A DNA stretch of 64,000 bases from the IMG/VR virus record IMGVR_UViG_3300025536_000012, positions 67,496 through 131,495 of that record; one strand, 5' to 3'. A program made the translations under genes and the position numbers. The notes below the pieces were generated by a model. It had not been told where the DNA came from. It worked only from the letters and a program-made list of their open reading frames with translations, and made no database searches. Every line of letters begins with the position of its first letter. Within the stretch, counting starts at the first letter, position 1. Below, one piece after another: positions 1 to 64,000 of this stretch. The stretch is from a virus.

Positions 1-79
1 CAAAGAACGGGTCAGGAACCCTCTATTCTTTTCGTTCTCAGTAGCATCGGACGCATGCTCGTTCTACGCAGGTCGAGGT

Positions 80-361
80 TTAACCCTGTTCCTGCCACAT
101 CTGGTCCTCTTTGAGCTCCTTCTCGAACTCACGTTTCCGATCCATTTGGAGGTCGGAGACGAAACTGCTTTCAGAAGGAGCTTGAGGAAATGGTTGACCT
201 GGTTTCTGCTCTACGGTGATGAGGTAGAGACCCAGGGGGTCGGCGTCTTTGATAGACGTCATAGTCTTCACAACTGCATCTGTGATGTTCTTCTTGAGCT
301 CATCGTCGGAAAGATTGGAGAGGAGAGAGACTTGAAAACTGACTTGAATGTTTCTCTTCAC
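80..361 (-). CDS. hypothetical protein
   Basis: 93-aa ORF, ordinary composition, same strand as neighbouring genes. Confidence 0.35.
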   Translation of the reverse strand: MKRNIQVSFQVSLLSNLSDDELKKNITDAVVKTMTSIKDADPLGLYLITVEQKPGQPFPQAPSESSFVSDLQMDRKREFEKELKEDQMWQEQG

Positions 362-623
362 AGTTGCTTATCCCGCAAAGAAAAACGCCCAAGCACGAAT
401 GCCTGGGCTCTGTTCTTTGTATCCAGATAGAGTCCGTGCCTTACTCACTACACCAGTTCGTAAGACCTACCCTCTCATCTCGACTTCGATGGAACCTTAG
501 CCAGACCGTATTGTATTTCGTTCCGTATGATCCAAAGATGAACGTTCTAACGCTACATCGGTGCCATCTATCGTCATACACAAGTCACTCACGACACGCG
601 TTACTTCGACGATATCTATCGGA

Positions 624-890
624 TTACACTACAACGCTCTTGGCCGGATCGAACTTGCGCACCTGCTTTTGAGCATTGATACGCCAGTGCTCGAGATGTT
701 CTGGTGTTCCCCATTTCGAGACGTCGCCCTCCAGAAGAGTAACTAGCGTATCGACACCAGCCTTGAATTCGTATTTGAAGATGGACCACTGGGTATCTGG
801 GAACTGTCGAACCTTCTCGCGAAGGGTGGCTAGGGAGCCAGAACCTTGACGATGTCCTGCCTGGGTGAACGCTACGTAGAGTTTCGGCAT
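624..890 (-). CDS. hypothetical protein
   Basis: 88-aa ORF; overlapping 616..1020 frame is Arg-rich and judged spurious. Confidence 0.35.
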   Translation of the reverse strand: MPKLYVAFTQAGHRQGSGSLATLREKVRQFPDTQWSIFKYEFKAGVDTLVTLLEGDVSKWGTPEHLEHWRINAQKQVRKFDPAKSVVV

Positions 891-1136
891 ATCGTGGTCT
901 CTCCTTGCTTAGAAAGTGGCGCTGTCTTGCGCCGTAGAAAGAGATCCTAATCCATCTCTGGGAAAAAAGAAACGCCAGGTGTGTTCCTAGCTCTATTTTT
1001 TCAAGCCGTCGTCTAGTCAAATGTCACTAGATACGGACCCTCATTTATCCGGCCTGTCTTTCTCTCCCACAGTACTATCGGAGCATCAACTTGTGCTCCC
1101 GCAACAATAGCTTCCGCCGTACCGCTACATCTCAGA

Positions 1137-1703
1137 TCAGGTGAAGAAGATTTCCTGTGGCCACCAATGGGGCCAGTTCTTCAAGCTCTCTTCGAGAACG
1201 TAGTGCTGACGCAGGACGCTCCTCGCAGGAGCTCCATGAACTCCCCGCTTCGCGCAGTCTCGGACATCGTGGAGCAAGGTGATGATCTTTAGGTCATGCC
1301 CGTATGCCTGAGCAGTGGCCACGTACGGAGCCACCTCTTGAATCGAGCAGTTGGTGTTGTCGACGATGAGAAGACCGGGTTTGGGCCCGAGAGGGAGGCC
1401 GTCTCTCACAGCTTCTGTGAACTTCTGTAGGCACTGGTTGTGGGCATGCGACAAGTACTTCACGTTGAAGTTGTAGACGCCTTCAGCATTCGTGAAGAAG
1501 TAGTCCGCGGAGAAAGCTTGCTTCGGCAGATCCTTCGTCTCCATCCGTAACCTCAGGATGTACTGCGCCCACTCGCAGTCCTTCTGGATCGATTCCGGGT
1601 GCTCATCCCAGACCAATGATTTGCCGAGGAGAACATCAGCGAGTGTGCTCTTTCCAGAACCAGTCACGCCTCGAAAAATGATGACCATTGTGTTTCCTTT
1701 CAA
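1137..1703 (-). CDS. P-loop kinase (polynucleotide kinase / AAA_33-like)
   Basis: Walker A 'FRGVTGSGKST' near N-terminus and 'LLIVDNTN' Walker B-like segment. Confidence 0.6.
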   Translation of the reverse strand: MKGNTMVIIFRGVTGSGKSTLADVLLGKSLVWDEHPESIQKDCEWAQYILRLRMETKDLPKQAFSADYFFTNAEGVYNFNVKYLSHAHNQCLQKFTEAVRDGLPLGPKPGLLIVDNTNCSIQEVAPYVATAQAYGHDLKIITLLHDVRDCAKRGVHGAPARSVLRQHYVLEESLKNWPHWWPQEIFFT

Positions 1704-2041
1704 ACGATGTCGAAATTGCGCTTTGGACGATCAGTGCATTCACCGTCCTCCTTGAAGTAGAAGAACGGAAGACTGTCCCACTCCTCCATAGTCAGCTCGA
1801 TGACTTTGGTGTCTTCGTCGTTCATTGCGTACGCACTCATCATGAAGGGCTCGTGACCTCGTTTCATGAATGCGGCAGGACACAGGTAACGAACATCTGT
1901 GTCGGGATCGGTCCAGACCTTCATTCTTAAACGCATGGTGGTGCCTTTTTTGCTGACTGAAGTGTTTTGGTTTGCATCGGTCCAGAAACAAAGTACTGCC
2001 GACCCAGCTTCAGTACACCGCAACGAATGCACCATTTCCAC
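1700..2041 (-). CDS. hypothetical protein
   Basis: 113-aa ORF with 4-nt overlap to downstream gene (operon-like). Confidence 0.4.
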   Translation of the reverse strand: MEMVHSLRCTEAGSAVLCFWTDANQNTSVSKKGTTMRLRMKVWTDPDTDVRYLCPAAFMKRGHEPFMMSAYAMNDEDTKVIELTMEEWDSLPFFYFKEDGECTDRPKRNFDIV

Positions 2042-2281
2042 GTTTCGAGGAACTGGGGAGATAGAGCGTCAGGATTATCTTCCGGTGCTATTGCGGCAAA
2101 ACTGTGCTTCATGTTCATCAAGGACTTATCACGCAAAAAACGGAGGCTGTCCTCCTCTATTCGGTCCAGCACATCTGCCGGCGCACGCCTCGTCTATGAA
2201 TACCGTCTGAGAACAAACCGGCATGCAATCCCACGTTCTCAACTACCTGCTCGTTTTGGGCGTGACGAGCTGCGAACCGAC

Positions 2282-2740
2282 TTACCTTCCTTCGTGATCT
2301 TCTGCCTCCGAGCTCTGGCACATAATGCTCGGCTTGTTCATCCGTTCCGTCTCCGCCAGGCCGTCGCTGAGCTTCTTGAGTCGCTCCGACCAAATCCTCT
2401 TAGCATGTGGCAGGAGCTCGGGATGGATATCGACCTTCTGGTCGCGTTGAGCGAGTTGGTACTTCTCCATCAACTCATCCTCGGTGACGAACCAGAGAGG
2501 TCGCAGATCTTTGTACGTCGATACGGACACTCCTACGACGGAGCTCTTGACTTTCTCCGAATCGGTTTCGTTGCATGCGCTGCTTTGGCTAAATCCACGT
2601 AGGGCTTCGTTCAAGGCATAGTCCAAATCACCTGACTCCGATCTGTATGTACGGCGCTGTCCATTGATGTGATCCTCGAAGCGGATCGCCGCAACCTTGC
2701 CACACGCGCTGATCTTGAGAACATGACCTGTTGCAAACAT
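2282..2740 (-). CDS. hypothetical protein
   Basis: 152-aa ORF. Confidence 0.45.
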   Translation of the reverse strand: MFATGHVLKISACGKVAAIRFEDHINGQRRTYRSESGDLDYALNEALRGFSQSSACNETDSEKVKSSVVGVSVSTYKDLRPLWFVTEDELMEKYQLAQRDQKVDIHPELLPHAKRIWSERLKKLSDGLAETERMNKPSIMCQSSEAEDHEGR

Positions 2741-2870
2741 GAAAATCCTCCAGTTTCGGGTTCAGCTTCTTATCCCTGTTTCTGAAGGCAAAACAACGGC
2801 GAGACGCGTACGCTCGGTACGCACGTATGTCGGTCTCCTAAATAAGTTCTTTACTCAATTCTTATCTCTC

Positions 2871-3422
2871 TTAGATCACGCTCGTGTCGACGAACCATGT
2901 AATCAGGAATGAGACCGGAGTGTTTCCCTTCCACACACGACCGATGACCATTGGATCTCCACGCTTGATACGACGACGTGGGATGATACCGATATCGTCG
3001 AATGCCAGAAGCTTCATTGCCTGAGACGTCTTCTCGAGGATCTGCGGCTTGGCGAACTTGAATGGGAAATCAACATCGTCGAAGGCAACCGCCATCGACA
3101 TTCTGTTTTCCTGCATGGATCCGTCAGCAAGCTTTTTACGATCGGTCCATTCATTGTTGCGACTGTCCGCATTGACGTATCGACCTTCACCAAGGGGAGG
3201 GCTATCCGTCCTCTGTTGATCCGGCTTGTCAACGCTGCTGGACCATCCTTTGGTGAGATTTTTCTTGGGTTTCGTCTTCGTAGTTCGGATGGCGAAGATG
3301 TCAAGCTCTGGGTAGTTCGGGACGATTACGTATCCAGCTTCCAGCAAGGCGATGACTTTGGTGTGAAGCTGACTTCCTTCTCCGTCTTCTTCACTTGTCC
3401 TTGCCAAGGTCCAATCTTCCAC
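2871..3422 (-). CDS. hypothetical protein
   Basis: 183-aa ORF; overlaps next ORF by about 97 nt. Confidence 0.45.
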   Translation of the reverse strand: MEDWTLARTSEEDGEGSQLHTKVIALLEAGYVIVPNYPELDIFAIRTTKTKPKKNLTKGWSSSVDKPDQQRTDSPPLGEGRYVNADSRNNEWTDRKKLADGSMQENRMSMAVAFDDVDFPFKFAKPQILEKTSQAMKLLAFDDIGIIPRRRIKRGDPMVIGRVWKGNTPVSFLITWFVDTSVI

Positions 3423-3649
3423 TTCCTATCTTTTGCGATCGTCAGGTTCTCCTTCGCTTCTTTGAGTTGAGTCGCCAACCCGGTCTTCTTGGCCGTGAAG
3501 TGTTCGATGAGGCTTGATTGTGCGGCCTGCATCTGTTGCGGGTTGCTGGCAACCACAACAATGTCTTCGGGGATATTGCTCGGTGTTTCCGCTTGGTCCG
3601 GAAGAACGACTAATGAAGTTTCTTCTTTGACGATTTCGGTCTCACTCAT
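3326..3649 (-). CDS. hypothetical protein
   Basis: 107-aa ORF; 3' end overlaps 2871..3422 in another frame (possible frameshift or alternative start). Confidence 0.4.
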   Translation of the reverse strand: MSETEIVKEETSLVVLPDQAETPSNIPEDIVVVASNPQQMQAAQSSLIEHFTAKKTGLATQLKEAKENLTIAKDRKWKIGPWQGQVKKTEKEVSFTPKSSPCWKLDT

Positions 3650-3823
3650 ATGACTCCTTGCAAAAAAGGGGATGGTTCTCCCCGCTATTCTTGATTTCGT
3701 TCCGACGTGCCTAGCGTCTCTGCGATCGACCTAGGTCATAACACTCCATCCAATGTTCGGCCGGTACGCATCGACTTCAATATATGCTTCGCCACAGCGT
3801 ATCGACAACGAGACCCGCGATCC

Positions 3824-4045
3824 TTACTTTCGACGGTTCTGAGAATTGGTAGTAGTGAAGGCGGCAGTCTCGGAAGCTAGTTTTGGAACATGCTTCTTTG
3901 CCGGTTTACGTGCCTTATTCGCCAACCAGATTTTGGCTGCGTCGTGTCCAACTCCGGCATCTTTATCGGCAGCGAGACGCTCCGCTGCGACCTTGGTGGA
4001 CTCGCCTTCTTTGCGACGCTGATTGATGGTTTTCTTCAGGCTCAT
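3824..4045 (-). CDS. small basic protein (possible DNA-binding)
   Basis: 73 aa, Lys/Arg/Ala-rich; ATGA overlap with upstream gene. Confidence 0.4.
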   Translation of the reverse strand: MSLKKTINQRRKEGESTKVAAERLAADKDAGVGHDAAKIWLANKARKPAKKHVPKLASETAAFTTTNSQNRRK

Positions 4046-4374
4046 TTCTTTCTTGATTCCTTGAGTTTCGCCCAGAGGATGGACGTCTCTCTGATGTGGT
4101 GATCTTTTAGCTTCTGATACTCCTCCTTCAACTTCGGAAGGGATCGCATCACACGAAGCTGGGTCTTGGTCAGTTCCTGAAACTTTGGAATTCTCTGCTT
4201 GGCCGGATCGTTGGGTCCGTGCTCGCCACGCTTGTTGATGTCATCGTCGCGTGTGTGAAACAACAATCCACAGAAACAACAAACCAGGAGATCTTCCTCC
4301 TCGGTATCGTGGTTGTGGTAGCAGTGATTGTAATCCCCGCCATCATCCGGACGTTCGGGACATCTGTCGCTCAT
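4042..4374 (-). CDS. Cys/His-rich putative zinc-binding protein
   Basis: 'CYHNHD...CCFCGLLFH' cluster; ATGA overlap to neighbours. Confidence 0.45.
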   Translation of the reverse strand: MSDRCPERPDDGGDYNHCYHNHDTEEEDLLVCCFCGLLFHTRDDDINKRGEHGPNDPAKQRIPKFQELTKTQLRVMRSLPKLKEEYQKLKDHHIRETSILWAKLKESRKK

Positions 4375-4916
4375 TTGTCCGGTACGTCTAGGTAACGCTT
4401 GGGACTGCCGAGGATCCGGAGGATCCAGTTGAGATCCGTCTTCTCCGATTCATCGACGTCGGAGAAATAGCGATGGTGCCAGACCAGTAGATGGATCATG
4501 GCAATCTCTAGTGCATCTTGGTAAGGCTGTGGCTCCGGCTCCTTGTCCAAGAACTTGGTGATCTCCTTGTAGAGAGGGTTCCCTTCCGTGAATGGTCGAG
4601 CTCGAACCAATAGAGCTCTCAATGCTTCGATGTTCTCGAGCTTCTTTCGCGTGACCGCTGATGTTTCATCGGAGTTAGCAACTTGGGCTTCTAGAGCCTT
4701 GTTGACCCTAATGAGGTGCAGGATGGGGGCATCCCAATCAGCTCTGAATTGTCCGGCGTCGGCGATCCCGACAAGGCGAGCGAAGTACAGATCTCGTTCC
4801 TGACAGTGCTGAACGAGGGCAAGCAGTTCATCGCGAGTATAGTCTTTGAGCGGTTTCACTTTGAGCTCCTGGTACGACTGATTGACATTGGTTTGCACCG
4901 CAAATCGAGGATTCAC
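4371..4916 (-). CDS. hypothetical protein
   Basis: 181-aa ORF. Confidence 0.5.
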   Translation of the reverse strand: MNPRFAVQTNVNQSYQELKVKPLKDYTRDELLALVQHCQERDLYFARLVGIADAGQFRADWDAPILHLIRVNKALEAQVANSDETSAVTRKKLENIEALRALLVRARPFTEGNPLYKEITKFLDKEPEPQPYQDALEIAMIHLLVWHHRYFSDVDESEKTDLNWILRILGSPKRYLDVPDK

Positions 4917-5118
4917 ATTGAGCGCACTGGTAGTGCAAACAACTCAGTCCATTCAGAATGAAAACGTGGAAGATATCTCCCCCACAAGGGCACTCCATCA
5001 AGAATCCTTGTTTGACTGTGCCCGATCCGTCCTCGATCTCTTGAGGCTTCAGTTCGAACATTTGATCTCCTAGGCAAAACAACGAGCTTGGGGGAGGATC
5101 CCTAAACTCGTTGCCCAC
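4828..5118 (-). CDS. Cys-rich hypothetical protein (doubtful)
   Basis: 96-aa ORF with many Cys (CPCGG, CAQCESSIC); 89-nt overlap with 4371..4916. Confidence 0.25.
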   Translation of the reverse strand: MGNEFRDPPPSSLFCLGDQMFELKPQEIEDGSGTVKQGFLMECPCGGDIFHVFILNGLSCLHYQCAQCESSICGANQCQSVVPGAQSETAQRLYSR

Positions 5119-5551
5119 CTTTGGTAGTCTGTCACTCCCCTAATCCTAGACAGCGAGGCGAAGGAGCCATCTAGGATCAAGTGACAGAAGGTGTCTTCCT
5201 ACGAGCAGGGGCTAGCTGAATCCAACTGCGAGCGTGTGAGCGTTGGTCAGGCTTGCCTAAGGAGCGAAGGCACCCCTCGGTCAAGGAAGGAGCTGCAAAC
5301 GAGAGGAGCGAGTCCTCTCAATTACCTGCTCAAGTAACTTATATCCGCCACGTGTGCTCTTTTGCACGGGCTCTTGCTGATCGCCAGTATCGACCACTGG
5401 ACCTTCAACGCGTATTTGTTGAGAACTACGGAATGAAGTACATAGTCAGCAAGGCTGTCATCAGAACAATTGCTTGGATGATTCGCTTGTAGATCTTCAC
5501 TATTTCTCTTGAGGGAAAGAAACGCTCGAGGGGACGAGCGTGTTGAAAGGT

Positions 5552-6172
5552 TTATGCACTGGCCATAAAACGCTGGTGGGCGCGTTCCACGATTCGATCT
5601 ATGGCTTGATGATACGGTTCTCTCATCGATGCAACGATCTCGATGTCTAGGTCCTCTTCGCTGTTGGAAAACGTGATCGTGAACTGCTGACGCAACCGGA
5701 GATATTCACCTTCAAGGTGAAAACTGCACCCAAGACTCTCCAGAGCGTCCATCTTTCGGAAAGTATCGATGCTTACAGGCATGGGCAGCCACTGAACCTC
5801 TCGGTTCGGAGGAGCGAAGAATTTGACGACCAGAAAGTTGGGAGCCTTCGCCCGAACTTCAGTCAGGTCACAAACTCCTGTTCCTCTGATCCCTTCGGCT
5901 TTCAATAGCTCTTGAAGTTCCACTTCTCGCATGATGTGGCATTCGGTTCCCCAGACGATGTTGCCATCGTCAAGTTGAATCTTGGGAACCATCTGCTTGT
6001 GCAAGCGAGCAAGAACGGACACAGGACCCACCGCTTCCTTTCCGACGATGTCATCACACTGGTAAACACCAAACCCAAAGATGATAATGTGATCATCTTC
6101 TCCAGTGTGAGAGACAGCTACAATGCGTTCCCCAGGGGTTAATGGTTTGGATAGAACATCCTGTCCACTCAT
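5552..6172 (-). CDS. hypothetical protein
   Basis: 206-aa ORF. Confidence 0.5.
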   Translation of the reverse strand: MSGQDVLSKPLTPGERIVAVSHTGEDDHIIIFGFGVYQCDDIVGKEAVGPVSVLARLHKQMVPKIQLDDGNIVWGTECHIMREVELQELLKAEGIRGTGVCDLTEVRAKAPNFLVVKFFAPPNREVQWLPMPVSIDTFRKMDALESLGCSFHLEGEYLRLRQQFTITFSNSEEDLDIEIVASMREPYHQAIDRIVERAHQRFMASA

Positions 6173-6177
6173 AATTC

Positions 6178-6564
6178 TTATCCCTTCGAAGAGGTCTTCG
6201 GTTTCGCCAACATGAAGTAGTTGGATGCAATCTCGTGGATCGACGTATCGTCGACACGGGTAAATCCCATCCGAAGAAGTCCTTCGCCCAATTGTGGATG
6301 AGCGTTCTCAACGTAGAGGTGGAGTTCCGGATGATACCAACGCAGAAATTCAATGAATCCTTTGAAGATTCCTTTCCCTCTCTGATCGGGCTCGACCTCA
6401 ACAGTAGCGATATCGAGAACTCCACGGTAGGTCACCTTCTCGATATGACGTTGTCCGTATCGTAAGTAGAGTCCATTGAATCCAGGATGAACGATCCAGC
6501 TTCTATAATTCGGACGAAATGGCTTCCGTGCCTCGGCTAAGAATTCGTTGAAGGTCAAGTTCAT
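6178..6564 (-). CDS. GNAT-family N-acetyltransferase
   Basis: motif 'QRGKGIFKGFIEF' resembles the GNAT acetyl-CoA-binding Q/RxxGxG/A loop. Confidence 0.5.
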   Translation of the reverse strand: MNLTFNEFLAEARKPFRPNYRSWIVHPGFNGLYLRYGQRHIEKVTYRGVLDIATVEVEPDQRGKGIFKGFIEFLRWYHPELHLYVENAHPQLGEGLLRMGFTRVDDTSIHEIASNYFMLAKPKTSSKG

Positions 6565-6583
6565 TGATCACCGTTTACTTATC

Positions 6584-7294
6584 TCACAAGAGCGGATCCC
6601 CGTCGTAGTCAGCGGCAGGCACAACTAGGACGACAGGCGGAGGAGTAGCAGCCTGAGCAGGAAGCTCGTTGTACTCCCAGTGTCCGTTCACCATCTCTCG
6701 AGTCCAGCCGTCCATCTTCCCGGAATGGAAATACTCGTGGACGATTGCCTTCACATCCTCGTGTTCGATGCGGGCAACCGTCTTGCCATGGACGTGAACG
6801 GTCCCGCTTTCAGTGTGGTCAACATTGATCTTTCCGTCGTTGACCATTTCGCGGAGGTGTTTGGTGACGTCGTGAGCGGAGAATTTCTTCGCACTCAAAC
6901 CCATCAACTCTGAGATCGTTTGGAGGGTTGCGGTGACGAGGGTCGGTTTGTTTTGGGGTAGACACATAACAGTTACCTTTCCCGAGCTCTTGGCAGCTAC
7001 GGTCTGCGTTGTGGGCTTGGTTGTACGAGATGTGGTTGATTGGTTAGCGGTCGGTATAGCAGTCCAAAGTTTAGGACCATTCGGTTTGGTGGGGTCTTGC
7101 GGCTTACGCGTAACGAGACCCCTTTCGAAGAGCTTCCGCATCGCCCGGCTAATAGTTTCACCACAAGATCCAGGGATATCATGGACGAGCTCCTTGAAGG
7201 TCATCGGCCGAGCAATGGCTTTGAGGATTTCGTGTGCTTTCGAGATGTACGTCATAGTGACTCCGGTTTGTCCCATCCGATCGGAAGCTCGCAA
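6584..7294 (-). CDS. winged-helix DNA-binding protein
   Basis: N-terminal wHTH-like segment (FKELVHDIPGSCGETISRAMRKLFERGLVTRK) followed by a Thr/Pro-rich linker. Confidence 0.4.
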   Translation of the reverse strand: MRASDRMGQTGVTMTYISKAHEILKAIARPMTFKELVHDIPGSCGETISRAMRKLFERGLVTRKPQDPTKPNGPKLWTAIPTANQSTTSRTTKPTTQTVAAKSSGKVTVMCLPQNKPTLVTATLQTISELMGLSAKKFSAHDVTKHLREMVNDGKINVDHTESGTVHVHGKTVARIEHEDVKAIVHEYFHSGKMDGWTREMVNGHWEYNELPAQAATPPPVVLVVPAADYDGDPLL

Positions 7295-7650
7295 TTATCT
7301 GGGGCATCCTTGAAGAGGGGAGCGATGTCTTTGTCGTCGTAGCCAGCAAGGCCACAGCCGATCCGTGTCACGAAGAATTGCAGATCGGGGTGACATCGAG
7401 CGTAGGCGATGAAGTTCAGGACAAAATGCTGGATGGAATCCAGTGGTAATGTCTCGAGATTCTCGTCCTTGGTGGGGATGGCGTAGCAAGAGTTCATTCG
7501 CCCAGCCGCCTTACCTCGAAGGGCTCCAAGATTATCCAAGGCAAACCGGGCTGCCCCCGCCCCATGAATGCCGGCCAGATTAGATCCAAAGACGAAGATC
7601 TTTATCGACGTGGGATCGAAGTCACGATCTCTTGGATGCTTATTCATCAT
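7252..7650 (-). CDS. Rossmann-like nucleotide-binding protein (possible SLOG/LOG-like)
   Basis: 'IFVFGSNLAGIHGAGAARFA' glycine-rich loop; family not resolved. Confidence 0.35.
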   Translation of the reverse strand: MMNKHPRDRDFDPTSIKIFVFGSNLAGIHGAGAARFALDNLGALRGKAAGRMNSCYAIPTKDENLETLPLDSIQHFVLNFIAYARCHPDLQFFVTRIGCGLAGYDDKDIAPLFKDAPDNCELPIGWDKPESL

Positions 7651-8009
7651 TCAACCTTTTCTTGAGGGCTTCGTTCAAAACCTTCTTTGCTCCTGCTGGA
7701 AGGGAAGTCACAACAAGCAGTCGATCCAGGAACCCAAGGGCGACTTCTTTGCCTTCCTTCTGTATCTCCCAGACGAAGCCTAGCTTCTTTCCGTTCTCCC
7801 ATTTCATGTCCCGATCGACGGTGAGAGCTCGAAGGGGGGGGGACATCCTCCTTGTCGTTGTCCCAATCGTACCTCGGCTTCCTCGTCTCGAGCCTGGTGA
7901 CGACGCCGTATTTCAGAATTGGACAACGTCCCCAAGAAGCAGCATAGGCGACGAAGCTACCTACCTTGATCTCGGTATCGTTCAAGTCGTAGTGCTTTAC
8001 AGCACTCAT
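7640..8009 (-). pseudogene. hypothetical gene split into two ORFs (7647..8009 and 7640..7846) at a G9 homopolymer
   Basis: both ORFs read through GGGGGGGGG at 7834..7842; a 1-nt length change would fuse them into one protein of about 135 aa. Confidence 0.35.
7834..7842. repeat. poly-G (G9) homopolymer tract
   Basis: nine consecutive G on the plus strand inside a coding region. Confidence 0.9.
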
Positions 8010-9451
8010 TAGTACCTACTCCCTGAGGTCTTGAACTCGATGAGGTACTGTAGGATGTGCTGATGGATACTGTAGACAATGAACTCGTTATGAACGAGCC
8101 AGCGTCCCTTCTTGCCCTGCACGGAGTCGTAACCAGACGGTGGTTTGGTCAGATGGGTCTGAGCATCCTCGTACTCTTTGATCGTTCCGAGGGCAACGTC
8201 GGTGACGAACATGAAGAATGTATCAGCCTTGCCACTTCCTCCACCATATCGACCAAACGAATACTGTTCTGACTTAGAGCTTTGATCTGCGAAGTAGAGA
8301 CCGTTGCCGAACATAGATCCCGTGATGTAGACACCTGGAGGTCTCATCAGAAGACCGTGCTTGCAGATACCGAGGATGTTCTGTGGACCAGATCCGTGGA
8401 ATAGCGGCTTGACGTTGCCAATCTCTTTCATCTTGGGCAGGTGCTTCTCCTTCTGGCCCTTGATTCTGACGCGCCAGATGTTCTGGATTGAAGCTTTCCA
8501 ATCGTGGTGACTCGAGCGTGTCGACGAGTGAAAGTCCTCGATGCGCTTGTAGGCGGGATCGTCCTTCGCCAGATAGACGTACTCGCACCCGATCTCGACA
8601 TACTTCTTCTCGACATCGGTGGACGCAAATCCCTTGACCATGCCTTGCACGTCTGAAAGTAGACCAAGAAGATCTTCCTTCTCATCGAGACGCTTCTCAT
8701 CATTGAGCACCATCGTGGCCAGCCATTCGTCGAGAGCTTTCTTGCCTTCCGATGGCTTTGGCCTGTGGGCAATGGTCTGGGGAATCGCCGAGTAGAACTC
8801 GTTTGACTTCTGAATGAGGTCAGCGTGAATCGTGCTCTTTAGTTTGGGCTTGTCGACAATCATCTGCTGGATCTCTTGCAGGATATTACGCCCGTGGTCG
8901 ATCTGGCTCAGGGTCAATGTACCTAGCGGGTTCTCGACAGAGGTGTTGAGAGTTCCAGAGAGCTGCTGACGAACGGCTTGTCCGGCCTCTGTATAAAGAC
9001 GGTCAACCAGCTTAGCCACCGTCTGATGGATATCGAGCTTGGTCTTCTTCTCGCCCTTATCCTCGGTCTCTCCTTTGACCTTGTCCTTCTTGACGTCGTC
9101 GGACAGGATCTGGGAGTTGGTGACTGCCGAACCAATCTTCGTCGCAGCCATCTTGATCTCGACGTAGCCTTTGCTTGCCTTGGTCTTCTCGGCCTTTAGG
9201 GATTCGAAGGCAGAAAGCAAAGACGCCTCGTCTTGATCAGGGACGCGTTCCTCCTGCATTCCTTCTTGTCCGACTCGGCCGTAACGTGAGTACAGACGGA
9301 ACTTCTTCTTGTCTTTCGAGACATGTGCCTCGATCTGATAGAACTTGTTGTTGCCTTCCTTGAGGTCGGTCTTGTTGAGGGTAGCGACACGAAGGACGTC
9401 ATAGTCCGAAGGGAACGTCATCGTGCCGAACTTCTGTGATCCGAGCTTCAT
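8009..9451 (-). CDS. poly(ADP-ribose) polymerase-like ADP-ribosyltransferase with WGR domain
   Basis: WGR signature 'FYQIEAH...FRLYSRYGRVG'. PARP catalytic motifs 'LFHGSGPQNILGICKHGL', 'GNGLYFADQSSKSEQY' and 'HNEFIVY' form the H-Y-E triad. Likely start is the Met of 'MKLGSQKF', giving an ATGA overlap with the upstream SLOG gene. Confidence 0.8.
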   Translation of the reverse strand: MKLGSQKFGTMTFPSDYDVLRVATLNKTDLKEGNNKFYQIEAHVSKDKKKFRLYSRYGRVGQEGMQEERVPDQDEASLLSAFESLKAEKTKASKGYVEIKMAATKIGSAVTNSQILSDDVKKDKVKGETEDKGEKKTKLDIHQTVAKLVDRLYTEAGQAVRQQLSGTLNTSVENPLGTLTLSQIDHGRNILQEIQQMIVDKPKLKSTIHADLIQKSNEFYSAIPQTIAHRPKPSEGKKALDEWLATMVLNDEKRLDEKEDLLGLLSDVQGMVKGFASTDVEKKYVEIGCEYVYLAKDDPAYKRIEDFHSSTRSSHHDWKASIQNIWRVRIKGQKEKHLPKMKEIGNVKPLFHGSGPQNILGICKHGLLMRPPGVYITGSMFGNGLYFADQSSKSEQYSFGRYGGGSGKADTFFMFVTDVALGTIKEYEDAQTHLTKPPSGYDSVQGKKGRWLVHNEFIVYSIHQHILQYLIEFKTSGSRY

Positions 9452-9996
9452 GAGAAATGCCTTGGGTTGATTCTGTGTATTGGTCGTCTGACTTGTTCCG
9501 CGTACTCGACGCAGTTGTACGTTCCGCCCCTGGATCCATCCCAGACGGCAATGAGGATATCGCAGTTGTCGACCATCCAGCGGTTCCTGCGATCCATCTT
9601 GTGGGCAGAATAACCGCCCCCTGTGACAACGTACTGGCAATAGGCGTGCGCCAAGAGCTCGCGATAGAACTCTTGGGACTCTCTAGGCCATGTAGATTCT
9701 TGGCCTAAAAAGGGGACCGCAGCGATGAATGGGATCTGCATCTCTACGCACGTGAATGCGAAGTCCTGGTCGACGCCTAAGGCCATTCCAGAGATGCAGT
9801 ACTGAGGCTCGAGGAATTCTAGGATGAATCTTATCTTCGAGCGTATCCATTGTCGCTGTGGGGCGTCGAAGTCGTAGCCGCCGATCTTGTCTGGGCGGTG
9901 CCCTGTAACAGCTACAACCCAGGGCTCAATCGTCTTCTCTGACCTCGAGGATTCTTGATATGAGTGCGGTCTTTCCTCCAGGGATCTTGGAAGCAC
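9448..9996 (-). CDS. YpsA-like SLOG-family (DUF1273-like) Rossmann-fold protein
   Basis: 'VVAVTGHRPDKIGG', 'ISGMALGVDQ' and 'NCDILIAVWDG' match the YpsA/DprA-like SLOG pattern. Confidence 0.65.
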   Translation of the reverse strand: MLPRSLEERPHSYQESSRSEKTIEPWVVAVTGHRPDKIGGYDFDAPQRQWIRSKIRFILEFLEPQYCISGMALGVDQDFAFTCVEMQIPFIAAVPFLGQESTWPRESQEFYRELLAHAYCQYVVTGGGYSAHKMDRRNRWMVDNCDILIAVWDGSRGGTYNCVEYAEQVRRPIHRINPRHFS

Positions 9997-11113
9997 CGAT
10001 GATCTCCAGGCCGTAGGTTGCGTACTTACGCAGATCGTCGAGGGATTGCTTGGTCAGTCCGGCCATGTCCAACTTGTTGAGCTTTGCGTAGCCCTTGTTG
10101 GGCTTCTTCTTGACGACGGATTTCTTCTTTTCCTCCGCCTTCTTCGCAGTCGTCTTGACGGCAGCAGTGCTCAACGGACCGTCTTCGTCCTCATCGTCTC
10201 CATCGTCATCTTCATCGATATCCGGCTTTGTATCTTCGGAATCATCATCGTCATCCGGATCGTCCTTGTCTCCATCCCACTCGTCCTCCTTGATCTCCTC
10301 ATCGTCATCAGGTTCTGCTGCGTGTACTTCTGGAGTGGCGGTTGTGGTGTGCTTCGAATACTCGAGATCTCGAATACTGATAGAGGTGGATGGTAGCTCG
10401 GTACCGTAGTTACCGATCACTTTGTACTCACAAACCCGCATCTTTTGAGCACTGCTATCTTGGGGCACGCTTACGACGTGTTCTGGGTCGACTTCGCAAA
10501 CTACGATTCTTCCACCGGAGTGGAATGATCTGACGTATCCCATAGCCCCTACATGAAACCCTTCATCACAGGCTACCATTTGATCATCCGAGATTTTGTT
10601 GCGAAGCATCTTGTTGGTGACACCTGGGCGATTGTCGAATTTCCCTGAATGCACGTCCTTATAGTCCTGCCGCACAGACTTGTACGTAAGGATCTTGCCT
10701 TCTGGAGTGAGCGGGATGTTCGAGTGCTTGAGAAATCCGTAGAGCTGTTGTACCGAACGGTATGAAGGGTTCTTGCTCAAGCGCTCCCAGAAGTTGAAGA
10801 GGATGGTCGGATTCTCTCCGTTGGTAGCCATCGCGACGATTCGAGCCGTGATGTCTTCTGGAACCTCTTCTCCCATATACTTCACGTTATTGCCTTTGAT
10901 CTCGAACTTGTCGTTAGACCAGGTCTCGATGCTCTTGGTCACGGTGAGATGGCCAGGAACGTCGGCCCATCGCTCCTCATGCAGTGCATTTTTCAGGTTG
11001 ATGAAGTGAGGGGATCCCTTCTTCACCACCCATGGTCTACCTTCGTGATAGACCGTAACTGATTCGTCGGAGATCATGAACTTGAATGGGCTATTCGTCG
11101 AAGATGTTGTCAT
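9926..11113 (-). CDS. hypothetical protein with acidic tract and C-terminal Rho-N/SAP-like motif
   Basis: long D/E run; C-terminus 'LTKQSLDDLRKYATYGLEIIGASKIPGGKTALISRILEV' resembles the Rho N-terminal / SAP helix-extension-helix. Confidence 0.45.
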   Translation of the reverse strand: MTTSSTNSPFKFMISDESVTVYHEGRPWVVKKGSPHFINLKNALHEERWADVPGHLTVTKSIETWSNDKFEIKGNNVKYMGEEVPEDITARIVAMATNGENPTILFNFWERLSKNPSYRSVQQLYGFLKHSNIPLTPEGKILTYKSVRQDYKDVHSGKFDNRPGVTNKMLRNKISDDQMVACDEGFHVGAMGYVRSFHSGGRIVVCEVDPEHVVSVPQDSSAQKMRVCEYKVIGNYGTELPSTSISIRDLEYSKHTTTATPEVHAAEPDDDEEIKEDEWDGDKDDPDDDDDSEDTKPDIDEDDDGDDEDEDGPLSTAAVKTTAKKAEEKKKSVVKKKPNKGYAKLNKLDMAGLTKQSLDDLRKYATYGLEIIGASKIPGGKTALISRILEVREDD

Positions 11114-13271
11114 CGTCTTCCTCTTCCTCCTCGTCCTTTATGACTGGAGTTAAATTCTGCGGGCGAACCTTGTCGATCAGTTTGATGTATTCGGCCCAGT
11201 GGATTGAGTTCTTACCCCACAGCTCTGACATCCGGCTCAAGGCTACGAGAGGGTACTTCGCGTAGATATCGTCTCGAGCCTTTAGGGCATCGAACTTGTT
11301 CGTTGCCTTGACCTTCTCGTAGAGCCGACTGATGGCGTTTCTTTGCTTTTCTGGAAGCTTGGAATAGATCCTCTTTGCTTCTCTCTGTCTCTTCAGGAGT
11401 CGAGTGATTGGGTGCTTGACCCCAAACAGATCCAAGGCAACTGTGTAGCTAGATGCCTCACCGTGGTAGTCATTGGTGACAACCACAGCAGCTTCGTACA
11501 CCGCCAATTGCTTCCTGATCTTTTCAATGGCCGCGATCTGGTGAAAGACCTTTTCTCGCCACTCTGGATAATGGGTACCAGTTCTCTGCTCCGGCAGTAC
11601 CGGCTTCTTCTTTGTGCTCTTGTACCCATAGATCTCAGGCATCGTTTCGCCGAGCCCCACGATAATGTCTTTGTCGTTCTTGTACGAGCGATAGATATCG
11701 AACTCGCCTTCGAAGTCCGTCCGAAACCCCTTGAGGATGACAAAGACATCATCCTTCGTAGGAACCCGTTTCTCAATCGTCCAAATGTCAGACCACGGGT
11801 GTGTGAACGCGGCATTGACCTGTAACTTGAATGTGGAGACCCGATGCTTGTCGTTCATCTGCTTGAGCTTCGGAGTTTTGACTGGAGGCGGTGTCCAGTT
11901 CAACGACGATAGCTTCAAAACCGGAACGCCATAGAACCCCAACTTGATCGATAGCTTCTCGAGCTCTTCCTCGACGTCCTCCCACTCCTCTCCATCATTC
12001 ATTCGTACCAGGTAGTCATGGTACTTGAGATCGTGGAATCCAGTTGTGTTGCGAAGATCGTCTCGTAGAAAGATACGAGTGTCGGTGCCGACATAAAGAC
12101 TGGTCGTCTCTGCCTGGGACTGCCAGCTAGTCAGAACGAACGTCTTCGTTTTAGCTTTGTACTCGAGGCTGGTTTCGAGAAGGTCCTTGAACTCCTTCGG
12201 GATCGGAAGTCGAAGGTGGTTGAGGATCTGAGCTCGGACACGTTTCTCCCAGATCGTGACCTTGCTATCGTCCTCTAATGCAGCAATGGTCGTACGAACG
12301 TACTCATCGACCAGGTCGTTGAACTTCTTGATTAGCGCAGCTTTGGTAGAAGTGCTGTACTTGAGTCCTTCACGAGAGGCGCTGACCTGAACGTCTCCGA
12401 TATTGAAGTACAGAACCCCGGAAAGATGCTTGATATGGTTTCCGATACCGCCATCTGGATTGTGTGCTCCTTCTAGTTGATCTAAATCAACCTTGTATGG
12501 AACACACCCCATAACAGCTACCCACTCAGCTGCGCTACCTCTTGAGCTGTTTAGGATTCCATTGGAAAGAATCTGGCGCTCAGCAGGGAGATCCGGAAGC
12601 TTGATATTGATCTCTGGCCTGGGCTCGAAGTACTGAAACAACGACTCAGCCTTCTGGTTGAAGTCCCAGATATCTTCAGGCTTGACCGGGATCTGGATCG
12701 TGATTCCCGTCTCGTCTTCATCGCACTCTTCTTCGTTCAGAAGATTGATGCTGCCCTTGTTCGATTCGTCCAGCACCGCGACGTAGGTTCGACACATCCC
12801 ACCATGCCTGGATGTGATCGTGAAGCTATCGGAATACGCGAAGGCACTCTTGGATCCGATTCCGAATTGGCCGACCACATCATCGCTGTTCCGTTTGGTG
12901 CTTTTACCGTACTGGGTATAGACCTGGAACATGTCAGTCTCGGAAAGCCCTAAACCGAAGTCCTGAATGTAGAGCGTGGGATCTAGCTTGGTTGGAAGAG
13001 TGACCTTGATAGGGAGATCCTTCTTGCCGGCGTCTCTGTTGGCATCCCAAGCATTCGAGGAATATTCCCGAAGAGGGGCGAGCACCTTGTCGGAATACAA
13101 GGTGTCACGAAGGATGGTCATGATGTGGGCAGAGTCATCTCCCGAAATGCCAAACGAGCTACTTGCTGTGACTCCGCTCGATGTCAGCTTTCGTGCAGTT
13201 GAGTTAGAGATCAAAGATCCCTCCTTACTTCTGGGTGATAGTCTGCAACCCCCGTCTGACAGTCCAATCAT
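11091..13271 (-). CDS. GHKL-family ATPase (Hsp90/HtpG- or Topo VIB-like Bergerat fold)
   Basis: N-box-like 'REYSSNAWDANRD', G1 'IQDFGLGLSE', G2 'VVGQFGIGSKSAFAYSD'. Confidence 0.65.
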   Translation of the reverse strand: MIGLSDGGCRLSPRSKEGSLISNSTARKLTSSGVTASSSFGISGDDSAHIMTILRDTLYSDKVLAPLREYSSNAWDANRDAGKKDLPIKVTLPTKLDPTLYIQDFGLGLSETDMFQVYTQYGKSTKRNSDDVVGQFGIGSKSAFAYSDSFTITSRHGGMCRTYVAVLDESNKGSINLLNEEECDEDETGITIQIPVKPEDIWDFNQKAESLFQYFEPRPEINIKLPDLPAERQILSNGILNSSRGSAAEWVAVMGCVPYKVDLDQLEGAHNPDGGIGNHIKHLSGVLYFNIGDVQVSASREGLKYSTSTKAALIKKFNDLVDEYVRTTIAALEDDSKVTIWEKRVRAQILNHLRLPIPKEFKDLLETSLEYKAKTKTFVLTSWQSQAETTSLYVGTDTRIFLRDDLRNTTGFHDLKYHDYLVRMNDGEEWEDVEEELEKLSIKLGFYGVPVLKLSSLNWTPPPVKTPKLKQMNDKHRVSTFKLQVNAAFTHPWSDIWTIEKRVPTKDDVFVILKGFRTDFEGEFDIYRSYKNDKDIIVGLGETMPEIYGYKSTKKKPVLPEQRTGTHYPEWREKVFHQIAAIEKIRKQLAVYEAAVVVTNDYHGEASSYTVALDLFGVKHPITRLLKRQREAKRIYSKLPEKQRNAISRLYEKVKATNKFDALKARDDIYAKYPLVALSRMSELWGKNSIHWAEYIKLIDKVRPQNLTPVIKDEEEEEDDDNIFDE

Positions 13272-14700
13272 CTGGATCCGTGTCGACGTGAAGCGTGATG
13301 TCTCCGAAGTGGTTCTTGAAGTTCTTGATCATTTCATGAACCTTCTTCCGAAGTGTCGGGTGGATGTACTTTCCGGATCGGAGCTCCATCACATAGATGG
13401 CTGCCGGCAAGGCATACGTCACCTGGGTTGGGACTCGAAATCCCAGAGCGGTGTAGTACTGCCTAGGGAGATAGTCCTTGGAAAGGGCTTTGATTCTACC
13501 TGTCTGGATCTCGATGAGTTGTCGAGCCTCTTCCTGAAGACCGTCATCTAGCTGCTCGAGATACCACGACTCGAAGTCGTAGCTCGTATCGAGGAGTGGC
13601 ATACGACAGACGCCATTTCGATGCCGCTGAATGTCCCTGAAAGATCCGAAGTCGAGAAGGAATGTGAAGGTGATTTGCCCTTGATCGGCCATGAGGTGTG
13701 GAAGTACACAACCCTTCGGCCTTTTGTAGTACAGCTTGAAGTAGTTCTTGTAGTTATCGAGCCCAACCACCGACATGATCATGTCTTCTCTTGGGTAAGG
13801 AATGATCGGTTTGGGATAGGCAAAGAGCTCCGCATGTTCCATCTCCCAAGCAGCTCTAGCCTCGTTAGCTTCCTGATCCTTATGCCCAATACCGCTAACA
13901 GAGGCCAGACTCTGCTCGAACCCACTAGCTGGGTACTTCGTGGCTAACATTTTGCTAAGTCCGATGGCGATATTCGCGATCTCCGAAGAAGGGTGATTCC
14001 TCATCATGTTGAGGTGATCGCCGGCCTGACGCAAATTGGTATGCCATGAGAGATGGGCGGTGATACCGGCAGGCAAGAAGCCGCGAAGAACATCGAAGGC
14101 TCTGGCCTTGACTGCCTTCTCGTAGACATCCGGCTTCTCCCCTTCCTTGATGGGGTAGCGTTCGCGGACGGTGGCGGCAACTCGATCTTGATTGTTGGTA
14201 TAGAACGCCATCCAATCGTCCATGATACTCTTCGAGAGAACTGTATTGATTGGATCGACGATGCGCTGCTGCGACATGTCGATGTACCGGGTGCTTGTCT
14301 CCTGTCCGCAGTACAACGGCCAGTCTTGAATTGCCTTGGCGGCCAGCAAGCTGACGTTCTCGATGAACGCCGTGGTGGATCCACAGTCCGCAATGCTCTT
14401 GTGTCCATAGCCGACGTAGAACGACGACATGAACTTGCCGCTACCGGATTTCTTGATCTTCTCGATGTGGGTCTCAGCACTCTCTGCACTACGAGAGTAG
14501 AGGGCCTGGAGCATGGCAACGTCCTCGGGAGAGAGGTCGTCGACGATCATCAACTTCTGCGCTTTGTCAGTCATTTGGTTTCGTTCTCTCTTCTTTAGGA
14601 ACCTGGGGGTAGTATTCTTTGCCCATAATAGACAGAACTTCCCGCCACTTCTTTTCCTCAAGGCAGGGTCTCGTACAACACGCCTCGTGGAAGAATCCAT
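13225..14700 (-). CDS. ThyX-like (Thy1 fold, flavin-dependent thymidylate synthase family) protein, divergent and possibly tandem-domain
   Basis: 'WHTNLRQAGDHLNMMRNHPSSEIANIA' matches the ThyX NxRxLxxF..LR...AQxEI block. 'FRDIQRHRNGV' gives the RHR motif, but the conserved Ser after RHR is absent. Motif order and 491-aa length suggest duplication. Confidence 0.55.
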   Translation of the reverse strand: MDSSTRRVVRDPALRKRSGGKFCLLWAKNTTPRFLKKRERNQMTDKAQKLMIVDDLSPEDVAMLQALYSRSAESAETHIEKIKKSGSGKFMSSFYVGYGHKSIADCGSTTAFIENVSLLAAKAIQDWPLYCGQETSTRYIDMSQQRIVDPINTVLSKSIMDDWMAFYTNNQDRVAATVRERYPIKEGEKPDVYEKAVKARAFDVLRGFLPAGITAHLSWHTNLRQAGDHLNMMRNHPSSEIANIAIGLSKMLATKYPASGFEQSLASVSGIGHKDQEANEARAAWEMEHAELFAYPKPIIPYPREDMIMSVVGLDNYKNYFKLYYKRPKGCVLPHLMADQGQITFTFLLDFGSFRDIQRHRNGVCRMPLLDTSYDFESWYLEQLDDGLQEEARQLIEIQTGRIKALSKDYLPRQYYTALGFRVPTQVTYALPAAIYVMELRSGKYIHPTLRKKVHEMIKNFKNHFGDITLHVDTDPDDWTVRRGLQTITQK

Positions 14701-14773
14701 TGACGGTGTGGCGCACAGTACACTCGAATTCTTTGCCGCAGATGCAGCAGAACAACTTCATGTCTCCAAACAC
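14567..14773 (-). CDS. small Cys-rich zinc-finger protein
   Basis: 'CCICGKEFEC...HEACCTRPC'; lies within the 3' end of the ThyX-like ORF in another frame, so doubtful. Confidence 0.3.
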   Translation of the reverse strand: MFGDMKLFCCICGKEFECTVRHTVNGFFHEACCTRPCLEEKKWREVLSIMGKEYYPQVPKEERTKPND

Positions 14774-15666
14774 TAGATCCTCATCTTCTTCACCGCTTCG
14801 CGCAGAAGCTGACGTTCGGATTCCTCTTCGGCGATCATGGTGTCCATGAGCTCCTGGTTGATGAGATTCCGGATAGACGATTCAACCAACTGTGTCAACG
14901 CTGGAGGAGGCAGAGCATCAAGCTCCCAGGAACTATCTCCGAACTCCTCGATGTAAGCCTTCGCTCGAGAGTCCGTTAGCTTTGCTGGGTTGGGTGGTGG
15001 GTTGTACTTTCGCACCTGCGCAGTGGTCAGAGCTATATTCTTGACCTCGAGCTCCTCTACCCCAAACTCGGTGAGCCTGTCGTCGATATCACGCACCATG
15101 TCTTTCCCGCTTGGGTCGTGATCTCCTAGGTAAAGAAGGATCGGAGTCTTCGTAGAGCCTTCATCGCTCTCTTCTTCGCAAGCTCTCATCATTCGCTCTG
15201 CGGCGTCTTTCATTGCCGAAGCGGAGCTGTAACCTTTGTTGACCATCAAGGTGATATGGAACCGTCGTGCGATTGGCCCTAGGATTCCGGCGAGAGCAGC
15301 CTTCTCGACCCAAAGCTCGACGTGATGGTCTTGTCCCTTCCATCTCGGAAGACGAAAGGAACGTAGGGCTGTATCGACCAGAGCTTCTATGTTCGGCCAA
15401 TCCGAGGGCGTATCTGGCTCTCGGTTACGGTCCTCGATAGCATCCCAGTCTACGAGCCCAGCATAGCGGGCATCGGTCAAAAGGACGGTTAGATTCTTGT
15501 AGTTCTTGACGTTGTTCTCTAGCCATCCACGTGACACGAACTGATAATAGACCTGCCGTGCCGTGAGTTTCTGGTCCGGGTAGTCGTTGACGATTTCTAT
15601 GATCTGATCGATACGGTCCAGTCGATCCTGGCCGATCTTCGTTTCTCTGAACTGGTGCAGTGCCAT
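14773..15666 (-). CDS. Spo11/Topo VIA-like protein (wHTH 5Y-CAP plus Toprim; Mini-A-like)
   Basis: 'LTARQVYYQF' matches the catalytic-Tyr R-x-x-Y-Y motif. 'ELWVEKAAL' gives the Toprim Glu. 'MVNKGYSSA' matches the KGYP region and 'LLYLGDHDPSGKDM' the DxD metal site. Confidence 0.65.
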   Translation of the reverse strand: MALHQFRETKIGQDRLDRIDQIIEIVNDYPDQKLTARQVYYQFVSRGWLENNVKNYKNLTVLLTDARYAGLVDWDAIEDRNREPDTPSDWPNIEALVDTALRSFRLPRWKGQDHHVELWVEKAALAGILGPIARRFHITLMVNKGYSSASAMKDAAERMMRACEEESDEGSTKTPILLYLGDHDPSGKDMVRDIDDRLTEFGVEELEVKNIALTTAQVRKYNPPPNPAKLTDSRAKAYIEEFGDSSWELDALPPPALTQLVESSIRNLINQELMDTMIAEEESERQLLREAVKKMRI

Positions 15667-15732
15667 GGGACAACCTCCAAAAGAAAGTCCGTCAAGTGGA
15701 CGGACGTTTCACAGAATCTATGTCCCACTTCT

Positions 15733-16146
15733 CTATGGGATGTGATTCCACCTGGAACGAATGCTGACAAAGCTGACGGTGATAATCTTGTCCTCGCCAT
15801 CTTTTTTCATTAAGTAGGTATCTACCTTCTCCCCCGGCCCTTGGCAGACGTAGACGTTGTCACTGTCCCGTCGAGACCACTTGCCTTCTTTGGAGGCCAG
15901 CAGCTTGAGGTACCGGTCCTTCTTGCTCATGAGGATAATTGGGTTCACTGAAGGCTCGGCCTCCTTTGGAAGATCGCTTAGCGTATCGACTGCCAATCCC
16001 CAAGCGAGAGCCATCATTCTTGCGTGAAATTCTACCTCGGTCATATTTCTCTCCAAATGGCTGGGAAAGGGTTCTTCTCGCCGAACTGACGAGCGGTCCA
16101 ATCGATGATCAGTTCCCCGACCTTTACGACAAAGTGGAAGCGACAC
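15733..16146 (-). CDS. hypothetical protein
   Basis: 137-aa ORF; true start may be the internal Met of 'MTEVEFHARMMAL'. Confidence 0.4.
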   Translation of the reverse strand: MSLPLCRKGRGTDHRLDRSSVRREEPFPSHLERNMTEVEFHARMMALAWGLAVDTLSDLPKEAEPSVNPIILMSKKDRYLKLLASKEGKWSRRDSDNVYVCQGPGEKVDTYLMKKDGEDKIITVSFVSIRSRWNHIP

Positions 16147-16511
16147 CCATCCGAATCAAACGGGAACGAATCGAGATGGTCATCGAACTTCTGTCTGAGT
16201 GCCTCCTCTTTGCCCATAGGATCAAAGATGTATTCCCGGAGGAACAACTGTTCGTTGCTAACATCGAACCCAACCTCCCCCAGATACGTCAGGAAATCGC
16301 AACTGATCTCCAGGCACAGTCCTTCTGCGCCATCTTTGGTGTGAAGACAACCCCAACAACCAATCTTTCCGTAGAGCGCACGGTCTCGCCTGCACTGAGC
16401 TCTAAGATCTCGTTGGAAGTTTCGAACTGCCGTCCTCACTAGAGGCGGAAGGCTATGAACCTTCACGAAGGTAGGCGCGGTATTTGTGGAACGCTTCACG
16501 GCAAGCTCCAT
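16041..16511 (-). CDS. hypothetical protein
   Basis: 156-aa ORF. Confidence 0.4.
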   Translation of the reverse strand: MELAVKRSTNTAPTFVKVHSLPPLVRTAVRNFQRDLRAQCRRDRALYGKIGCWGCLHTKDGAEGLCLEISCDFLTYLGEVGFDVSNEQLFLREYIFDPMGKEEALRQKFDDHLDSFPFDSDGCRFHFVVKVGELIIDWTARQFGEKNPFPAIWREI

Positions 16512-16929
16512 TGATGTCTGAGATGAGGAGGGTTAACCCGTGATCTGGTGGATCAGCGTCTGGTATCTCTACCGAAACAGCTGGCCCATCAGATGAGAAG
16601 AACGCCGTGACATGGGAAGCTGACGAAATCCGCTCCGCCTGAAACTGGGCTTTGGCCTTCTCGGGATTCAGGATCTTTACATCAACCTCCCACGTTTTGA
16701 CGTCGTACTCGTCACTCATAGGAGGACGCAGCATCCCTGAAGCTACGGCCTGATGTACTTCATCATTGAGATTGGTGACTATGGTTTTCAAGTGTTGATC
16801 GCTGTCGAGATGAACCTGTTCATATTCGACGTCGATCGTGATTTGGATGAGGGCTTTGGTCATATGAAAAAGAAAGTGGGGAGAGCACTCGATGTACCCC
16901 GCCCACGCTATTCTGAAGTTCCTACCCAC
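16453..16929 (-). CDS. hypothetical protein
   Basis: 158-aa ORF; likely starts at the internal 'MTKALIQ'. Confidence 0.4.
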   Translation of the reverse strand: MGRNFRIAWAGYIECSPHFLFHMTKALIQITIDVEYEQVHLDSDQHLKTIVTNLNDEVHQAVASGMLRPPMSDEYDVKTWEVDVKILNPEKAKAQFQAERISSASHVTAFFSSDGPAVSVEIPDADPPDHGLTLLISDINGACREAFHKYRAYLREGS

Positions 16930-16985
16930 CGGCCATTAGTTAAACCGGTCGGTGCATCACATTACCGCCTGTATCGCGCTGATTA

Positions 16986-18152
16986 CTAATCAGCCTCCGT
17001 CTCGGAAGCAGCATCCTCCCCGCCGCCCTTGCCATCCTTGAAGCTCATATTGTACTGCTTGGCCTTGGCCATGAGCTCCAGGTGGATCTTCTTCGCACGC
17101 GGATCGTCGAGATTGCTTTCGATGGCCGACAGTGCGTTTTCGATGCTCTGACTCTCGCCGATGTACTTGTAGTCCACGACCTCGAGCTTGCCGAAGCGTT
17201 TGCCACGAGCCGGGGAGAGCCCACGAATTGGCTTGGGCACGTAGGCCACCATCCATGCGAGAAACTTCTGCCACTCGCCGATACCCTTCTTGGGGATCCT
17301 GAAGTGGATCGAGAACTCCGTCCCCTTCGGAAGAAGCTCGTAGGTTCCGATACCGAGACCCTTCTTGGTGCTCTGATCGATGATCGGCAGCTGAACCTGA
17401 TCGAGCTTCGCCGGCATGATGTGAACATCGTCCACGGAGGTGTAGTTCGCCGCCGCATCGGACAAACCGAACCCCCAACGAAGACCCGTACGAAGCCATC
17501 CTCCGATGACATCGGACGGAATCACGATGGCGTAGGTGGTCTCATCGCGCCAGAAGCGGAGGATGTTCTGCCCCTTCTCGTACGGCGGGAACGGGTACGG
17601 AGACTTCTTCACGTTCGCCGCGAGATATTGGCTATCCGGCTGAGAGCCCAGCATCGGGTTCTTCATCTTGAAAGTGATGAGGAGCTCGAAGTAGTCCGTG
17701 TATCCGAGCCGAGTCTTCGCCTTCTTCGTACCATCCTTGCCAGATTCCTCGCTGGCGTTGAGGACGTCGATGATTTCCTTCGCTTCCTCCGTGGCAACAA
17801 GTGCGGGAAGAAGATCTGCAACGTGGGCGACCTCGGGAGGCTGCGCCCACTTTACCTTCGTGGTCTTGTACATCTGAATGCCTTCGCCGAGCTTGTTCTT
17901 GCCACGAGAGTAGCTGAGCAAGCCGCGAGCACGCAGACCTTCCAGAGCCTGTTCGAGCAAGTGCTCGTTGATGAGGCCACCGATCACCTTGATCTTGCCG
18001 TCGACATCTTCCATCGACGCTTTGCCGAGCTTCTGAACGAAGAACATCGAGAGAACCGAGACCTCCACCAAGTCTTCCAGTTCCATGTCTTTCAGTTCGG
18101 ACTTGATTCCGCCATTGCCGTTACCGTTGCTATCCCCATTCGTTGTCGTCAT
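16986..18152 (-). CDS. hypothetical protein
   Basis: 388-aa ORF with a Gly/Asn-rich N-terminus; first gene of the minus-strand block next to the tRNA array. Confidence 0.5.
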   Translation of the reverse strand: MTTTNGDSNGNGNGGIKSELKDMELEDLVEVSVLSMFFVQKLGKASMEDVDGKIKVIGGLINEHLLEQALEGLRARGLLSYSRGKNKLGEGIQMYKTTKVKWAQPPEVAHVADLLPALVATEEAKEIIDVLNASEESGKDGTKKAKTRLGYTDYFELLITFKMKNPMLGSQPDSQYLAANVKKSPYPFPPYEKGQNILRFWRDETTYAIVIPSDVIGGWLRTGLRWGFGLSDAAANYTSVDDVHIMPAKLDQVQLPIIDQSTKKGLGIGTYELLPKGTEFSIHFRIPKKGIGEWQKFLAWMVAYVPKPIRGLSPARGKRFGKLEVVDYKYIGESQSIENALSAIESNLDDPRAKKIHLELMAKAKQYNMSFKDGKGGGEDAASETEAD

Positions 18153-18272
18153 TGTCGCTCCTCTAAAAACAAAACGGGCCCGAATGGAGAATCCACTCGA
18201 GCCCTCATTCAGAAAAATTGTTCACCGCTACCAACGTCGCATGAATGCGACCAATGCCCTTCGACCGTTATC

Positions 18273-18509
18273 CTATGTGTGCAAGTCGTCCTCCTTTAAT
18301 AGAGGCTCTTCCTGGATGACCCTAAGAAGATGGCCTCGCTCCATACTTTCTAGTGCCCTACGAACGTGTTGGATGGTGAGCTTGTAATCCTTGCGAGCTC
18401 TACGATAGAGACTCCAGCTCACTGAAAGGCAGCCAGCACAAAATCCGCAGGCAATCGCGATGATCAACTCCATGCGTCCCCAGTAATCGGGCAGTAGCCC
18501 TCTATTCAT
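18273..18509 (-). CDS. small membrane protein (doubtful)
   Basis: contains hydrophobic segment 'MELIIAIACGFCAGCLSVSWSLY'. Confidence 0.2.
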   Translation of the reverse strand: MNRGLLPDYWGRMELIIAIACGFCAGCLSVSWSLYRRARKDYKLTIQHVRRALESMERGHLLRVIQEEPLLKEDDLHT

Positions 18510-18657
18510 TCTGGCATAACGACGCCCAATTTGAATCTCGCTTTCTCGCTACTACCGTATGCCTAAGAAGCCTGGAATTTCGGGCTTCAGAACCTTATCT
18601 CAACAAAGTGCTCCTCTTTCTCTTGACACCAAATCGATCCCAGGCCATCGTCACCTC

Positions 18658-18735
<78 letters not shown>

Positions 18736-18944
18736 AGTAAAATGAGATCCTTAGTGAAATGCGCCACCTTCGCGAAGCGTCAGGCCGAAAGCCTGAAGCT
18801 CGAGGGGCATTTCATGTTTGGGTCGTATCCCCTTCACTCGATTCAAACCTGGAACCCGGATACGAAGGTGACCCTGACTTAGGTTGATCTAACCTCATAG
18901 ATCCCAAGTCAGAGCCACCCTAACCAGGTGGCTTTCGACGTTTT

Positions 18945-19025
18945 GGGAGTGTTGATGCCGGTGCATCAGGCCGACTGTAAATCGGTTGCCTTTGGGCAAA
19001 TCAGGTTCGACTCCTGGCTCTCCCA
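18945..19025 (+). tRNA. tRNA-Tyr (GTA), type II
   Basis: anticodon loop CTGTAAA, long variable arm, T-loop GGTTCGACTCC, acceptor GGGAGTG/CTCTCCC. Confidence 0.55.
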
Positions 19026-19068
19026 CTAGATGTTGAATGAACGAAAACCAAGCTTCAGCCTCAATTCT

Positions 19069-19139
19069 GGGGTTGTAGCTCAATGGCAGAGCATCCGGCT
19101 TTTAACCGGTCGACTAGGGTTCGATCCCCTACAGCCCTA
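19069..19139 (+). tRNA. tRNA-Lys (TTT)
   Basis: D-arm GCTCAATGGCAGAGC, anticodon arm TCCGG-CTTTTAA-CCGGT, T-arm TAGGG-TTCGATC-CCCTA. Confidence 0.65.
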
Positions 19140-19151
19140 CTAATGTATTGA

Positions 19152-19223
19152 TCGGGACTAGCACAACTGGTTGTGCAGGGCCTCTGAAGCCCAAGGTTCT
19201 AGGTTCGAATCCTAGGTCCCGAA
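19152..19223 (+). tRNA. tRNA-Gln (CTG)
   Basis: acceptor TCGGGAC/GTCCCGA, anticodon loop CTCTGAA, T-arm TAGG-TTCGAAT-CCTA. Confidence 0.6.
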
Positions 19224-19277
19224 CTGAGCCCAACAAGATCAGTTGGGGTGAAAAACGAATAGTGACGATGACAATTC

Positions 19278-19302
19278 GCGAGGCGGTTCGCCGTCTCGCT
19301 TT
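19278..19302 (+). terminator. GC-rich hairpin with TTCG loop followed by a T-run, between two tRNAs
   Basis: GCGAGGCGG-TTCG-CCGTCTCGC then TTTG. Confidence 0.3.
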
Positions 19303-19375
19303 GCCTCGGTAGCTTACGTGGTGTAAGCGTCCCGCTGAAGACGGGAAGATTTCGGTTCGACTCCGAACTGGGGCA
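19303..19375 (+). tRNA. tRNA-Phe (GAA)
   Basis: anticodon arm TCCCG-CTGAAGA-CGGGA, T-arm TTCGG-TTCGACT-CCGAA. Confidence 0.65.
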
Positions 19376-19380
19376 CTGAT

Positions 19381-19450
19381 AGGAAGCGGTCTGGGACTAA
19401 GACGCTCTCCAAAAGCATCTAGCCGAGTTCAATTCTCGGGCTTCCTGCCA
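19381..19450 (+). tRNA. atypical tRNA-like element with encoded CCA (short, no clean anticodon arm)
   Basis: acceptor AGGAAGC/GCTTCCT plus G and CCA, T-arm CCGAG-TTCAATT-CTCGG; only 33 nt between acceptor and T-stem. Confidence 0.3.
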
Positions 19451-19500
19451 GATTAAAGAAATCAGACGATTCCTTTAAAGCTCCTCGATCACTTTAAAAT

Positions 19501-19572
19501 GCCTCCATAGCTCAATAGCAGAGCACGCCGCTCTTAACGGCACGGTTATCGGTGCAAGTCCGATTGGGGGTA
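19501..19572 (+). tRNA. tRNA-Lys (CTT)
   Basis: D-arm GCTCAATAGCAGAGC, anticodon loop CTCTTAA, T-arm ATCGG-TGCAAGT-CCGAT. Confidence 0.55.
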
Positions 19573-19577
19573 CGAAT

Positions 19578-19651
19578 GGCTTCATAGCTCTCTGGTTGAG
19601 GGCGCTTGCTTGTCACGCAAGATCAGGCGGGTTCGATTCCCGTTGAGGCCG
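19578..19651 (+). tRNA. tRNA-Asp (GTC)
   Basis: anticodon arm CTTGC-TTGTCAC-GCAAG, T-arm GCGGG-TTCGATT-CCCGT. Confidence 0.65.
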
Positions 19652-19656
19652 CGAAT

Positions 19657-19727
19657 GGGCGAGTAGTTCAGAGGGAGAACATCGGGATGGCATTCCGAGA
19701 ACGAGGGTTCGATTCCCTCCTTGTCCA
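19657..19727 (+). tRNA. tRNA-Ala (GGC)
   Basis: G3:U70 in acceptor GGGCGAG/CTTGTCC, anticodon loop ATGGCAT, T-arm GAGGG-TTCGATT-CCCTC. Confidence 0.6.
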
Positions 19728-19893
19728 CGCGCTAGGCTCTGTGCTTTGTAAAACCTCGGTGGCAGCACCGAAGCCTTTAACGGTTCCCCCGCAACGGTTG
19801 AGGCAGCATGGAAGATATACTCTAGATGGCTGGAGCCCTGTTTCGAAAACAGGTGATGCCTACGGGCATGAGGATCGTGACCTCTGTCTTCCG

Positions 19894-19978
19894 CGGAGAG
19901 TATTGCAGCCTTGGTGGCTGTCGCGGTTTGCTAAACCGAGGATTCGAAAGAATGCCGTTCGATCCGGCTTCTCTCCGC
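19894..19978 (+). tRNA. tRNA-Ser (GCT), type II
   Basis: perfect acceptor CGGAGAG/CTCTCCG, anticodon loop TTGCTAA, variable-arm hairpin ATTC-GAAA-GAAT, T-loop TTCGATC. Confidence 0.5.
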
Positions 19979-20172
19979 TACTCGCAGATAACAGGAAGAC
20001 ACGGAACCATGAATGTCTTTTTCTGGTGAATGAACCAACAACGCCCACACCAGAGCTCGGTTCCTTGGATGAATGGTTGAGGATGTTCGCAACCATCTGG
20101 ACAGTGGGCATGGGTGCAATTGTTTGCCTTGTGCCAATCTTCCACCGTTTTCATCGGTGCCCAAATTAACAT

Positions 20173-20244
20173 GGCCTCGTCGGACATTGGCTAGTCCTCT
20201 GGCTTTTCAACCCAGAAAAGAGAGTTCGATTCTCTCCGAGGCTG
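20173..20244 (+). tRNA. tRNA-Glu (TTC)
   Basis: acceptor GGCCTCG/CGAGGCT, anticodon loop TTTTCAA, T-arm GAGAG-TTCGATT-CTCTC. Confidence 0.55.
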
Positions 20245-20309
20245 CGATGAGATAGGATCTAGCTGTACTCGTTGTACGCGGCATCGAAGCCGCAGAAAGC
20301 GAGACAGCG

Positions 20310-20582
20310 ATGAAGACAAGGACTCTCCAGGATGGAATGGCTGTAAAGGTCGCCGATGAACATGGCGTTCTGCACGATGGTCTTGTGACCAACTGCTGGG
20401 GGACACGTGAAGTAGAGGACGGTAAAGCCGGACCCTGCATTAACGTGCTCTTTGTAACGTCAGACAAGTCGAAGCGCGATCAGTACGGCGACCAGATCGA
20501 ACGGCTCTCGTCAACCAGCCACAAGCTGAGTACCGAGGCTCCGGGCCGATTCTGGTATTTCCCAGACGAAGTGTTCGAGTAG
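20310..20582 (+). CDS. hypothetical protein embedded in the tRNA array
   Basis: 90-aa ORF with ordinary composition between tRNA-Glu and tRNA-Ala. Confidence 0.3.
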   Translation: MKTRTLQDGMAVKVADEHGVLHDGLVTNCWGTREVEDGKAGPCINVLFVTSDKSKRDQYGDQIERLSSTSHKLSTEAPGRFWYFPDEVFE

Positions 20583-20646
20583 TTCATCATTGGAGCGACG
20601 CCGAGTAGGGGTCGAAATAGCTTCCAAGTTTCGCTGTCGCGTAGAA

Positions 20647-20715
20647 CGAGTAACATGGGGAGGCCATCGGGATGGTGCACTGCCTTGCAAGCAGAGCTGC
20701 GGGGGTTCAACTCCC
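20647..20715 (+). tRNA. tRNA-Ala (TGC)
   Basis: G3:U70 acceptor GGGGAGG/CCTCTCC, anticodon loop CTTGCAA, T-loop TTCAACT; short D region. Confidence 0.45.
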
Positions 20716-20722
20716 ATCCTCT

Positions 20723-20794
20723 CCACTAGTTTCAGGATGTGGCCTAATGGTAGGGCTCCCCGTTTGGGACGGGGCGACTGGAGGTTCGAGTCCT
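20723..20794 (+). tRNA. tRNA-Pro (TGG)
   Basis: perfect acceptor CAGGATG/CATCCTG, anticodon arm CCCCG-TTTGGGA-CGGGG, T-arm GGAGG-TTCGAGT-CCTCT. Confidence 0.65.
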
Positions 20795-20795
20795 C

Positions 20796-20870
20796 TCATC
20801 CTGACCGAGCTGTAGTTCAGTAGAAGAACGCAAGTCTGGGGGACTTGAGGCCGCTGGTGCGATTCCAGTC
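20796..20870 (+). tRNA. tRNA-Pro (GGG), CCA encoded
   Basis: acceptor CGAGCTG/CAGCTCG, D-arm GTTCAGTAGAAGAAC, anticodon arm CAAGT-CTGGGGG-ACTTG, ends ACCA. Confidence 0.65.
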
Positions 20871-20974
20871 AGCTCGACCAACAACCAACAGCCATCCCGA
20901 AGGCTACGTGATAGGGACGCCTACTACTGAACGATGAGGTGCTTCCCCCGGCACTGAGTTGAAAGGGAAAAACT

Positions 20975-21043
20975 GCGGACGCCTCAAGGTGAGAGGATAG
21001 CTTGCCAAGCTGTCTCTGGCCGGTTCGATTCCGGTCGTCCGCT
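20975..21043 (+). tRNA. tRNA-Gly (GCC)
   Basis: acceptor GCGGACG/CGTCCGC, anticodon arm ATAGC-TTGCCAA-GCTGT, T-arm GCCGG-TTCGATT-CCGGT; compact D-arm. Confidence 0.5.
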
Positions 21044-21083
21044 CTAGTCTCTGCGCTCACTCGTAGAATCCCTACACGCAAAA

Positions 21084-21121
21084 GAAGGTTCGACTCCTTC
21101 ATTCCCCACCTCACGGGGAAT
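21084..21121 (+). ncRNA. tRNA fragment-like element: T-arm followed by an 8-bp hairpin
   Basis: GAAGG-TTCGACT-CCTTC, then ATTCCCC-ACCTCAC-GGGGAAT; no upstream 5' acceptor strand found. Confidence 0.3.
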
Positions 21122-21202
21122 GGCGCCCAGCGGTTGGGCATTTGACTATTAATCAAACAACCATTTGTGGATTTTACACTCGAGCGTTGAGATGATTTTT
21201 CT

Positions 21203-21277
21203 GGGGTCCAATCGTTAAGAAGTCCAACGACGTAATGGTGCGTCCAAGGAGTCTCCGTGCGACTCGGAGGGACCCCT
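21203..21277 (+). tRNA. pseudo-tRNA-like element (75 nt)
   Basis: perfect 7-bp acceptor GGGGTCC/GGACCCC and T-arm CTCCG-TGCGACT-CGGAG, but anticodon region is a 4-bp stem with an 8-nt loop TAATGGTG. Confidence 0.3.
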
Positions 21278-21279
21278 CC

Positions 21280-21368
21280 GGTTCAGTAGCTCTTGGTAGA
21301 GCAAGCCGTCTTATAAACGGTCGCGCTAGATCAGCGCCTAGGTCTGGGTTCGATTCCCAGCTGAACCA
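21280..21368 (+). tRNA. type II tRNA with anticodon TAT (identity uncertain)
   Basis: acceptor GGTTCAG/CTGAACC, D-arm GCTCTTGGTAGAGC, anticodon arm GCCGT-CTTATAA-ACGGT, variable hairpin GCGCT-AGATC-AGCGC, T-arm CTGGG-TTCGATT-CCCAG. Confidence 0.5.
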
Positions 21369-21374
21369 CTTGAT

Positions 21375-21444
21375 GCGTACTGCTGGAGATCAGCACGTCG
21401 GTCTCATAAGCCGAACGTCGTAAGGTGCAAGTCCTTCGTACGCT
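21375..21444 (+). tRNA. tRNA-Met/Ile2 (CAT), second copy
   Basis: anticodon arm TCGGT-CTCATAA-GCCGA, T-loop TGCAAGT; acceptor pairs 6 of 7. Confidence 0.45.
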
Positions 21445-21510
21445 ACTATGCCGGTGCCTTGAAACGGACCTCCGTTGAGGTGGTTACGACAAGGAGAACA
21501 CTGGCGCCAT

Positions 21511-21578
21511 GGCGTGACCTCTGGGAGGAGTGGGCTTTTACATGGCCTGCATGCTCGGTTCAATTCCGAGTCGCGCTA
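21511..21578 (+). tRNA. tRNA-Val (TAC)-like with reduced D-arm
   Basis: acceptor GGCGTGA/TCGCGCT with G-U pairs, anticodon arm GGGCT-TTTACAT-GGCCT, T-arm CTCGG-TTCAATT-CCGAG. Confidence 0.35.
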
Positions 21579-21655
21579 CGACTGATCTAGCATGAGGAAG
21601 GAATAGCACTGACTTTCCTCATATGCCGACTTTGCTGGTCTGCTAGATCAATCAT

Positions 21656-21730
21656 CGAGGTGTGGCTTAGCCTGGCTAGAGCGCCTGCTTCGGGAGCAGG
21701 AGACCGGAGGTTCAAATCCTCTCACCTCGA
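21656..21730 (+). tRNA. tRNA-Pro (CGG)
   Basis: perfect acceptor CGAGGTG/CACCTCG, anticodon arm CCTGC-TTCGGGA-GCAGG, T-arm GGAGG-TTCAAAT-CCTCT. Confidence 0.6.
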
Positions 21731-21731
21731 C

Positions 21732-22022
21732 TTAGTACGAATTGTAGAACCTGATGTGGGTGATGTCTGGATGGTCGTTTAGAAGTCTTTTGACATCGAC
21801 AACGAAACCATCCTCCATCTCCTCCCTCCACTTTTCGACGCAATCCTCTTCCTCGAGCTCGACCTCCACTCCGGCATCATCGGGCGGCTCGTCGTTGAAG
21901 TAATCGGTAACAGCCATTGGGATGGCGGTTCCTGCCACCTCACAGGCGTCGTAGACCGCCTTCATCTTCTTCCATTTCTCGTCGGGTGCTTTGAATCCAA
22001 TGATGTGCGTATTCATTCCCAT
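21732..22022 (-). CDS. hypothetical acidic protein
   Basis: 96-aa ORF immediately downstream of tRNA-Pro. Confidence 0.45.
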   Translation of the reverse strand: MGMNTHIIGFKAPDEKWKKMKAVYDACEVAGTAIPMAVTDYFNDEPPDDAGVEVELEEEDCVEKWREEMEDGFVVDVKRLLNDHPDITHIRFYNSY

Positions 22023-22030
22023 GTTGACCT

Positions 22031-22306
22031 CTATGCGACGTGGATGAACTCAGAGCCTTCCATGCACATGGTAGCGGTTCCGGTTCGGTGCCAACGAACA
22101 GTTGGATGGATTCCGGGTTCGACATGAACGACGACGCCTAGATCTCCAGCTTCCGCATGAACCCAACCTCGGGTACATGGCTTAGCGTTTGGATCTGGTT
22201 CCTCGTTTCCTTCCTCGGTAATTGTTTTGATGGCCTGAACAACATCTCCTTCGTCGACTCCGAAGAGAGGATCGAAGTAGGTTTCGGATTGGCTCGGTGC
22301 TGACAT
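22031..22306 (-). CDS. hypothetical protein
   Basis: ORF 22031..22510 trimmed to the internal Met of 'MSAPSQSETYF', because the upstream part overlaps tRNA-Ile/His. Confidence 0.4.
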   Translation of the reverse strand: MSAPSQSETYFDPLFGVDEGDVVQAIKTITEEGNEEPDPNAKPCTRGWVHAEAGDLGVVVHVEPGIHPTVRWHRTGTATMCMEGSEFIHVA

Positions 22307-22318
22307 TATTTCCTTTCG

Positions 22319-22389
22319 TCCCCATAACACAGCAGTCAGTGTGCATGCCCGATAAGCGTGAAACGAAGGTGCGAATCCTTCTGGGGACA
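22319..22389 (+). tRNA. tRNA-Ile (GAT)
   Basis: perfect acceptor GTCCCCA/TGGGGAC, D-arm ACACAGCAGTCAGTGT, anticodon loop CCGATAA, T-arm GAAGG-TGCGAAT-CCTTC. Confidence 0.65.
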
Positions 22390-22395
22390 CTGTTG

Positions 22396-22472
22396 GTGGT
22401 TGATGCCGAAGTAGCCGAGGCACCTGGTTGTGGACCAGGTTAAAGCGAGTGCAAGTCTCGTCAATCACCCCA
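22396..22472 (+). tRNA. tRNA-His (GTG), CCA encoded
   Basis: anticodon arm CCTGG-TTGTGGA-CCAGG, T-arm GCGAG-TGCAAGT-CTCGT, ends CAATCACCCCA. Confidence 0.6.
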
Positions 22473-22473
22473 T

Positions 22474-22544
22474 GCGGGCTTGGTATATCGGTTGTGCCCG
22501 AGCCTTCCAAGCTTGAGAAAAGGGTTCGATTCCCTTAGCCCGCT
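22474..22544 (+). tRNA. tRNA-Gly (TCC)
   Basis: perfect acceptor GCGGGCT/AGCCCGC, anticodon arm CGAGC-CTTCCAA-GCTTG, T-arm AAGGG-TTCGATT-CCCTT. Confidence 0.55.
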
Positions 22545-22879
22545 CAAATTTCAGGAATTGGTAGTCCTCTAGCTCGTTCTACGTAGGGACTCCACTCGGG
22601 ATGTTTCGCCACGAACTCATCGATCTGTTTCCTGGCCTCATCGCAGTTGTCTGAAACAGGCTGAAGTGGTGTTCCAGCCAAGAACGGTTTCCACTTCGGA
22701 GCCTTGACCTCTAGATTCTCCCAAGGAAGGAACGATGGTCCTCCAGATGCCCCACAACGTCGGCAGCACCAGAAGTACTTTGGATCCTTTACCTCTGGGA
22801 TTCTGACTTCCTCGATCTTCCAGTCATGAGAGAAGTCGGGACGAATCTTGTAGGGCTTCGGTTCATCACTTGCGTGCAT
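22544..22879 (-). CDS. hypothetical protein
   Basis: 111-aa ORF with Trp/Cys-containing ordinary composition. Confidence 0.45.
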   Translation of the reverse strand: MHASDEPKPYKIRPDFSHDWKIEEVRIPEVKDPKYFWCCRRCGASGGPSFLPWENLEVKAPKWKPFLAGTPLQPVSDNCDEARKQIDEFVAKHPEWSPYVERARGLPIPEI

Positions 22880-23132
22880 TCTTTTTGCCCTTCTGGTTCA
22901 ATGGTTCAGAGCGCAACTTTCGTAAAGTTGAGATTCCGGTTCGATTCCGGAGAGGGGCTCTAGGTTCTGAATCGACATGAATAATATATTTGTGATCATC
23001 ACTGCCTAACTCAGCTCTGCCTTTACGAACGGCATTTTCTGGAGTTAGGGCCTTCACTACAATCACCTCATCTTTTTGTAGGCTGGCGATCGTCAAATAC
23101 CATTTCGTTGGCAGACGTTTTCTAACGATCAT
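22866..23132 (-). CDS. hypothetical protein (3' end overlaps tRNA-Thr on the other strand)
   Basis: 88-aa ORF. Confidence 0.3.
   Translation of the reverse strand: MIVRKRLPTKWYLTIASLQKDEVIVVKALTPENAVRKGRAELGSDDHKYIIHVDSEPRAPLRNRTGISTLRKLRSEPLNQKGKKNARK
22887..22959 (+). tRNA. tRNA-Thr (CGT)
   Basis: D-arm GTTCAATGGTTCAGAGC, anticodon arm CAACT-TTCGTAA-AGTTG, T-arm TCCGG-TTCGATT-CCGGA. Confidence 0.65.
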
Positions 23133-23150
23133 TTCCTACTTTCTTATCAC

Positions 23151-23224
23151 TCGGGGTTAGTTCAACTGGTAGTAACGTCAGACTTTGAATCTGAATGTTG
23201 AAGGTTCGAGTCCTTCACCCCGAA
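23151..23224 (+). tRNA. tRNA-Gln (TTG)
   Basis: perfect acceptor TCGGGGT/ACCCCGA, anticodon arm TCAGA-CTTTGAA-TCTGA, T-arm GAAGG-TTCGAGT-CCTTC. Confidence 0.65.
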
Positions 23225-23345
23225 CTATCGCTCATACGCTGGAGGGAACGCCAGCTATTAGGTGAGCGGCCAAGCTGTTCGTAGTCATCGAGTGATGGCC
23301 CCTGTTTTGTAATCAGGAGAGGCGGTGCGACTCCGACGAGCAGCT

Positions 23346-23735
23346 CTACCAGGAAGTACTCTTGAGATACTTGGCAACCCTTTCTCGGATATCAGTCTCA
23401 GCCATCATATAATCGAGGAAGTGGACAGCCTCCGGACGCTTGAATACAGAAACTAAGAAGGCTTGACCGACAGGGGTTCCGAGCCACTGGATGATGGTGT
23501 TCGCAATTACCTGATCAGTGAGCGAGATGTATTCTTTCTCGTTGTCTAGGTTTCTAGCCAGGATGTAGTTGGCCAGCCCATTCTCAACTTCTCTTGACCA
23601 CTGCTCGGCGAAGGCGAACTCGAGAGGGTTATCTTTCAAACGATGACGCCTGAGCCCTTCGCAAGCTGGATTGACTCCAGTCTTGAATTCCGCTTCTCGA
23701 TCCATTCCCTTTTCTTTCTTCATTGTTTTCTCCAT
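23346..23735 (-). CDS. hypothetical protein
   Basis: ORF 23346..23840 trimmed to the Met of 'MEKTMKKEK' so that it does not overlap tRNA-Asn. Confidence 0.45.
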   Translation of the reverse strand: MEKTMKKEKGMDREAEFKTGVNPACEGLRRHRLKDNPLEFAFAEQWSREVENGLANYILARNLDNEKEYISLTDQVIANTIIQWLGTPVGQAFLVSVFKRPEAVHFLDYMMAETDIRERVAKYLKSTSW

Positions 23736-23808
23736 TCCAGGAAACGCCATTTGGTGAGCGGTGTAGCTGTTACCTACATGTTGGCAGGTTCGAGTCCTGC
23801 TCCTGGAG
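23736..23808 (+). tRNA. tRNA-Asn (GTT)
   Basis: perfect acceptor TCCAGGA/TCCTGGA, anticodon arm TGTAG-CTGTTAC-CTACA, T-arm GCAGG-TTCGAGT-CCTGC. Confidence 0.6.
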
Positions 23809-23813
23809 CCTCT

Positions 23814-23886
23814 GGTCTCGTAGCCAAGTAGCAAAGGCATCCGGCTGCAACCCGGACAATCGTTGGTGCAACTCCGACCGAGACCT
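23814..23886 (+). tRNA. tRNA-Cys (GCA)
   Basis: perfect acceptor GGTCTCG/CGAGACC, anticodon arm TCCGG-CTGCAAC-CCGGA, T-loop TGCAACT. Confidence 0.65.
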
Positions 23887-23891
23887 CTAAT

Positions 23892-23965
23892 GAGCCCCTA
23901 GCATCTCTGGTGAGTGCGACAGTCTGTTAAACTGTATGAGCTGGGTTCGATCCCCAGGGGGTTCG
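23892..23965 (+). tRNA. tRNA-Asn (GTT), second copy
   Basis: anticodon arm ACAGT-CTGTTAA-ACTGT, T-arm CTGGG-TTCGATC-CCCAG. Confidence 0.6.
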
Positions 23966-23971
23966 CGATTT

Positions 23972-24045
23972 GGCGCATTCGTACACTTGGTTTAGTACGC
24001 CGGGTTCTCAACTCGGAAAAGGGAGTTCGAATCTCCCATGCGCTA
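23972..24045 (+). tRNA. tRNA-Glu (CTC)
   Basis: anticodon arm CCGGG-TTCTCAA-CTCGG, T-arm GGGAG-TTCGAAT-CTCCC. Confidence 0.65.
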
Positions 24046-24228
24046 CTTAGACGTTTGTGGGAGGTTGGCTTAGAAGCAGCCATCCTTTAAAGAGTAGGCC
24101 TTGCCGAAGATAGAGTTCCTGAGCTCGTAGCTACACCGGTTAAGATAGGCGGTAAAACCCCGCCCGCAGGTTCTTGATGCAACGGAGTCACGAGGTCTTT
24201 TGGCGTAACAGCACACCACACGTCATTT

Positions 24229-24300
24229 GCACGAGTAGTTCAGTAGCAGAACGCTTGCATGACTCGCAAGTAATCGGGGGTGCAACTCCCTCCTCGTGTA
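24229..24300 (+). tRNA. tRNA-Val (GAC)
   Basis: D-arm GTTCAGTAGCAGAAC, anticodon arm CTTGC-ATGACTC-GCAAG, T-loop TGCAACT. Confidence 0.55.
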
Positions 24301-24421
24301 CGGAGTGATTCGCCTGGAGGTCCGTCGCCTACCAATTCTAGACAAAAGTAGGACAGTACCAACCAGTAACCTCATGGTGCCACAATGGTAACGACTGAGG
24401 CTAAACTGGAAGAATCAAATT

Positions 24422-24495
24422 GCCCCTAAAGTGATCGCGGATCGGCACGCTCGCTTGGTAAGCGAGAGGGCTCAGTTCAATTCTGAGTGGGGGCT
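24422..24495 (+). tRNA. tRNA-Thr (GGT)
   Basis: anticodon arm CTCGC-TTGGTAA-GCGAG, T-arm CTCAG-TTCAATT-CTGAG. Confidence 0.6.
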
Positions 24496-24632
24496 CTATG
24501 GCGCGACTAACAGTAGGAACCGTTCTGGAGTCCTGACATTGATCATGTTAGGGAATCCCGGTCTTGGAAGGTTGATCACTTTCGAGGCGCGGCACGGTTA
24601 TGCAGGTGCAAGTCCTGCTCGCGTCAAAACAT

Positions 24633-24702
24633 GCATCTGACCCACGGACGGGACTCAACGCTACGAACGTTGCAGATGAGGGTTCGACTCCTTCCAGATG
24701 TA
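24633..24702 (+). tRNA. tRNA-Arg (ACG)
   Basis: anticodon arm CAACG-CTACGAA-CGTTG, T-loop TTCGACT, acceptor GCATCTG/CAGATGT. Confidence 0.55.
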
Positions 24703-24708
24703 CTTCTT

Positions 24709-24780
24709 GCCTCCGTAGTTCAACAGACAGAGCACGAGCCTCCGGAGCTCGGGATTCCCGTGCGACTCGGGACGGAGGTA
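24709..24780 (+). tRNA. tRNA-Arg (CCG)
   Basis: D-arm GTTCAACAGACAGAGC, anticodon arm CGAGC-CTCCGGA-GCTCG, T-arm TCCCG-TGCGACT-CGGGA. Confidence 0.65.
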
Positions 24781-24790
24781 CGATACTATC

Positions 24791-25168
24791 ATGCGAAAGA
24801 CCCGACTCTCTGAATGTAGTCCTCATTGGGTGCAGTACAACGGCAAGGAGGACTCTTCTCCGGATGCTGTGTACTTCGAATGCCCCGAGGGTCACGTGGA
24901 CTGCAAGCACATCATCCCTTTCACTCCGTCGCTCGATGGCTCAGCTCAGCCAATCAAGCAATCGAATGGAGTCCAGTGGCAACGCACCGGAGACACATTC
25001 GAGAACCTCACGCTCTCGCCAAGCATTCGAAGGATCCCTCGACATGCTGACAAGGCAGCTGCTCTTGCGGCCGGATGTCTCGAGGAATACCTGACTGAGA
25101 CCCTGTTCTGCGCCCTTCACATCTTCATCAAGAACGGAACCATTGAGTTCTGCGGTGATAGCAAATAG
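24791..25168 (+). CDS. hypothetical Cys/His-containing protein
   Basis: 125-aa ORF starting 11 nt after tRNA-Arg. Confidence 0.4.
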   Translation: MRKTRLSECSPHWVQYNGKEDSSPDAVYFECPEGHVDCKHIIPFTPSLDGSAQPIKQSNGVQWQRTGDTFENLTLSPSIRRIPRHADKAAALAAGCLEEYLTETLFCALHIFIKNGTIEFCGDSK

Positions 25169-25211
25169 TTCCTACTAAATTAGTAGATTTTGTATATGAG
25201 ATTAGTAGCAA

Positions 25212-25280
25212 GCTTCCGACCCACGGACGGGATCCCGCTTTCCTAAAGCAGGCGTTCGGGTTCAATTCCTGACGGAAGCA
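25212..25280 (+). tRNA. tRNA-Arg (CCT)
   Basis: perfect acceptor GCTTCCG/CGGAAGC, anticodon loop TTCCTAA, T-loop TTCAATT. Confidence 0.5.
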
Positions 25281-25350
25281 CTCAACGGAGGACCAATCAG
25301 ATCCTTCCCCTTCGCTTTGCGGAGGACTATGGTGCTAGGTCGGTCCTCCC

Positions 25351-25425
25351 GAGAGCCAACGCGTAGGTAGACCAACTGGCAGGAGGCATCGGTCTCAGAG
25401 TCCGAGCAGTGCGGGTCCGAATCCC
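25351..25425 (+). tRNA. tRNA, anticodon uncertain (CAG?)
   Basis: acceptor GCGTAGG/TCTACGC, T-arm GCGGG-TCCGAAT-CCCGC; anticodon stem pairs imperfectly. Confidence 0.4.
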
Positions 25426-25428
25426 GCT

Positions 25429-25662
25429 CTACGCACTAACAGGTGGATCGAAACCAGACAGGTCAGCTTCTTCCTTGAGCTCCTGCACTAGGTTTTCCAT
25501 CTCATTGATGATGATCCGGCCCTGCTCTTCATTCTGGATCTTCATGACGAAGACTCCGTTGGCGTCCAAGATCATGTGGCTGACCGGAATCCTCCACGGC
25601 AATGGATGATCCAGGTAGCGGTTGAAGAGCAAGATTCGAATCGCTCCCTCGAGTGCACTCAT
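25429..25662 (-). CDS. hypothetical protein
   Basis: ORF 25429..25740 trimmed to the Met of 'MSALEGAIRIL' to avoid tRNA-Leu. Confidence 0.4.
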   Translation of the reverse strand: MSALEGAIRILLFNRYLDHPLPWRIPVSHMILDANGVFVMKIQNEEQGRIIINEMENLVQELKEEADLSGFDPPVSA

Positions 25663-25674
25663 TTGTTTTCCTTT

Positions 25675-25755
25675 GTCCGAGTGGCGAAACAGCAAACGCG
25701 CTGGTCTTAGGAACCAGTGACTTCGGTCTTGAGGGTGCAACTCCCTCCTCGGATA
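25675..25755 (+). tRNA. tRNA-Leu (TAG), type II
   Basis: anticodon arm CTGGT-CTTAGGA-ACCAG, variable-arm hairpin GAC-TTCG-GTC, T-arm GAGGG-TGCAACT-CCCTC. Confidence 0.65.
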
Positions 25756-33484: not shown

Positions 33485-33937
33485 TTGACTCCTGATTCGA
33501 AACAGTACATACAGTATGTACTGTTGAAGCAAAAACCCCTTCGTACCCGAAGAGTTGAACGTGGGCAATGCCCTATATGCGGGGGTTTGCCAGTTGTAGG
33601 ACAACTATGTTTGAAGGATTGGTTTAAAGCGGTTACTTCCAATCAAGATCTGCCCCGTTCTAAAGGCGAAGACCTTCAAAAATTGTGGGAGAAACAAGAT
33701 GGTCGATGCGCCTATACCGGGCAGATCTTAATTCCTGGTGGAAATGCAAGTATTGATCATATCATCCCGATAACTCGAGGCGGGACAAGCGTAATAGAGA
33801 ATTTGCAGTGGACTCTCTATGTTGTGAATCGCATGAAAACAAACATGCTGGACGACGAATTTTTATCGGCATGTCTTGCGGTCCTGAGGAAACGAGAGCC
33901 CTACGTCATTGAACCGCAATTCAGAGAGGTCAAATGA
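33485..33937 (+). CDS. HNH endonuclease
   Basis: 'CPICGG...CAYTGQ...IDHIIPITRGGTSVIENLQWTLYVVNRMKTN' HNH motif. Confidence 0.7.
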   Translation: MTPDSKQYIQYVLLKQKPLRTRRVERGQCPICGGLPVVGQLCLKDWFKAVTSNQDLPRSKGEDLQKLWEKQDGRCAYTGQILIPGGNASIDHIIPITRGGTSVIENLQWTLYVVNRMKTNMLDDEFLSACLAVLRKREPYVIEPQFREVK

Positions 33938-34260
33938 GCAGAAACCAGAAGGAAGGCAGTAACATCCCAATGCCTTGGGATGAAAATGCTACCCCCAGCA
34001 ACGTCATCCGTTGTCCAAAATGCGGTAACAACGGCATGGATGGCTCGATAACTGGCTTTTCCTCTCAGTATGGAATCTCCAGAAAATGTCTCAAGGATAA
34101 GTGCAATCACACCTGGTCCGGAGGCATCGGTGTTCAGATTGCCGACTTCTCCGAGCCCCCCGCAATCCCCGGAGTGGAGCGGAAGGAGGATCCACCTCTT
34201 GTCCAGTACACAGGTGGACAGTATCGTGACCCGAACAAGAACTTCGATGAGGACAAATGA
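33934..34260 (+). CDS. zinc-ribbon protein
   Basis: 'CPKCGNNG...CLKDKCNH' CxxC pairs. Confidence 0.45.
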   Translation: MSRNQKEGSNIPMPWDENATPSNVIRCPKCGNNGMDGSITGFSSQYGISRKCLKDKCNHTWSGGIGVQIADFSEPPAIPGVERKEDPPLVQYTGGQYRDPNKNFDEDK

Positions 34261-35222
34261 GCAACAAGGATAACAAGGGTCAGGTCGATTTCTCTCCTCC
34301 AGACGCGAGTGATTACGCTCGTCGAATCGCCGAGGCCAAGAAGAGCCATACACCGGTTGGTGGTGCAGAGATGCCAGCCATGCCTCGCCTCGATCAACCT
34401 CCCTCACAGAATCGACACGCGGGGGTTCAGCCTTCTCGAGGAGCTCCAAAGGCGATGAACCCGGCGGACTACTCCACGGCAGTTGCTACAGGACATGCGA
34501 TTCCTGGTGTTGGCGGAGCTTATGCAGTTAATCAGCCTCGAGGCTTCACTCCGCCTCCAAATCAACCAGCCGGTGGTCCTCCGATGGAGATGACGAGTCA
34601 AGATGGTCAACCAGTCAATCCTCCTCGTACAGAAGGCGGGCTTCGTGCAGAGACGCAAGAAGCTCTGAAGGCAGTCGCTCAGGCAAACGATCCTTCGGCC
34701 AAGACCCCTAACGGTGAAACAGAACTTGCGAAAGAGGATGCTGACTACCTGACCAAGCTCAGCAACGCTACGGATGACATCCTCCGCAACAAAGAGCGAC
34801 GCGACTACATCGAGAGCAGGATCGAAGACGAACTCAACTTCGAAGACCTTCTCTACCAGCAGGAGCTCCGGCAACGAGTTCCAATTCGGAAGAACTTCGT
34901 TCCGACCTTCCGTACACCGTCCGCCGCGGAAGACCTCTTCATCAAACGACTCATCGCCAAAGATGAGGCCACCTCCACGCAGTACATCATGGATCGGTTC
35001 GCCACCATGGGTCTTGTGGCAGGGCTATTCGCAATCAATGGGAAGCCTCTCCCAGATCATCTCGATGACAAGAAGAACCCAGATGAGAAACGCTTCCAGG
35101 AGAAGTACGATCTAGTCACTAAGTATCCACTTGTGATCTTGGCTGACCTCAGCGCCAACTTCGTTTGGTTCGAAGAGCGTGTTCGCAAGCTGATGTCTCT
35201 CGAGGTGATCCGGAATTTCTAG
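34257..35222 (+). CDS. hypothetical protein with Pro/Gly-rich N-terminal half
   Basis: 321-aa ORF with 4-nt overlap to the previous gene. Confidence 0.55.
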   Translation: MSNKDNKGQVDFSPPDASDYARRIAEAKKSHTPVGGAEMPAMPRLDQPPSQNRHAGVQPSRGAPKAMNPADYSTAVATGHAIPGVGGAYAVNQPRGFTPPPNQPAGGPPMEMTSQDGQPVNPPRTEGGLRAETQEALKAVAQANDPSAKTPNGETELAKEDADYLTKLSNATDDILRNKERRDYIESRIEDELNFEDLLYQQELRQRVPIRKNFVPTFRTPSAAEDLFIKRLIAKDEATSTQYIMDRFATMGLVAGLFAINGKPLPDHLDDKKNPDEKRFQEKYDLVTKYPLVILADLSANFVWFEERVRKLMSLEVIRNF

Positions 35223-35251
35223 GTACTTCATTGGGATGGGCGCGAGCCAAC

Positions 35252-35704
35252 ATGGCCTACGACCAATGGAACCGCGGAACGCTTCCAGAGATTGGCTCCC
35301 CAATGGAGATGATCTTCCTCGTTGTGTGGAAGATGCGTCAGAACATCGAATTTCAGAAGACTCGAGTACTAGTTCAAGCCCAGATGAGTCAACAGGGAGT
35401 AGAGGGCAAGCTAATCGAGAAGGCCTACGAAGACTTGCGTGGAGCCTACTTTCCATTCGAGAAGACGCAACGCGAGGAGACGATCGACCAGCTACGCAAA
35501 GCTTTGCACAAGGAGATCGCACGGGGCGGCTTGGTCATCAAACCACAGATAGATATGACCAGATCTCAGATGCGGCAGAAGTTGAACCGCGGAGCCCACA
35601 TCCTGAGTCAGAGAGCAGACCTTCTTCGGGAAGGTCGCCTGAAATCGATCGATCGGGGCACCCCATTCACAGCAGCGAAGAGACGCCCAAGAACTGCTTC
35701 CTAG
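35252..35704 (+). CDS. hypothetical protein
   Basis: ORF 35165..35704 trimmed to 'MAYDQWNRG'; the alternative 35236..35838 frame is Arg/Ser-rich and rejected. Confidence 0.45.
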   Translation: MAYDQWNRGTLPEIGSPMEMIFLVVWKMRQNIEFQKTRVLVQAQMSQQGVEGKLIEKAYEDLRGAYFPFEKTQREETIDQLRKALHKEIARGGLVIKPQIDMTRSQMRQKLNRGAHILSQRADLLREGRLKSIDRGTPFTAAKRRPRTAS

Positions 35705-35750
35705 ACAAGACCAGGCCTTGTGGTGCTGACTGCACAGCCTTCGATCCGTA

Positions 35751-36260
35751 TTGGAAAACGCAGCACTGTTCTATTCTTCGAGCTCTCAAGGTCACAACAA
35801 CCCCTTCACAGCCCATGCCTCCCAAGGTGAAACCGTGAAACCACAGATCTTAGTGACTGGAGTTCGAGAGTCCTTTTCAGTTACCTGCGCCACACCTCTT
35901 GAGCGACTTACAGAGGTGAATTCATCGAACTCGCCTCTACTAACGAAGGGAAACAAGGTCGAGCGCTGGTTGATTTTCAATGACGGAGCATTCGAGCTTC
36001 CTTGTGGAGAGAAGGAATATGAACAGCTCCTTCGTTACCTCTACTCTCAACAAGAACCTCTACGTAAAGCGGAAGTGGTTCCGATCAAGAAACTGGCAGT
36101 TCTCCCAACGCTTCCACAAGAAGTTCCAGAAGGAGCTCAAGTCTTCTCGGCTACCGATGATCCACCCCCTCCTCCAGAAGAGGAGGAAGAGGACGACGGA
36201 GATGATACTGATTGGGCCGGAGAAACTGACGACGCGGAGGATGGGGTTGGTCAGTTGTGA
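35751..36260 (+). CDS. hypothetical protein with acidic C-terminus
   Basis: 169-aa ORF; an alternative GTG start at 35835 follows an RBS-like AAGGTGA. Confidence 0.45.
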   Translation: MENAALFYSSSSQGHNNPFTAHASQGETVKPQILVTGVRESFSVTCATPLERLTEVNSSNSPLLTKGNKVERWLIFNDGAFELPCGEKEYEQLLRYLYSQQEPLRKAEVVPIKKLAVLPTLPQEVPEGAQVFSATDDPPPPPEEEEEDDGDDTDWAGETDDAEDGVGQL

Positions 36261-36667
36261 ACCTCAACTACGTCTGCAAATACGAATCTATTGTCTACCA
36301 GACGCAGGCCTACGGTAGAGATGCTCGTCTTCTTTCCATCTGGATCAACTGCCCGACCTGTGGTTCGGAGATCACTCTTCTAGAGCTTCCTCCAATAGCC
36401 TTCAAGGTCGTTCGACTCAGTCCGGAAGAGCTCTTCAAAGCTTCTCAAGGCAATGGTCTACCGCATGAAAAGGTCCTGACCGAAGACAACATTACCCGCA
36501 TCCTTATCGACGGAAAGATCGTTGGCGTGGATCTTGACGATCCTACGCCACAAAGAGTCATCCTCAATGCTCTTGTAGTGGAGTACGAAGGCAAGACTCT
36601 ACGCATGCATTTCGGAGTTTCAAATAAGGGTGCAGCCCTCTTCAAGATCGTTACGGAGGTGAAGTGA
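36257..36667 (+). CDS. hypothetical protein
   Basis: 136-aa ORF with 4-nt overlap. Confidence 0.45.
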   Translation: MNLNYVCKYESIVYQTQAYGRDARLLSIWINCPTCGSEITLLELPPIAFKVVRLSPEELFKASQGNGLPHEKVLTEDNITRILIDGKIVGVDLDDPTPQRVILNALVVEYEGKTLRMHFGVSNKGAALFKIVTEVK

Positions 36668-36984
36668 TGTTGAATCCGACCACAGACCTATCTGGGTTGG
36701 CTGAACAGCTATGTCGTGTCGAGCACAAGCTCGATTTGATCATCCGTTTTTTAGCTATCAACAGTCCAGCATTCGAGCTCATTAAGATAAAGGATGGTGT
36801 AGATCCCATCACCCACGAACCGGTCACCTATCAGATGGATCTTATGAGACGTCACGTAATACGACTTTCGACTGATGGGACAGGATTGATTCCACCATCA
36901 TCAGTCCTCTTCAATCAACCTCAGAACAACCAATCACCAGGAAGCAGCAACAATGGCGGAAATGAAGGCGGAAATGTCGGTTAG
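36664..36984 (+). CDS. hypothetical protein
   Basis: 106-aa ORF. Confidence 0.45.
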   Translation: MMLNPTTDLSGLAEQLCRVEHKLDLIIRFLAINSPAFELIKIKDGVDPITHEPVTYQMDLMRRHVIRLSTDGTGLIPPSSVLFNQPQNNQSPGSSNNGGNEGGNVG

Positions 36985-37222
36985 CCAGGTCGGAGATAGC
37001 AACTCCAAGATCGGACAGCACAAGAGCGTCCGTGTACTCAAAGACATCTCGACGGTTCTGGTCGAGTTTGTCGACAAGGACGGCACCAAGCAAACCAAGC
37101 TTGCCTTCATCATTGCCGGAGAGGTTCGCTTCATCTCCGAAGATGCCCTCTCCGGACCTGTCACGAAGTGGCTATCCGATCAAATCCTGATTGCTTTGGG
37201 GATGACCCCCAAGAAGGACTAA
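36953..37222 (+). CDS. hypothetical protein
   Basis: 89-aa ORF. Confidence 0.45.
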   Translation: MAEMKAEMSVSQVGDSNSKIGQHKSVRVLKDISTVLVEFVDKDGTKQTKLAFIIAGEVRFISEDALSGPVTKWLSDQILIALGMTPKKD

Positions 37223-37223
37223 C

Positions 37224-37601
37224 ATGGACAACATGATGATGGGTAACCCACTGGGAGAAGTACATTGGAAAACCGTCCACCCATATGGAAAATGGTTGAT
37301 GGTCAAGGCTGATCCTCGTGTGAAGAAGACGGCCGGAGGTATTCACCTTACGGATGAGCTCGTCGCTGTAGAACGTGTGATGGAGGGAACAGGAAGGATC
37401 CTCGCTCAGGGATCAGAAGTTCGGCAAGAGGAAGACATCAACGTAGGGGATCGTGTTGCCTACCGAGGTTTTCTCAAGGATGTCAGTCGTGGTTACATTG
37501 CTAGGGAGGACGATTGCGACATCTTTCTCATTCGAGTCGAGGATCTGATCGCGGTGATTGGGGAAGGTGTGACCATGGGAGCTTTCTCGAGCGCGGCGTG
37601 A
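37224..37601 (+). CDS. groES: GroES-like co-chaperonin (Hsp10)
   Basis: 'WLMVKADPRVKKTAGGIHLTDE', 'NVGDRVAYRGF' and 'DIFLIRVEDLIAVI' follow the cpn10 pattern; RBS AAGGA upstream. Confidence 0.7.
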   Translation: MDNMMMGNPLGEVHWKTVHPYGKWLMVKADPRVKKTAGGIHLTDELVAVERVMEGTGRILAQGSEVRQEEDINVGDRVAYRGFLKDVSRGYIAREDDCDIFLIRVEDLIAVIGEGVTMGAFSSAA

Positions 37602-37972
37602 CTTCTGGACTGTCAGAGGCAGAGCCTGTTTTATCGACCATCGATAACATCCTGGCGAGGCGCCGAATCCTCGGACTTGTAATGGAGGATGGAGGAATTC
37701 CTCAAGCAGTCTACGATTTCAAGGACTCCCAACACTTCCTCTCGGACGGACTTCTACACGTCATCCTCAACTTCTTCCTACCTACTGAACGAAAGGTCCA
37801 ACGGCAGAGCGCGGTCATCGGCGGAGATCTCCATCTCAACATCCATATCTGGGTCATGCCGTTTCACGTCGCTGGGAAACCTTCCATAGTCAAACGAGAG
37901 TCAAGGGTTGGGATCTACGAAGTCCACGTCATTGCGCCTCTCAAGGAAGACCTGACCGGGATCATCTGGTGA
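37598..37972 (+). CDS. hypothetical protein (GTG start overlapping the groES stop)
   Basis: the in-frame GTG at 37598 forms a GTGA overlap with the groES TGA; the ORF continues to 37972. Confidence 0.4.
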   Translation: MTSGLSEAEPVLSTIDNILARRRILGLVMEDGGIPQAVYDFKDSQHFLSDGLLHVILNFFLPTERKVQRQSAVIGGDLHLNIHIWVMPFHVAGKPSIVKRESRVGIYEVHVIAPLKEDLTGIIW

Positions 37973-37975
37973 AAT

Positions 37976-38137
37976 ATGCCGACGAAGGACAAGACATCCA
38001 AGAGAGTTCGAAAGAACTTCCGCCTGCCTCCAGATCTCGCTACCTGGATCGACGCCTTCGCTCGGCGCAAGAATACGAACATGACGCAAATCATTATCGA
38101 CTACTTCACAGATCTACGAAAAAGGAATGAAGCGTGA
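37976..38137 (+). CDS. ribbon-helix-helix (Arc/CopG-like) DNA-binding protein, 53 aa
   Basis: own translation gives MPTKDKTSKRVRKNFRLPPDLATWIDAFARRKNTNMTQIIIDYFTDLRKRNEA; too short for the supplied ORF track. Confidence 0.45.
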   Translation: MPTKDKTSKRVRKNFRLPPDLATWIDAFARRKNTNMTQIIIDYFTDLRKRNEA

Positions 38138-38634
38138 TCCTTATCAAGGACAAGATCCCCCTCGTAGGTATGGACGAAGAGTCGATTCAGAAGGCCGTCA
38201 GCATGGTTCTCAAGAACGCGAACGTGATCAAGTTCAGCGTGGACTCAAGGACCAGCACGGTAGATTTCTGGAGAATGCCAAATGAGCAGGACTCCGAGCT
38301 CTTGGAAGTAGCCCATCCCTTCAGAGCCAAGCTCAAAGAAGTGCAGATGGAGGAGTATGTTCCAGAACCAACTCTCTCGAGCCATGAACAGTTGTTCGAG
38401 ATGTTCGAGATGCTGGAAGACGCTGGTTGTTTCCCCGTCTTCATCCTTAGCGGCCGAACCTATGTGAATCTCAGGAAGTGGATCTCGTTTCCTCGGAAGT
38501 CCACCAGATTAGCCGGCATTCCAATTACTATCGATCCTGATCTCCCAGAAGACAATTTACTTATCTGTGGAGCCAAGACCAAAGATGCCGAACCTATCGA
38601 CGTCTTGTACGTCGTGAAGATGACTCTTCCATGA
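38134..38634 (+). CDS. hypothetical protein
   Basis: 166-aa ORF; its GTG start overlaps the RHH stop (GTGA). Confidence 0.5.
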   Translation: MILIKDKIPLVGMDEESIQKAVSMVLKNANVIKFSVDSRTSTVDFWRMPNEQDSELLEVAHPFRAKLKEVQMEEYVPEPTLSSHEQLFEMFEMLEDAGCFPVFILSGRTYVNLRKWISFPRKSTRLAGIPITIDPDLPEDNLLICGAKTKDAEPIDVLYVVKMTLP

Positions 38635-39116
38635 AGCCAATCAGCCAGAAAGTAATCGAAGCCGGTTTGATCCCGAAGCACACCTTGCTGCTGTTCAAGA
38701 GGTGGGGATATCTAGACCCCGAAGATACGAACCTTCCAGAAGAGGGCCCAGAGGCCGCCAAAGGAGAGCAACTAAAGCAGGGCTTCACTAGGTTCGTGGA
38801 AGAGCTCGATACCCTTCTCGAGCAGAAGGCCGAAGAAGAGATCAAGGAGACCAGGTTCTCCATCACCCTCAAAGATCCTCGTTCCGTGAAATGGTTGAGA
38901 GAAGACAAGCACGGTAACTATGTGGAGATGGGAGATTGGACGGTTGTTGTGTTCTCTGATGAGGCTGGCAGATTGATCTTCCCCCCTTCAGATAATCCAG
39001 CCAACTGCCGCTTCCGCATCATAGCTACCAAAGAGCGAATGGAAGTCACGTCCTGCACACCACTTTGGCACGGCGACACTTTGTACGCATATCAAGTCGA
39101 AGCCGAGCCCTTCTAG
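38631..39116 (+). CDS. hypothetical protein
   Basis: 161-aa ORF with 4-nt overlap. Confidence 0.5.
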   Translation: MKPISQKVIEAGLIPKHTLLLFKRWGYLDPEDTNLPEEGPEAAKGEQLKQGFTRFVEELDTLLEQKAEEEIKETRFSITLKDPRSVKWLREDKHGNYVEMGDWTVVVFSDEAGRLIFPPSDNPANCRFRIIATKERMEVTSCTPLWHGDTLYAYQVEAEPF

Positions 39117-39124
39117 GAGCAATC

Positions 39125-39373
39125 ATGCCTCACTGCGAAAGCTGTCACGTGCAACCTCCGGCGGTCGAACTTCACATACAGCCAGTCACCAACAAGGTGG
39201 TTTGTGCTGCCTGTGATCCGGAGGTCCTCCCCGCGGGTACTGTTCTTGGTCGAGAGTTCGACTACGACGTTTCGTATTCCAGAAAGGATGGTCTCAGAGC
39301 TAGCGCTAGCCTGGGCAAAGCAAGCATCGCCGTGCACATCCCTCAGGAAGAGATCATCAAGGTAATCGGGTGA
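39125..39373 (+). CDS. zinc-ribbon protein
   Basis: 'MPHCESCHV...CAACDPE'; ORF 39065..39373 trimmed to this Met. Confidence 0.4.
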   Translation: MPHCESCHVQPPAVELHIQPVTNKVVCAACDPEVLPAGTVLGREFDYDVSYSRKDGLRASASLGKASIAVHIPQEEIIKVIG

Positions 39374-39705
39374 ACGCTGTGGGTGAGGAACGCCGGCTCA
39401 GTCTGCGAACGTTAGTTCGTCAGAAGGAGGAGATCGAAAAAGATCTTCGAGCCTTCAAGACGTCCTATGATGTTCTGCGTTCTCGACTGTCCGAGGCAGC
39501 AGAAATCAAAGATGTTCCTTCACTCACCAACTGGTCCGGAACGAATGCCGTGATGGGATCTCTCGAGCTCTCCATCACATCTCTCGAGAAAGAGTTGGCC
39601 GACTATACAAAGGCCATCTACCTCGTTCAGAATGGCGAGATTGCCAATGTGGATGATGACATACCGAAGCCGCCAGTCCTGAAGCTGGTACCCGAGGAAC
39701 AATGA
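39370..39705 (+). CDS. hypothetical coiled-coil protein
   Basis: 111-aa ORF. Confidence 0.45.
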   Translation: MNAVGEERRLSLRTLVRQKEEIEKDLRAFKTSYDVLRSRLSEAAEIKDVPSLTNWSGTNAVMGSLELSITSLEKELADYTKAIYLVQNGEIANVDDDIPKPPVLKLVPEEQ

Positions 39706-40343
39706 CCGCGCTATCTCTCCAATTGGCTGAAGCTCTCAATGAGCTCCCTTTCGTTCAAGCTCTCGAACACGAACAGGCTGGCAATGCCCTCAACGTTCTG
39801 TGTCGAGTTAAGCCTGGCTCAGGAGTTCTGTGGGCATCTCTCGCCGAGCACATTCTCCGAGAAGCTAGCCTTCGAGAAGGTAAGCCGGAGCAATGGCATA
39901 CCCATATCGCTCGTTTGTACATGCTTCGTGAAGGCAAACTGGTTTACGGATGGGTCTTTGTCATTCAATCGGCTGATGTCGTGAAGACGGCTCCGGTCGT
40001 TGTGGACCTCATCCTACGGTTCATCAAAGCGATTCAGATCCAGGAGAAAGCTTCTCGATCTACCCAGCACCGTCGAGATAATGACGACTACGATCAGCCA
40101 GAAGAGATCGAGGAAGATAATGACTACTCGGAACCCGAGACTCCTATGCCCAAGGGCTATGTTCCAGAAGCCGATGAGAAGGGTAACCCCATCGTTCCTC
40201 GAGAACATCGAGTGAAGACCATCCAAATGGCCGGGCTCCCCAAGGACTTCGATCGCAACGCACCAGATCCGGAAAAGCGTAAGGGGTCTTGGAGTATCGA
40301 GAGTAGAAAGGGTAAACCTTTCCGTCCACCGGTCAGGGGGTAA
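39702..40343 (+). CDS. hypothetical protein with acidic segment
   Basis: 213-aa ORF. Confidence 0.5.
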   Translation: MTALSLQLAEALNELPFVQALEHEQAGNALNVLCRVKPGSGVLWASLAEHILREASLREGKPEQWHTHIARLYMLREGKLVYGWVFVIQSADVVKTAPVVVDLILRFIKAIQIQEKASRSTQHRRDNDDYDQPEEIEEDNDYSEPETPMPKGYVPEADEKGNPIVPREHRVKTIQMAGLPKDFDRNAPDPEKRKGSWSIESRKGKPFRPPVRG

Positions 40344-40345
40344 CA

Positions 40346-40981
40346 ATGGAGAGCGACAAAGATTTCGATCCGACCAAGATCACAGATCCCGCTGTACGTA
40401 GAGCATACGAGGCATCCAAGACCAAACGTCTGGATGCAGCAACTCAGAAGAAGATCGACGACGCCACTATCAAGGCGAAGTTCAAGATCGAGATCAAGTT
40501 CCGAGGCGACCGCAAGATATTCGGTGACAACTCCATCGGCTGGCAGGTCTACGAATCGGGTAAACATCTCCATGGCGGTGGAGACGAGCTCGTCTACTGG
40601 TGCATCTCTCGAAAAACAGATGGCCAGGGCTGCGGAGCTCCAATCATCGGTAGTAATATCATCCAGGGGGTCGCCCTCTGTACGTCCTGTCACAAGCAAA
40701 TCAATGCTTCGATGTTGACCTCCAACTTCGTCATCAAGATGACCATCCCGAAGTTGGCTTCTGAGACCGCCAAACTGTGGCGAAAACTCGAAGGAAGTGC
40801 TGACATCTATTGCAAATACAGCCGGGAGGACATCCGCTACAAAATCATGGAACAGGACGTGGGAGCGCAGAAGGCTAGAGAGCTCCAAGGTCTGTTCATC
40901 TATCCACTCGCCAACATCATCAAGGACACTTCCGCTGGATCTCCGATAGAATCCAGGCTCGAGGCTTTCTTCAAGGCGTGA
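40346..40981 (+). CDS. hypothetical protein
   Basis: 211-aa ORF. Confidence 0.5.
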   Translation: MESDKDFDPTKITDPAVRRAYEASKTKRLDAATQKKIDDATIKAKFKIEIKFRGDRKIFGDNSIGWQVYESGKHLHGGGDELVYWCISRKTDGQGCGAPIIGSNIIQGVALCTSCHKQINASMLTSNFVIKMTIPKLASETAKLWRKLEGSADIYCKYSREDIRYKIMEQDVGAQKARELQGLFIYPLANIIKDTSAGSPIESRLEAFFKA

Positions 40982-40985
40982 CCAA

Positions 40986-41591
40986 ATGATTGAAGGCGTC
41001 AAGATTCAGCGAAAAGACCAGGACTTCCTGGATGAACACTTTAGTATCACCCCCAAGTGGGATGACTTTCACAAGAAGTTGAAGAACAAGTCGTTCGTGA
41101 CTGCTGTCCAATCCGATACCCGCACAAACGACAAGCTGAAAGCCTTCGTCTCCTCTGTCTCCATGCGAGAACAATCGAAGGGTCCCTCCGTAAAGGCTCC
41201 TTCCGATGTTTCTGGATCGTACAAAGTCAAGTACCATCCAGACCACGATCGATTCTCGTGTACCTGTCCAGACTGGACGTTCAAAAGATCTGTTACGGGA
41301 TCGGACTGCAAACACATCTCTCGACTCAAGACCGATTCCAAGGAGTCCCTGATGAACAAGACCAAGGAAGCCAACTTTGGCACCGCTGCCGACGTCATGT
41401 TCCGGGTCGGTAGAGCAGTCAACAAAGAGAAGAAGGATCTGAATACCGCCGCCAATCTCAAGGCGGAGAACCAGATCTACAGTCAGGCCTACCCCCAGCA
41501 GAGCTTCATCCAAGCCTTCCTGAAAAAGGCCGAGTGGGATGAAATGGCAAAGAAATTGGCTCATGCTGCCAGGCGGTTACTCACCCCCTAA
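40986..41591 (+). CDS. SWIM zinc-finger protein
   Basis: 'FSCTCPDWTFKRSVTGSDCKHI' follows the CxCx(n)CxH SWIM pattern. Confidence 0.55.
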   Translation: MIEGVKIQRKDQDFLDEHFSITPKWDDFHKKLKNKSFVTAVQSDTRTNDKLKAFVSSVSMREQSKGPSVKAPSDVSGSYKVKYHPDHDRFSCTCPDWTFKRSVTGSDCKHISRLKTDSKESLMNKTKEANFGTAADVMFRVGRAVNKEKKDLNTAANLKAENQIYSQAYPQQSFIQAFLKKAEWDEMAKKLAHAARRLLTP

Positions 41592-41835
41592 GAATCACGG
41601 GCGGGGTCTTCTCCTTTGCCCTACCTGAACCCCATCTGCGAACTCGACGCTTCACCGGGTCCAGGTGATCCTGCATGCAGTACCGCTCCCTTATCACTGC
41701 CAAAGAGGAAATTTGCCGACCTTTAAAGACCAGCAAAGTCTACTAACCAGCACCCAGCATCAGCTGGCCGTGTGGGAGGCGCTATTCAAGTTTCTCGATG
41801 AGAAGTTTGTTGCCCACGAAGGTGGGAAACCGCAG

Positions 41836-41997
41836 ATGGCCATCCAAGCGCATGACTGTCTGATCCCCATCGTTCCGGAAGACGTGATTGAAGACGTCCT
41901 CCGATCTGTGTCCGAGGAGAAGATCGCTCCGCTCAGGAAGGCTCTCCAAGACATCAACAATCAAGAAGTGGTCGTTATGCCAGCTGGAGGAAACTGA
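41836..41997 (+). CDS. small hypothetical protein
   Basis: RBS AAGGTGGG precedes the Met of 'MAIQAHDCLIP' inside ORF 41665..41997. Confidence 0.3.
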   Translation: MAIQAHDCLIPIVPEDVIEDVLRSVSEEKIAPLRKALQDINNQEVVVMPAGGN

Positions 41998-42575
41998 TGG
42001 GCGTCTCGAAGGAAGATTTCAAAGCATTGGAACACAGAATGGCCGTGTTAGAGGGTCAGCTCAACACCCGAATCGATACGGTTCGAAACGGACTTCAGTC
42101 GATCTCGGTTGGTGTAGCTCAGAACCTTGCTGCCCTCAAAGCCAACCTCGATGTGAATGCCGATGGTCTCGAGCAGCTCGACATCTTCAATCGAATCTGG
42201 GCGAAGGTCCTCATTCGGTCGTCGATGCGCCAAGCCCAGTTCCAGTACCTGATCGACAACAATCTCAAGCTCGAGGAGCTTAAAGATAACGACCTCGCTG
42301 TCATCAAGGAACAAGGGAATGAGTGGTTCGAGGCAACCTTTGTGGCCATGAAGGCGGAAGTTGTCGAGGAGCGTGAGGCGTATCTCAAAGAGCTCCGAGC
42401 CAAGGCTGCTGAGATCCAGTCAGAGCAAGAGAAGGCAGCCAAGGAAGCGGAACAGGCAAAGAAAGAGGGCGAGGTTGCCGAAGAGGCTCTTCGTGGAGCT
42501 GGACAGGGCATCGCCGCTCTTGGAGGACACGGTTCAGAAATTCCGGCCGGTGTTCAAGTCTTCGGAGGAGAATGA
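41997..42575 (+). CDS. coiled-coil protein (possible scaffolding-type)
   Basis: 192 aa, Ala/Glu/Lys-rich heptad-like sequence. Confidence 0.45.
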   Translation: MGVSKEDFKALEHRMAVLEGQLNTRIDTVRNGLQSISVGVAQNLAALKANLDVNADGLEQLDIFNRIWAKVLIRSSMRQAQFQYLIDNNLKLEELKDNDLAVIKEQGNEWFEATFVAMKAEVVEEREAYLKELRAKAAEIQSEQEKAAKEAEQAKKEGEVAEEALRGAGQGIAALGGHGSEIPAGVQVFGGE

Positions 42576-42781
42576 TCATGGCTACCACCAAGAATCGCGT
42601 CATCAACGGAACCAAGGCAGCCAAGCAGAACGTCACCGTTCTCAAGGCTGTGGGCAACAACATCAAGAAGATCCGTTGCCCGAAGTGCAAACAACAGGCT
42701 CACCCAGCGCCGAACGGCAAGGGAGGTAGTTTGTTGAAGTGCCCAGGTTGTGGCCTGAGCTTTACGATGCAGGCGATGTAA
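42572..42781 (+). CDS. zinc-ribbon protein
   Basis: 'CPKCKQQAH...CPGCGLSF'. Confidence 0.45.
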   Translation: MIMATTKNRVINGTKAAKQNVTVLKAVGNNIKKIRCPKCKQQAHPAPNGKGGSLLKCPGCGLSFTMQAM

Positions 42782-42955
42782 CTACTTCCCCAGTAACTGG
42801 GCGATGACTGCCATGATCACGAAGACGATGTAGACAGTCAGTAGTACAACGGAGAACCCCGACCGACTAATCAGGGCGATGCCTGTGATCACTGCTCCGA
42901 GGTAGAAGAGTTCTCGCCAGCCGAACAGTGTCTTCTCAGACGTCGAGTTTCTCAT
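42782..42955 (-). CDS. small two-TM membrane protein (holin-like topology), 57 aa
   Basis: own translation gives MRNSTSEKTLFGWRELFYLGAVITGIALISRSGFSVVLLTVYIVFVIMAVIAQLLGK; not in the supplied ORF track. Confidence 0.35.
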   Translation of the reverse strand: MRNSTSEKTLFGWRELFYLGAVITGIALISRSGFSVVLLTVYIVFVIMAVIAQLLGK

Positions 42956-44411
42956 TCACGCACTCCTCTGGTGATTTGTCGGTTCGAACGCGAACGAATC
43001 CGGGGAAGGTGAGGGCGTTTGTATCGTCTCCATCAGAGATGTACGAACGATCTACGAACTTCACCTCAGCCACGAAGGGGAAGCTTCCTGCGTTGAGCTT
43101 GGCTTGGAACTCGAAGTCCATCCCACTCGAACAATCGCAGATATAGACGAGCTTTCCCATGGAGTCTTTCTGGAAGAGACCGACGCTTCCAACTCCTCCG
43201 TGCTTGACCTTCTCTCCACTTGGGAGCTCGACAATCTTTCCGGACTCATGTTTTCCCTTTCCTAGGGTCCCGTATTTCTTTGAGGGATCCCACTTAACGA
43301 TGAAGTCATCCTCGAACCATGGTTTGAGTTTGGCGCAAGAGGCCCCAGGACGGTCTGGTTTGCCCTTCATATTCCAGCCCTTGTCCCCGTAGATCCCGTC
43401 TGGATCCACCACGACCCATCCTTCGAGGTCGTGTTGTTTGGCCCAAGAAGTCGCATCGTCAGGCTTCGGGAAACGCGTCCATTGAACTGGCTGGATCCAG
43501 GACGGAGCTTGGTGACAGACCATGTGTACGTACTGATACCGGTCCATCACCTTCATCTCAGTAACTAGGTCTTTACCGTCGAGGAACGGTACGTCCCAGC
43601 AGTAGAGCCCAAGCCACCCGCTCTGATGCTGTTTCTCTAAGGCGACAGGAGTCAGTGACTTCTCCACGCTCTGCACATGAGCGAAGTGTGCCTTGGTGTC
43701 GCCTCCCGGATGCACGAGCTCGCAAGCCAGCATCGTATTGGGAGGAAGACCCATCGATTTGATGGTTTCCACCAGATGTGGATAGCGGGCTGATAGTGGG
43801 ATGACGTTGGCGTAGTTCAGGGTTCCATCATCTTGCTCTATCGGGCCTTCGTCTTTGTGCCAGGGTCTATTACGTCGACTGTAAAACGATATTCCCCGAT
43901 TCCCATCAACCACGACCCATGTCGCCATCCCGTTCCGTTTGAGCGCGTAGATTGCAGTTCCCCCCTCCGCTTTCTTCAACAACTTTGTCGCCTCGAGCAA
44001 ATTGTTGTCGGGCTTGTACAAAGAGAAGTTGCCGGGAAGCATCTTTAGGAGGGTAGAAATTGAAGGTTTTCCGGATCTCCCGTCCACGTTTACTTCTCCC
44101 ACAAACTCGTCGTACCCCTCAAAATCCCACTTCTTTCGACATAGCCTTCTCGCCTCAGCGAGCGCATCCACACGTGGTGAAATCTCGTTCGCTTTCCCCG
44201 CGTTTTTCACCTTCCCTGCCTTATTCGTATCCTGCATTGCCCCCCCTAAAAGGCCGTGGCAGGTGAAATAGCGATCCCCTTCAACCCAGATCTCCCAGAC
44301 GTTGGGACGGTCATTCCTTCCATGAAGCTGACGAAACGATCTCTTACTTCCATCCCAAATTACCTGCCTCTGCTCGAAATGTAGGGTTGACCAATCATGC
44401 TGATTTGACAC
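42936..44411 (-). CDS. ATP-dependent ligase-like nucleotidyltransferase (DNA or RNA ligase family), possible WGR-like N-terminus
   Basis: motif I candidate 'ALKRNGM' (KxNG), motif IV-like 'EGWVVVDPDG', motif V-like 'ASCAKLKP'; N-terminal 'WEIWVEGDRYFTCHGLLGG' is WGR-like. Confidence 0.55.
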   Translation of the reverse strand: MSNQHDWSTLHFEQRQVIWDGSKRSFRQLHGRNDRPNVWEIWVEGDRYFTCHGLLGGAMQDTNKAGKVKNAGKANEISPRVDALAEARRLCRKKWDFEGYDEFVGEVNVDGRSGKPSISTLLKMLPGNFSLYKPDNNLLEATKLLKKAEGGTAIYALKRNGMATWVVVDGNRGISFYSRRNRPWHKDEGPIEQDDGTLNYANVIPLSARYPHLVETIKSMGLPPNTMLACELVHPGGDTKAHFAHVQSVEKSLTPVALEKQHQSGWLGLYCWDVPFLDGKDLVTEMKVMDRYQYVHMVCHQAPSWIQPVQWTRFPKPDDATSWAKQHDLEGWVVVDPDGIYGDKGWNMKGKPDRPGASCAKLKPWFEDDFIVKWDPSKKYGTLGKGKHESGKIVELPSGEKVKHGGVGSVGLFQKDSMGKLVYICDCSSGMDFEFQAKLNAGSFPFVAEVKFVDRSYISDGDDTNALTFPGFVRVRTDKSPEECVNEKLDV

Positions 44412-44815
44412 GTTTTCTCCTTGAACACGTCACAAAAGGGATGTATTTTCCTCTACAGGCTTATCTCTATGAGCAATCTCTCTTGGATTCCATCGAATTC
44501 GCCCGTAGAATCATCGTAAGAAAGGAGGACGCCCAAATGATTATTTTCAAGCTTTCGGAAGCCGCTCTGGATCAAATCCAGAATTGCACGACGCGTGAAG
44601 CTCGTGGACGTCTTCTTCTTGGGTTCATCGATGAGCGGATCACCGATCTCCAGTCCTGGTCGCGTAAGCACCTGGGCGAAGAGATGACGAAGTTCGAGAT
44701 CGCTGCGGTCAAGACCTTCCTGTATAGGGAGCTGACGGGCGAACTCAACGGCGAATCGGATATCATGTCTCTACCTCGAGTTCCCCTCGAAGAGCATCCG
44801 GCCGCAGCTCTCTGA
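44387..44815 (+). CDS. hypothetical protein
   Basis: 142-aa ORF; may instead start at the internal 'MYFPLQ' to avoid overlapping the ligase start. Confidence 0.4.
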   Translation: MTNHADLTRFLLEHVTKGMYFPLQAYLYEQSLLDSIEFARRIIVRKEDAQMIIFKLSEAALDQIQNCTTREARGRLLLGFIDERITDLQSWSRKHLGEEMTKFEIAAVKTFLYRELTGELNGESDIMSLPRVPLEEHPAAAL

Positions 44816-44921
44816 ACATTTTTAAACCAGGAACGCGACCTCCTGGCTCCTAGCCGCTCCGGACTGGAACCCGGGGCGGCTTTCTTTTGGGCAAAACGAG
44901 GGTTGTCCCTCTCTATCGTTT

Positions 44922-45281
44922 CTACGATCGGGGAAAGTGTTCGAGGAAGTCCTCGACTGCCGGAACAGCCTTCGGAGTGTCTTCCGCGGCCTCGAGTAGA
45001 TGACTCAACGTAAGAGCCTCCGATTTGGTCAGCATGAATGTCCTGCCTCGGAACTTCGTGCTGAGCTCGTAGAGGATCCCTCCGATGCCCTTCCCAGGGG
45101 CTATCGTGACCTGCATCTTTGGGGACAAAGGCCCCTCTCCTAATCTATATCCTCGGGTAGCGAAGTGAGCTCCGAGAAGTAGAAGAGCTCCCAACCTGAC
45201 CAATTTGCTTGCCGTGATGAGCCTGATTGCCGTAAGGGGCACAGCAATAAAGGCCACCGGAACCACGTGAAGTGCTGACAT
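44922..45281 (-). CDS. membrane protein
   Basis: N-terminal hydrophobic helices 'VVPVAFIAVPLTAIRLI' and 'LGALLLLGAHF'. Confidence 0.4.
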   Translation of the reverse strand: MSALHVVPVAFIAVPLTAIRLITASKLVRLGALLLLGAHFATRGYRLGEGPLSPKMQVTIAPGKGIGGILYELSTKFRGRTFMLTKSEALTLSHLLEAAEDTPKAVPAVEDFLEHFPRS

Positions 45282-45376
45282 AAAACGAAAACCTCCTTTC
45301 GCCTCACTCCCTTATGCCCGAGGATTCGTTGTAGCTTTCAGCCTGGTTCCCCTACAATCGACGCGAGGTACACCGG

Positions 45377-48300
45377 ATGCTTTCGTCTGGACAAGTTTCG
45401 CAGATGTTCGCCCAGCAGAACCAACAGTTCGCTGGAAATGCGATGTACTCGCAACAGATCTCGCAGCAGATGCCTGGGATGTATCAGGGCGGGTACGGAA
45501 TGCCGATCGCTGGAGGGCAAGGCTTCTCCTATGGCAGCGGAGGCGACTTCTCCGGTCGAGTGAGTGGTGGAGCTGTTTCGGCAATGGGTGGCGCAGCTCA
45601 GTTCGGTCTTGGTGCTGGCGCTGTCATGGGTGGATTGGGGATCGGAGGACCTGCTCTACGAATGCTCGATCCCTTCTCCGGTGCCGGTGCGATGTACCGA
45701 GCTGGTGGTGCGATGGGCATGGGGATGGGTGGGCGTCTTGCGATGGGTGCCGCAGGAATGCTACCGGCGACGGCAATCATGGCGGGAGCAAGCCACGTTA
45801 TCGGTTCCGTAGTCTCCGGAGCTCAACAGCAGGCAGGTATTGAAAACGTTCTAGGACGTAACTTCAACTTCAACAACCCCTCGAGCGGTGGTCGAGGATT
45901 CAGTCGTCAACAGAGCATGGTCATCGGCGACATGGTTCGTCAGATGGAAAGCATGCCCGAGATGATGACCTCGATGGGTGAACTCACCCGCATCATGGAC
46001 AAGCTTGGCCAGATGGGGGCCATGAGCGGAGTTACCAACGTTCGAGACTTCGGCACAAAGTTCAAAAGCACTCTGGGTGTTTTGAAGGAGATGTCCAAGG
46101 TGATCGGATCTACGATGGAGGAAGCTCTTCCTCTATTCGGAGAGATTCGTCGTTCTGGCATGTATTCGAACTCCGACATCCTGAAGAACGCCATGCAGCG
46201 TCAAGTTGTCGGCGGTATGACGGGCATGAATCAGGGACAGGTAGGGCAGGTCGCTGCGTATGGAGCCCAGCTTGGTTTCGCTACGGGAGGTAGTCGAGCC
46301 ACGGGGGCACAACACGCTCTTCGAATGGCAGGTCAATTAGGCATGGCCAATCAGATGGGGGCTTTGTCCAACGACAAGATCATGGAGCTCACAGGCCTCG
46401 AAGGTGCCGAGGGCATTCAGGCGCTATCGGGTCAGTTGACGCAGGCTGGTTATCGTATGTCCGGCGGCGCCCTTGGAACCGCGATGTCGATTGCAATGGC
46501 CGAGCAGGACGGCGGTCGGTTCACGGGAAAGATGGACGCCACCCTCATGGACCGCTTCCGTAGAGGAGACATCTCTAAGGGAGAGATGCTTTCTATGGTT
46601 CGTCAGAAGACGTCGAGCCGTGGATCGAAGATGTCCTACGTCGCCAACAAAGGACGTCTCCGTTCTGAGATGGCTGGACAGATGGGCGTCGAGGGTCAGA
46701 TGAACATGCTCGGCATGGTTCTCGGAGAGCGCGGCTACGACAACCCAGACGCTTTGAACATCGTCAGCCAGGGCTTCGGTCTTGATGAACGAGAGGCTGG
46801 ACTCCTCGTAGAGCTCGGCAAGAAGATGCCAGATATCGGCCTCGAGATGAAGTCTCGCGGTCGGGCCGAATCGAAGCGAATCGCTCAACAGGCATTCATG
46901 AAGGAGAACTACTCCTGGGATGCCTTGAAGACGAAGGTTGGTAAGAAGATCGAAGGTGTCATCACCGAGCCCTTCAAGCAATTCGGTGCCGATCTTCGCA
47001 ATACCATCAACAACGTCGTCGACGGGTTCGTTGATGAGATCACCGGTCGCTACAAGGTAGAAGTTACCAGCGGTATGTCCAAGCTCATGCAGGGAGCCGG
47101 ATCAAACCTCGGAGATGCGAGAAGTCGTCTTGCTACCATGCTTAGTGGATCGGTGGGCAAATCCGTTAGCGGAACCTTGGGCGGCGGCGTGGATATGTCT
47201 CCAGGGGCTATGGGAGCCGCAATGAACTGGATGACCGGTACGAAGTCTGCCGGTGAGCGTTCTGTCGACGCTATGGAACTGACCACCGTCGGAAGAAACG
47301 CCCTCATGAGAGTCGATCTTCAGAAGGATGTTAATCTGGCTCAGCGTCACGGCTACAACGTTCTCGATACTGATCGTCGAGCGTTCAACACGTCCATTCG
47401 CACCATGGCGACAGACGAAGGAATGCAGGCCGCCGGAGCTCGTCTGTCTGGTCTTGTTTCTGGAAAGATCGGAAGAGGCGATGCTGAACTTGCAGCTATC
47501 GCCAAATCAGCAGACTTTGGGTCTGCACGTGGAGATATAGTTTCTCAAGAGATCTGGGGACGTCGGTTGGGGGGCGGCGGATTAGGGCGTCTCGAGGAAC
47601 GCCACGGCATTGCCGATATCACTGCCGCAGCCGCAGGAGAAGATTCCGCCCTGGCTGGCAGGGCATTATCCAGAATGGGAGGAGACGCCGATATATTGAA
47701 CATGTCTCCGGATCGTCAGAAAGCGATTAGTGATTCCATTAGAAACTTCGAGAGAGGTACGGCTCAGAAGATCTTCGGAGCGGAAGGTGCAGACGAATTC
47801 ATGTCATCTATGAAGGGTCTGCAAGGAACTAAGGCGGGTGATTTCTTGAAGAATACCTATCTGAGAAGTTTCGGAGCATCGGAAAAGAGCGCGACTCAGC
47901 ACGCAATTGGGAGCGTAGCTGAAGTCCTTGGGCAGGGTTTTGGTGAAGGTATGGGGCGTGAGATGATGGCGAAAGGCATCGGCCTGGCTGGAAGCTTTAT
48001 GGGGTTCGGAGGTGATCAAATGGATGACGCCAAGGCCCTTGTTAGAGGTCGAGGTGACGATTCTCGCGACGACTATTTCAAGGGCTTAGCGATGAAGGAG
48101 ATGTATGGAGGCGGTCTCACTGCGGGAGAGAGGGTAGAAGTTGATAAATTCGGAACCGCCTACGAGTCAGTCAAGGATGAGGTCAGATTGCGTGAAATAT
48201 CCCAAAAAGGATCTGATCCAAAACACAAGGCTTGGACGAAGGACGAAGAAGCCTTCCTCACCAAGATGGGCTACGACAAAGACAGCTTCACTCCAGACGT

Positions 48301-49102
48301 AGCTAAGAAGCTCGGCAAGATCGGCGAGCTGATGGGCAGGGCCAAGCTCGATGAGGGCGCTCGAAAAGAGTTGGGCCAGTATATGAAAGACTTGGAAGTA
48401 CAGGGTGTCACCGAGATCGCCCAGCGTTATCAAGAGAAGGGTAAGTCTGTTACTGCCGGTGTTGCTGCTCTTCGTGCATCTGGATTCAAAATCGGAAAAG
48501 AAGAAGAAGCGGCCCTCAAGAAGATTGAGGCATACGCTGGACGTATGTCTGGGATGAAGAACCTGGGCGGTATCCAGGAGGCATACGGAATCGATCCGAC
48601 AACGGGCAAACCAAAGGAAGGAGCGACCAGCATCACCGAGGATGTTGGAGAGCTGGCCTATGACCTTGCCGGTATGAAAGATCAGAAAGCAGTCAGTGCC
48701 TTGGTCAGCACCGATGCAGATCTATCCGCAGCAGTGGGTAGAGCCGGTCACGTCAAGAGAAGGTTGGCACGGCGAGGGGGCGGGAGTTTCGATTCGTTCT
48801 TCGACAAAGAGCAGGCTTCGAAACTGGATGCCGCAGGGCAGGCTCAATTGGGAGATGTGCGTAAACAGTTCTTCGACGAGAAGGGCAACGTCAAGGACAA
48901 GGTGGCCTTCACCAAGTACATGGCTGGTGGAGAAGGTCAGAAGCTCATAACGGCTGCCGGTGCTGAGCAACGAAGCCAGTACGCTAGCCAGGCCGACATC
49001 GCCAAGAACATGGCGTCCTTTGGTGAGAGCGTCGCCTCGCTGGCACAAATTGTCCAGTCCATGAAGGATGGCAAAACAGGGGAAGGTAAGAAACCGTCAT
49101 GA
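45377..49102 (+). CDS. tape-measure-like virion protein (1241 aa, Gly/Met/Ala-rich)
   Basis: Q/M/G-rich N-terminus, long GxxG/AMG-repeat regions and a coiled-coil-prone central part; it is the first gene of the plus-strand structural operon. Confidence 0.55.
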   Translation: MLSSGQVSQMFAQQNQQFAGNAMYSQQISQQMPGMYQGGYGMPIAGGQGFSYGSGGDFSGRVSGGAVSAMGGAAQFGLGAGAVMGGLGIGGPALRMLDPFSGAGAMYRAGGAMGMGMGGRLAMGAAGMLPATAIMAGASHVIGSVVSGAQQQAGIENVLGRNFNFNNPSSGGRGFSRQQSMVIGDMVRQMESMPEMMTSMGELTRIMDKLGQMGAMSGVTNVRDFGTKFKSTLGVLKEMSKVIGSTMEEALPLFGEIRRSGMYSNSDILKNAMQRQVVGGMTGMNQGQVGQVAAYGAQLGFATGGSRATGAQHALRMAGQLGMANQMGALSNDKIMELTGLEGAEGIQALSGQLTQAGYRMSGGALGTAMSIAMAEQDGGRFTGKMDATLMDRFRRGDISKGEMLSMVRQKTSSRGSKMSYVANKGRLRSEMAGQMGVEGQMNMLGMVLGERGYDNPDALNIVSQGFGLDEREAGLLVELGKKMPDIGLEMKSRGRAESKRIAQQAFMKENYSWDALKTKVGKKIEGVITEPFKQFGADLRNTINNVVDGFVDEITGRYKVEVTSGMSKLMQGAGSNLGDARSRLATMLSGSVGKSVSGTLGGGVDMSPGAMGAAMNWMTGTKSAGERSVDAMELTTVGRNALMRVDLQKDVNLAQRHGYNVLDTDRRAFNTSIRTMATDEGMQAAGARLSGLVSGKIGRGDAELAAIAKSADFGSARGDIVSQEIWGRRLGGGGLGRLEERHGIADITAAAAGEDSALAGRALSRMGGDADILNMSPDRQKAISDSIRNFERGTAQKIFGAEGADEFMSSMKGLQGTKAGDFLKNTYLRSFGASEKSATQHAIGSVAEVLGQGFGEGMGREMMAKGIGLAGSFMGFGGDQMDDAKALVRGRGDDSRDDYFKGLAMKEMYGGGLTAGERVEVDKFGTAYESVKDEVRLREISQKGSDPKHKAWTKDEEAFLTKMGYDKDSFTPDVAKKLGKIGELMGRAKLDEGARKELGQYMKDLEVQGVTEIAQRYQEKGKSVTAGVAALRASGFKIGKEEEAALKKIEAYAGRMSGMKNLGGIQEAYGIDPTTGKPKEGATSITEDVGELAYDLAGMKDQKAVSALVSTDADLSAAVGRAGHVKRRLARRGGGSFDSFFDKEQASKLDAAGQAQLGDVRKQFFDEKGNVKDKVAFTKYMAGGEGQKLITAAGAEQRSQYASQADIAKNMASFGESVASLAQIVQSMKDGKTGEGKKPS

Positions 49103-49344
49103 TCGGCAGCTGGAGAAATTCACCTCCATCTAGGGATCGACAGCCAGAACCTCCAAAGCCAGATCCTCATATCTGGGATCAGGTCACTGTCGAACAGAAT
49201 GAACAATTAGCGAAGTCTGCGGAGTCCACCAAGACTCTGCTTGGTTCGATGATCGATAACATGCCTCCTGACCAACAGAGCACGTTCAAGAACTACCAGA
49301 AGACCAGAGAAGCTTCTGGGAACCAAGATAGGAAACCGAAGTAA
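49099..49344 (+). CDS. hypothetical protein
   Basis: 81-aa ORF with ATGA overlap to the preceding gene. Confidence 0.45.
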   Translation: MIGSWRNSPPSRDRQPEPPKPDPHIWDQVTVEQNEQLAKSAESTKTLLGSMIDNMPPDQQSTFKNYQKTREASGNQDRKPK

Positions 49345-49556
49345 TGGCGGAGCGTAAGGAAGAAACGACCCGCATCGTCCTCACCAATGGCGATGCCGTA
49401 ACTGTCACCGTTCGTGATGGGTTGATCATCGACGACCTGATTATTCAGGGAGTGAAGGCGGAAGCCTATCGCATCATGACGGGGCGGGACGTGTATCCGG
49501 AGGTTGGTAGAGACCTCAAGGACTACCTCATCAAGACGGGAGTGATCCTCGACTAA
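49344..49556 (+). CDS. hypothetical protein
   Basis: 70-aa ORF, tightly packed. Confidence 0.45.
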   Translation: MAERKEETTRIVLTNGDAVTVTVRDGLIIDDLIIQGVKAEAYRIMTGRDVYPEVGRDLKDYLIKTGVILD

Positions 49557-50905
49557 TGCCGGCCTTCATCGAAGTAACCCCCGACCCATTCGCAACCTCC
49601 TTTCGGAATTCCGCTGTCGGAGACAGGACAGAGAGCGGCTCCCTCGCCGGCTCTGGACGAGCTCAGGCGTTCGGAACGTTTGACCATGTACGTCGTCCAG
49701 TGCGAGGTATCCAGGTCAGAGAAGATACATACGCAACCATCCAGGTCCGTACCGCAGATGGCCGTAACATTCCTCTCATCGATGCTGGTGGAGCTAGCGT
49801 CGATAAGAACAACCCAGACTTTTCCTATACGGACAAGTTCTCCAACTTCCTCATCCAGTCGATTCAAGAGAGTCGAATGGAGAAGATGCAAGTAGTCCAA
49901 ACCTTCGGAGCTCCTTTCGTCTTCTTCTTCGGGGAACACCCGCGGATGATTGCCGGTAGTGGTGTCCTTCTATGCACCGACGATTTCAACTGGAGAGCAG
50001 AGTTCCTCGAGAACTACGACAACTATCTCCGAGGAACCAAGTGTGTAGAGAACAGGGCTCGAGTCACCATGTCCTGGCAAGAGATTGTCGTCGAGGGTTA
50101 CTTCGTCAAATGTGACATCGTAGAGACAGCAGAGAACAACAACTTCGTCAGGATGGAATTTCAGATGTTCCTGACGAACTACCAGAACGTTTCTAGGATC
50201 GGATACTCCCAGTTCCCTACGTCCTCCGCCGAGATCGACCTCAATCCAAACGATCTCGATACGACTGGAGAAGGTATCGGTAACCTCAGGAGCTCGACGC
50301 AGACGGTTCGAAATCTCAACGCAGAAAGTATGGGGATCAAGAACTCCATGCTTCAGACGATTCGAAACGGTATTCAGAAGGTCCTCACCCTGGACGGTAA
50401 ATTGACCAGCGTTCTTCAGTTGGCCAACCGCTTTGTTTCTGGAAGAAACATCCGTGTACCGTTTGGGTTTGCTGGTGGCTCTGTATTCGATCAAGAGACG
50501 CAGATAGCTCTTGCTTCCGTAGATACATCCAGTCGTCGCATCCTGTTGCACAACAAACTGGGTGACTTCTCGTTCAACATCTCTCAGTTTCTAGGCGTCA
50601 AGACATTGCCGGTCCACTACGGACGCATCCAAGACAACCTTGATGAGTATATCGGAAGATCTCAGGCAGGACTCGGGAACCCAATCAATCCGCCTGACTT
50701 CTTTGCAAGCCAACTTGCCAATGACCTTCGGGTTGAAGAACAGGTTCGCAGGGTCTTCGAAAAGTTCGGTGTCGATACAGCTCCACCAAACGAAACCGTA
50801 CTGCTTGCAAAGAAGATAGCTTTCGGGATTTTCTCTTTGGGAGCTGGCATCGCTCATTCAAGGCTTGAGAACCAAACGGCTCGTCAACTAATCAATCTTA
50901 TCTAA
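49556..50905 (+). CDS. virion structural protein (possible distal tail/baseplate component)
   Basis: 449 aa, positioned directly after the tape-measure-like gene. Confidence 0.45.
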   Translation: MPAFIEVTPDPFATSFRNSAVGDRTESGSLAGSGRAQAFGTFDHVRRPVRGIQVREDTYATIQVRTADGRNIPLIDAGGASVDKNNPDFSYTDKFSNFLIQSIQESRMEKMQVVQTFGAPFVFFFGEHPRMIAGSGVLLCTDDFNWRAEFLENYDNYLRGTKCVENRARVTMSWQEIVVEGYFVKCDIVETAENNNFVRMEFQMFLTNYQNVSRIGYSQFPTSSAEIDLNPNDLDTTGEGIGNLRSSTQTVRNLNAESMGIKNSMLQTIRNGIQKVLTLDGKLTSVLQLANRFVSGRNIRVPFGFAGGSVFDQETQIALASVDTSSRRILLHNKLGDFSFNISQFLGVKTLPVHYGRIQDNLDEYIGRSQAGLGNPINPPDFFASQLANDLRVEEQVRRVFEKFGVDTAPPNETVLLAKKIAFGIFSLGAGIAHSRLENQTARQLINLI

Positions 50906-53900
50906 ATGGCAATCGGACAGAAATTAAAGCTGCGTCTGTTCCTGGAAGGGATCGAGGTTCCGGTTATCGGAGCGGCGATTCAGGCCAATGTGAATTCACC
51001 GGCCACGGCCTCGATTCAGGTCATCCCGACCGATCGTGTTCTCGAGCTCAAACCGAGGACGATGGTTCACCTCTTCTACTGGAACTTCAACCAAGACCTT
51101 CCAGATGCCGCAGATCAAGCCTCCTCAGATCCGAATGCGATCCTTCGGGGTTACCGCCTTTGCTTCATGGGAGAGATGGTCGGCCAGGCGTTTCTGAAGA
51201 CCCCACTCGGCAGACAGTCAGTTCTTCAGTGTGCCGACTTCTCTACCTACTGGGATACGTCCTACCAGACTTTCATTTCGTACAGCCCCAACGGCAACTT
51301 CCTGGCGGACAACAGCTCCGTGTGGGCCGGCGGCAATTCGATGTTCGACAACATCTCCTCGTCCCACTCGGGAGTGTTGAACAGTTACCTGAATCGCCGT
51401 CCTGCAACAGAGGGACTACGAGACGTCAAGGGTTTGATGGGCGGTATCATCGCCCTGCTCGAGGCTATGGGCGGAGTCCCCAACCACACCTCCGGCGTCA
51501 ACGACTTCTTCACCATCGCCGAGCTCAAGAACCATCTCCTCCAGCAGATCACCTGCGAGCAGAATGACGATACGGCTCAACGCCTATTCGACAGCAAGGC
51601 GTTCTCGGAGTGGCTCAATCGCGGCGTCACCAGCATGGGAGAGCTCGTCAGCTTCCGAGACATGCTGAAGTTGATGTTCCACTGGATCTACTACGAAGTC
51701 ATTCCTATCACCTCACCGATGTTCATCAAGGCTGTTCCTTCGACTACGACAGAGATCATATCTACGAGGAAGGCCGTCAAATCGAGTTTGGCCCTTTCTG
51801 CTACGCAGCGCTCGGTGATTCGAGACTGGATCGCCATCACTACTAGATACGATGGATCTAAAGGTGTTGAGGCAACTCTAAGGAATCAGCTTGCCACCCA
51901 CGAACTCACAGTTGCCGTAGATCTTGGCAAGCAAATCAGAAATTTTCTTGAGTTCGGTAACCCTAAAGTCGGAACTATAATTCCGAGCGGTTTTTCAAAC
52001 TCATCTGTTCCTGAAAAGGTTCGGAAAAATCTGGAATTCATAGAGCTTCGAAATAGAAGCGTTCACCCTATTCCTCAGAATGTCTTTTCTTCGACAGCTG
52101 ATCAATTGATTGAGTTATCGAAGATTCATACCAAAAACAAGCCTTCAAAAACAAGCGGCAGTGGAGAGCAGAGAAGAATCCTAAATCTATTGTACGACAA
52201 TCAATATTCGTGGAAGGAATTCACTCGAAGGTTATTGGAGTGTTTATCGGCCACTAATTCTGGATCGGCAGGAAGTACTAATAAAAGAACAGTCAAAACG
52301 AAAGCAACCTTGGACCGTATCCAGGCTCAGATCTTCCGTCCAGACTGTTTCTTCGTTGCGCCTCCTCGTTGCAACGTACTGTTCCCAGATCAGTACACCC
52401 AGTTTCAGTACAACCGAAACTACCTTCAGGAGATCACCCGTCTTCGTCTTGCTGTGGGTATGGAGTTCATCAGCGGGCACGGGGCCGGACTCCTAACCCC
52501 CGTCTACTATTCTCCCCCACTATCTCAGATCGCAGAGCTCGCGAAGAAGCAGGGCAACGCAGGCATCCGTACACTCCTTCCCTGGGAGAAGTTTACAGGC
52601 ATCCTGCCAAAGTTCGAGAGCATCTCCGAGGTCAACTACATCGCCAATAAGCGACAGCAACAACTCCAACAGAATGTGAAGGGTCAGGGAGCCAGTTACT
52701 CTCAACGCTCGGCCACATTCAACTTCCTGAAGTATCGCTTCGCCCCAAGAACCCTGACGGTGAGTGCCAAGTTCAACCCGCAGTTCGTTCTCGGATTCCC
52801 TGGCCTCGTCATCGATCAGCCGTTCATCCTAGATCAGGACATGATCTTGAAGGCTGTTACTCAGGCCGGCATCAAAGGATTCGCCGGTTCCAATATCAAC
52901 GATATTCTGAGAAACATCACCCAACTCGCGAAGTACTTCAAAGCACCGACGCAATACCTCGGCATGCCGGCCAGTGTGATGCACAACATCGATCAGTCGG
53001 GTGGTACGACTAACATCACCTTCACACATGCCCGTTGCCATCGCTTGACCGATGATGACTTTCTACAATCTTTCACCGCCGAAATCACCAGGAAGGCTCA
53101 GACCCAGACCATCTCCACCGTTCTCGACGCTGAGGAAATCATCCGATCCGGAGACTTCAAACAGCTCCGGTTCCTCATTGACGCCACACCTCAAGATCAA
53201 ATCGAGTCGGCCACCAACGCCAACGTCATCCAAACTCTCGATACCGAGAACCCTCTCGACGTTGCCAACGAAGAACCTACCCTAGATCTGCGTCCCAACG
53301 GGGCTCCGAACCTGGTCACCATCGACCAGCTGGCTCCTGCCGTGTTCTCTACTCCAAACCCAAACTTCTCCAACGGAAGTGTTGTACGACCCAAGACAAG
53401 TTCTAGGACAATCACAACGAACGATGGAACCCAGATCGTCAGGAAGTGGGTTGGTCCGACGGCAAGAGCTCAGCTCAAAGGAACCCGTTCAACTATCCTC
53501 AGTCCGAATCCCTACGCTAAACTCAAGCCGGGGTCAGTCGGACCCAGGGGTGGACAGATCTCTCAAATTCAGCTGTTCTCGAACTCGGTAGTAGCAGTGT
53601 CTTCGGCTGATGTTGATCAGCTCGTTAGGACTGCCAAGGACAGACAAGATCTAGCTACTCGTCGAAAGAATGCTGGAAAGGCAGATCGTATCTTCCTCTG
53701 GCGTAAGGCCGTTATCTGGGAAACGATTGTGTCGAAGACGATAGACAAGCCTATCCCAGTCGAGGAAACAATTCGCCCTCCCTGGTTCAGTCCCCTCTAC
53801 TCGAATCTCTTCATCGGGGACAACATCTACCAACCGTTCTTCGGAACAGGTTCAATTGTTGACGAGGGTCTCTTCCTCACACCAGAAGGTGGGGCACTGT

Positions 53901-54418
53901 TCGGGTCCACTAAAGACCAGGACGATGTAATGGCTGAGGTGAGTGCTGCCGATGGAGACTCGGTAAAGATTTCGCAAATCCTGGAGAAGTACCAGGCCAA
54001 GACTATTGGCACCATTCCGTCTATCGAATCGGCAGTGGACTCCCTGTCCTATCTCTACGGAGAAATTCGTCGACAGAACCTCGACGTCCAGAAGTTCATC
54101 GTCAACTACACCGACCGCCCCATCGCTACCTTGGAAGATATGCTCGGCTCACTCGACCTCGAGTACGAAGTACAAGGGGAGAAGCTCGTCAAGAAGTCGG
54201 GGACATCTGGCTTCCACTCGACAGCCATCGCCCCTTTCGGAGAACTCATGGGTCTTCTCGACAACCCAGATCTCGAGCTCGCTCGCATGCAGAGAAGTGG
54301 GAAGAAGTACCCAATTTCCAAGTCACTAGATCCACGCCCAGACCGAAGAGCGGCTGTCCAAGCGTATGCGAACGACTTCGGGAGCGCCGGGGCGTTGGGT
54401 GTTGGACTTCGCGGCTGA
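50906..54418 (+). CDS. large tail/baseplate protein (1170 aa)
   Basis: size and position after the tape-measure-like gene; no enzymatic motif recognised. Confidence 0.5.
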   Translation: MAIGQKLKLRLFLEGIEVPVIGAAIQANVNSPATASIQVIPTDRVLELKPRTMVHLFYWNFNQDLPDAADQASSDPNAILRGYRLCFMGEMVGQAFLKTPLGRQSVLQCADFSTYWDTSYQTFISYSPNGNFLADNSSVWAGGNSMFDNISSSHSGVLNSYLNRRPATEGLRDVKGLMGGIIALLEAMGGVPNHTSGVNDFFTIAELKNHLLQQITCEQNDDTAQRLFDSKAFSEWLNRGVTSMGELVSFRDMLKLMFHWIYYEVIPITSPMFIKAVPSTTTEIISTRKAVKSSLALSATQRSVIRDWIAITTRYDGSKGVEATLRNQLATHELTVAVDLGKQIRNFLEFGNPKVGTIIPSGFSNSSVPEKVRKNLEFIELRNRSVHPIPQNVFSSTADQLIELSKIHTKNKPSKTSGSGEQRRILNLLYDNQYSWKEFTRRLLECLSATNSGSAGSTNKRTVKTKATLDRIQAQIFRPDCFFVAPPRCNVLFPDQYTQFQYNRNYLQEITRLRLAVGMEFISGHGAGLLTPVYYSPPLSQIAELAKKQGNAGIRTLLPWEKFTGILPKFESISEVNYIANKRQQQLQQNVKGQGASYSQRSATFNFLKYRFAPRTLTVSAKFNPQFVLGFPGLVIDQPFILDQDMILKAVTQAGIKGFAGSNINDILRNITQLAKYFKAPTQYLGMPASVMHNIDQSGGTTNITFTHARCHRLTDDDFLQSFTAEITRKAQTQTISTVLDAEEIIRSGDFKQLRFLIDATPQDQIESATNANVIQTLDTENPLDVANEEPTLDLRPNGAPNLVTIDQLAPAVFSTPNPNFSNGSVVRPKTSSRTITTNDGTQIVRKWVGPTARAQLKGTRSTILSPNPYAKLKPGSVGPRGGQISQIQLFSNSVVAVSSADVDQLVRTAKDRQDLATRRKNAGKADRIFLWRKAVIWETIVSKTIDKPIPVEETIRPPWFSPLYSNLFIGDNIYQPFFGTGSIVDEGLFLTPEGGALFGSTKDQDDVMAEVSAADGDSVKISQILEKYQAKTIGTIPSIESAVDSLSYLYGEIRRQNLDVQKFIVNYTDRPIATLEDMLGSLDLEYEVQGEKLVKKSGTSGFHSTAIAPFGELMGLLDNPDLELARMQRSGKKYPISKSLDPRPDRRAAVQAYANDFGSAGALGVGLRG

Positions 54419-54473
54419 ACTCTTCCCGTACCTCAACTACTTACGCTATTCTCCCCACATTCTTGGAGGCCCC

Positions 54474-54713
54474 ATGAACGATCCGTATATCCATCAAATG
54501 GTTGCTGGTTTCGAAAGCGAAATGAAAAAGATCGCTGTTGGAGTGGCTGCTGTCGACGACGCAGCCAAAGCAGGAAAGGGGATCATGGGTCTCCTTGGTC
54601 GAAAAGAAGTCATCTTGCCGGTTGCTGGCGCTGCCGCCTACAAGCTGCTCTCCGACGCAGAGAGTGACCGCCGTATGGGTCGCCAGATCCGTCGTCAGAA
54701 CCCCGGGATGTAA
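54474..54713 (+). CDS. hypothetical protein
   Basis: RBS GGAGG precedes the Met of 'MNDPYIHQ' inside ORF 54366..54713. Confidence 0.4.
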   Translation: MNDPYIHQMVAGFESEMKKIAVGVAAVDDAAKAGKGIMGLLGRKEVILPVAGAAAYKLLSDAESDRRMGRQIRRQNPGM

Positions 54714-55346
54714 ATGCTTCTCCCGCTCGGCCTCGACGTTCTTCGATTCTTCTCCGACGAGCTCGTCAAGATTTCTGACGATGCGGGAACTCGTGCGACC
54801 TTGGCTGGCAAGACCGGTCAGGGTCAAACGTATCTTGTGGGGGGAGAGCTGCCAAGCAACTCGCCAACACAGACCAACTTCGTTCCCAAAATCGCCGAAG
54901 AGTTCAAACCGAAAATCGAAGAGTTTAAGGCGCAAGAAACAGCCGACCGAAAGAAAAAGGTTATCGACTTCTTGAGAAACGCTCGAGACAAAGGAGAGGG
55001 CCCAACCGTCGCTGCCTTGACGGGCGCTGGTGGCGGAATACTTGCTGGGCAGCTTATTACTGGTGGTCGTCTTGGTGGGCTCACCGGAGCTACGAGACTT
55101 GGCTATCGCGGGTTTGGTGCGATCGGAGCCGGTCTTGGGTTGGCCAAGCACCTCGGAACGAAGCACCTAGACAACAAAGGCAAGAAGAAGGCGACCATGC
55201 CCAAGACAGCTGGTCTTGCTACGAACTTCAGTCCTGCTCGCAAACTCTCCTCAGGAATGCAGACGGGGAGCTTCAAGAACATCGTCCATTCCAGTGGATC
55301 TCTTCAGCCATCTACGGTAGGTCAGAAGTTCCTTTCCCCAAAGTGA
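54714..55346 (+). CDS. hypothetical Gly-rich protein
   Basis: 210-aa ORF. Confidence 0.45.
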   Translation: MLLPLGLDVLRFFSDELVKISDDAGTRATLAGKTGQGQTYLVGGELPSNSPTQTNFVPKIAEEFKPKIEEFKAQETADRKKKVIDFLRNARDKGEGPTVAALTGAGGGILAGQLITGGRLGGLTGATRLGYRGFGAIGAGLGLAKHLGTKHLDNKGKKKATMPKTAGLATNFSPARKLSSGMQTGSFKNIVHSSGSLQPSTVGQKFLSPK

Positions 55347-55353
55347 GGATGCC

Positions 55354-55914
55354 ATGAATAACCAGTTCACCGTCGTGCAGGATTTCTACAAGAGCATCCT
55401 CGAGAAGAGAGCTGCCGAGAGCCTCATGCCTAACTACGGCCTCGACAATCGCGAGCTCGCCCTCAAGGAACTCGACGAGAACAAGAAAGAACAGCGCAAG
55501 GATCTTGGTCAATATCTCGAAGCTGCCAAGAAAGAAGAGAAGGCCGATACGAAGACGATGGACGGTGCTCTCGATGCTACCGACAAGGACAGCACCGATA
55601 CCAGCAATTCTCTGTTGAAGATCGCCATGAACAAGGCCCTCTTCCGCGGATTGCGAGACGTCACCTTCTTGAAGACCGCTTCGGCGGACTACATGAAAAT
55701 TGTCTACTCGTCGTTTCAGGACGAGATGCAGAAGATTGCCGCGCCCCTATTCTCGATGAATGGTCCGGGCAAGATCCTCGCGGGACTAGGCAAGGGAACA
55801 GCACAAGTCGCCAAGAAGCCTCCTCCGATCCCCGCAGCTGCGATGGGGCCAAAATCGTGGAAGCCTGGTCAAACTATCACCGGGCAGTCTGTTGCCCGTC
55901 CGGGGACTCGGTGA
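55354..55914 (+). CDS. hypothetical protein
   Basis: 186-aa ORF. Confidence 0.45.
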   Translation: MNNQFTVVQDFYKSILEKRAAESLMPNYGLDNRELALKELDENKKEQRKDLGQYLEAAKKEEKADTKTMDGALDATDKDSTDTSNSLLKIAMNKALFRGLRDVTFLKTASADYMKIVYSSFQDEMQKIAAPLFSMNGPGKILAGLGKGTAQVAKKPPPIPAAAMGPKSWKPGQTITGQSVARPGTR

Positions 55915-56087
55915 TCCCTGCGTGGACATTCCATGCCTTCGGTAACGAGCTTCTCCAGATCATCAAGCATGCAGCACTGAATCGGGAGGCGAAGACCGCA
56001 GGCGCTCTTGGAAAGCTGACGTCGGGCAAGATGCGCCCAACACCGCTACCTCGAGTCAACCTACCAGTCCCGAAGGTGGTGTGAGGC

Positions 56088-56969
56088 GTGCGGGTGCCAA
56101 ACCTAGCGGTCTTGGATTCGCTCCTCCAAAAGAGAGCGGACCTATTCGATTTCTCGGCTCCTGAAGAAGAGGAAGGGAAGCAGCTCCAGTCATGGATGAC
56201 TCCTCCATCTTTCATTTCGAGTGCCAGTCGTTTTGGAATGGCATCCAAGCCGAAGGATCTGAAGGGTACCCAGAAGAAAGAAATCGACCTCTGGCATAAT
56301 TGGAACAACAATGGTCGCAAGTCGGATGATTTGAAACCACTATACCAGTCGCTGAAGCCGGTCGTAAACAAAGCGGTTTCCAACTGGGCAGGCCGTGTTC
56401 CGGTCCCGACCTCGGCAATTCAAGCCGAGATGCACAAGCAGTTCGTCAACGCTATCAAGACATTTCAGCCAGGAAAGTCCGCGTTGAATACGTGGGTGAC
56501 CAATAACCTCCGCAAGGGTGGTCGCTTCATCAAGAATTACCAGAATCTTGGACGTATACCGGAGAATCAAATCGACAAGATCGAGCCTTACAAGAAGGCG
56601 AAGATGGAGCTCTACGATAAGCTGGGTCATGAGCCCGATACACACGCCATCGCCGAACACATGGGCGTACCGGTTCGCAAGATTCATCAGCTCGAGAAGG
56701 AGAACCGTCAGGACCTTGCGGCATCGATCTTCAGCGAAGGTGACCCAGCCCAGGTTCTTGCGCCAAAGGAGCTCGAGGCTCTCTCCCTGATTCAATACGA
56801 TCTCACTCCCGAACAACGCATCGTCTACGAACACACGTTCGGCATGGGAGGCAAGAAGATGCTCAAGCCCGGAGAGATCGCGGCTCAGACTGGAATTCAC
56901 GCCAGTAAAGTGTCTCGCATTCGAAAGATCCTCAAGGATAAGGTCTTGGATGCAATGGAGCTTGTTTAA
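56088..56969 (+). CDS. sigma-70 family RNA polymerase sigma factor (sigma-28/ECF-sized)
   Basis: region 2-like 'FQPGKSALNTWVTNNLRKGGRFIKNY' and region 4 HTH 'LTPEQRIVYEHTFGMGGKKMLKPGEIAAQTGIHASKVSRIRKILKDK'; GTG start after AAGGTGG. Confidence 0.6.
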   Translation: MRVPNLAVLDSLLQKRADLFDFSAPEEEEGKQLQSWMTPPSFISSASRFGMASKPKDLKGTQKKEIDLWHNWNNNGRKSDDLKPLYQSLKPVVNKAVSNWAGRVPVPTSAIQAEMHKQFVNAIKTFQPGKSALNTWVTNNLRKGGRFIKNYQNLGRIPENQIDKIEPYKKAKMELYDKLGHEPDTHAIAEHMGVPVRKIHQLEKENRQDLAASIFSEGDPAQVLAPKELEALSLIQYDLTPEQRIVYEHTFGMGGKKMLKPGEIAAQTGIHASKVSRIRKILKDKVLDAMELV

Positions 56970-57178
56970 TGACCGCCAGGGCCAGACTCGACGAGCTCGA
57001 ACAGGCAGCCAATGAGTTCTTCTCGAAGGAGAAGACAAGACTCGAAGCTGAGTATAAGTTCCTCGACGCCATTTCCAAGAAGCGAGGCGGTAATGTCGCC
57101 TTACAATCTATCAACTCGGCAGGAGCTTCCAAGATCCTGGTCGATTCCATCAACGAATACCTCGGAAAGGTGACGTAG
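56969..57178 (+). CDS. hypothetical protein
   Basis: 69-aa ORF with start/stop overlap to the sigma factor gene. Confidence 0.4.
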   Translation: MTARARLDELEQAANEFFSKEKTRLEAEYKFLDAISKKRGGNVALQSINSAGASKILVDSINEYLGKVT

Positions 57179-57727
57179 ATGAGTCCCTACTGGAAATACT
57201 TCTTGCCTGGATATGTACTGGCTTTGCCCAATACACTTCTTGGTCTTGTTCTCGGACTGATCTACAGAGCTCATTCCTGGAAATGGTCCAACGGCTGTCT
57301 CGAGACAATTGGAGGAACCAATACCAAAGGAGAGACGAGAATATTCGGCAAGCCCGGAGCTCAGACGCACGGCTGGTTGATTTTCTATGATACCGAGCAC
57401 TCACGAGAGGATTGGCGACTGAGAACCCATGAAAGAGTTCATGTAGTTCAGGCTTTCCTGATTCAACTCCTCTCCATACCTATTCTTTTTGTTTGGTTTT
57501 TTCTTGCAGATCTTCCCTGGTACCTAGACGCTCCGATACTACTGGTTGGCTCCATGCCGTTTGGGTTCTTGTACGTCCTTTTCTTTTTTTGGTTCTTCAC
57601 CAAAAATGGCTTCAGGAACTGGATGAGTGCCTACAGACATAATCCATTCGAGAACCAAGCTTACAATAATCAAAGCAACTCAGATGCCTGGGGAGCTGAA
57701 CAACTCAAGGTAGATCATGAAGCGTAA
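57179..57727 (+). CDS. polytopic membrane protein with HExxH motif
   Basis: several hydrophobic helices; 'THERVHVVQ' contains HExxH. Confidence 0.4.
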   Translation: MSPYWKYFLPGYVLALPNTLLGLVLGLIYRAHSWKWSNGCLETIGGTNTKGETRIFGKPGAQTHGWLIFYDTEHSREDWRLRTHERVHVVQAFLIQLLSIPILFVWFFLADLPWYLDAPILLVGSMPFGFLYVLFFFWFFTKNGFRNWMSAYRHNPFENQAYNNQSNSDAWGAEQLKVDHEA

Positions 57728-59861
57728 GTTTTCAGCTCTCATCGTCCTCATCATCATCGGAGTGGCAGCGTTCTATGCCACGAGCCAACCGATCGGTGGA
57801 CCTGTTGGTATCCCACGAGTCACACACGATACCTCGCTATCTGGTTCTGGAACTCCAGCGAGTCCTCTTGCAGTCAACACAACCAACATTCAGTCTCGTG
57901 TCACTGGAACATGTACGAATCCAAACTCGATCCGTGTGATCGATAGCGCGGGTACGGTGACCTGTTCGACGGGTGTCATTGATACGAACGGTGCGGGTCT
58001 AACCAAATCTTTCTCAACTCTCGCTGTTGGCGCGGGTTCCGGCATTCTTGCATCAGGCACTGTCACAGCAGTGAATCTTGGTGCGGGTATGCAATTTTCT
58101 TCGGGAGCAGTGGTTCCGAATCTAGCCGGTGCTTCGTGCGCGGCTGGAAGCGCAGTAACAGCGATCGATGCTTCCGGTACCGGCACTTGCACCAACGTAT
58201 CAACCATTTCCGGCGTCGGTGATATCACAGGAGTCACTGCCGGTAGTGGTCTTACGGGTGGTGGAACGAGCGGAGCAGTTACGCTTGATGTTGGTTGCGG
58301 TGCAGGACTCCTTTGTGCAGCCGATACGATCACGCTCGACTTTGCTACGGGCAATGTTGTGCAAACATCTACTTCGACAGGAACACTTAACGACTTCTCA
58401 TTGAACGCTACGACTACGGTGCTTGTGTTCACCAATGCGGCAGGTGCAACGATCAATGGAATCACTGGTGGTGCCGATGGACGAGTGTTGAAAATTATCA
58501 ACAACACTGGATCAGCGAACCTCATATTTGTGAACGAGGCAGGCGCCTCGGCGGCGGCGAATCGATTCGCCACAGTTGCCAGTAGCAACTGGACAGGCAG
58601 CATCAACTCGGTGACCTCTCTTGTCTATCGAGGCACACAGGCGCGTTGGGTACTTGTGAAGGACTACGTGTTTCCGCAAATTGACGTTACCACCAATGCA
58701 AATATCACCGGTAACATCAACGCGGCAGCCGGAAACCTAACGATTACGGACATCACGTCGACTGGTAACACTCAGCTGGGAAACAACAGCAGCGACACAC
58801 TGACGGTGCCGAGTGCTCTGGCTCAACAAGGCAATGCCACGTTCAGCGGCACTGCAACGTTTAACGGTACCATGTCGACGACGGCCGACACCAATATCGG
58901 TAACGGTGCGGGCGATGATCTAACCGTTCTAGGTGACACTGCCAGTTTCAACACAACCACGATTTCGTTGGGTACCTCTAGTACCAACGATACCGTCAAC
59001 ATTGGAGGCAACACCGATACTGATGTTGCCTTTGTAAACGGCCCCCGCGGCATCAATCGTTATGAAGGACTTCATTTCGACGCGACAGAAGAATTTAACT
59101 TCTCATCTGACTTCAACAACGATCAGAACGTCGGGTCCATCGGTCTTGGTTACTACACTACAAACGGTACCCCACTTGCTGAGATTTGCACCACCTGTAC
59201 CGGCCGCTTTGGTGCTTGGGCGTTAGATACCAATCTTTCATCATCGACGAGCGCGGTCAGATTCAACACAGGGTTCATCATTGACCTTGGGTCGACGACA
59301 ACGGTGAGCGCATACCTAACGAGTCGCTTCGATACGTTGTCTTCATCAAGTAACTCGATCGCCTCGATGTATGTTGCTCGTTGGGGGCTTACCGATACGG
59401 GTTTCTCCGATACATCCGGTGACGTCACCAACGGCATCTATTTCATGTACGACAAAGGCAACACCGCAACAGGTGGCCCCAACGGTTCAAACCTCGACCG
59501 TTATTCATGTTGGTCAGCGAACGCAGGAACCCGAACCAAGTATCTGTTGAACGGCACTGGAAACAGTGATGAGAGTTTTGCGCTAGGCACGGTTACGCCT
59601 GTAGCCGCCACGTGGATGCGATTGAGAATCAAGATCACTACGACGGCAGGAACTCCAACACGTGCTGAGTTCTACACGGTTGCTTCGGGTGGCACTGAAA
59701 CGAAGGTTTGTAACATCAACACAAATCTACCTGCGGCGTCGACAGTGCTTCGATGGGACATCACCCTACTTCCTAAAGCAACTACAGGCACAGGGTCACG
59801 TCAGTGGCAGTTGGATCAGTTCAACCACTCGTACGATGCAGCTGCACAGAGGAACCCATGA
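57717..59861 (+). CDS. tail fibre-like protein with Gly/Thr/Ser/Asn-rich repeats
   Basis: 714 aa, N-terminal hydrophobic segment, then repetitive G/T/S/A/N-rich sequence (TGTCTN, GAG motifs). Confidence 0.5.
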   Translation: MKRKFSALIVLIIIGVAAFYATSQPIGGPVGIPRVTHDTSLSGSGTPASPLAVNTTNIQSRVTGTCTNPNSIRVIDSAGTVTCSTGVIDTNGAGLTKSFSTLAVGAGSGILASGTVTAVNLGAGMQFSSGAVVPNLAGASCAAGSAVTAIDASGTGTCTNVSTISGVGDITGVTAGSGLTGGGTSGAVTLDVGCGAGLLCAADTITLDFATGNVVQTSTSTGTLNDFSLNATTTVLVFTNAAGATINGITGGADGRVLKIINNTGSANLIFVNEAGASAAANRFATVASSNWTGSINSVTSLVYRGTQARWVLVKDYVFPQIDVTTNANITGNINAAAGNLTITDITSTGNTQLGNNSSDTLTVPSALAQQGNATFSGTATFNGTMSTTADTNIGNGAGDDLTVLGDTASFNTTTISLGTSSTNDTVNIGGNTDTDVAFVNGPRGINRYEGLHFDATEEFNFSSDFNNDQNVGSIGLGYYTTNGTPLAEICTTCTGRFGAWALDTNLSSSTSAVRFNTGFIIDLGSTTTVSAYLTSRFDTLSSSSNSIASMYVARWGLTDTGFSDTSGDVTNGIYFMYDKGNTATGGPNGSNLDRYSCWSANAGTRTKYLLNGTGNSDESFALGTVTPVAATWMRLRIKITTTAGTPTRAEFYTVASGGTETKVCNINTNLPAASTVLRWDITLLPKATTGTGSRQWQLDQFNHSYDAAAQRNP

Positions 59862-60292
59862 ACGCAACCGAACTCGCCAAGCAACATGGCCCATCGGCAG
59901 GTGTAGCCGCTGTTGTCTCTGCCTCGATCTCTGTTGCGCTCTCTGGAGGAACGACGGAGGTACATATCCCTCCGACCACGACAGTTGTGGAGTCTTCCGT
60001 CAAAGCACAGAAGCCCTCCGTCGGATCATCGCCATCCAAAGTCAGTCTCGTCTCTTGTGGCGATATGCGGGGACCAGAAGGCGCTCAGGTTGTTGGCAAT
60101 AACCACAAAGGCACGATTCGAGTTGGTCCTGGCGCCAATACATGCACGGTCGTGTTCGACCGACGTTGGAGCAATCAACCCAAATGCGTTGTCAAAGGTG
60201 GACGCGCAACAAAACTTACCGCGACCGATCTCGTGATCGTTGATGCCGATAAGGTCGTCACCTACGAATGCTCAACCATGGAAGGCCTATAG
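59858..60292 (+). CDS. hypothetical protein
   Basis: ORF 59804..60292 trimmed to 'MNATELAKQ', giving an ATGA overlap with the fibre stop. Confidence 0.4.
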   Translation: MNATELAKQHGPSAGVAAVVSASISVALSGGTTEVHIPPTTTVVESSVKAQKPSVGSSPSKVSLVSCGDMRGPEGAQVVGNNHKGTIRVGPGANTCTVVFDRRWSNQPKCVVKGGRATKLTATDLVIVDADKVVTYECSTMEGL

Positions 60293-60302
60293 GAGAACGA
60301 TC

Positions 60303-60734
60303 ATGGCAATGTACGCACTCTCTCAGCGAACCACTAGCGGTACGGCGGCGACCGCATCGTGGGAAGTTCGTTCCACATCCGGTAACAAACCCAAGCTTCT
60401 TGTTTTGGAAAACACACAGGTCGCTGCCACCGCAGGAGTGTATGGAGTCGGTACTCCGGCCGCAATCGGAGTCACTCCCACATCACCACAGACTTTCCTC
60501 GATGAAGCGGATGGTAATGGCGCTACCGGTCAGACTACTGCTGCCGTCGCGTGGGGCACAGGCCCAACCGTTCCCGCCAACTTCAAACGCCGATATGCGT
60601 GTGCGGCTACCATCGGAGTCGGATTTATCTACTTACCTCCTGGAGGTCTAGGGATTGCCGTATCCTCGAGTGTCGTTATTTGGATCATCGCAACCGCGCC
60701 CGTCTGTGACGTCAGCGCATCGGTGCAGGAGTAA
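60303..60734 (+). CDS. hypothetical protein
   Basis: RBS GGAGAA precedes the Met of 'MAMYALSQ' inside ORF 60240..60734. Confidence 0.4.
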   Translation: MAMYALSQRTTSGTAATASWEVRSTSGNKPKLLVLENTQVAATAGVYGVGTPAAIGVTPTSPQTFLDEADGNGATGQTTAAVAWGTGPTVPANFKRRYACAATIGVGFIYLPPGGLGIAVSSSVVIWIIATAPVCDVSASVQE

Positions 60735-60737
60735 GTC

Positions 60738-61175
60738 ATGGGAAAGAAATTTCGCGTTCGAGAATTCTCCGATCACAAATCACTCGGACTGTTTATGGAC
60801 ACTGCTGGCGCGGCGGTTCAGGTAGTCAACATCTGTCAGTCGTCAAGCGCTTCGTTTATTCTGTTCAGCTACGACGATGACGACACAATTGGAGCGATCA
60901 CACTCGAAGACTTCGAGCACCGTGGTGCTGGTCGTGGATTCTGTCATGTCCCGTCCATTGTGACTCAGGTGCCAGACCGTTTCGTGAAAACGATCGACAT
61001 CAAGACCAACTCAATCGTTCCGGTCGACGGGTTTCGTCCGGCTCGAATCGAGAATGGTGTGGTGATCCCGCCAACTACTGATGCTGAGGTTGAAGTATCA
61101 CAACGTCAGGCGGCCAAGGACGCAAAAATCAAGGCTGCCGAAGAGGCCCTCAAAGCACTCAAGGAAGAGCCATGA
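60738..61175 (+). CDS. hypothetical protein
   Basis: 145-aa ORF. Confidence 0.45.
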   Translation: MGKKFRVREFSDHKSLGLFMDTAGAAVQVVNICQSSSASFILFSYDDDDTIGAITLEDFEHRGAGRGFCHVPSIVTQVPDRFVKTIDIKTNSIVPVDGFRPARIENGVVIPPTTDAEVEVSQRQAAKDAKIKAAEEALKALKEEP

Positions 61176-61618
61176 AACGGCAGGACGCAGGCCGTCATCG
61201 TTCTCGCTTTGACCACGATACGAAGGAGGGCATGACCGTACAGGCGTCATGGGAAATCGAGGCCATTGATATCGAGGGACATGTAGTTCCACAACTCGGG
61301 ATCCAGATTGTTCTGACCGGGTCTAACGCCTACGGAGTGACTGGTGCAATCGGCAACGAGAAGCTTGCTCATGAAGTAATCGATAACGCAATCGACGCCG
61401 TACGTGCATATCACACAGCCAAGGCAGGACTCACCGTGCCTGGCAAAGACGTGAAGATCACCGGATATCAAATCAGACAGCTCAACGTGCTAGGTGACGT
61501 CGATGATCGCGCGTTCACAGTGGCAGTGCTCTCGAATGCGAAACAGATCATCACTGACATGCATGCACGACGTGCGCTTGCCTTGCCAAGCACCAAACTA
61601 AGCAAGATCGAAATCTGA
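61172..61618 (+). CDS. hypothetical protein
   Basis: 148-aa ORF with 4-nt overlap. Confidence 0.45.
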   Translation: MKRQDAGRHRSRFDHDTKEGMTVQASWEIEAIDIEGHVVPQLGIQIVLTGSNAYGVTGAIGNEKLAHEVIDNAIDAVRAYHTAKAGLTVPGKDVKITGYQIRQLNVLGDVDDRAFTVAVLSNAKQIITDMHARRALALPSTKLSKIEI

Positions 61619-61793
61619 ACCCATGAGCCCCATCGGACTTGGTCTCGGCCCCGGACTCGCACACCCTCAACAGGTGATTGACGAGATTTGGGATTGCGTC
61701 GAACAAGTCGATCCTCGCGGTGGTCCTCCGTTATGGTCAGAGCAAGGATTGACCGACCCCCCAGTGATCTCCGAACTCGGCGGGCGCCAATAT

Positions 61794-64000
61794 ATGCGCC
61801 CAGCCCAACTTCATGGAGGTATGGGGAACGGTGTTGGAAGGAACCATGCGTGGGCTTATGGACTAGGACGGCAAGATATCAATAGTGAACGCACACCCGG
61901 ATCCTGGGGCATCACCAAGACAGTCGAGTTTCTAGGCGCATCGAATCTCACCGAAGTTGCTACTGACACCACTCTTGCTGCGGCCACCGTTTATTCCAAG
62001 AACATCGACGTAGTATTGATCGAGACCCTGAGTCGCAACTCGTTCCTGTCAGCCAAGCTAATTTGGACTTATGCGAGTTCCTACACGGCCACTACTGGAA
62101 TCACAGGAACACGTGTTAGTTTTTCGATTAATGGTGCTTCTGAATTTAGTCTTGATCGTTCACACGTGTCTACATCGGTTACTGGTAGAAGTCAGTGGCA
62201 AGAAATTATCACCGACGTTACCGATGTCTTTCGAGATCAATGGTTTGAGGCAGGTAGTGGTGGTATCACATGCACCTCAACCATTGCTGTCAGTACGGTA
62301 GCCGCAGAGGCTGTTAACGGGCACACGTGCAAGCTGGTGATCACGTATGCCTATGATCCAGCAATTCAGACGCAAAAAGCTTCTCAAGGGGAGGAAACTG
62401 GCCACTGGCGGATGAAGACTGTCCGCATCCCGATTCAATCTCACGCATCACAGTTAACGACATCGCAGCAAGAGACCGGAGCAGACGGAGTTCTACCAAA
62501 GACAAACCAGCTCCCAAACCTAGAGACGTTTCTTCCAGAGACGTCCAAGAACTTTTTCAGCGTATTCCTGGAGACGGATGCCAATCTCTCGATCACGGCA
62601 GCCACCAATTTCACTCCGTTCGTACAGATTGGTGCTGACGCCGAAGTAGCTCGAGCACTGATGAAAGAGACTGCCTGGACTGGCTCCCACCCGCACTGGC
62701 GGGATCACTTTGACCTCGGCGCTTACACCTCATCCAATACATCCATAAGTTGGAGATGTGATTTAACAGCCCGACTCAGCCTCCTTTGTTCGTACGTGGT
62801 TGTCACTTACATGTATCGCTATGACACGACCAACACAGTCATATGCGAGGCGATGGTTCCGTTCACAAATCTTGGTGGTGATGAGCATGGATTAACTGCA
62901 ATCATTACCCCATTTTCTCCGCCCCTCAAAATGACCGCGATTCTGGAGATCCCAGAACCGAGTCCGGACATTGTACAGAGTGCTGTCGTCATTATGTACA
63001 ACGTCGCTGGTGCCAACCCCGAACTTCTATTGGGATCCAATCAGGGAGATCTTCGTACGTACATACCGATTACGACGCAAGGCGAACACGTACTGATTCA
63101 TCGTACGGATGATAGTTGGACGTTGAACCAGGGTCGGAATTATCTGTCCTTCAGTTATCTCCACAACATTTCTGCGGTTCTTCGCAACAACAACCTTGAT
63201 GGTGCCTTTGCGCTCGTTCACTACACCACCGACCTCACTATAGAGAAATACGAAGGAAACCCTGCGGCAGGTGGGCGTGATCCGAATGAAGGTGGATGTC
63301 CTGCCGATCAACTAGATGCCGAACGCTGCACTCGAGTCGTGTGCTTTCTTCAGAAGACACAAGAGGAAGCCGCGTTTTCGGCCACTATCATCGATCAGTA
63401 TGGCAAGCAAGAACCGCGCATAGCTATGCTTGGGGACACATGGAGATTATCTGGTGCAGTAGTTGAACAAAACATTTGGTCCTCCTCTCTATCCCGTGAT
63501 GCCTCTCTCATATTCAACACCTATGGTGATGAGATGCCTGCGGCTGGAGGATTGGTTCAACTACCACTATCGCGTTACGCAGGAACCGGAACTGGGTGGA
63601 GCACTGTTCGACGAGTACACCCAGCGTCTCACTTGTTTCAGCAAGACTCCAACAAACGAGACAAAGTTCATCCAGAACGCAAAAGACGCGTGATCTCGTG
63701 GCAGGTTTCTGGTGGAAGCTTTCTGTACAGTCTCCGTTTCTGGTTCACGATTAGCAATCATAGATTCGAAATCATCGGCACTGTTGCCGAAGACAGTGAT
63801 ATCGCGCCTATCTCGGACGGTACCCCGATCGAGATTTACGCATACGATAGTCTACAAACGGATCTGAATGAAAATGTTATAGCCATATCTCCGATAGAAC
63901 ATGTTGCCACTGTCTACTCATTCAATAAAATCATCGGTGGGAGATCTCGTTTTCGCTTCGAAGCACATGACAGCTATCGAATCTATTTCGCGACGTGTCG
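61794..64000 (+). CDS. large structural protein, 3'-truncated by the window end
   Basis: my codon-by-codon reading finds no stop in the frame whose codons start at 61680+3n, from the TGA at 61677-61679 to position 64000. First in-frame ATG is at 61794, with GTG 61764 and TTG 61749 as alternatives. Absent from the ORF track because it has no stop. Confidence 0.5.
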   Translation, partial: MRPAQLHGGMGNGVGRNHAWAYGLGRQDINSERTPGSWGITKTVEFLGASNLTEVATDTTLAAATVYSKNIDVVLIETLSRNSFLSAKLIWTYASSYTATTGITGTRVSFSINGASEFSLDRSHVSTSVTGRSQWQEIITDVTDVFRDQWFEAGSGGITCTSTIAVSTVAAEAVNGHTCKLVITYAYDPAIQTQKASQGEETGHWRMKTVRIPIQSHASQLTTSQQETGADGVLPKTNQLPNLETFLPETSKNFFSVFLETDANLSITAATNFTPFVQIGADAEVARALMKETAWTGSHPHWRDHFDLGAYTSSNTSISWRCDLTARLSLLCSYVVVTYMYRYDTTNTVICEAMVPFTNLGGDEHGLTAIITPFSPPLKMTAILEIPEPSPDIVQSAVVIMYNVAGANPELLLGSNQGDLRTYIPITTQGEHVLIHRTDDSWTLNQGRNYLSFSYLHNISAVLRNNNLDGAFALVHYTTDLTIEKYEGNPAAGGRDPNEGGCPADQLDAERCTRVVCFLQKTQEEAAFSATIIDQYGKQEPRIAMLGDTWRLSGAVVEQNIWSSSLSRDASLIFNTYGDEMPAAGGLVQLPLSRYAGTGTGWSTVRRVHPASHLFQQDSNKRDKVHPERKRRVISWQVSGGSFLYSLRFWFTISNHRFEIIGTVAEDSDIAPISDGTPIEIYAYDSLQTDLNENVIAISPIEHVATVYSFNKIIGGRSRFRFEAHDSYRIYFATC

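What the first reader, a model, noticed from the sequence alone, without database searches (positions are those of the whole stretch)
7252..9996. Phage-encoded PARP with an intact H-Y-E triad next to a YpsA-like SLOG protein
The 8009..9451 protein has a WGR domain and a PARP catalytic domain with the H-Y-E triad (HGS, GLYFAD..Y, HNEFIVY), so it is predicted to be an active ADP-ribosyltransferase. Its start overlaps (ATGA) the stop of a YpsA/DUF1273-type SLOG Rossmann protein. Comparative genomics has proposed this family to bind NAD- or ADP-ribose-derived nucleotides. A further Gly-loop Rossmann-like ORF (7252..7650) lies two genes away. This suggests a compact NAD+/ADP-ribose signalling or counter-defence module. 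A possible function is ADP-ribosylating host proteins or DNA, or opposing NAD-depleting defences. A second WGR-like protein (ligase-like, 42936..44411) lies elsewhere in the window.
Basis: partly seen in the sequence, partly recalled or inferred. Interest (0 to 1): 0.8.

Follow-up and report, generated by a model that had tools for sequence, protein, structure and literature searches.

The report
Phage PARP with SLOG, macrodomain neighbours
A large uncultured phage encodes a PARP2-like, probably DNA-break-activated ADP-ribosyltransferase, flanked by a YpsA-type nucleotide-binding protein and a DarG/TARG1-type ADP-ribose-removing macrodomain; all three kinds are already catalogued in phages, and the two neighbours are variable accessory genes, not fixed partners.

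Summary

Two side claims needed correction. The "Gly-loop Rossmann-like" ORF at 7252-7650 is a small macrodomain of the A1S_2505 phage family. It is closest in fold to DarG and TARG1, and it keeps the Asn and Lys that are catalytic in DarG2 and PhiKZ AdfM. The ligase at 42936-44411 has no detectable WGR domain.

These three are the only NAD+/ADP-ribose genes found in the 64 kb, and they sit within five genes downstream of rIIA-rIIB. In about 40 related metagenomic loci the conserved order is rIIA-rIIB-PARP-wHTH gene. The SLOG gene is nearby in 6 of 18 loci, at variable positions. The macrodomain is nearby in 15 of 22. Both families are far more common in phages that have no PARP.

Best reading: a conserved, break-sensing phage PARP in a variable accessory stretch, flanked by independently useful ADP-ribose genes. 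Phage PARPs are already catalogued but none has been characterised. This is a new member of a known kind.

The parts
8009..9451 (-). PARP gene, 480 aa plus stop. WGR is about aa 23-100 (nt 9152-9385; the motif reads Y57-G58-R59). The helical regulatory domain is about aa 142-270 (nt 8642-9028). The ART domain is about aa 301-480 (nt 8012-8551). Key codons: H352 at 8396-8398, Y386 at 8294-8296, Y397 at 8261-8263, E456 at 8084-8086.
   Evidence: Pfam. PDB alignment to PARP2 and PARP1. Invariant columns. Codon positions checked.
9448..9996 (-). YpsA/YoqJ-family SLOG protein, 182 aa from GTG 9996. A GGAG lies 7 nt upstream, and the gene overlaps rIIB by 71 nt. The conserved core starts at aa 27. 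GxD motif is G74/D76 and the GGT motif is G157-G158-T159. The stop overlaps the PARP ATG (ATGA).
7252..7650 (-). A1S_2505-family mini-macrodomain, 132 aa. Invariant N24 (7579-7581) and K61 (7468-7470) align with AdfM N23/K78 and with TARG1 'TK'. The second Gly loop is G98-C99-G100-L-A102-G103.
7640..8009 (-). Small conserved gene of unknown function between the PARP and the macrodomain. In this window it is split into two frames at a 9-base C run (G9 on the + strand, 7834-7842). One base fewer would restore a 122-aa ORF collinear with the 121-aa homologue in L012.
6584..7294 (-). 236-aa protein with a weak winged-HTH-like N-terminus and an unassigned C-terminal domain. It is the most consistently retained downstream neighbour of the PARP (18 of 22 loci). 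Weak matches also occur next to PARPs of 44-49% identity.
9926..11113 (-). rIIB homologue, the conserved upstream anchor of the locus.
   Evidence: PHROG 609, E 1.1e-66. Synteny.
11091..13271 (-). rIIA homologue (HATPase_c_3 domain), a conserved upstream anchor.
5522..5541 (-). Terminator-like hairpin (7 pairs, T-rich tail) just after the last gene (5552-6172) of the co-directional, overlapping gene block. The total number of such sites in the region is not above chance.

Best explanation
This is a variable accessory stretch downstream of rIIA-rIIB in an uncultured phage of about 212 kb. It carries three NAD+/ADP-ribose genes that most likely act separately.

1. The PARP is the conserved element. 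By analogy with PARP2 and PARP3, its WGR domain binds DNA breaks. Binding releases the autoinhibitory helical domain. The H-Y-E ART domain then transfers ADP-ribose from NAD+ onto itself, onto nearby proteins or onto DNA termini. In infection this would couple nicked or cut DNA (degraded host DNA, restricted or replicating phage DNA) to ADP-ribosylation. Mono versus poly activity is undecided: the loop before the catalytic Glu is about 31 residues shorter than in PARP2, and the PARP1 Y986 position is His.

2. The mini-macrodomain is an ADP-ribosyl hydrolase of the DarG/TARG1 type, with N24 and K61 as catalytic residues. Its most likely job is to strip ADP-ribose from DNA modified by host DarT2-type defences, as PhiKZ AdfM does. 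It could also trim PARP products.

3. The YpsA-type SLOG protein binds, or cleaves, a nucleotide or ADP-ribose-derived ligand, or possibly ssDNA as its DprA and ShosA relatives do.

Shown here: the domain identities, the catalytic residues, the gene order and the comparative distribution. Inferred: every activity, every target and the independence of the three genes.
For: PARP:
- Full architecture and triad are present.
- More than 120 clusters at 60-100% identity sit on contigs up to 243 kb, all with the three domains. That indicates a gene kept under selection.
- rIIA-rIIB-PARP-g6584 is the conserved order.
- PARP2/3 activation by 5'-phosphorylated breaks through WGR and the helical domain, and ADP-ribosylation of DNA ends reversed by TARG1, are established (PMC8883491).

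Macrodomain:
- The N24/K61 alignment to AdfM N23/K78. AdfM removes DarT2 ADP-ribose from DNA (PMC13309987).
- The only weak sequence hits in the PDB are TARG1 and the thymidine-ADPr hydrolase SCO6735.

SLOG:
- Viral SLOGs are mainly of the YpsA clade and occur in 31% of jumbo phages (PMC9503650).

Independence of the three genes:
- SLOG is near the PARP in 6 of 18 loci and the macrodomain in 15 of 22, at variable positions and copy numbers, with no correlation between them.
- The macrodomain family occurs in 421 phage records and the SLOG family in 301, almost all without a PARP. PARP occurs in 16.
- Other PARP lineages lack both genes nearby.
- Klebsiella phage KP13-16 lacks both genome-wide.
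- A phage with rIIA/rIIB as similar as PARP-bearing relatives (L059) has no PARP within 7 kb downstream of rIIB. The site is therefore variable.
Against: - The three are the only NAD/ADPr genes detected in 64 kb, and they fall within a five-gene span. Under random placement of 3 genes among about 80 this has a probability of roughly 0.5% (hand calculation, post hoc).
- All the genes overlap or abut and are co-directional. SLOG and PARP share an ATGA junction here and in L013.
- The SLOG gene keeps turning up within 5 kb of the PARP even when its position changes. Many short contigs appear to carry both genes, judged from matching contig lengths.
- TARG1-type macrodomains do reverse PARP-made modifications.
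- No experiment exists on any phage PARP.
Confidence: 0.55

Rival explanations
1. This is an integrated writer-eraser(-reader) system. The PARP writes ADP-ribose on proteins or DNA ends at breaks. The DarG/TARG1-like macrodomain erases it. The SLOG protein senses or processes an ADP-ribose-derived product. The three work as one phage ADP-ribosylation circuit.
For: - Tight co-directional clustering, and the only NAD/ADPr genes in the window.
- The ATGA coupling of SLOG and PARP.
- The macrodomain lies downstream of the PARP in 15 of 22 clade loci, in two tandem copies in 3 of them.
- TARG1 reverses PARP1-3 DNA-end and Glu/Asp ADP-ribosylation (PMC8883491).
- YpsA-clade SLOGs are predicted NAD/ADPr binders (PMC6459960).
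Against: - All the co-occurrence is within one phage clade, where synteny is inherited.
- 7 of 22 loci lack the macrodomain and 12 of 18 lack the SLOG gene while keeping the PARP.
- Independent PARP lineages (the 44-49% clade, and Xanthomonas, Stenotrophomonas and Klebsiella phages) show neither gene nearby.
- Both partner families are overwhelmingly found in phages without a PARP.
- No PARG-type enzyme for chain removal was seen.
Confidence: 0.25
2. The PARP acts as an NAD+-consuming or toxic ADP-ribosylating effector, for host shut-off or superinfection exclusion. The macrodomain acts as its antidote, giving a toxin-antitoxin-like pair analogous to DarT-DarG or sirtuin-macro pairs.
For: - ART-macro and sirtuin-macro TA-like pairs are described in phages and bacteria (PMC9503650).
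- The macrodomain is closest in fold to the DarG antitoxin.
- PARP hyperactivation depletes NAD+ in eukaryotes (general knowledge).
Against: - The PARP keeps its own autoinhibitory helical domain and WGR sensor, so it needs no antitoxin.
- The macrodomain is missing from a third of PARP loci.
- The two genes are not adjacent; a conserved small gene lies between them.
- The PARP has no PADLOC hit.
- Other PARP phages carry NAD+ salvage genes: NAMPT in L007; NAMPT, NadR, PnuC and Prs in KP13-16. That fits sustaining NAD+ and not draining it.
Confidence: 0.08
3. The three genes are neighbours by chance. The PARP is a horizontally acquired passenger with no role in infection.
For: Accessory genes of large phages cluster in variable regions. 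56% of jumbo phages carry a macrodomain and 31% carry a SLOG domain (PMC9503650).
Against: - The PARP is conserved at 60-100% identity in more than 120 sequence clusters. Every catalytic and many WGR and helical-domain residues are invariant.
- It holds a fixed position next to rIIB.
Confidence: 0.07

Closest known systems
Human PARP2 and PARP3 (WGR / helical domain / ART; DNA-break-activated)
   Same: Same three-domain order with no zinc fingers or BRCT. Best PDB match is PARP2 at E 1.2e-30 over residues 22-432, plus the catalytic Glu segment. The H-Y-E triad, K393/S394/Y397 (the PARP1 K903/S904/Y907 positions) and M380 are present.
   Different: About 30% identity. The WGR motif reads YGR. 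The segment before the catalytic Glu is about 31 residues shorter (query 432-443 against chain 510-552). The PARP1 Y986 position is His454. There is no N-terminal extension. Encoded by a phage. Activity is untested.
Bacterial PARPs (Herpetosiphon aurantiacus, Clostridioides difficile)
   Same: Prokaryotic-world WGR-(regulatory)-ART proteins with a catalytic Glu (PMC8120803).
   Different: The review says most bacterial PARPs lack a well-defined PARP_reg match. This protein has one above Pfam's threshold. No close relative was found in 185,579 reference genomes with the two patterns scanned.
PARPs annotated in cultured phages (Xanthomonas XacN1 BBA65562.1, Xoo-sp13, Stenotrophomonas RAS14/CM1, Klebsiella KP13-16/FBKp34, Cellulophaga phi4:1)
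   Same: Phage-encoded PARP/PART-family proteins. They are already noted in surveys of jumbo phages and of viral NAD+-ADPr systems (PMC7824862, PMC9503650). They fall in PHROG 23333.
   Different: Only 25-31% identical. Their neighbourhoods differ and show no YpsA-type SLOG or A1S_2505 macrodomain within 5 kb. This PARP belongs to a separate, large, uncultured clade anchored to rIIA-rIIB.
B. subtilis YpsA and SPbeta prophage YoqJ (YpsA clade of SLOG)
   Different: There is no gpsB linkage. The residues needed for YpsA's cell-division effect were not examined. The ligand is unknown for the whole clade.
DarG2 macrodomain, PhiKZ AdfM (anti-DarT factor macro), human TARG1, S. coelicolor SCO6735
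   Different: It is shorter (about 110-130 aa) and forms a separate sequence family (A1S_2505, PHROG 2072) with only marginal sequence similarity to these proteins (hhalign probability 21%; PDB profile E 0.15-0.9). The TARG1 Asp125 position is Ala102. It has no DarT-binding domain. No activity has been measured for any member, as far as the searched literature shows.
ShosA and DprA (ssDNA-binding SLOG proteins)
   Different: It is much closer to YpsA. It lacks the extra ShosA and DprA domains (182 aa against 300 or more). DNA binding is untested.

Membership tests
PARP (PARP1-3-like clade of H-Y-E ADP-ribosyltransferases) | ART catalytic domain with the His-Tyr-Glu triad in register | tested here: met
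   Pfam PF00644 at 112.5 bits (cutoff 26.7). H352, Y386 and E456 align with the PARP2 triad. All three are invariant in 26 homologues.
PARP (PARP1-3-like clade of H-Y-E ADP-ribosyltransferases) | Helical regulatory (autoinhibitory) domain N-terminal to the ART domain | tested here: met
   Pfam PF02877 at 48.9 bits (cutoff 26.8), residues 142-270. It aligns with the PARP2 helical domain.
PARP (PARP1-3-like clade of H-Y-E ADP-ribosyltransferases) | WGR domain | tested here: met
   Pfam PF05406 at 52.8 bits (cutoff 22), residues 23-100. The motif is Y57-G58-R59.
PARP (PARP1-3-like clade of H-Y-E ADP-ribosyltransferases) | DNA-break-dependent ADP-ribosylation; formation of poly(ADP-ribose) | not testable with these tools
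   This needs an enzyme assay. The short loop before the catalytic Glu and His454 at the PARP1 Y986 position leave mono versus poly activity open.
YpsA family (PF06908/DUF1273) of the SLOG superfamily | Profile match above the curated threshold and a YpsA-like fold | tested here: met
YpsA family (PF06908/DUF1273) of the SLOG superfamily | Conserved GxD/E substrate-binding signature (YpsA G53/E55) | tested here: met
   'lGVDq' aligns with YpsA 'lGVEl'. G74 and D76 are invariant in 32 homologues. The motif is defined in PMC6459960.
YpsA family (PF06908/DUF1273) of the SLOG superfamily | Binding of an NAD+- or ADP-ribose-derived ligand | not testable with these tools
   For this clade this is only a comparative-genomics prediction in the literature.
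Macrodomain, DarG/TARG1-like hydrolase class | Macrodomain fold | tested here: met
Macrodomain, DarG/TARG1-like hydrolase class | Catalytic Lys (TARG1 K84, DarG K80, AdfM K78) and Asn (DarG N22, AdfM N23) | tested here: met
   N24 and K61 are invariant. They align with AdfM N23 and K78. K61 aligns with the first Lys of TARG1 'ITKK'. The residue roles are taken from PMC13309987 and PMC8883491.
Macrodomain, DarG/TARG1-like hydrolase class | Significant sequence-level membership in the same family as DarG, AdfM or TARG1 | tested here: inconclusive
   hhalign to AdfM gives probability 21%, E 0.001 for one comparison. The PDB profile search gives E 0.15-0.9. No Pfam Macro hit appears at E <= 0.1. 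This is a separate family that shares the fold and the motifs.
Macrodomain, DarG/TARG1-like hydrolase class | Hydrolysis of ADP-ribose from thymidine in ssDNA or from Asp/Glu/phosphate | not testable with these tools
   This needs an enzyme assay.
Conserved multi-gene system (PARP + SLOG + macrodomain) | Co-occurrence of the parts across related and independent lineages | tested here: not met
   SLOG is present in 6 of 18 loci and the macrodomain in 15 of 22 within the clade. Both are absent (0) in the 44-49% clade and in cultured PARP phages.
WGR domain in the ligase at 42936-44411 | WGR profile match or similarity to the PARP WGR domain | tested here: not met
   Only DNA_ligase_A_M is found. 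There is no Pfam hit at E <= 5 on residues 1-140. hhalign probability is 0.4%.

The most novel reading that the evidence does not exclude
The phage PARP and the DarG/TARG1-like macrodomain form a phage-borne, reversible DNA-end ADP-ribosylation cycle. The WGR domain finds 5'-phosphorylated nicks or ends made on phage DNA by restriction, replication or packaging. The PARP caps them, or itself, with ADP-ribose to shield them from host exonucleases or to hand them to the phage ligase. The macrodomain uncaps them. The YpsA-type SLOG protein binds the released ADP-ribose derivative or ssDNA. This would be the first physiological role for PARP-type DNA ADP-ribosylation, and it would be in a virus of bacteria.
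Probability: 0.1. Interest if true: 0.85.

Novelty: new member of a known kind. Interest (0 to 1): 0.45.

Why it matters
No phage PARP, and hardly any bacterial PARP, has a known biological role. This locus shows that a full PARP2-like sensor-enzyme is a conserved gene of a large, widespread clade of uncultured phages of about 200 kb from soil and sediment, fixed next to the rII genes. That makes the clade a good source of candidates for biochemistry. The work also assigns the very common phage protein family A1S_2505 (PHROG 2072, 'unknown function', more than 8000 sequence clusters, N4-like phages included) to the DarG/TARG1-type macrodomains with the catalytic Asn and Lys intact. Anti-DarT-type de-ADP-ribosylation may therefore be far more widespread in phages than the single characterised case, AdfM. 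The claim of a dedicated three-gene signalling module does not survive comparison.

Tried and rejected
1. A nucleotide search of 6.3 kb against 50,697 phage records found no match. There is no close cultured relative.
2. A scan of reference bacterial and archaeal genomes with two PARP peptide patterns found no relative. It gives no clue to the host or a prophage.
3. WGR in the ligase was rejected. The N-terminal domain of the ligase is instead shared with a ligase that lies 2 kb upstream of the PARP in L008 (38% identity over 74 aa).
4. I asked whether PARP neighbours in other lineages are ADP-ribose genes. Pfam on 10 neighbours found NAMPT and a radical-SAM protein (L007), an RNA ligase (L008), and a CoaD-like cytidylyltransferase and a weak GNAT match (L009). 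It found no macro, PARG, ARH, NADAR or SLOG domain.
5. The idea that the A1S_2505 homologues annotated 'ADP-ribosyltransferase' in Rhodobacter phages show an ART link was rejected. The label sits on the macrodomain homologue itself.
6. ICP1 AdfB as a relative of the macrodomain was rejected. AdfB is a 77-aa non-enzymatic DarT binder.
7. I tried to identify the conserved wHTH-like neighbour at 6584-7294 by Pfam, PHROG, PADLOC and PDB. Only sub-threshold HTH hits appeared.
8. I tried to read what replaces the PARP downstream of rIIB in PARP-less relatives (L059-L061). The high-GC sequence gives too many spurious ORFs to interpret by eye.
9. The promoter and terminator scan found nothing above chance.

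Full report
**What is at the coordinates**

All genes from about 5.5 kb to 18 kb lie on the minus strand and are tightly packed. Their order is:
- rIIA, 11091-13271
- rIIB, 9926-11113
- a SLOG gene, 9448-9996
- the PARP gene, 8009-9451
- a small gene, 7640-8009
- the ORF at 7252-7650
- a 236-aa gene, 6584-7294
- two more ORFs without matches
- a terminator-like hairpin at 5522-5541

rIIA and rIIB are identified by PHROG matches of E 3.6e-97 and 1.1e-66. A protein 100% identical to the PARP is on record on a 212,233-nt metagenomic contig. Relatives sit on IMG/VR viral contigs of 105-235 kb. The phage origin is therefore sound.

**The PARP**

The 480-aa product starts at the ATG at 9451. This start is confirmed by an invariant Met1 and the 'MKLxSQKFGT' N-terminus in 26 homologues.

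It matches three Pfam families above their curated thresholds: WGR (residues 23-100), PARP_reg (142-270) and PARP catalytic (301-448). Against all PDB sequences the best matches are PARP2 (E 1.2e-30) and PARP1, aligned from the WGR domain to the C-terminus.

In that alignment:
- 'lfHGSgpqN' pairs with PARP2 'lwHGSrmsN'
- 'itGsMFGnGlYFAD' pairs with 'itGyMFGkGiYFAD'
- 'SSKSeqY' pairs with 'SSKSanY'
- 'vHNEfivY' pairs with 'nYNEyivY'

So H352, Y386 and E456 are the H-Y-E triad. Y397, K393, S394 and M380 occupy the other donor- and acceptor-site positions. All are invariant in the family alignment. Codon positions were verified.

Two differences from PARP1 and PARP2 are visible. The stretch between the last conserved strands and the catalytic Glu is about 31 residues shorter (query 432-443 against chain 510-552). 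The residue two before the Glu is His454, not Tyr. Since PARP3 and PARP4 have an H-Y-E triad yet make only mono-ADP-ribose (established knowledge), the triad does not settle poly versus mono activity.

**The SLOG protein**

The YpsA GxD/E signature (PMC6459960) is G74-V-D76 and is invariant. JGI names the homologues 'phage-like protein YoqJ'.

The only canonical start upstream of the conserved core is GTG 9996. It has a GGAG 7 nt upstream and overlaps rIIB by 71 nt. The first 26 residues are poorly modelled. A 100%-identical 112-aa record (P0249) shows that a gene caller chose an internal Met, which would delete the first strand. The stop overlaps the PARP ATG as ATGA.

**The third ORF is a macrodomain**

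The protein at 7252-7650 has no Pfam hit. It matches NCBIfam 'A1S_2505 family phage non-structural protein' (E 1.1e-42) and PHROG 2072 (unknown function). The family is very large: all 8000 scored candidates were significant, and many are about 60% identical.

A profile comparison with PhiKZ gp104 (AdfM) aligns the whole domain. It puts invariant N24 on AdfM N23 and invariant K61 on AdfM K78. These are the putative active-site residues, equivalent to DarG2 N22 and K80, in the paper showing that AdfM removes DarT2-made ADP-ribose from DNA (PMC13309987).

A profile search of PDB sequences finds only sub-significant hits, at E 0.15-0.9. Apart from two unrelated proteins (a glyoxalase/bleomycin-resistance protein and an RPGR chain), they are TARG1 and the S. 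coelicolor macrodomain SCO6735. 'yaiPTKd' aligns with TARG1 'yyliTKK', and 'RIGCGLAG' with 'RIGCGLD'. The Lys is therefore kept. The position of TARG1 Asp125 (numbering from memory) is Ala102.

I file this protein as sharing the fold and catalytic signature of the DarG/TARG1 class. It is not a sequence-level member of their families.

**The ligase**

The protein at 42936-44411 has an ATP-dependent DNA ligase domain. No WGR domain is detectable.

**Are the three genes a system?**

Pfam scans of 56 further ORFs plus 20 scanned individually found no other NAD+/ADP-ribose domain in the window. The three genes therefore cluster within five consecutive genes. For 3 of about 80 genes placed at random this has a probability of about 0.5% (my own hand calculation, post hoc, and it ignores the known clustering of accessory genes).

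I then collected 8 viral and 41 metagenomic loci with related PARPs, plus two contigs by exact protein look-up. I located homologues of each window gene by tblastn.

Among non-redundant loci whose PARP is at least 59% identical:
- rIIB lies upstream in 15 of 18.
- The 236-aa gene lies downstream in 18 of 22.
- The macrodomain lies downstream in 15 of 22, in two tandem copies in three of them.
- The SLOG gene lies upstream in 6 of 18 (plus L036). It is 18 to about 1300 nt before the PARP in five loci, and on the far side of rIIA in L033 and L036.
- Presence of the macrodomain does not track presence of the SLOG gene.

The ATGA junction is shared only with the 80%-identical relative L013. In the 90%-identical L012 an extra 84-aa ORF separates the two genes.

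In loci with PARPs of 44-49% identity, and in Xanthomonas Xoo-sp13, Stenotrophomonas RAS14 and Klebsiella KP13-16, neither family is within 5-6 kb. The whole KP13-16 genome has neither.

Neighbours there are instead nucleotide and repair genes. L007 has NAMPT 1.9 kb upstream. L008 has a DNA ligase upstream and an RNA ligase downstream. Others have GMP reductase or NrdD. KP13-16 also carries NAMPT, NadR, PnuC, Prs and a sirtuin elsewhere in its genome.

Conversely, the macrodomain family occurs in 421 of 50,697 phage records, many of them N4-like. The SLOG family occurs in 301, mostly Streptomyces, Bacillus and Erwinia phages. PARP occurs in 16.

A phage with rIIA and rIIB about as similar as those of PARP-bearing relatives (L059: 47% and 45%) has no PARP within 7 kb of rIIB.

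Limits of this analysis:
- Flanks were 5-7 kb.
- The tblastn cut-off was E 1e-3.
- All positive co-occurrence lies within one clade, where synteny is inherited.

**Mechanism**

For PARP2 and PARP3 the following is established. The WGR domain recognises 5'-phosphorylated breaks. This relieves autoinhibition by the helical domain. The enzymes modify themselves, other proteins and DNA terminal phosphates. The DNA modifications are reversed by TARG1, MacroD2, PARG and ARH3 (PMC8883491).

The phage protein has every sequence element of that switch. I therefore infer a DNA-break-activated ADP-ribosyltransferase. Its targets and chain length are unknown.

The macrodomain most plausibly acts like AdfM against DarT2-type DNA ADP-ribosylation. 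This explains its abundance in phages without a PARP. Trimming of PARP products remains possible.

The SLOG protein's ligand is unknown. The literature predicts NAD+/ADPr-derived ligands or signal degradation for viral YpsA-clade SLOGs (PMC9503650). Its DprA and ShosA relatives bind ssDNA.

A PARP consumes NAD+, so it cannot itself oppose NAD+-depleting defences.

**Comparison with what is known, and novelty**

Phage PARPs are already noted. [quoted passage not shown] Another lists PART/PARP among the most frequent viral ART families (PMC9503650). GenBank annotates several.

Viral YpsA-clade SLOGs and macrodomains are catalogued in the same surveys, in 31% and 56% of jumbo phages.

I found no experimental study of a phage PARP. 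I found no paper on the A1S_2505 protein family as such.

The PARP is thus a new, divergent member (25-31% identity to cultured-phage PARPs) of a known kind, from a large uncultured clade. The assignment of the macrodomain is a useful annotation gain. The three-gene arrangement is lineage-specific.

**Verdict**

Interest is moderate.

Noticed in passing
window 7640-8009 (- strand); C9/G9 run at 7834-7842: The small conserved gene between the PARP and the macrodomain is split into two reading frames exactly at a 9-base homopolymer. With 8 bases it would encode a 122-aa protein collinear with the 121-aa homologue in L012 (6443-6808). This is either an assembly or sequencing indel, or real slippage or phase variation.
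   Followed up: partly
window 6584-7294 (- strand); L004 7434-8108; L007 7429-8007; L035 1559-1789: The 236-aa protein (weak winged-HTH N-terminus, Thr/Ser-rich linker, unassigned C-terminal domain with an 'SAHDVT' motif) is the most constant downstream neighbour of the PARP. Weak tblastn matches lie next to the 44-49% identity PARPs of L009-L011, L035, L040 and L042, and by eye the ORF that follows the PARP in L007 carries the same motif. Its family and role are unknown.
   Followed up: partly
L021 6921-7298 and 7815-8171; L023 1885-2262 and 2782-3138; L034 6949-7359 and 7412-7777: Three related phages carry two tandem, diverged copies (46-63% identity to the window protein) of the A1S_2505 macrodomain downstream of the PARP.
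   Followed up: no
L007 2722-4149; Klebsiella phage KP13-16 (L082 2850-3626, 8017-10081, 11095-13791): Other PARP-encoding phages carry NAD+ supply genes. L007 has NAMPT 1.9 kb upstream of the PARP. KP13-16 carries NAMPT, NadR, PnuC, Prs and a CobB sirtuin. None of these was found in this 64-kb window.
   Followed up: partly
window 42936-44411 (- strand), residues 1-140; L008 2837-3958: The ATP-dependent DNA ligase has an N-terminal domain of about 140 aa with no Pfam match. It is shared (38% identity over 74 aa) with a ligase encoded 2 kb upstream of the PARP in L008. It is not a WGR domain.
   Followed up: partly
window 13225-14700 (- strand): The ThyX-like protein is unusually long (491 aa), and the Thy1 domain covers only residues 60-257. 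The same long form (513 aa) precedes rIIA in L012.
   Followed up: no
window 45377-49102, 50906-54418, 57717-59861, 49556-50905 (+ strand): Four large proteins (1241, 1170, 714 and 449 aa) have no Pfam or PHROG match at all. A sigma-70 region 3-like protein lies among them at 56088-56969.
   Followed up: no
window 9926-9996: The SLOG ORF overlaps the end of rIIB by 71 nt when started at the only available canonical start codon (GTG 9996). An ATT codon at 9928-9930 overlaps the rIIB stop (ATTGA) and sits just before the conserved core. A 100%-identical 112-aa record (P0249) shows that a public gene call used an internal Met.
   Followed up: partly
Rhodobacter phages RcKeef (L056 2498-2866) and RcZahn (L057 2471-2860): Homologues of the A1S_2505 macrodomain are annotated 'ADP-ribosyltransferase' in GenBank. 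This looks like a mislabel of a predicted ADP-ribose hydrolase or binder.
   Followed up: partly

Follow-up and report, generated by a model that had tools for sequence, protein, structure and literature searches.

A jumbo-phage-like member of the Mini-A family encoded beside an rIIA/rIIB module

Mini-A is a described family of viral Topo VI-A/Spo11-like proteins (Takahashi et al. 2020, PMC7671362). Its members measure ~300 aa, against ~400 for Topo VI-A, and contain the second half of the CAP domain and a Toprim domain, with the motifs RxxYY, E and DxDxxG, and xWELDAL, the subfamily-specific form of the C-terminal T2BI box. They lack the N-terminal segment through which Topo VI-A binds its B subunit (PMC7671362). 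They have been described from siphophages, proviruses and archaeal viruses. The discoverers raised the question of whether there is a ‘Mini-B’ ATPase (PMC7671362), and no member of the family has a reported biochemical activity (PMC7671362, PMC8185306).

Plasmid-borne Topo VIII is likewise a type IIB A-like module on mobile elements without the N-terminal CAP part, but it brings a Bergerat ATPase and transducer of its own, either fused or split, as well as an RVELNAM box, and the protein described here has neither. Compared with Topo VI-A and Spo11, this protein lacks about the first 85 residues, which are B-binding, and a Top6B/Top6BL partner, and it has WELDAL in place of their (R/K)xExx(A/S) box. 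To our knowledge, the Toprim nucleases of the JetD/MksG (Wadjet) and DUF2399 types have no catalytic tyrosine, and they work with an SMC-like complex. Our protein differs from them in its invariant R37 and Y41 and in having no conserved SMC-type partner. It shares with Mini-A the size, domains, motifs and viral origin listed above, and differs from the published members by its genome, a ~212-kb jumbo phage, and by a GHKL gene lying two genes off, here rIIA; nothing else about it is distinctive.

The window, as we call the whole stretch of 64,000 nucleotides analyzed, comes from a 212-kb metagenomic contig that carries a 40-tRNA array, rIIA/rIIB and phage-type neighbors, and it looks like part of an uncultured jumbo phage. 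An earlier note had paired a 297-aa Toprim protein (14773..15666) with a 726-aa GHKL ATPase (11091..13271). Both ORFs are real at these coordinates and lie on the minus strand; as transcribed, the GHKL gene, called upstream in the note, comes after the Toprim gene. They are not chance ORFs, because database relatives are abundant, at least 7,999 at E ≤ 0.001 for the 297-aa protein and 624 for the 726-aa protein. The features of the locus are as follows.

15687..15705, minus strand: hairpin and T-run immediately before the ribosome-binding site of Mini-A; 7-bp stem with 5 G-C pairs, then TTTCTTTTGG
15666..14773, minus strand: Mini-A gene, 297 aa; 5Y-CAP (winged-helix) and Toprim domains, stand-alone
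14773..14567, minus strand: small Cys-rich ORF, 68 aa from GTG; no family assigned
14574..13225, minus strand: divergent ThyX-like gene; 449 aa in public gene calls, within an ORF that reaches 14700
13271..11091, minus strand: rIIA (GHKL ATPase) gene, 726-aa ORF
11113..9926, minus strand: rIIB orthologue, overlapping the rIIA end by 23 nt; phrog_609 RIIB, E 1.1e-66
9996..9448, minus strand: YpsA/SLOG (DprA-like) gene; Pfam YpsA, 5.2e-12
9451..8009, minus strand: gene with WGR, PARP_reg and PARP catalytic domains; Pfam PARP 2.8e-32, WGR 4.8e-14

The Mini-A gene starts with an ATG that has GGAGG 8 nt upstream. The hairpin before it may conceivably terminate an upstream transcription unit; the count of hairpin/T-run sites in this region is not above shuffled expectation. 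A ThyX-like gene does sit between the pair (Pfam Thy1, E 1e-11, 45.4 bits versus a cut-off of 24.8), as noted earlier, together with a second small conserved gene, the Cys-rich ORF. This ORF lies directly against the Mini-A stop codon, ends in an ATGA overlap with the start codon of the ThyX-like gene, and more likely starts at the ATG at 14760 than at the GTG. It recurs at the same position with 64% identity in two relatives of the locus (L085 and L086), and Pfam and PHROG profile searches gave it no family match. The ThyX-like gene was rejected as a ThyX equivalog (TIGR02170, 18.5 bits versus 87.9). Public gene calls shorten rIIA to 707 aa, with the start at 13214. From Mini-A to rIIB, the genes run in the same direction, are tightly packed, and are probably co-transcribed as early genes. 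Such co-directional packing would fit a degree of functional coupling in this lineage, a point against independence of the two genes.

Its sequence places the 297-aa protein in the described Mini-A family and hence among the Topo VI-A/Spo11-like proteins. All published sequence criteria of Mini-A are found in it, and its length lies within the 289-347 aa of its homologues. The strings RQVYYQ, ELWVEKAAL and GDHDPSG singled out in the earlier note are all present, whereas its KGY(P) block is only partly so, as KGY is there but reads KGYS, not KGYP. Among 43 diverse homologues, R37 and Y41 never vary in the motif R37-Q-V-Y40-Y41, with Y40 conserved to at least 90%; E121 and the D182-H-D184-P-S-G187 residues of the Toprim domain are all invariant; and in the T2BI box, S246-W247-E248-L-D250-A251-L252, W, E and D are invariant with A and L at least 90% conserved. 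The Toprim Glu was rightly sought in ELWVEKAAL, where the invariant residue, which aligns with Spo11 E233, is E121 (in VEK), while E117 is only ~90% conserved.

Database matches agree. PHROG family phrog_6247, ‘DNA topoisomerase’, matches at E 5.3e-88. Identity to phage proteins is 36-44%, including 39.9% (E 1e-54) to that of Pseudomonas phage NP1, an exemplar of the Mini-A paper. Further matches are Chi-like Salmonella phages, a Listeria phage and, at 2e-9, the archaeal virus HCIV-1. The AF2 model has a pLDDT of 82.6.

Similarity to Topo VI-A/Spo11 was not found at the HMMER level; the 297-aa protein has no Pfam match at E ≤ 0.1. Profile-profile alignment by HHalign, on the other hand, matches Mini-A to Spo11/Topo VI-A over 246 columns with P of 9.2e-5 and the three catalytic motifs in register, versus P of 0.02-0.4 for reversed and shuffled null controls. 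It pairs R37, Y41, E121 and D182/D184 with Spo11 R131, Y135, E233 and D288/D290. The catalytic tyrosine, whose lack on alignment would have spoken against the assignment, thus sits on Spo11 Y135. In this alignment the first paired positions are residue 6 of Mini-A and residue 86 of Spo11 (profile column 58), which suggests that the N-terminal CAP segment is absent from Mini-A.

We consider that this locus holds a Mini-A family member beside an independent rIIA/rIIB module, not a functional A/B pair (probability about 0.85). Among the alternatives, one concerns what Mini-A does: it could be a replication initiator, which nicks or cuts the phage genome site-specifically and stays attached via Tyr41 rather than managing topology. 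Published work proposes such a role for skuldviruses of Asgard archaea, which have small circular genomes without other replication proteins, and siphophage Mini-A genes do lie within replication/recombination modules with ligase, a Sak4-like annealing protein, a Cas4-type exonuclease, helicases and primase. However, siphophages such as PaMx25 own a polymerase, primase and helicases, and the window has genes for many further functions, so Mini-A can be explained without invoking an initiator; we regard that role as unlikely.

Mini-A could also be a Toprim nuclease of the JetD/MksG type, cutting hydrolytically with no covalent Tyr intermediate and, for example, degrading host or competitor DNA. 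The weak Pfam matches of the 43 Mini-A members are only to DUF2399, TOP6A-Spo11_Toprim, TP6A_N and JetD_C. Among them, DUF2399, a JetD-like Toprim family, is most frequent (6 of 43 members, best E 1.6e-4) and JetD_C is matched by one member, whereas TP6A_N and TOP6A-Spo11_Toprim are each touched by just two (E 0.009-0.046). Moreover, the literature on the family reports neither an ATPase partner nor a topoisomerase activity (PMC7671362, PMC8185306). Yet DUF2399 and JetD_C are themselves Topo VI-A-like Toprim families, and the conserved tyrosine argues against the JetD type, with R37 and Y41 aligning exactly with R131 and Y135 of Spo11. The WELDAL box is also invariant, and its Topo VI-A counterpart contacts the Tyr/Arg pair. 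A better alignment with OLD, DnaG or JetD Toprims was not seen: no DnaG- or OLD-type match occurred among the 43 members in Pfam, and no PADLOC model, a library that presumably holds Wadjet/JetD and OLD-type Toprims, matched the 297-aa protein at E ≤ 0.1. We consider such a nuclease quite improbable.

The 726-aa GHKL protein is, judged by sequence, an rIIA orthologue and not a topoisomerase B subunit. It matches phrog_612 (rIIA) at E 3.6e-97 and T4 rIIA with 29% identity over 304 aa (E 4e-29), and its rIIA similarity extends to 2,929 phage records. Like T4 rIIA, it has the Bergerat motifs, nearly the same length (726 versus 725 aa), and an rIIB homologue next to it, identified by the precomputed Pfam PF26926 Phage_T4_rIIB besides phrog_609. 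The N, G1 and G2 boxes claimed for it are indeed present, and across 120 homologues their residues (E69/N73/D76, D104/G106/G108 and G134/G137/G139) are conserved to at least 95%.

The GHKL and transducer-like module covers ~aa 20-340 of the ORF. Conservation drops beyond ~aa 340, and the C-terminal half is lineage-specific, differing from that of T4 and common only to metagenomic jumbo-phage relatives. The C-terminal region of rIIA is known to be highly variable (Iyer et al. 2021, PMC7824862). The nearest solved relatives by sequence in the PDB are Hsp90 N-domains. In the model, the ATPase-plus-transducer module is about as similar to ParE as to Hsp90, Topo VI-B or MutL; the modeled fold is that of a generic GHKL-plus-transducer module, among whose relatives Topo VI-B does not stand out.

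Two side observations touch on rIIA. In T4, topoisomerase genes 39 and 60 lie directly upstream of rIIA; and the N-terminal module of rIIA, as modeled, is of the same structural kind as the ATPase-plus-transducer unit of type II topoisomerases. Both weigh against independence.

We then have the proposal of the earlier note, a two-subunit type IIB topoisomerase or Spo11-like machine, in which Mini-A is A, the rIIA-like GHKL protein is a non-canonical ‘Mini-B’, and ATP-driven GHKL dimerization gates cleavage and strand passage. The two genes are on the same strand, two genes apart, packed and probably co-transcribed, the ATPase boxes are intact, gene order in T4 is similar (topoisomerase, then rIIA), and the Mini-A paper leaves room for an undiscovered non-canonical B subunit (PMC7671362). 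However, the ATPase is orthologous to rIIA, Hsp90 gives its best sequence matches in the PDB, and its Topo VI-B identity was rejected at 19.7 bits versus the NCBIfam cut-off of 274. Nor does Mini-A have the N-terminal CAP segment through which Top6B is bound.

An rIIA HMM that detects T4 rIIA at 1.4e-41 placed rIIA no more than 10 kb from Mini-A in the window and its closest relatives, L085 and L087, but in none of the 83 other Mini-A loci. Even in these relatives the gap between the two genes varies and has an opposite-strand LigD-like gene inside it in both. Another relative with 64% Mini-A identity (L088) has no rIIA, and a PARP gene follows Mini-A there despite this absence. PaMx25 and Brevundimonas phage Delta, both with complete genomes, have Mini-A but neither rIIA nor rIIB (0/2). 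Conversely, four jumbo-phage contigs with the same rIIA subfamily and rIIB (L090-L093) have no Mini-A nearby (0/4); all keep ThyX-like/rIIA/rIIB, and three also have SLOG and PARP.

In all seven rIIA loci examined, a Thy1-domain gene is directly upstream of rIIA and rIIB is directly downstream, and PARP is downstream of rIIB in six, none being called in L093. T4 has its rIIA/rIIB without this ThyX-like/rIIA/rIIB/SLOG/PARP block. The usual neighbors of Mini-A are SNF2/SF2 helicases, HTH regulators and integrases, with no recurrent GHKL family among them, and no cognate B subunit (GHKL, H2TH and transducer) in tandem and co-inherited with Mini-A was found. Thus, linkage between Mini-A and rIIA is not conserved, and the true conserved partner of the GHKL gene is rIIB. 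The phyletic pattern strongly disfavors an A/B pair, which we hold to be very improbable.

Least probable of all is that Mini-A was recruited into an rIIA early operon, either as a lineage-specific non-canonical A/B pair with an rIIA clamp or to make breaks read by the WGR-PARP protein; were the pair real, rIIA would be the long-sought ‘Mini-B’, hinting at a DNA-linked rIIA function and echoing the 39/60-then-rIIA order of T4.

In the reading that we favor, Mini-A would act as a homodimer. Mg2+ would be held by E121, D182 and D184, and Y41, placed by R37 and Y40, would attack the DNA backbone to give a 5′-phosphotyrosyl intermediate, with the WELDAL box as a gate packed on the Tyr/Arg pair of the CAP domain. 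Because no Mini-A activity has been reported (PMC7671362, PMC8185306), this mechanism is read from the conserved residues. With no ATPase subunit dedicated to it, Mini-A would not be expected to drive strand passage by ATP; its likely role would be to make breaks, or to cleave and religate DNA, during phage replication or recombination. The rIIA and rIIB genes form an independent, well-known module of phage counter-defense, which in this phage group lies within the conserved ThyX-like/rIIA/rIIB/SLOG/PARP block, Mini-A being merely upstream of this block in one sub-lineage.

The locus had seemed a candidate answer to the ‘Mini-B’ question; with the ATPase being rIIA and the neighborhood unconserved, it gives a negative answer for rIIA as the missing partner, and it offers no easier test than cultured Mini-A phages (NP1, PaMx25, Chi-like). 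What is new here is a jumbo-phage member added to the known Mini-A family, a very large one by its database relatives, whose members keep the catalytic residues of Spo11/Topo VI-A.

The 297-aa Spo11/Topo VI-A-like protein of the window is a Mini-A, which adds a jumbo-phage member to an already described family. Every gene of the run that it belongs to lies on the minus strand in the ORF map:

15666..14773, minus strand: Mini-A, 297 aa, with GGAGG 8 nt before the ATG
14773..14567, minus strand: small Cys-rich ORF, 68 aa, adjoining the Mini-A stop, its own stop overlapping the ThyX-like ATG
14700..13225, minus strand: ThyX-like ORF, called start 14574
13271..11091, minus strand: GHKL ORF (rIIA), 726 aa, called start 13214
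11113..9926, minus strand: rIIB ORF, 395 aa
9996..9448, minus strand: YpsA/SLOG (DprA-like) ORF, 182 aa
9640..8009, minus strand: PARP-like ORF, called start 9451

As called, the ThyX-like gene and rIIA are 10 nt apart, and rIIA and rIIB overlap. Because its gene ends abut or overlap with so little spacing, the run is probably co-transcribed. A hairpin with a T-run is found at 15687-15705 (minus strand), directly upstream of the Mini-A ribosome-binding site, and a stronger terminator-like site with a 13-bp hairpin at 18204-18176; the number of such sites is not above the shuffled expectation.

Mini-A was defined as a protein of ~300 aa with Rxx(Y/F)Y, a Glu plus DxDxxG and a C-terminal xWELDAL ‘T2BI’ box, and without the Top6B-binding N-terminal CAP segment (Takahashi et al. 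2020, PMC7671362). All five features are found in the window protein, with the motifs R37-Q-V-Y40-Y41, E121, D182-H-D184-P-S-G187 and S-W247-E248-L-D250-A-L252, and the key residues are invariant across 43 homologues that are 37-62% identical to it. The motifs quoted in the earlier note are all present, with two corrections: the KGY block reads KGYS, and the invariant Glu is E121, E117 being only about 90% conserved. The protein of Pseudomonas phage NP1, a Mini-A exemplar in the same paper (PMC7671362), matches the window protein at E 1e-54 (tblastn).

The window Mini-A has no match among Pfam, NCBIfam and PADLOC models, and the PHROGs family phrog_6247, ‘DNA topoisomerase’, takes it in at E 5e-88. 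A protein search returned at least 7,999 relatives at E ≤ 0.001. At less than 60% identity, Mini-A is found by tblastn in 79 GenBank phage records (27.6-44% among the matches listed); most of those listed are phages of 35-88 kb, many of them with the annotation ‘DNA topoisomerase’, and the archaeal virus HCIV-1 is also listed. Some homologues of 330-347 aa (e.g., P0026, P0036, P0043, P0054, P0077 and P0103) carry zinc-ribbon-like CxxC...C..C patterns in a Toprim insertion of ~40-50 residues, at about columns 165-225 of the homologue alignment A1, after the KGYSS helix region and before the DxD strand; unlike them, the window protein lacks this insertion.

Mini-A has zero matches among PDB sequences at E ≤ 10 with phmmer and two profile searches, and Foldseek found nothing among PDB structures at E ≤ 0.001 for its AF2 model. 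When the Mini-A profile was aligned by HHalign with a single Spo11 sequence (E 0.44) or a fungal-only Spo11 profile (E 0.056), the Toprim motifs were correctly aligned without significance. A broader profile was built from a yeast Spo11 bait, verified as residues 127-398 of 8urq_A, whose homologues carry Pfam TP6A_N and TOP6A-Spo11_Toprim; the resulting profile retrieved 3,962 representatives, 143 of which were used. Among the Spo11 templates tried, only this broad profile gave significance, with P 9.2e-5 and a probability of 59% over 246 columns, compared with P 0.41 for the reversed template and 0.019-0.065 for eight block-shuffled templates. LTARQVYYQ is aligned to TTVRDIFYS, putting R37/Y41 on Spo11 R131/Y135, and the same alignment puts E121 on E233 and D182/D184 on D288/D290.

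The earlier note had asked whether the Toprim would align better with OLD, DnaG or JetD proteins. No DnaG- or OLD-type Toprim model matches any of the 43 Mini-A members (Pfam, E ≤ 1), and their weak matches at this threshold are confined to DUF2399 (6), TOP6A-Spo11_Toprim (2), TP6A_N (2) and JetD_C (1). Mini-A differs from JetD in retaining the catalytic tyrosine. The in-register HHalign together with this restricted set of Pfam matches places Mini-A, by sequence comparison, in a Topo VI-A/Spo11/JetD-like CAP-Toprim assemblage. Its identification in the earlier note is borne out by the five published features, the NP1 match and this alignment.

The same note had proposed that Mini-A and the nearby GHKL ATPase could form a two-subunit type IIB topoisomerase or a Spo11-like DNA-breaking machine. 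The GHKL protein turned out to be rIIA. The rIIA profile phrog_612 matches its residues 23-387 at E 3.6e-97 (PHROGs), T4 rIIA (725 aa) is 29% identical to it over 304 residues (BLASTP, E 4e-29) with Bergerat motifs in common, and rIIB follows it directly (phrog_609 at 1e-66; PF26926). By tblastn it is found in 2,929 phage records; among the matches listed, many are annotated rIIA or N4 gp33-like, and the similarity is always confined to the N-terminal part. The N, G1 and G2 boxes that had been reported are present, and E69/N73/D76, D104/G106/G108 and G134/G137/G139, respectively, are at least 95% conserved in 120 homologues, which argues that the window rIIA is probably an active ATPase.

The Topo VI-B profile check goes against the proposed partnership, as the NCBIfam model scores the GHKL protein at 19.7 bits versus a cut-off of 274. 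Its top matches among PDB sequences in a profile search are Hsp90/TRAP1 N-domains, at about 1e-6. Comparison of the rIIA module gave paired values of 14.6 and 259 for ParE 43K, 14.5 and 260 for T6 topo II ATPase, 14.5 and 276 for TRAP1, 14.2 and 294 for Top6B, 12.6 and 244 for MutL, and 12.4 and 238 for MORC3. As modeled, the rIIA N-terminus belongs to the generic GHKL-plus-transducer (GHL) type and shows no specific affinity to Top6B. This agrees with the literature, where rIIA is described as having a GHKL ATPase at its N-terminus and a C-terminus that varies strongly (PMC7824862). In the literature, rIIA/rIIB has been linked to counter-defence.

Linkage was examined from both sides. In a diverse set of 80 viral Mini-A loci, each with flanks of up to 10 kb, an rIIA HMM made from 120 sequences, which detected T4 rIIA as a positive control at 1.4e-41, found rIIA (E ≤ 1) on no contigs other than the window's own and those of the close relatives L085 and L087. 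The interval between Mini-A and rIIA holds an 82-aa ORF and an opposite-strand LigD-like gene in L085, and a NUDIX gene, a 165-aa ORF and an opposite-strand LigD-like gene in L087. The 121-kb contig L088 (Mini-A identity 64%) has an ABC/SMC-like ATPase after Mini-A, with PARP next, and its locus has no ThyX-like gene, rIIA or rIIB. The complete genomes of PaMx25 (57.9 kb) and Brevundimonas phage Delta (87.2 kb) contain Mini-A and no rIIA or rIIB. When the window's rIIA, rIIB, ThyX-like and PARP proteins were compared with 84 Mini-A loci by BLASTP and again with HMMs, only self or near-self matches were obtained. From the other side, four contigs of 115-220 kb with full-length rIIA relatives (L090-L093) all keep the Thy1-domain/rIIA/rIIB order; YpsA and PARP are retained in three of them, and NADAR in two of these three. 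None of the four has Mini-A within 10 kb.

The genes that recur around Mini-A encode SNF2 and other SF2 helicases, HTH regulators and integrases. When 125 representative large neighbors were scanned with Pfam, no GHKL family was matched by two or more proteins, in agreement with the original survey, where no Bergerat-fold protein was near Mini-A genes (PMC7671362). Mini-A sits next to an ordinary rIIA/rIIB pair, which is a separate module, and the GHKL partnership is not supported. That rIIA is nevertheless a ‘Mini-B’ partner is very improbable; it keeps some residual probability because of the probable co-transcription, the topoisomerase-like fold class of rIIA and the gene order in phage T4. 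There (L094, 12-5328), rIIA.1 and rIIA are immediately preceded, on the same strand, by the topoisomerase II genes 39 and 60, an order that parallels the topoisomerase-like gene, small genes and rIIA-rIIB of the window. This likeness may be a coincidence or a common early-gene layout.

The ThyX-like gene between Mini-A and rIIA is divergent, as had been noted: it passes Pfam Thy1, over only residues 60-257 of the 491-residue ORF, and falls far below the TIGR02170 ThyX equivalog cut-off. A Thy1-domain gene of 250-459 aa, usually about 450 aa, is directly upstream of rIIA-rIIB in seven of seven rIIA loci (window, L085, L087 and L090-L093), and it may encode a modified-pyrimidine enzyme instead of a plain thymidylate synthase. 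ThyX-like genes also adjoin or sit near Mini-A in Brevundimonas phages and PaMx25. A general association was rejected, since Thy1 occurs once among the 125 neighbors scanned, and the proximity is therefore read as common membership of nucleotide/replication modules.

Other neighbors were recorded. The 68-aa ORF, with the Cys pattern CCICG...C...CC..PC, is squeezed in between Mini-A and the ThyX-like gene, where stop and start codons overlap, and is 64% identical to ORFs at the same position in L085 and L086; public gene calls miss it on the window's own contig (L003, L004) and, for L085 and L086, include its 82-aa homologue. The PARP (8009-9451, minus strand; Pfam E 2.8e-32) is eukaryote-type, with WGR, PARP regulatory and PARP catalytic domains, and is conserved across the jumbo-phage group (window, L085, L087, L088, L090, L091 and L092), usually preceded by the YpsA/SLOG gene and followed by NADAR in L090 and L092. 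Phage PARPs are mentioned in PMC7824862. An adenylosuccinate-synthetase-like gene, beside a Dam-type methyltransferase and a DnaJ-kinase fusion, lies about 3-5 kb upstream of rIIA in L090, L091 and L092; no such gene was seen in the window. In phages, PurA-like genes can be a sign of PurZ and 2-aminoadenine DNA.

The source is best interpreted as an uncultured jumbo phage. A protein identical to the window Mini-A was found on a 212-kb metagenomic contig, and the window also encodes 40 tRNA genes, rIIA/rIIB, a DNA ligase and a sigma-like factor. The 6.1-kb region has no megablast match among GenBank phages, so there is no close cultured relative. The tRNA array (18658-29450, plus strand) covers nearly all amino acids, and for two neighboring predictions at 29297-29450 the anticodon is called as an odd four-base ‘aatg’. 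Neither Pfam nor PHROGs gives a match at E ≤ 0.001 for four large plus-strand ORFs at 45377-49102, 49556-50905, 50906-54418 and 57717-59861 (1241, 449, 1170 and 714 aa), and a sigma-70 region 3 match lies beside them at 56088-56969.

Mini-A conserves the metal ligands and the WELDAL box along with the Tyr/Arg pair, all of them collinear with Spo11. We conceive that it would act as a homodimer, in which Y41 would attack DNA in a Mg2+-dependent manner and form a 5′-phosphotyrosyl link like that of Topo VI-A and Spo11. The WELDAL Glu may gate the Tyr, after the T2BI box of M. jannaschii Top6A, which has been described as doing so (PMC7671362). Directional strand passage would not be expected, because Mini-A has no ATPase and transducer. 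Candidate roles of Mini-A are break formation for recombination-dependent replication, nicking/religation and replication initiation.
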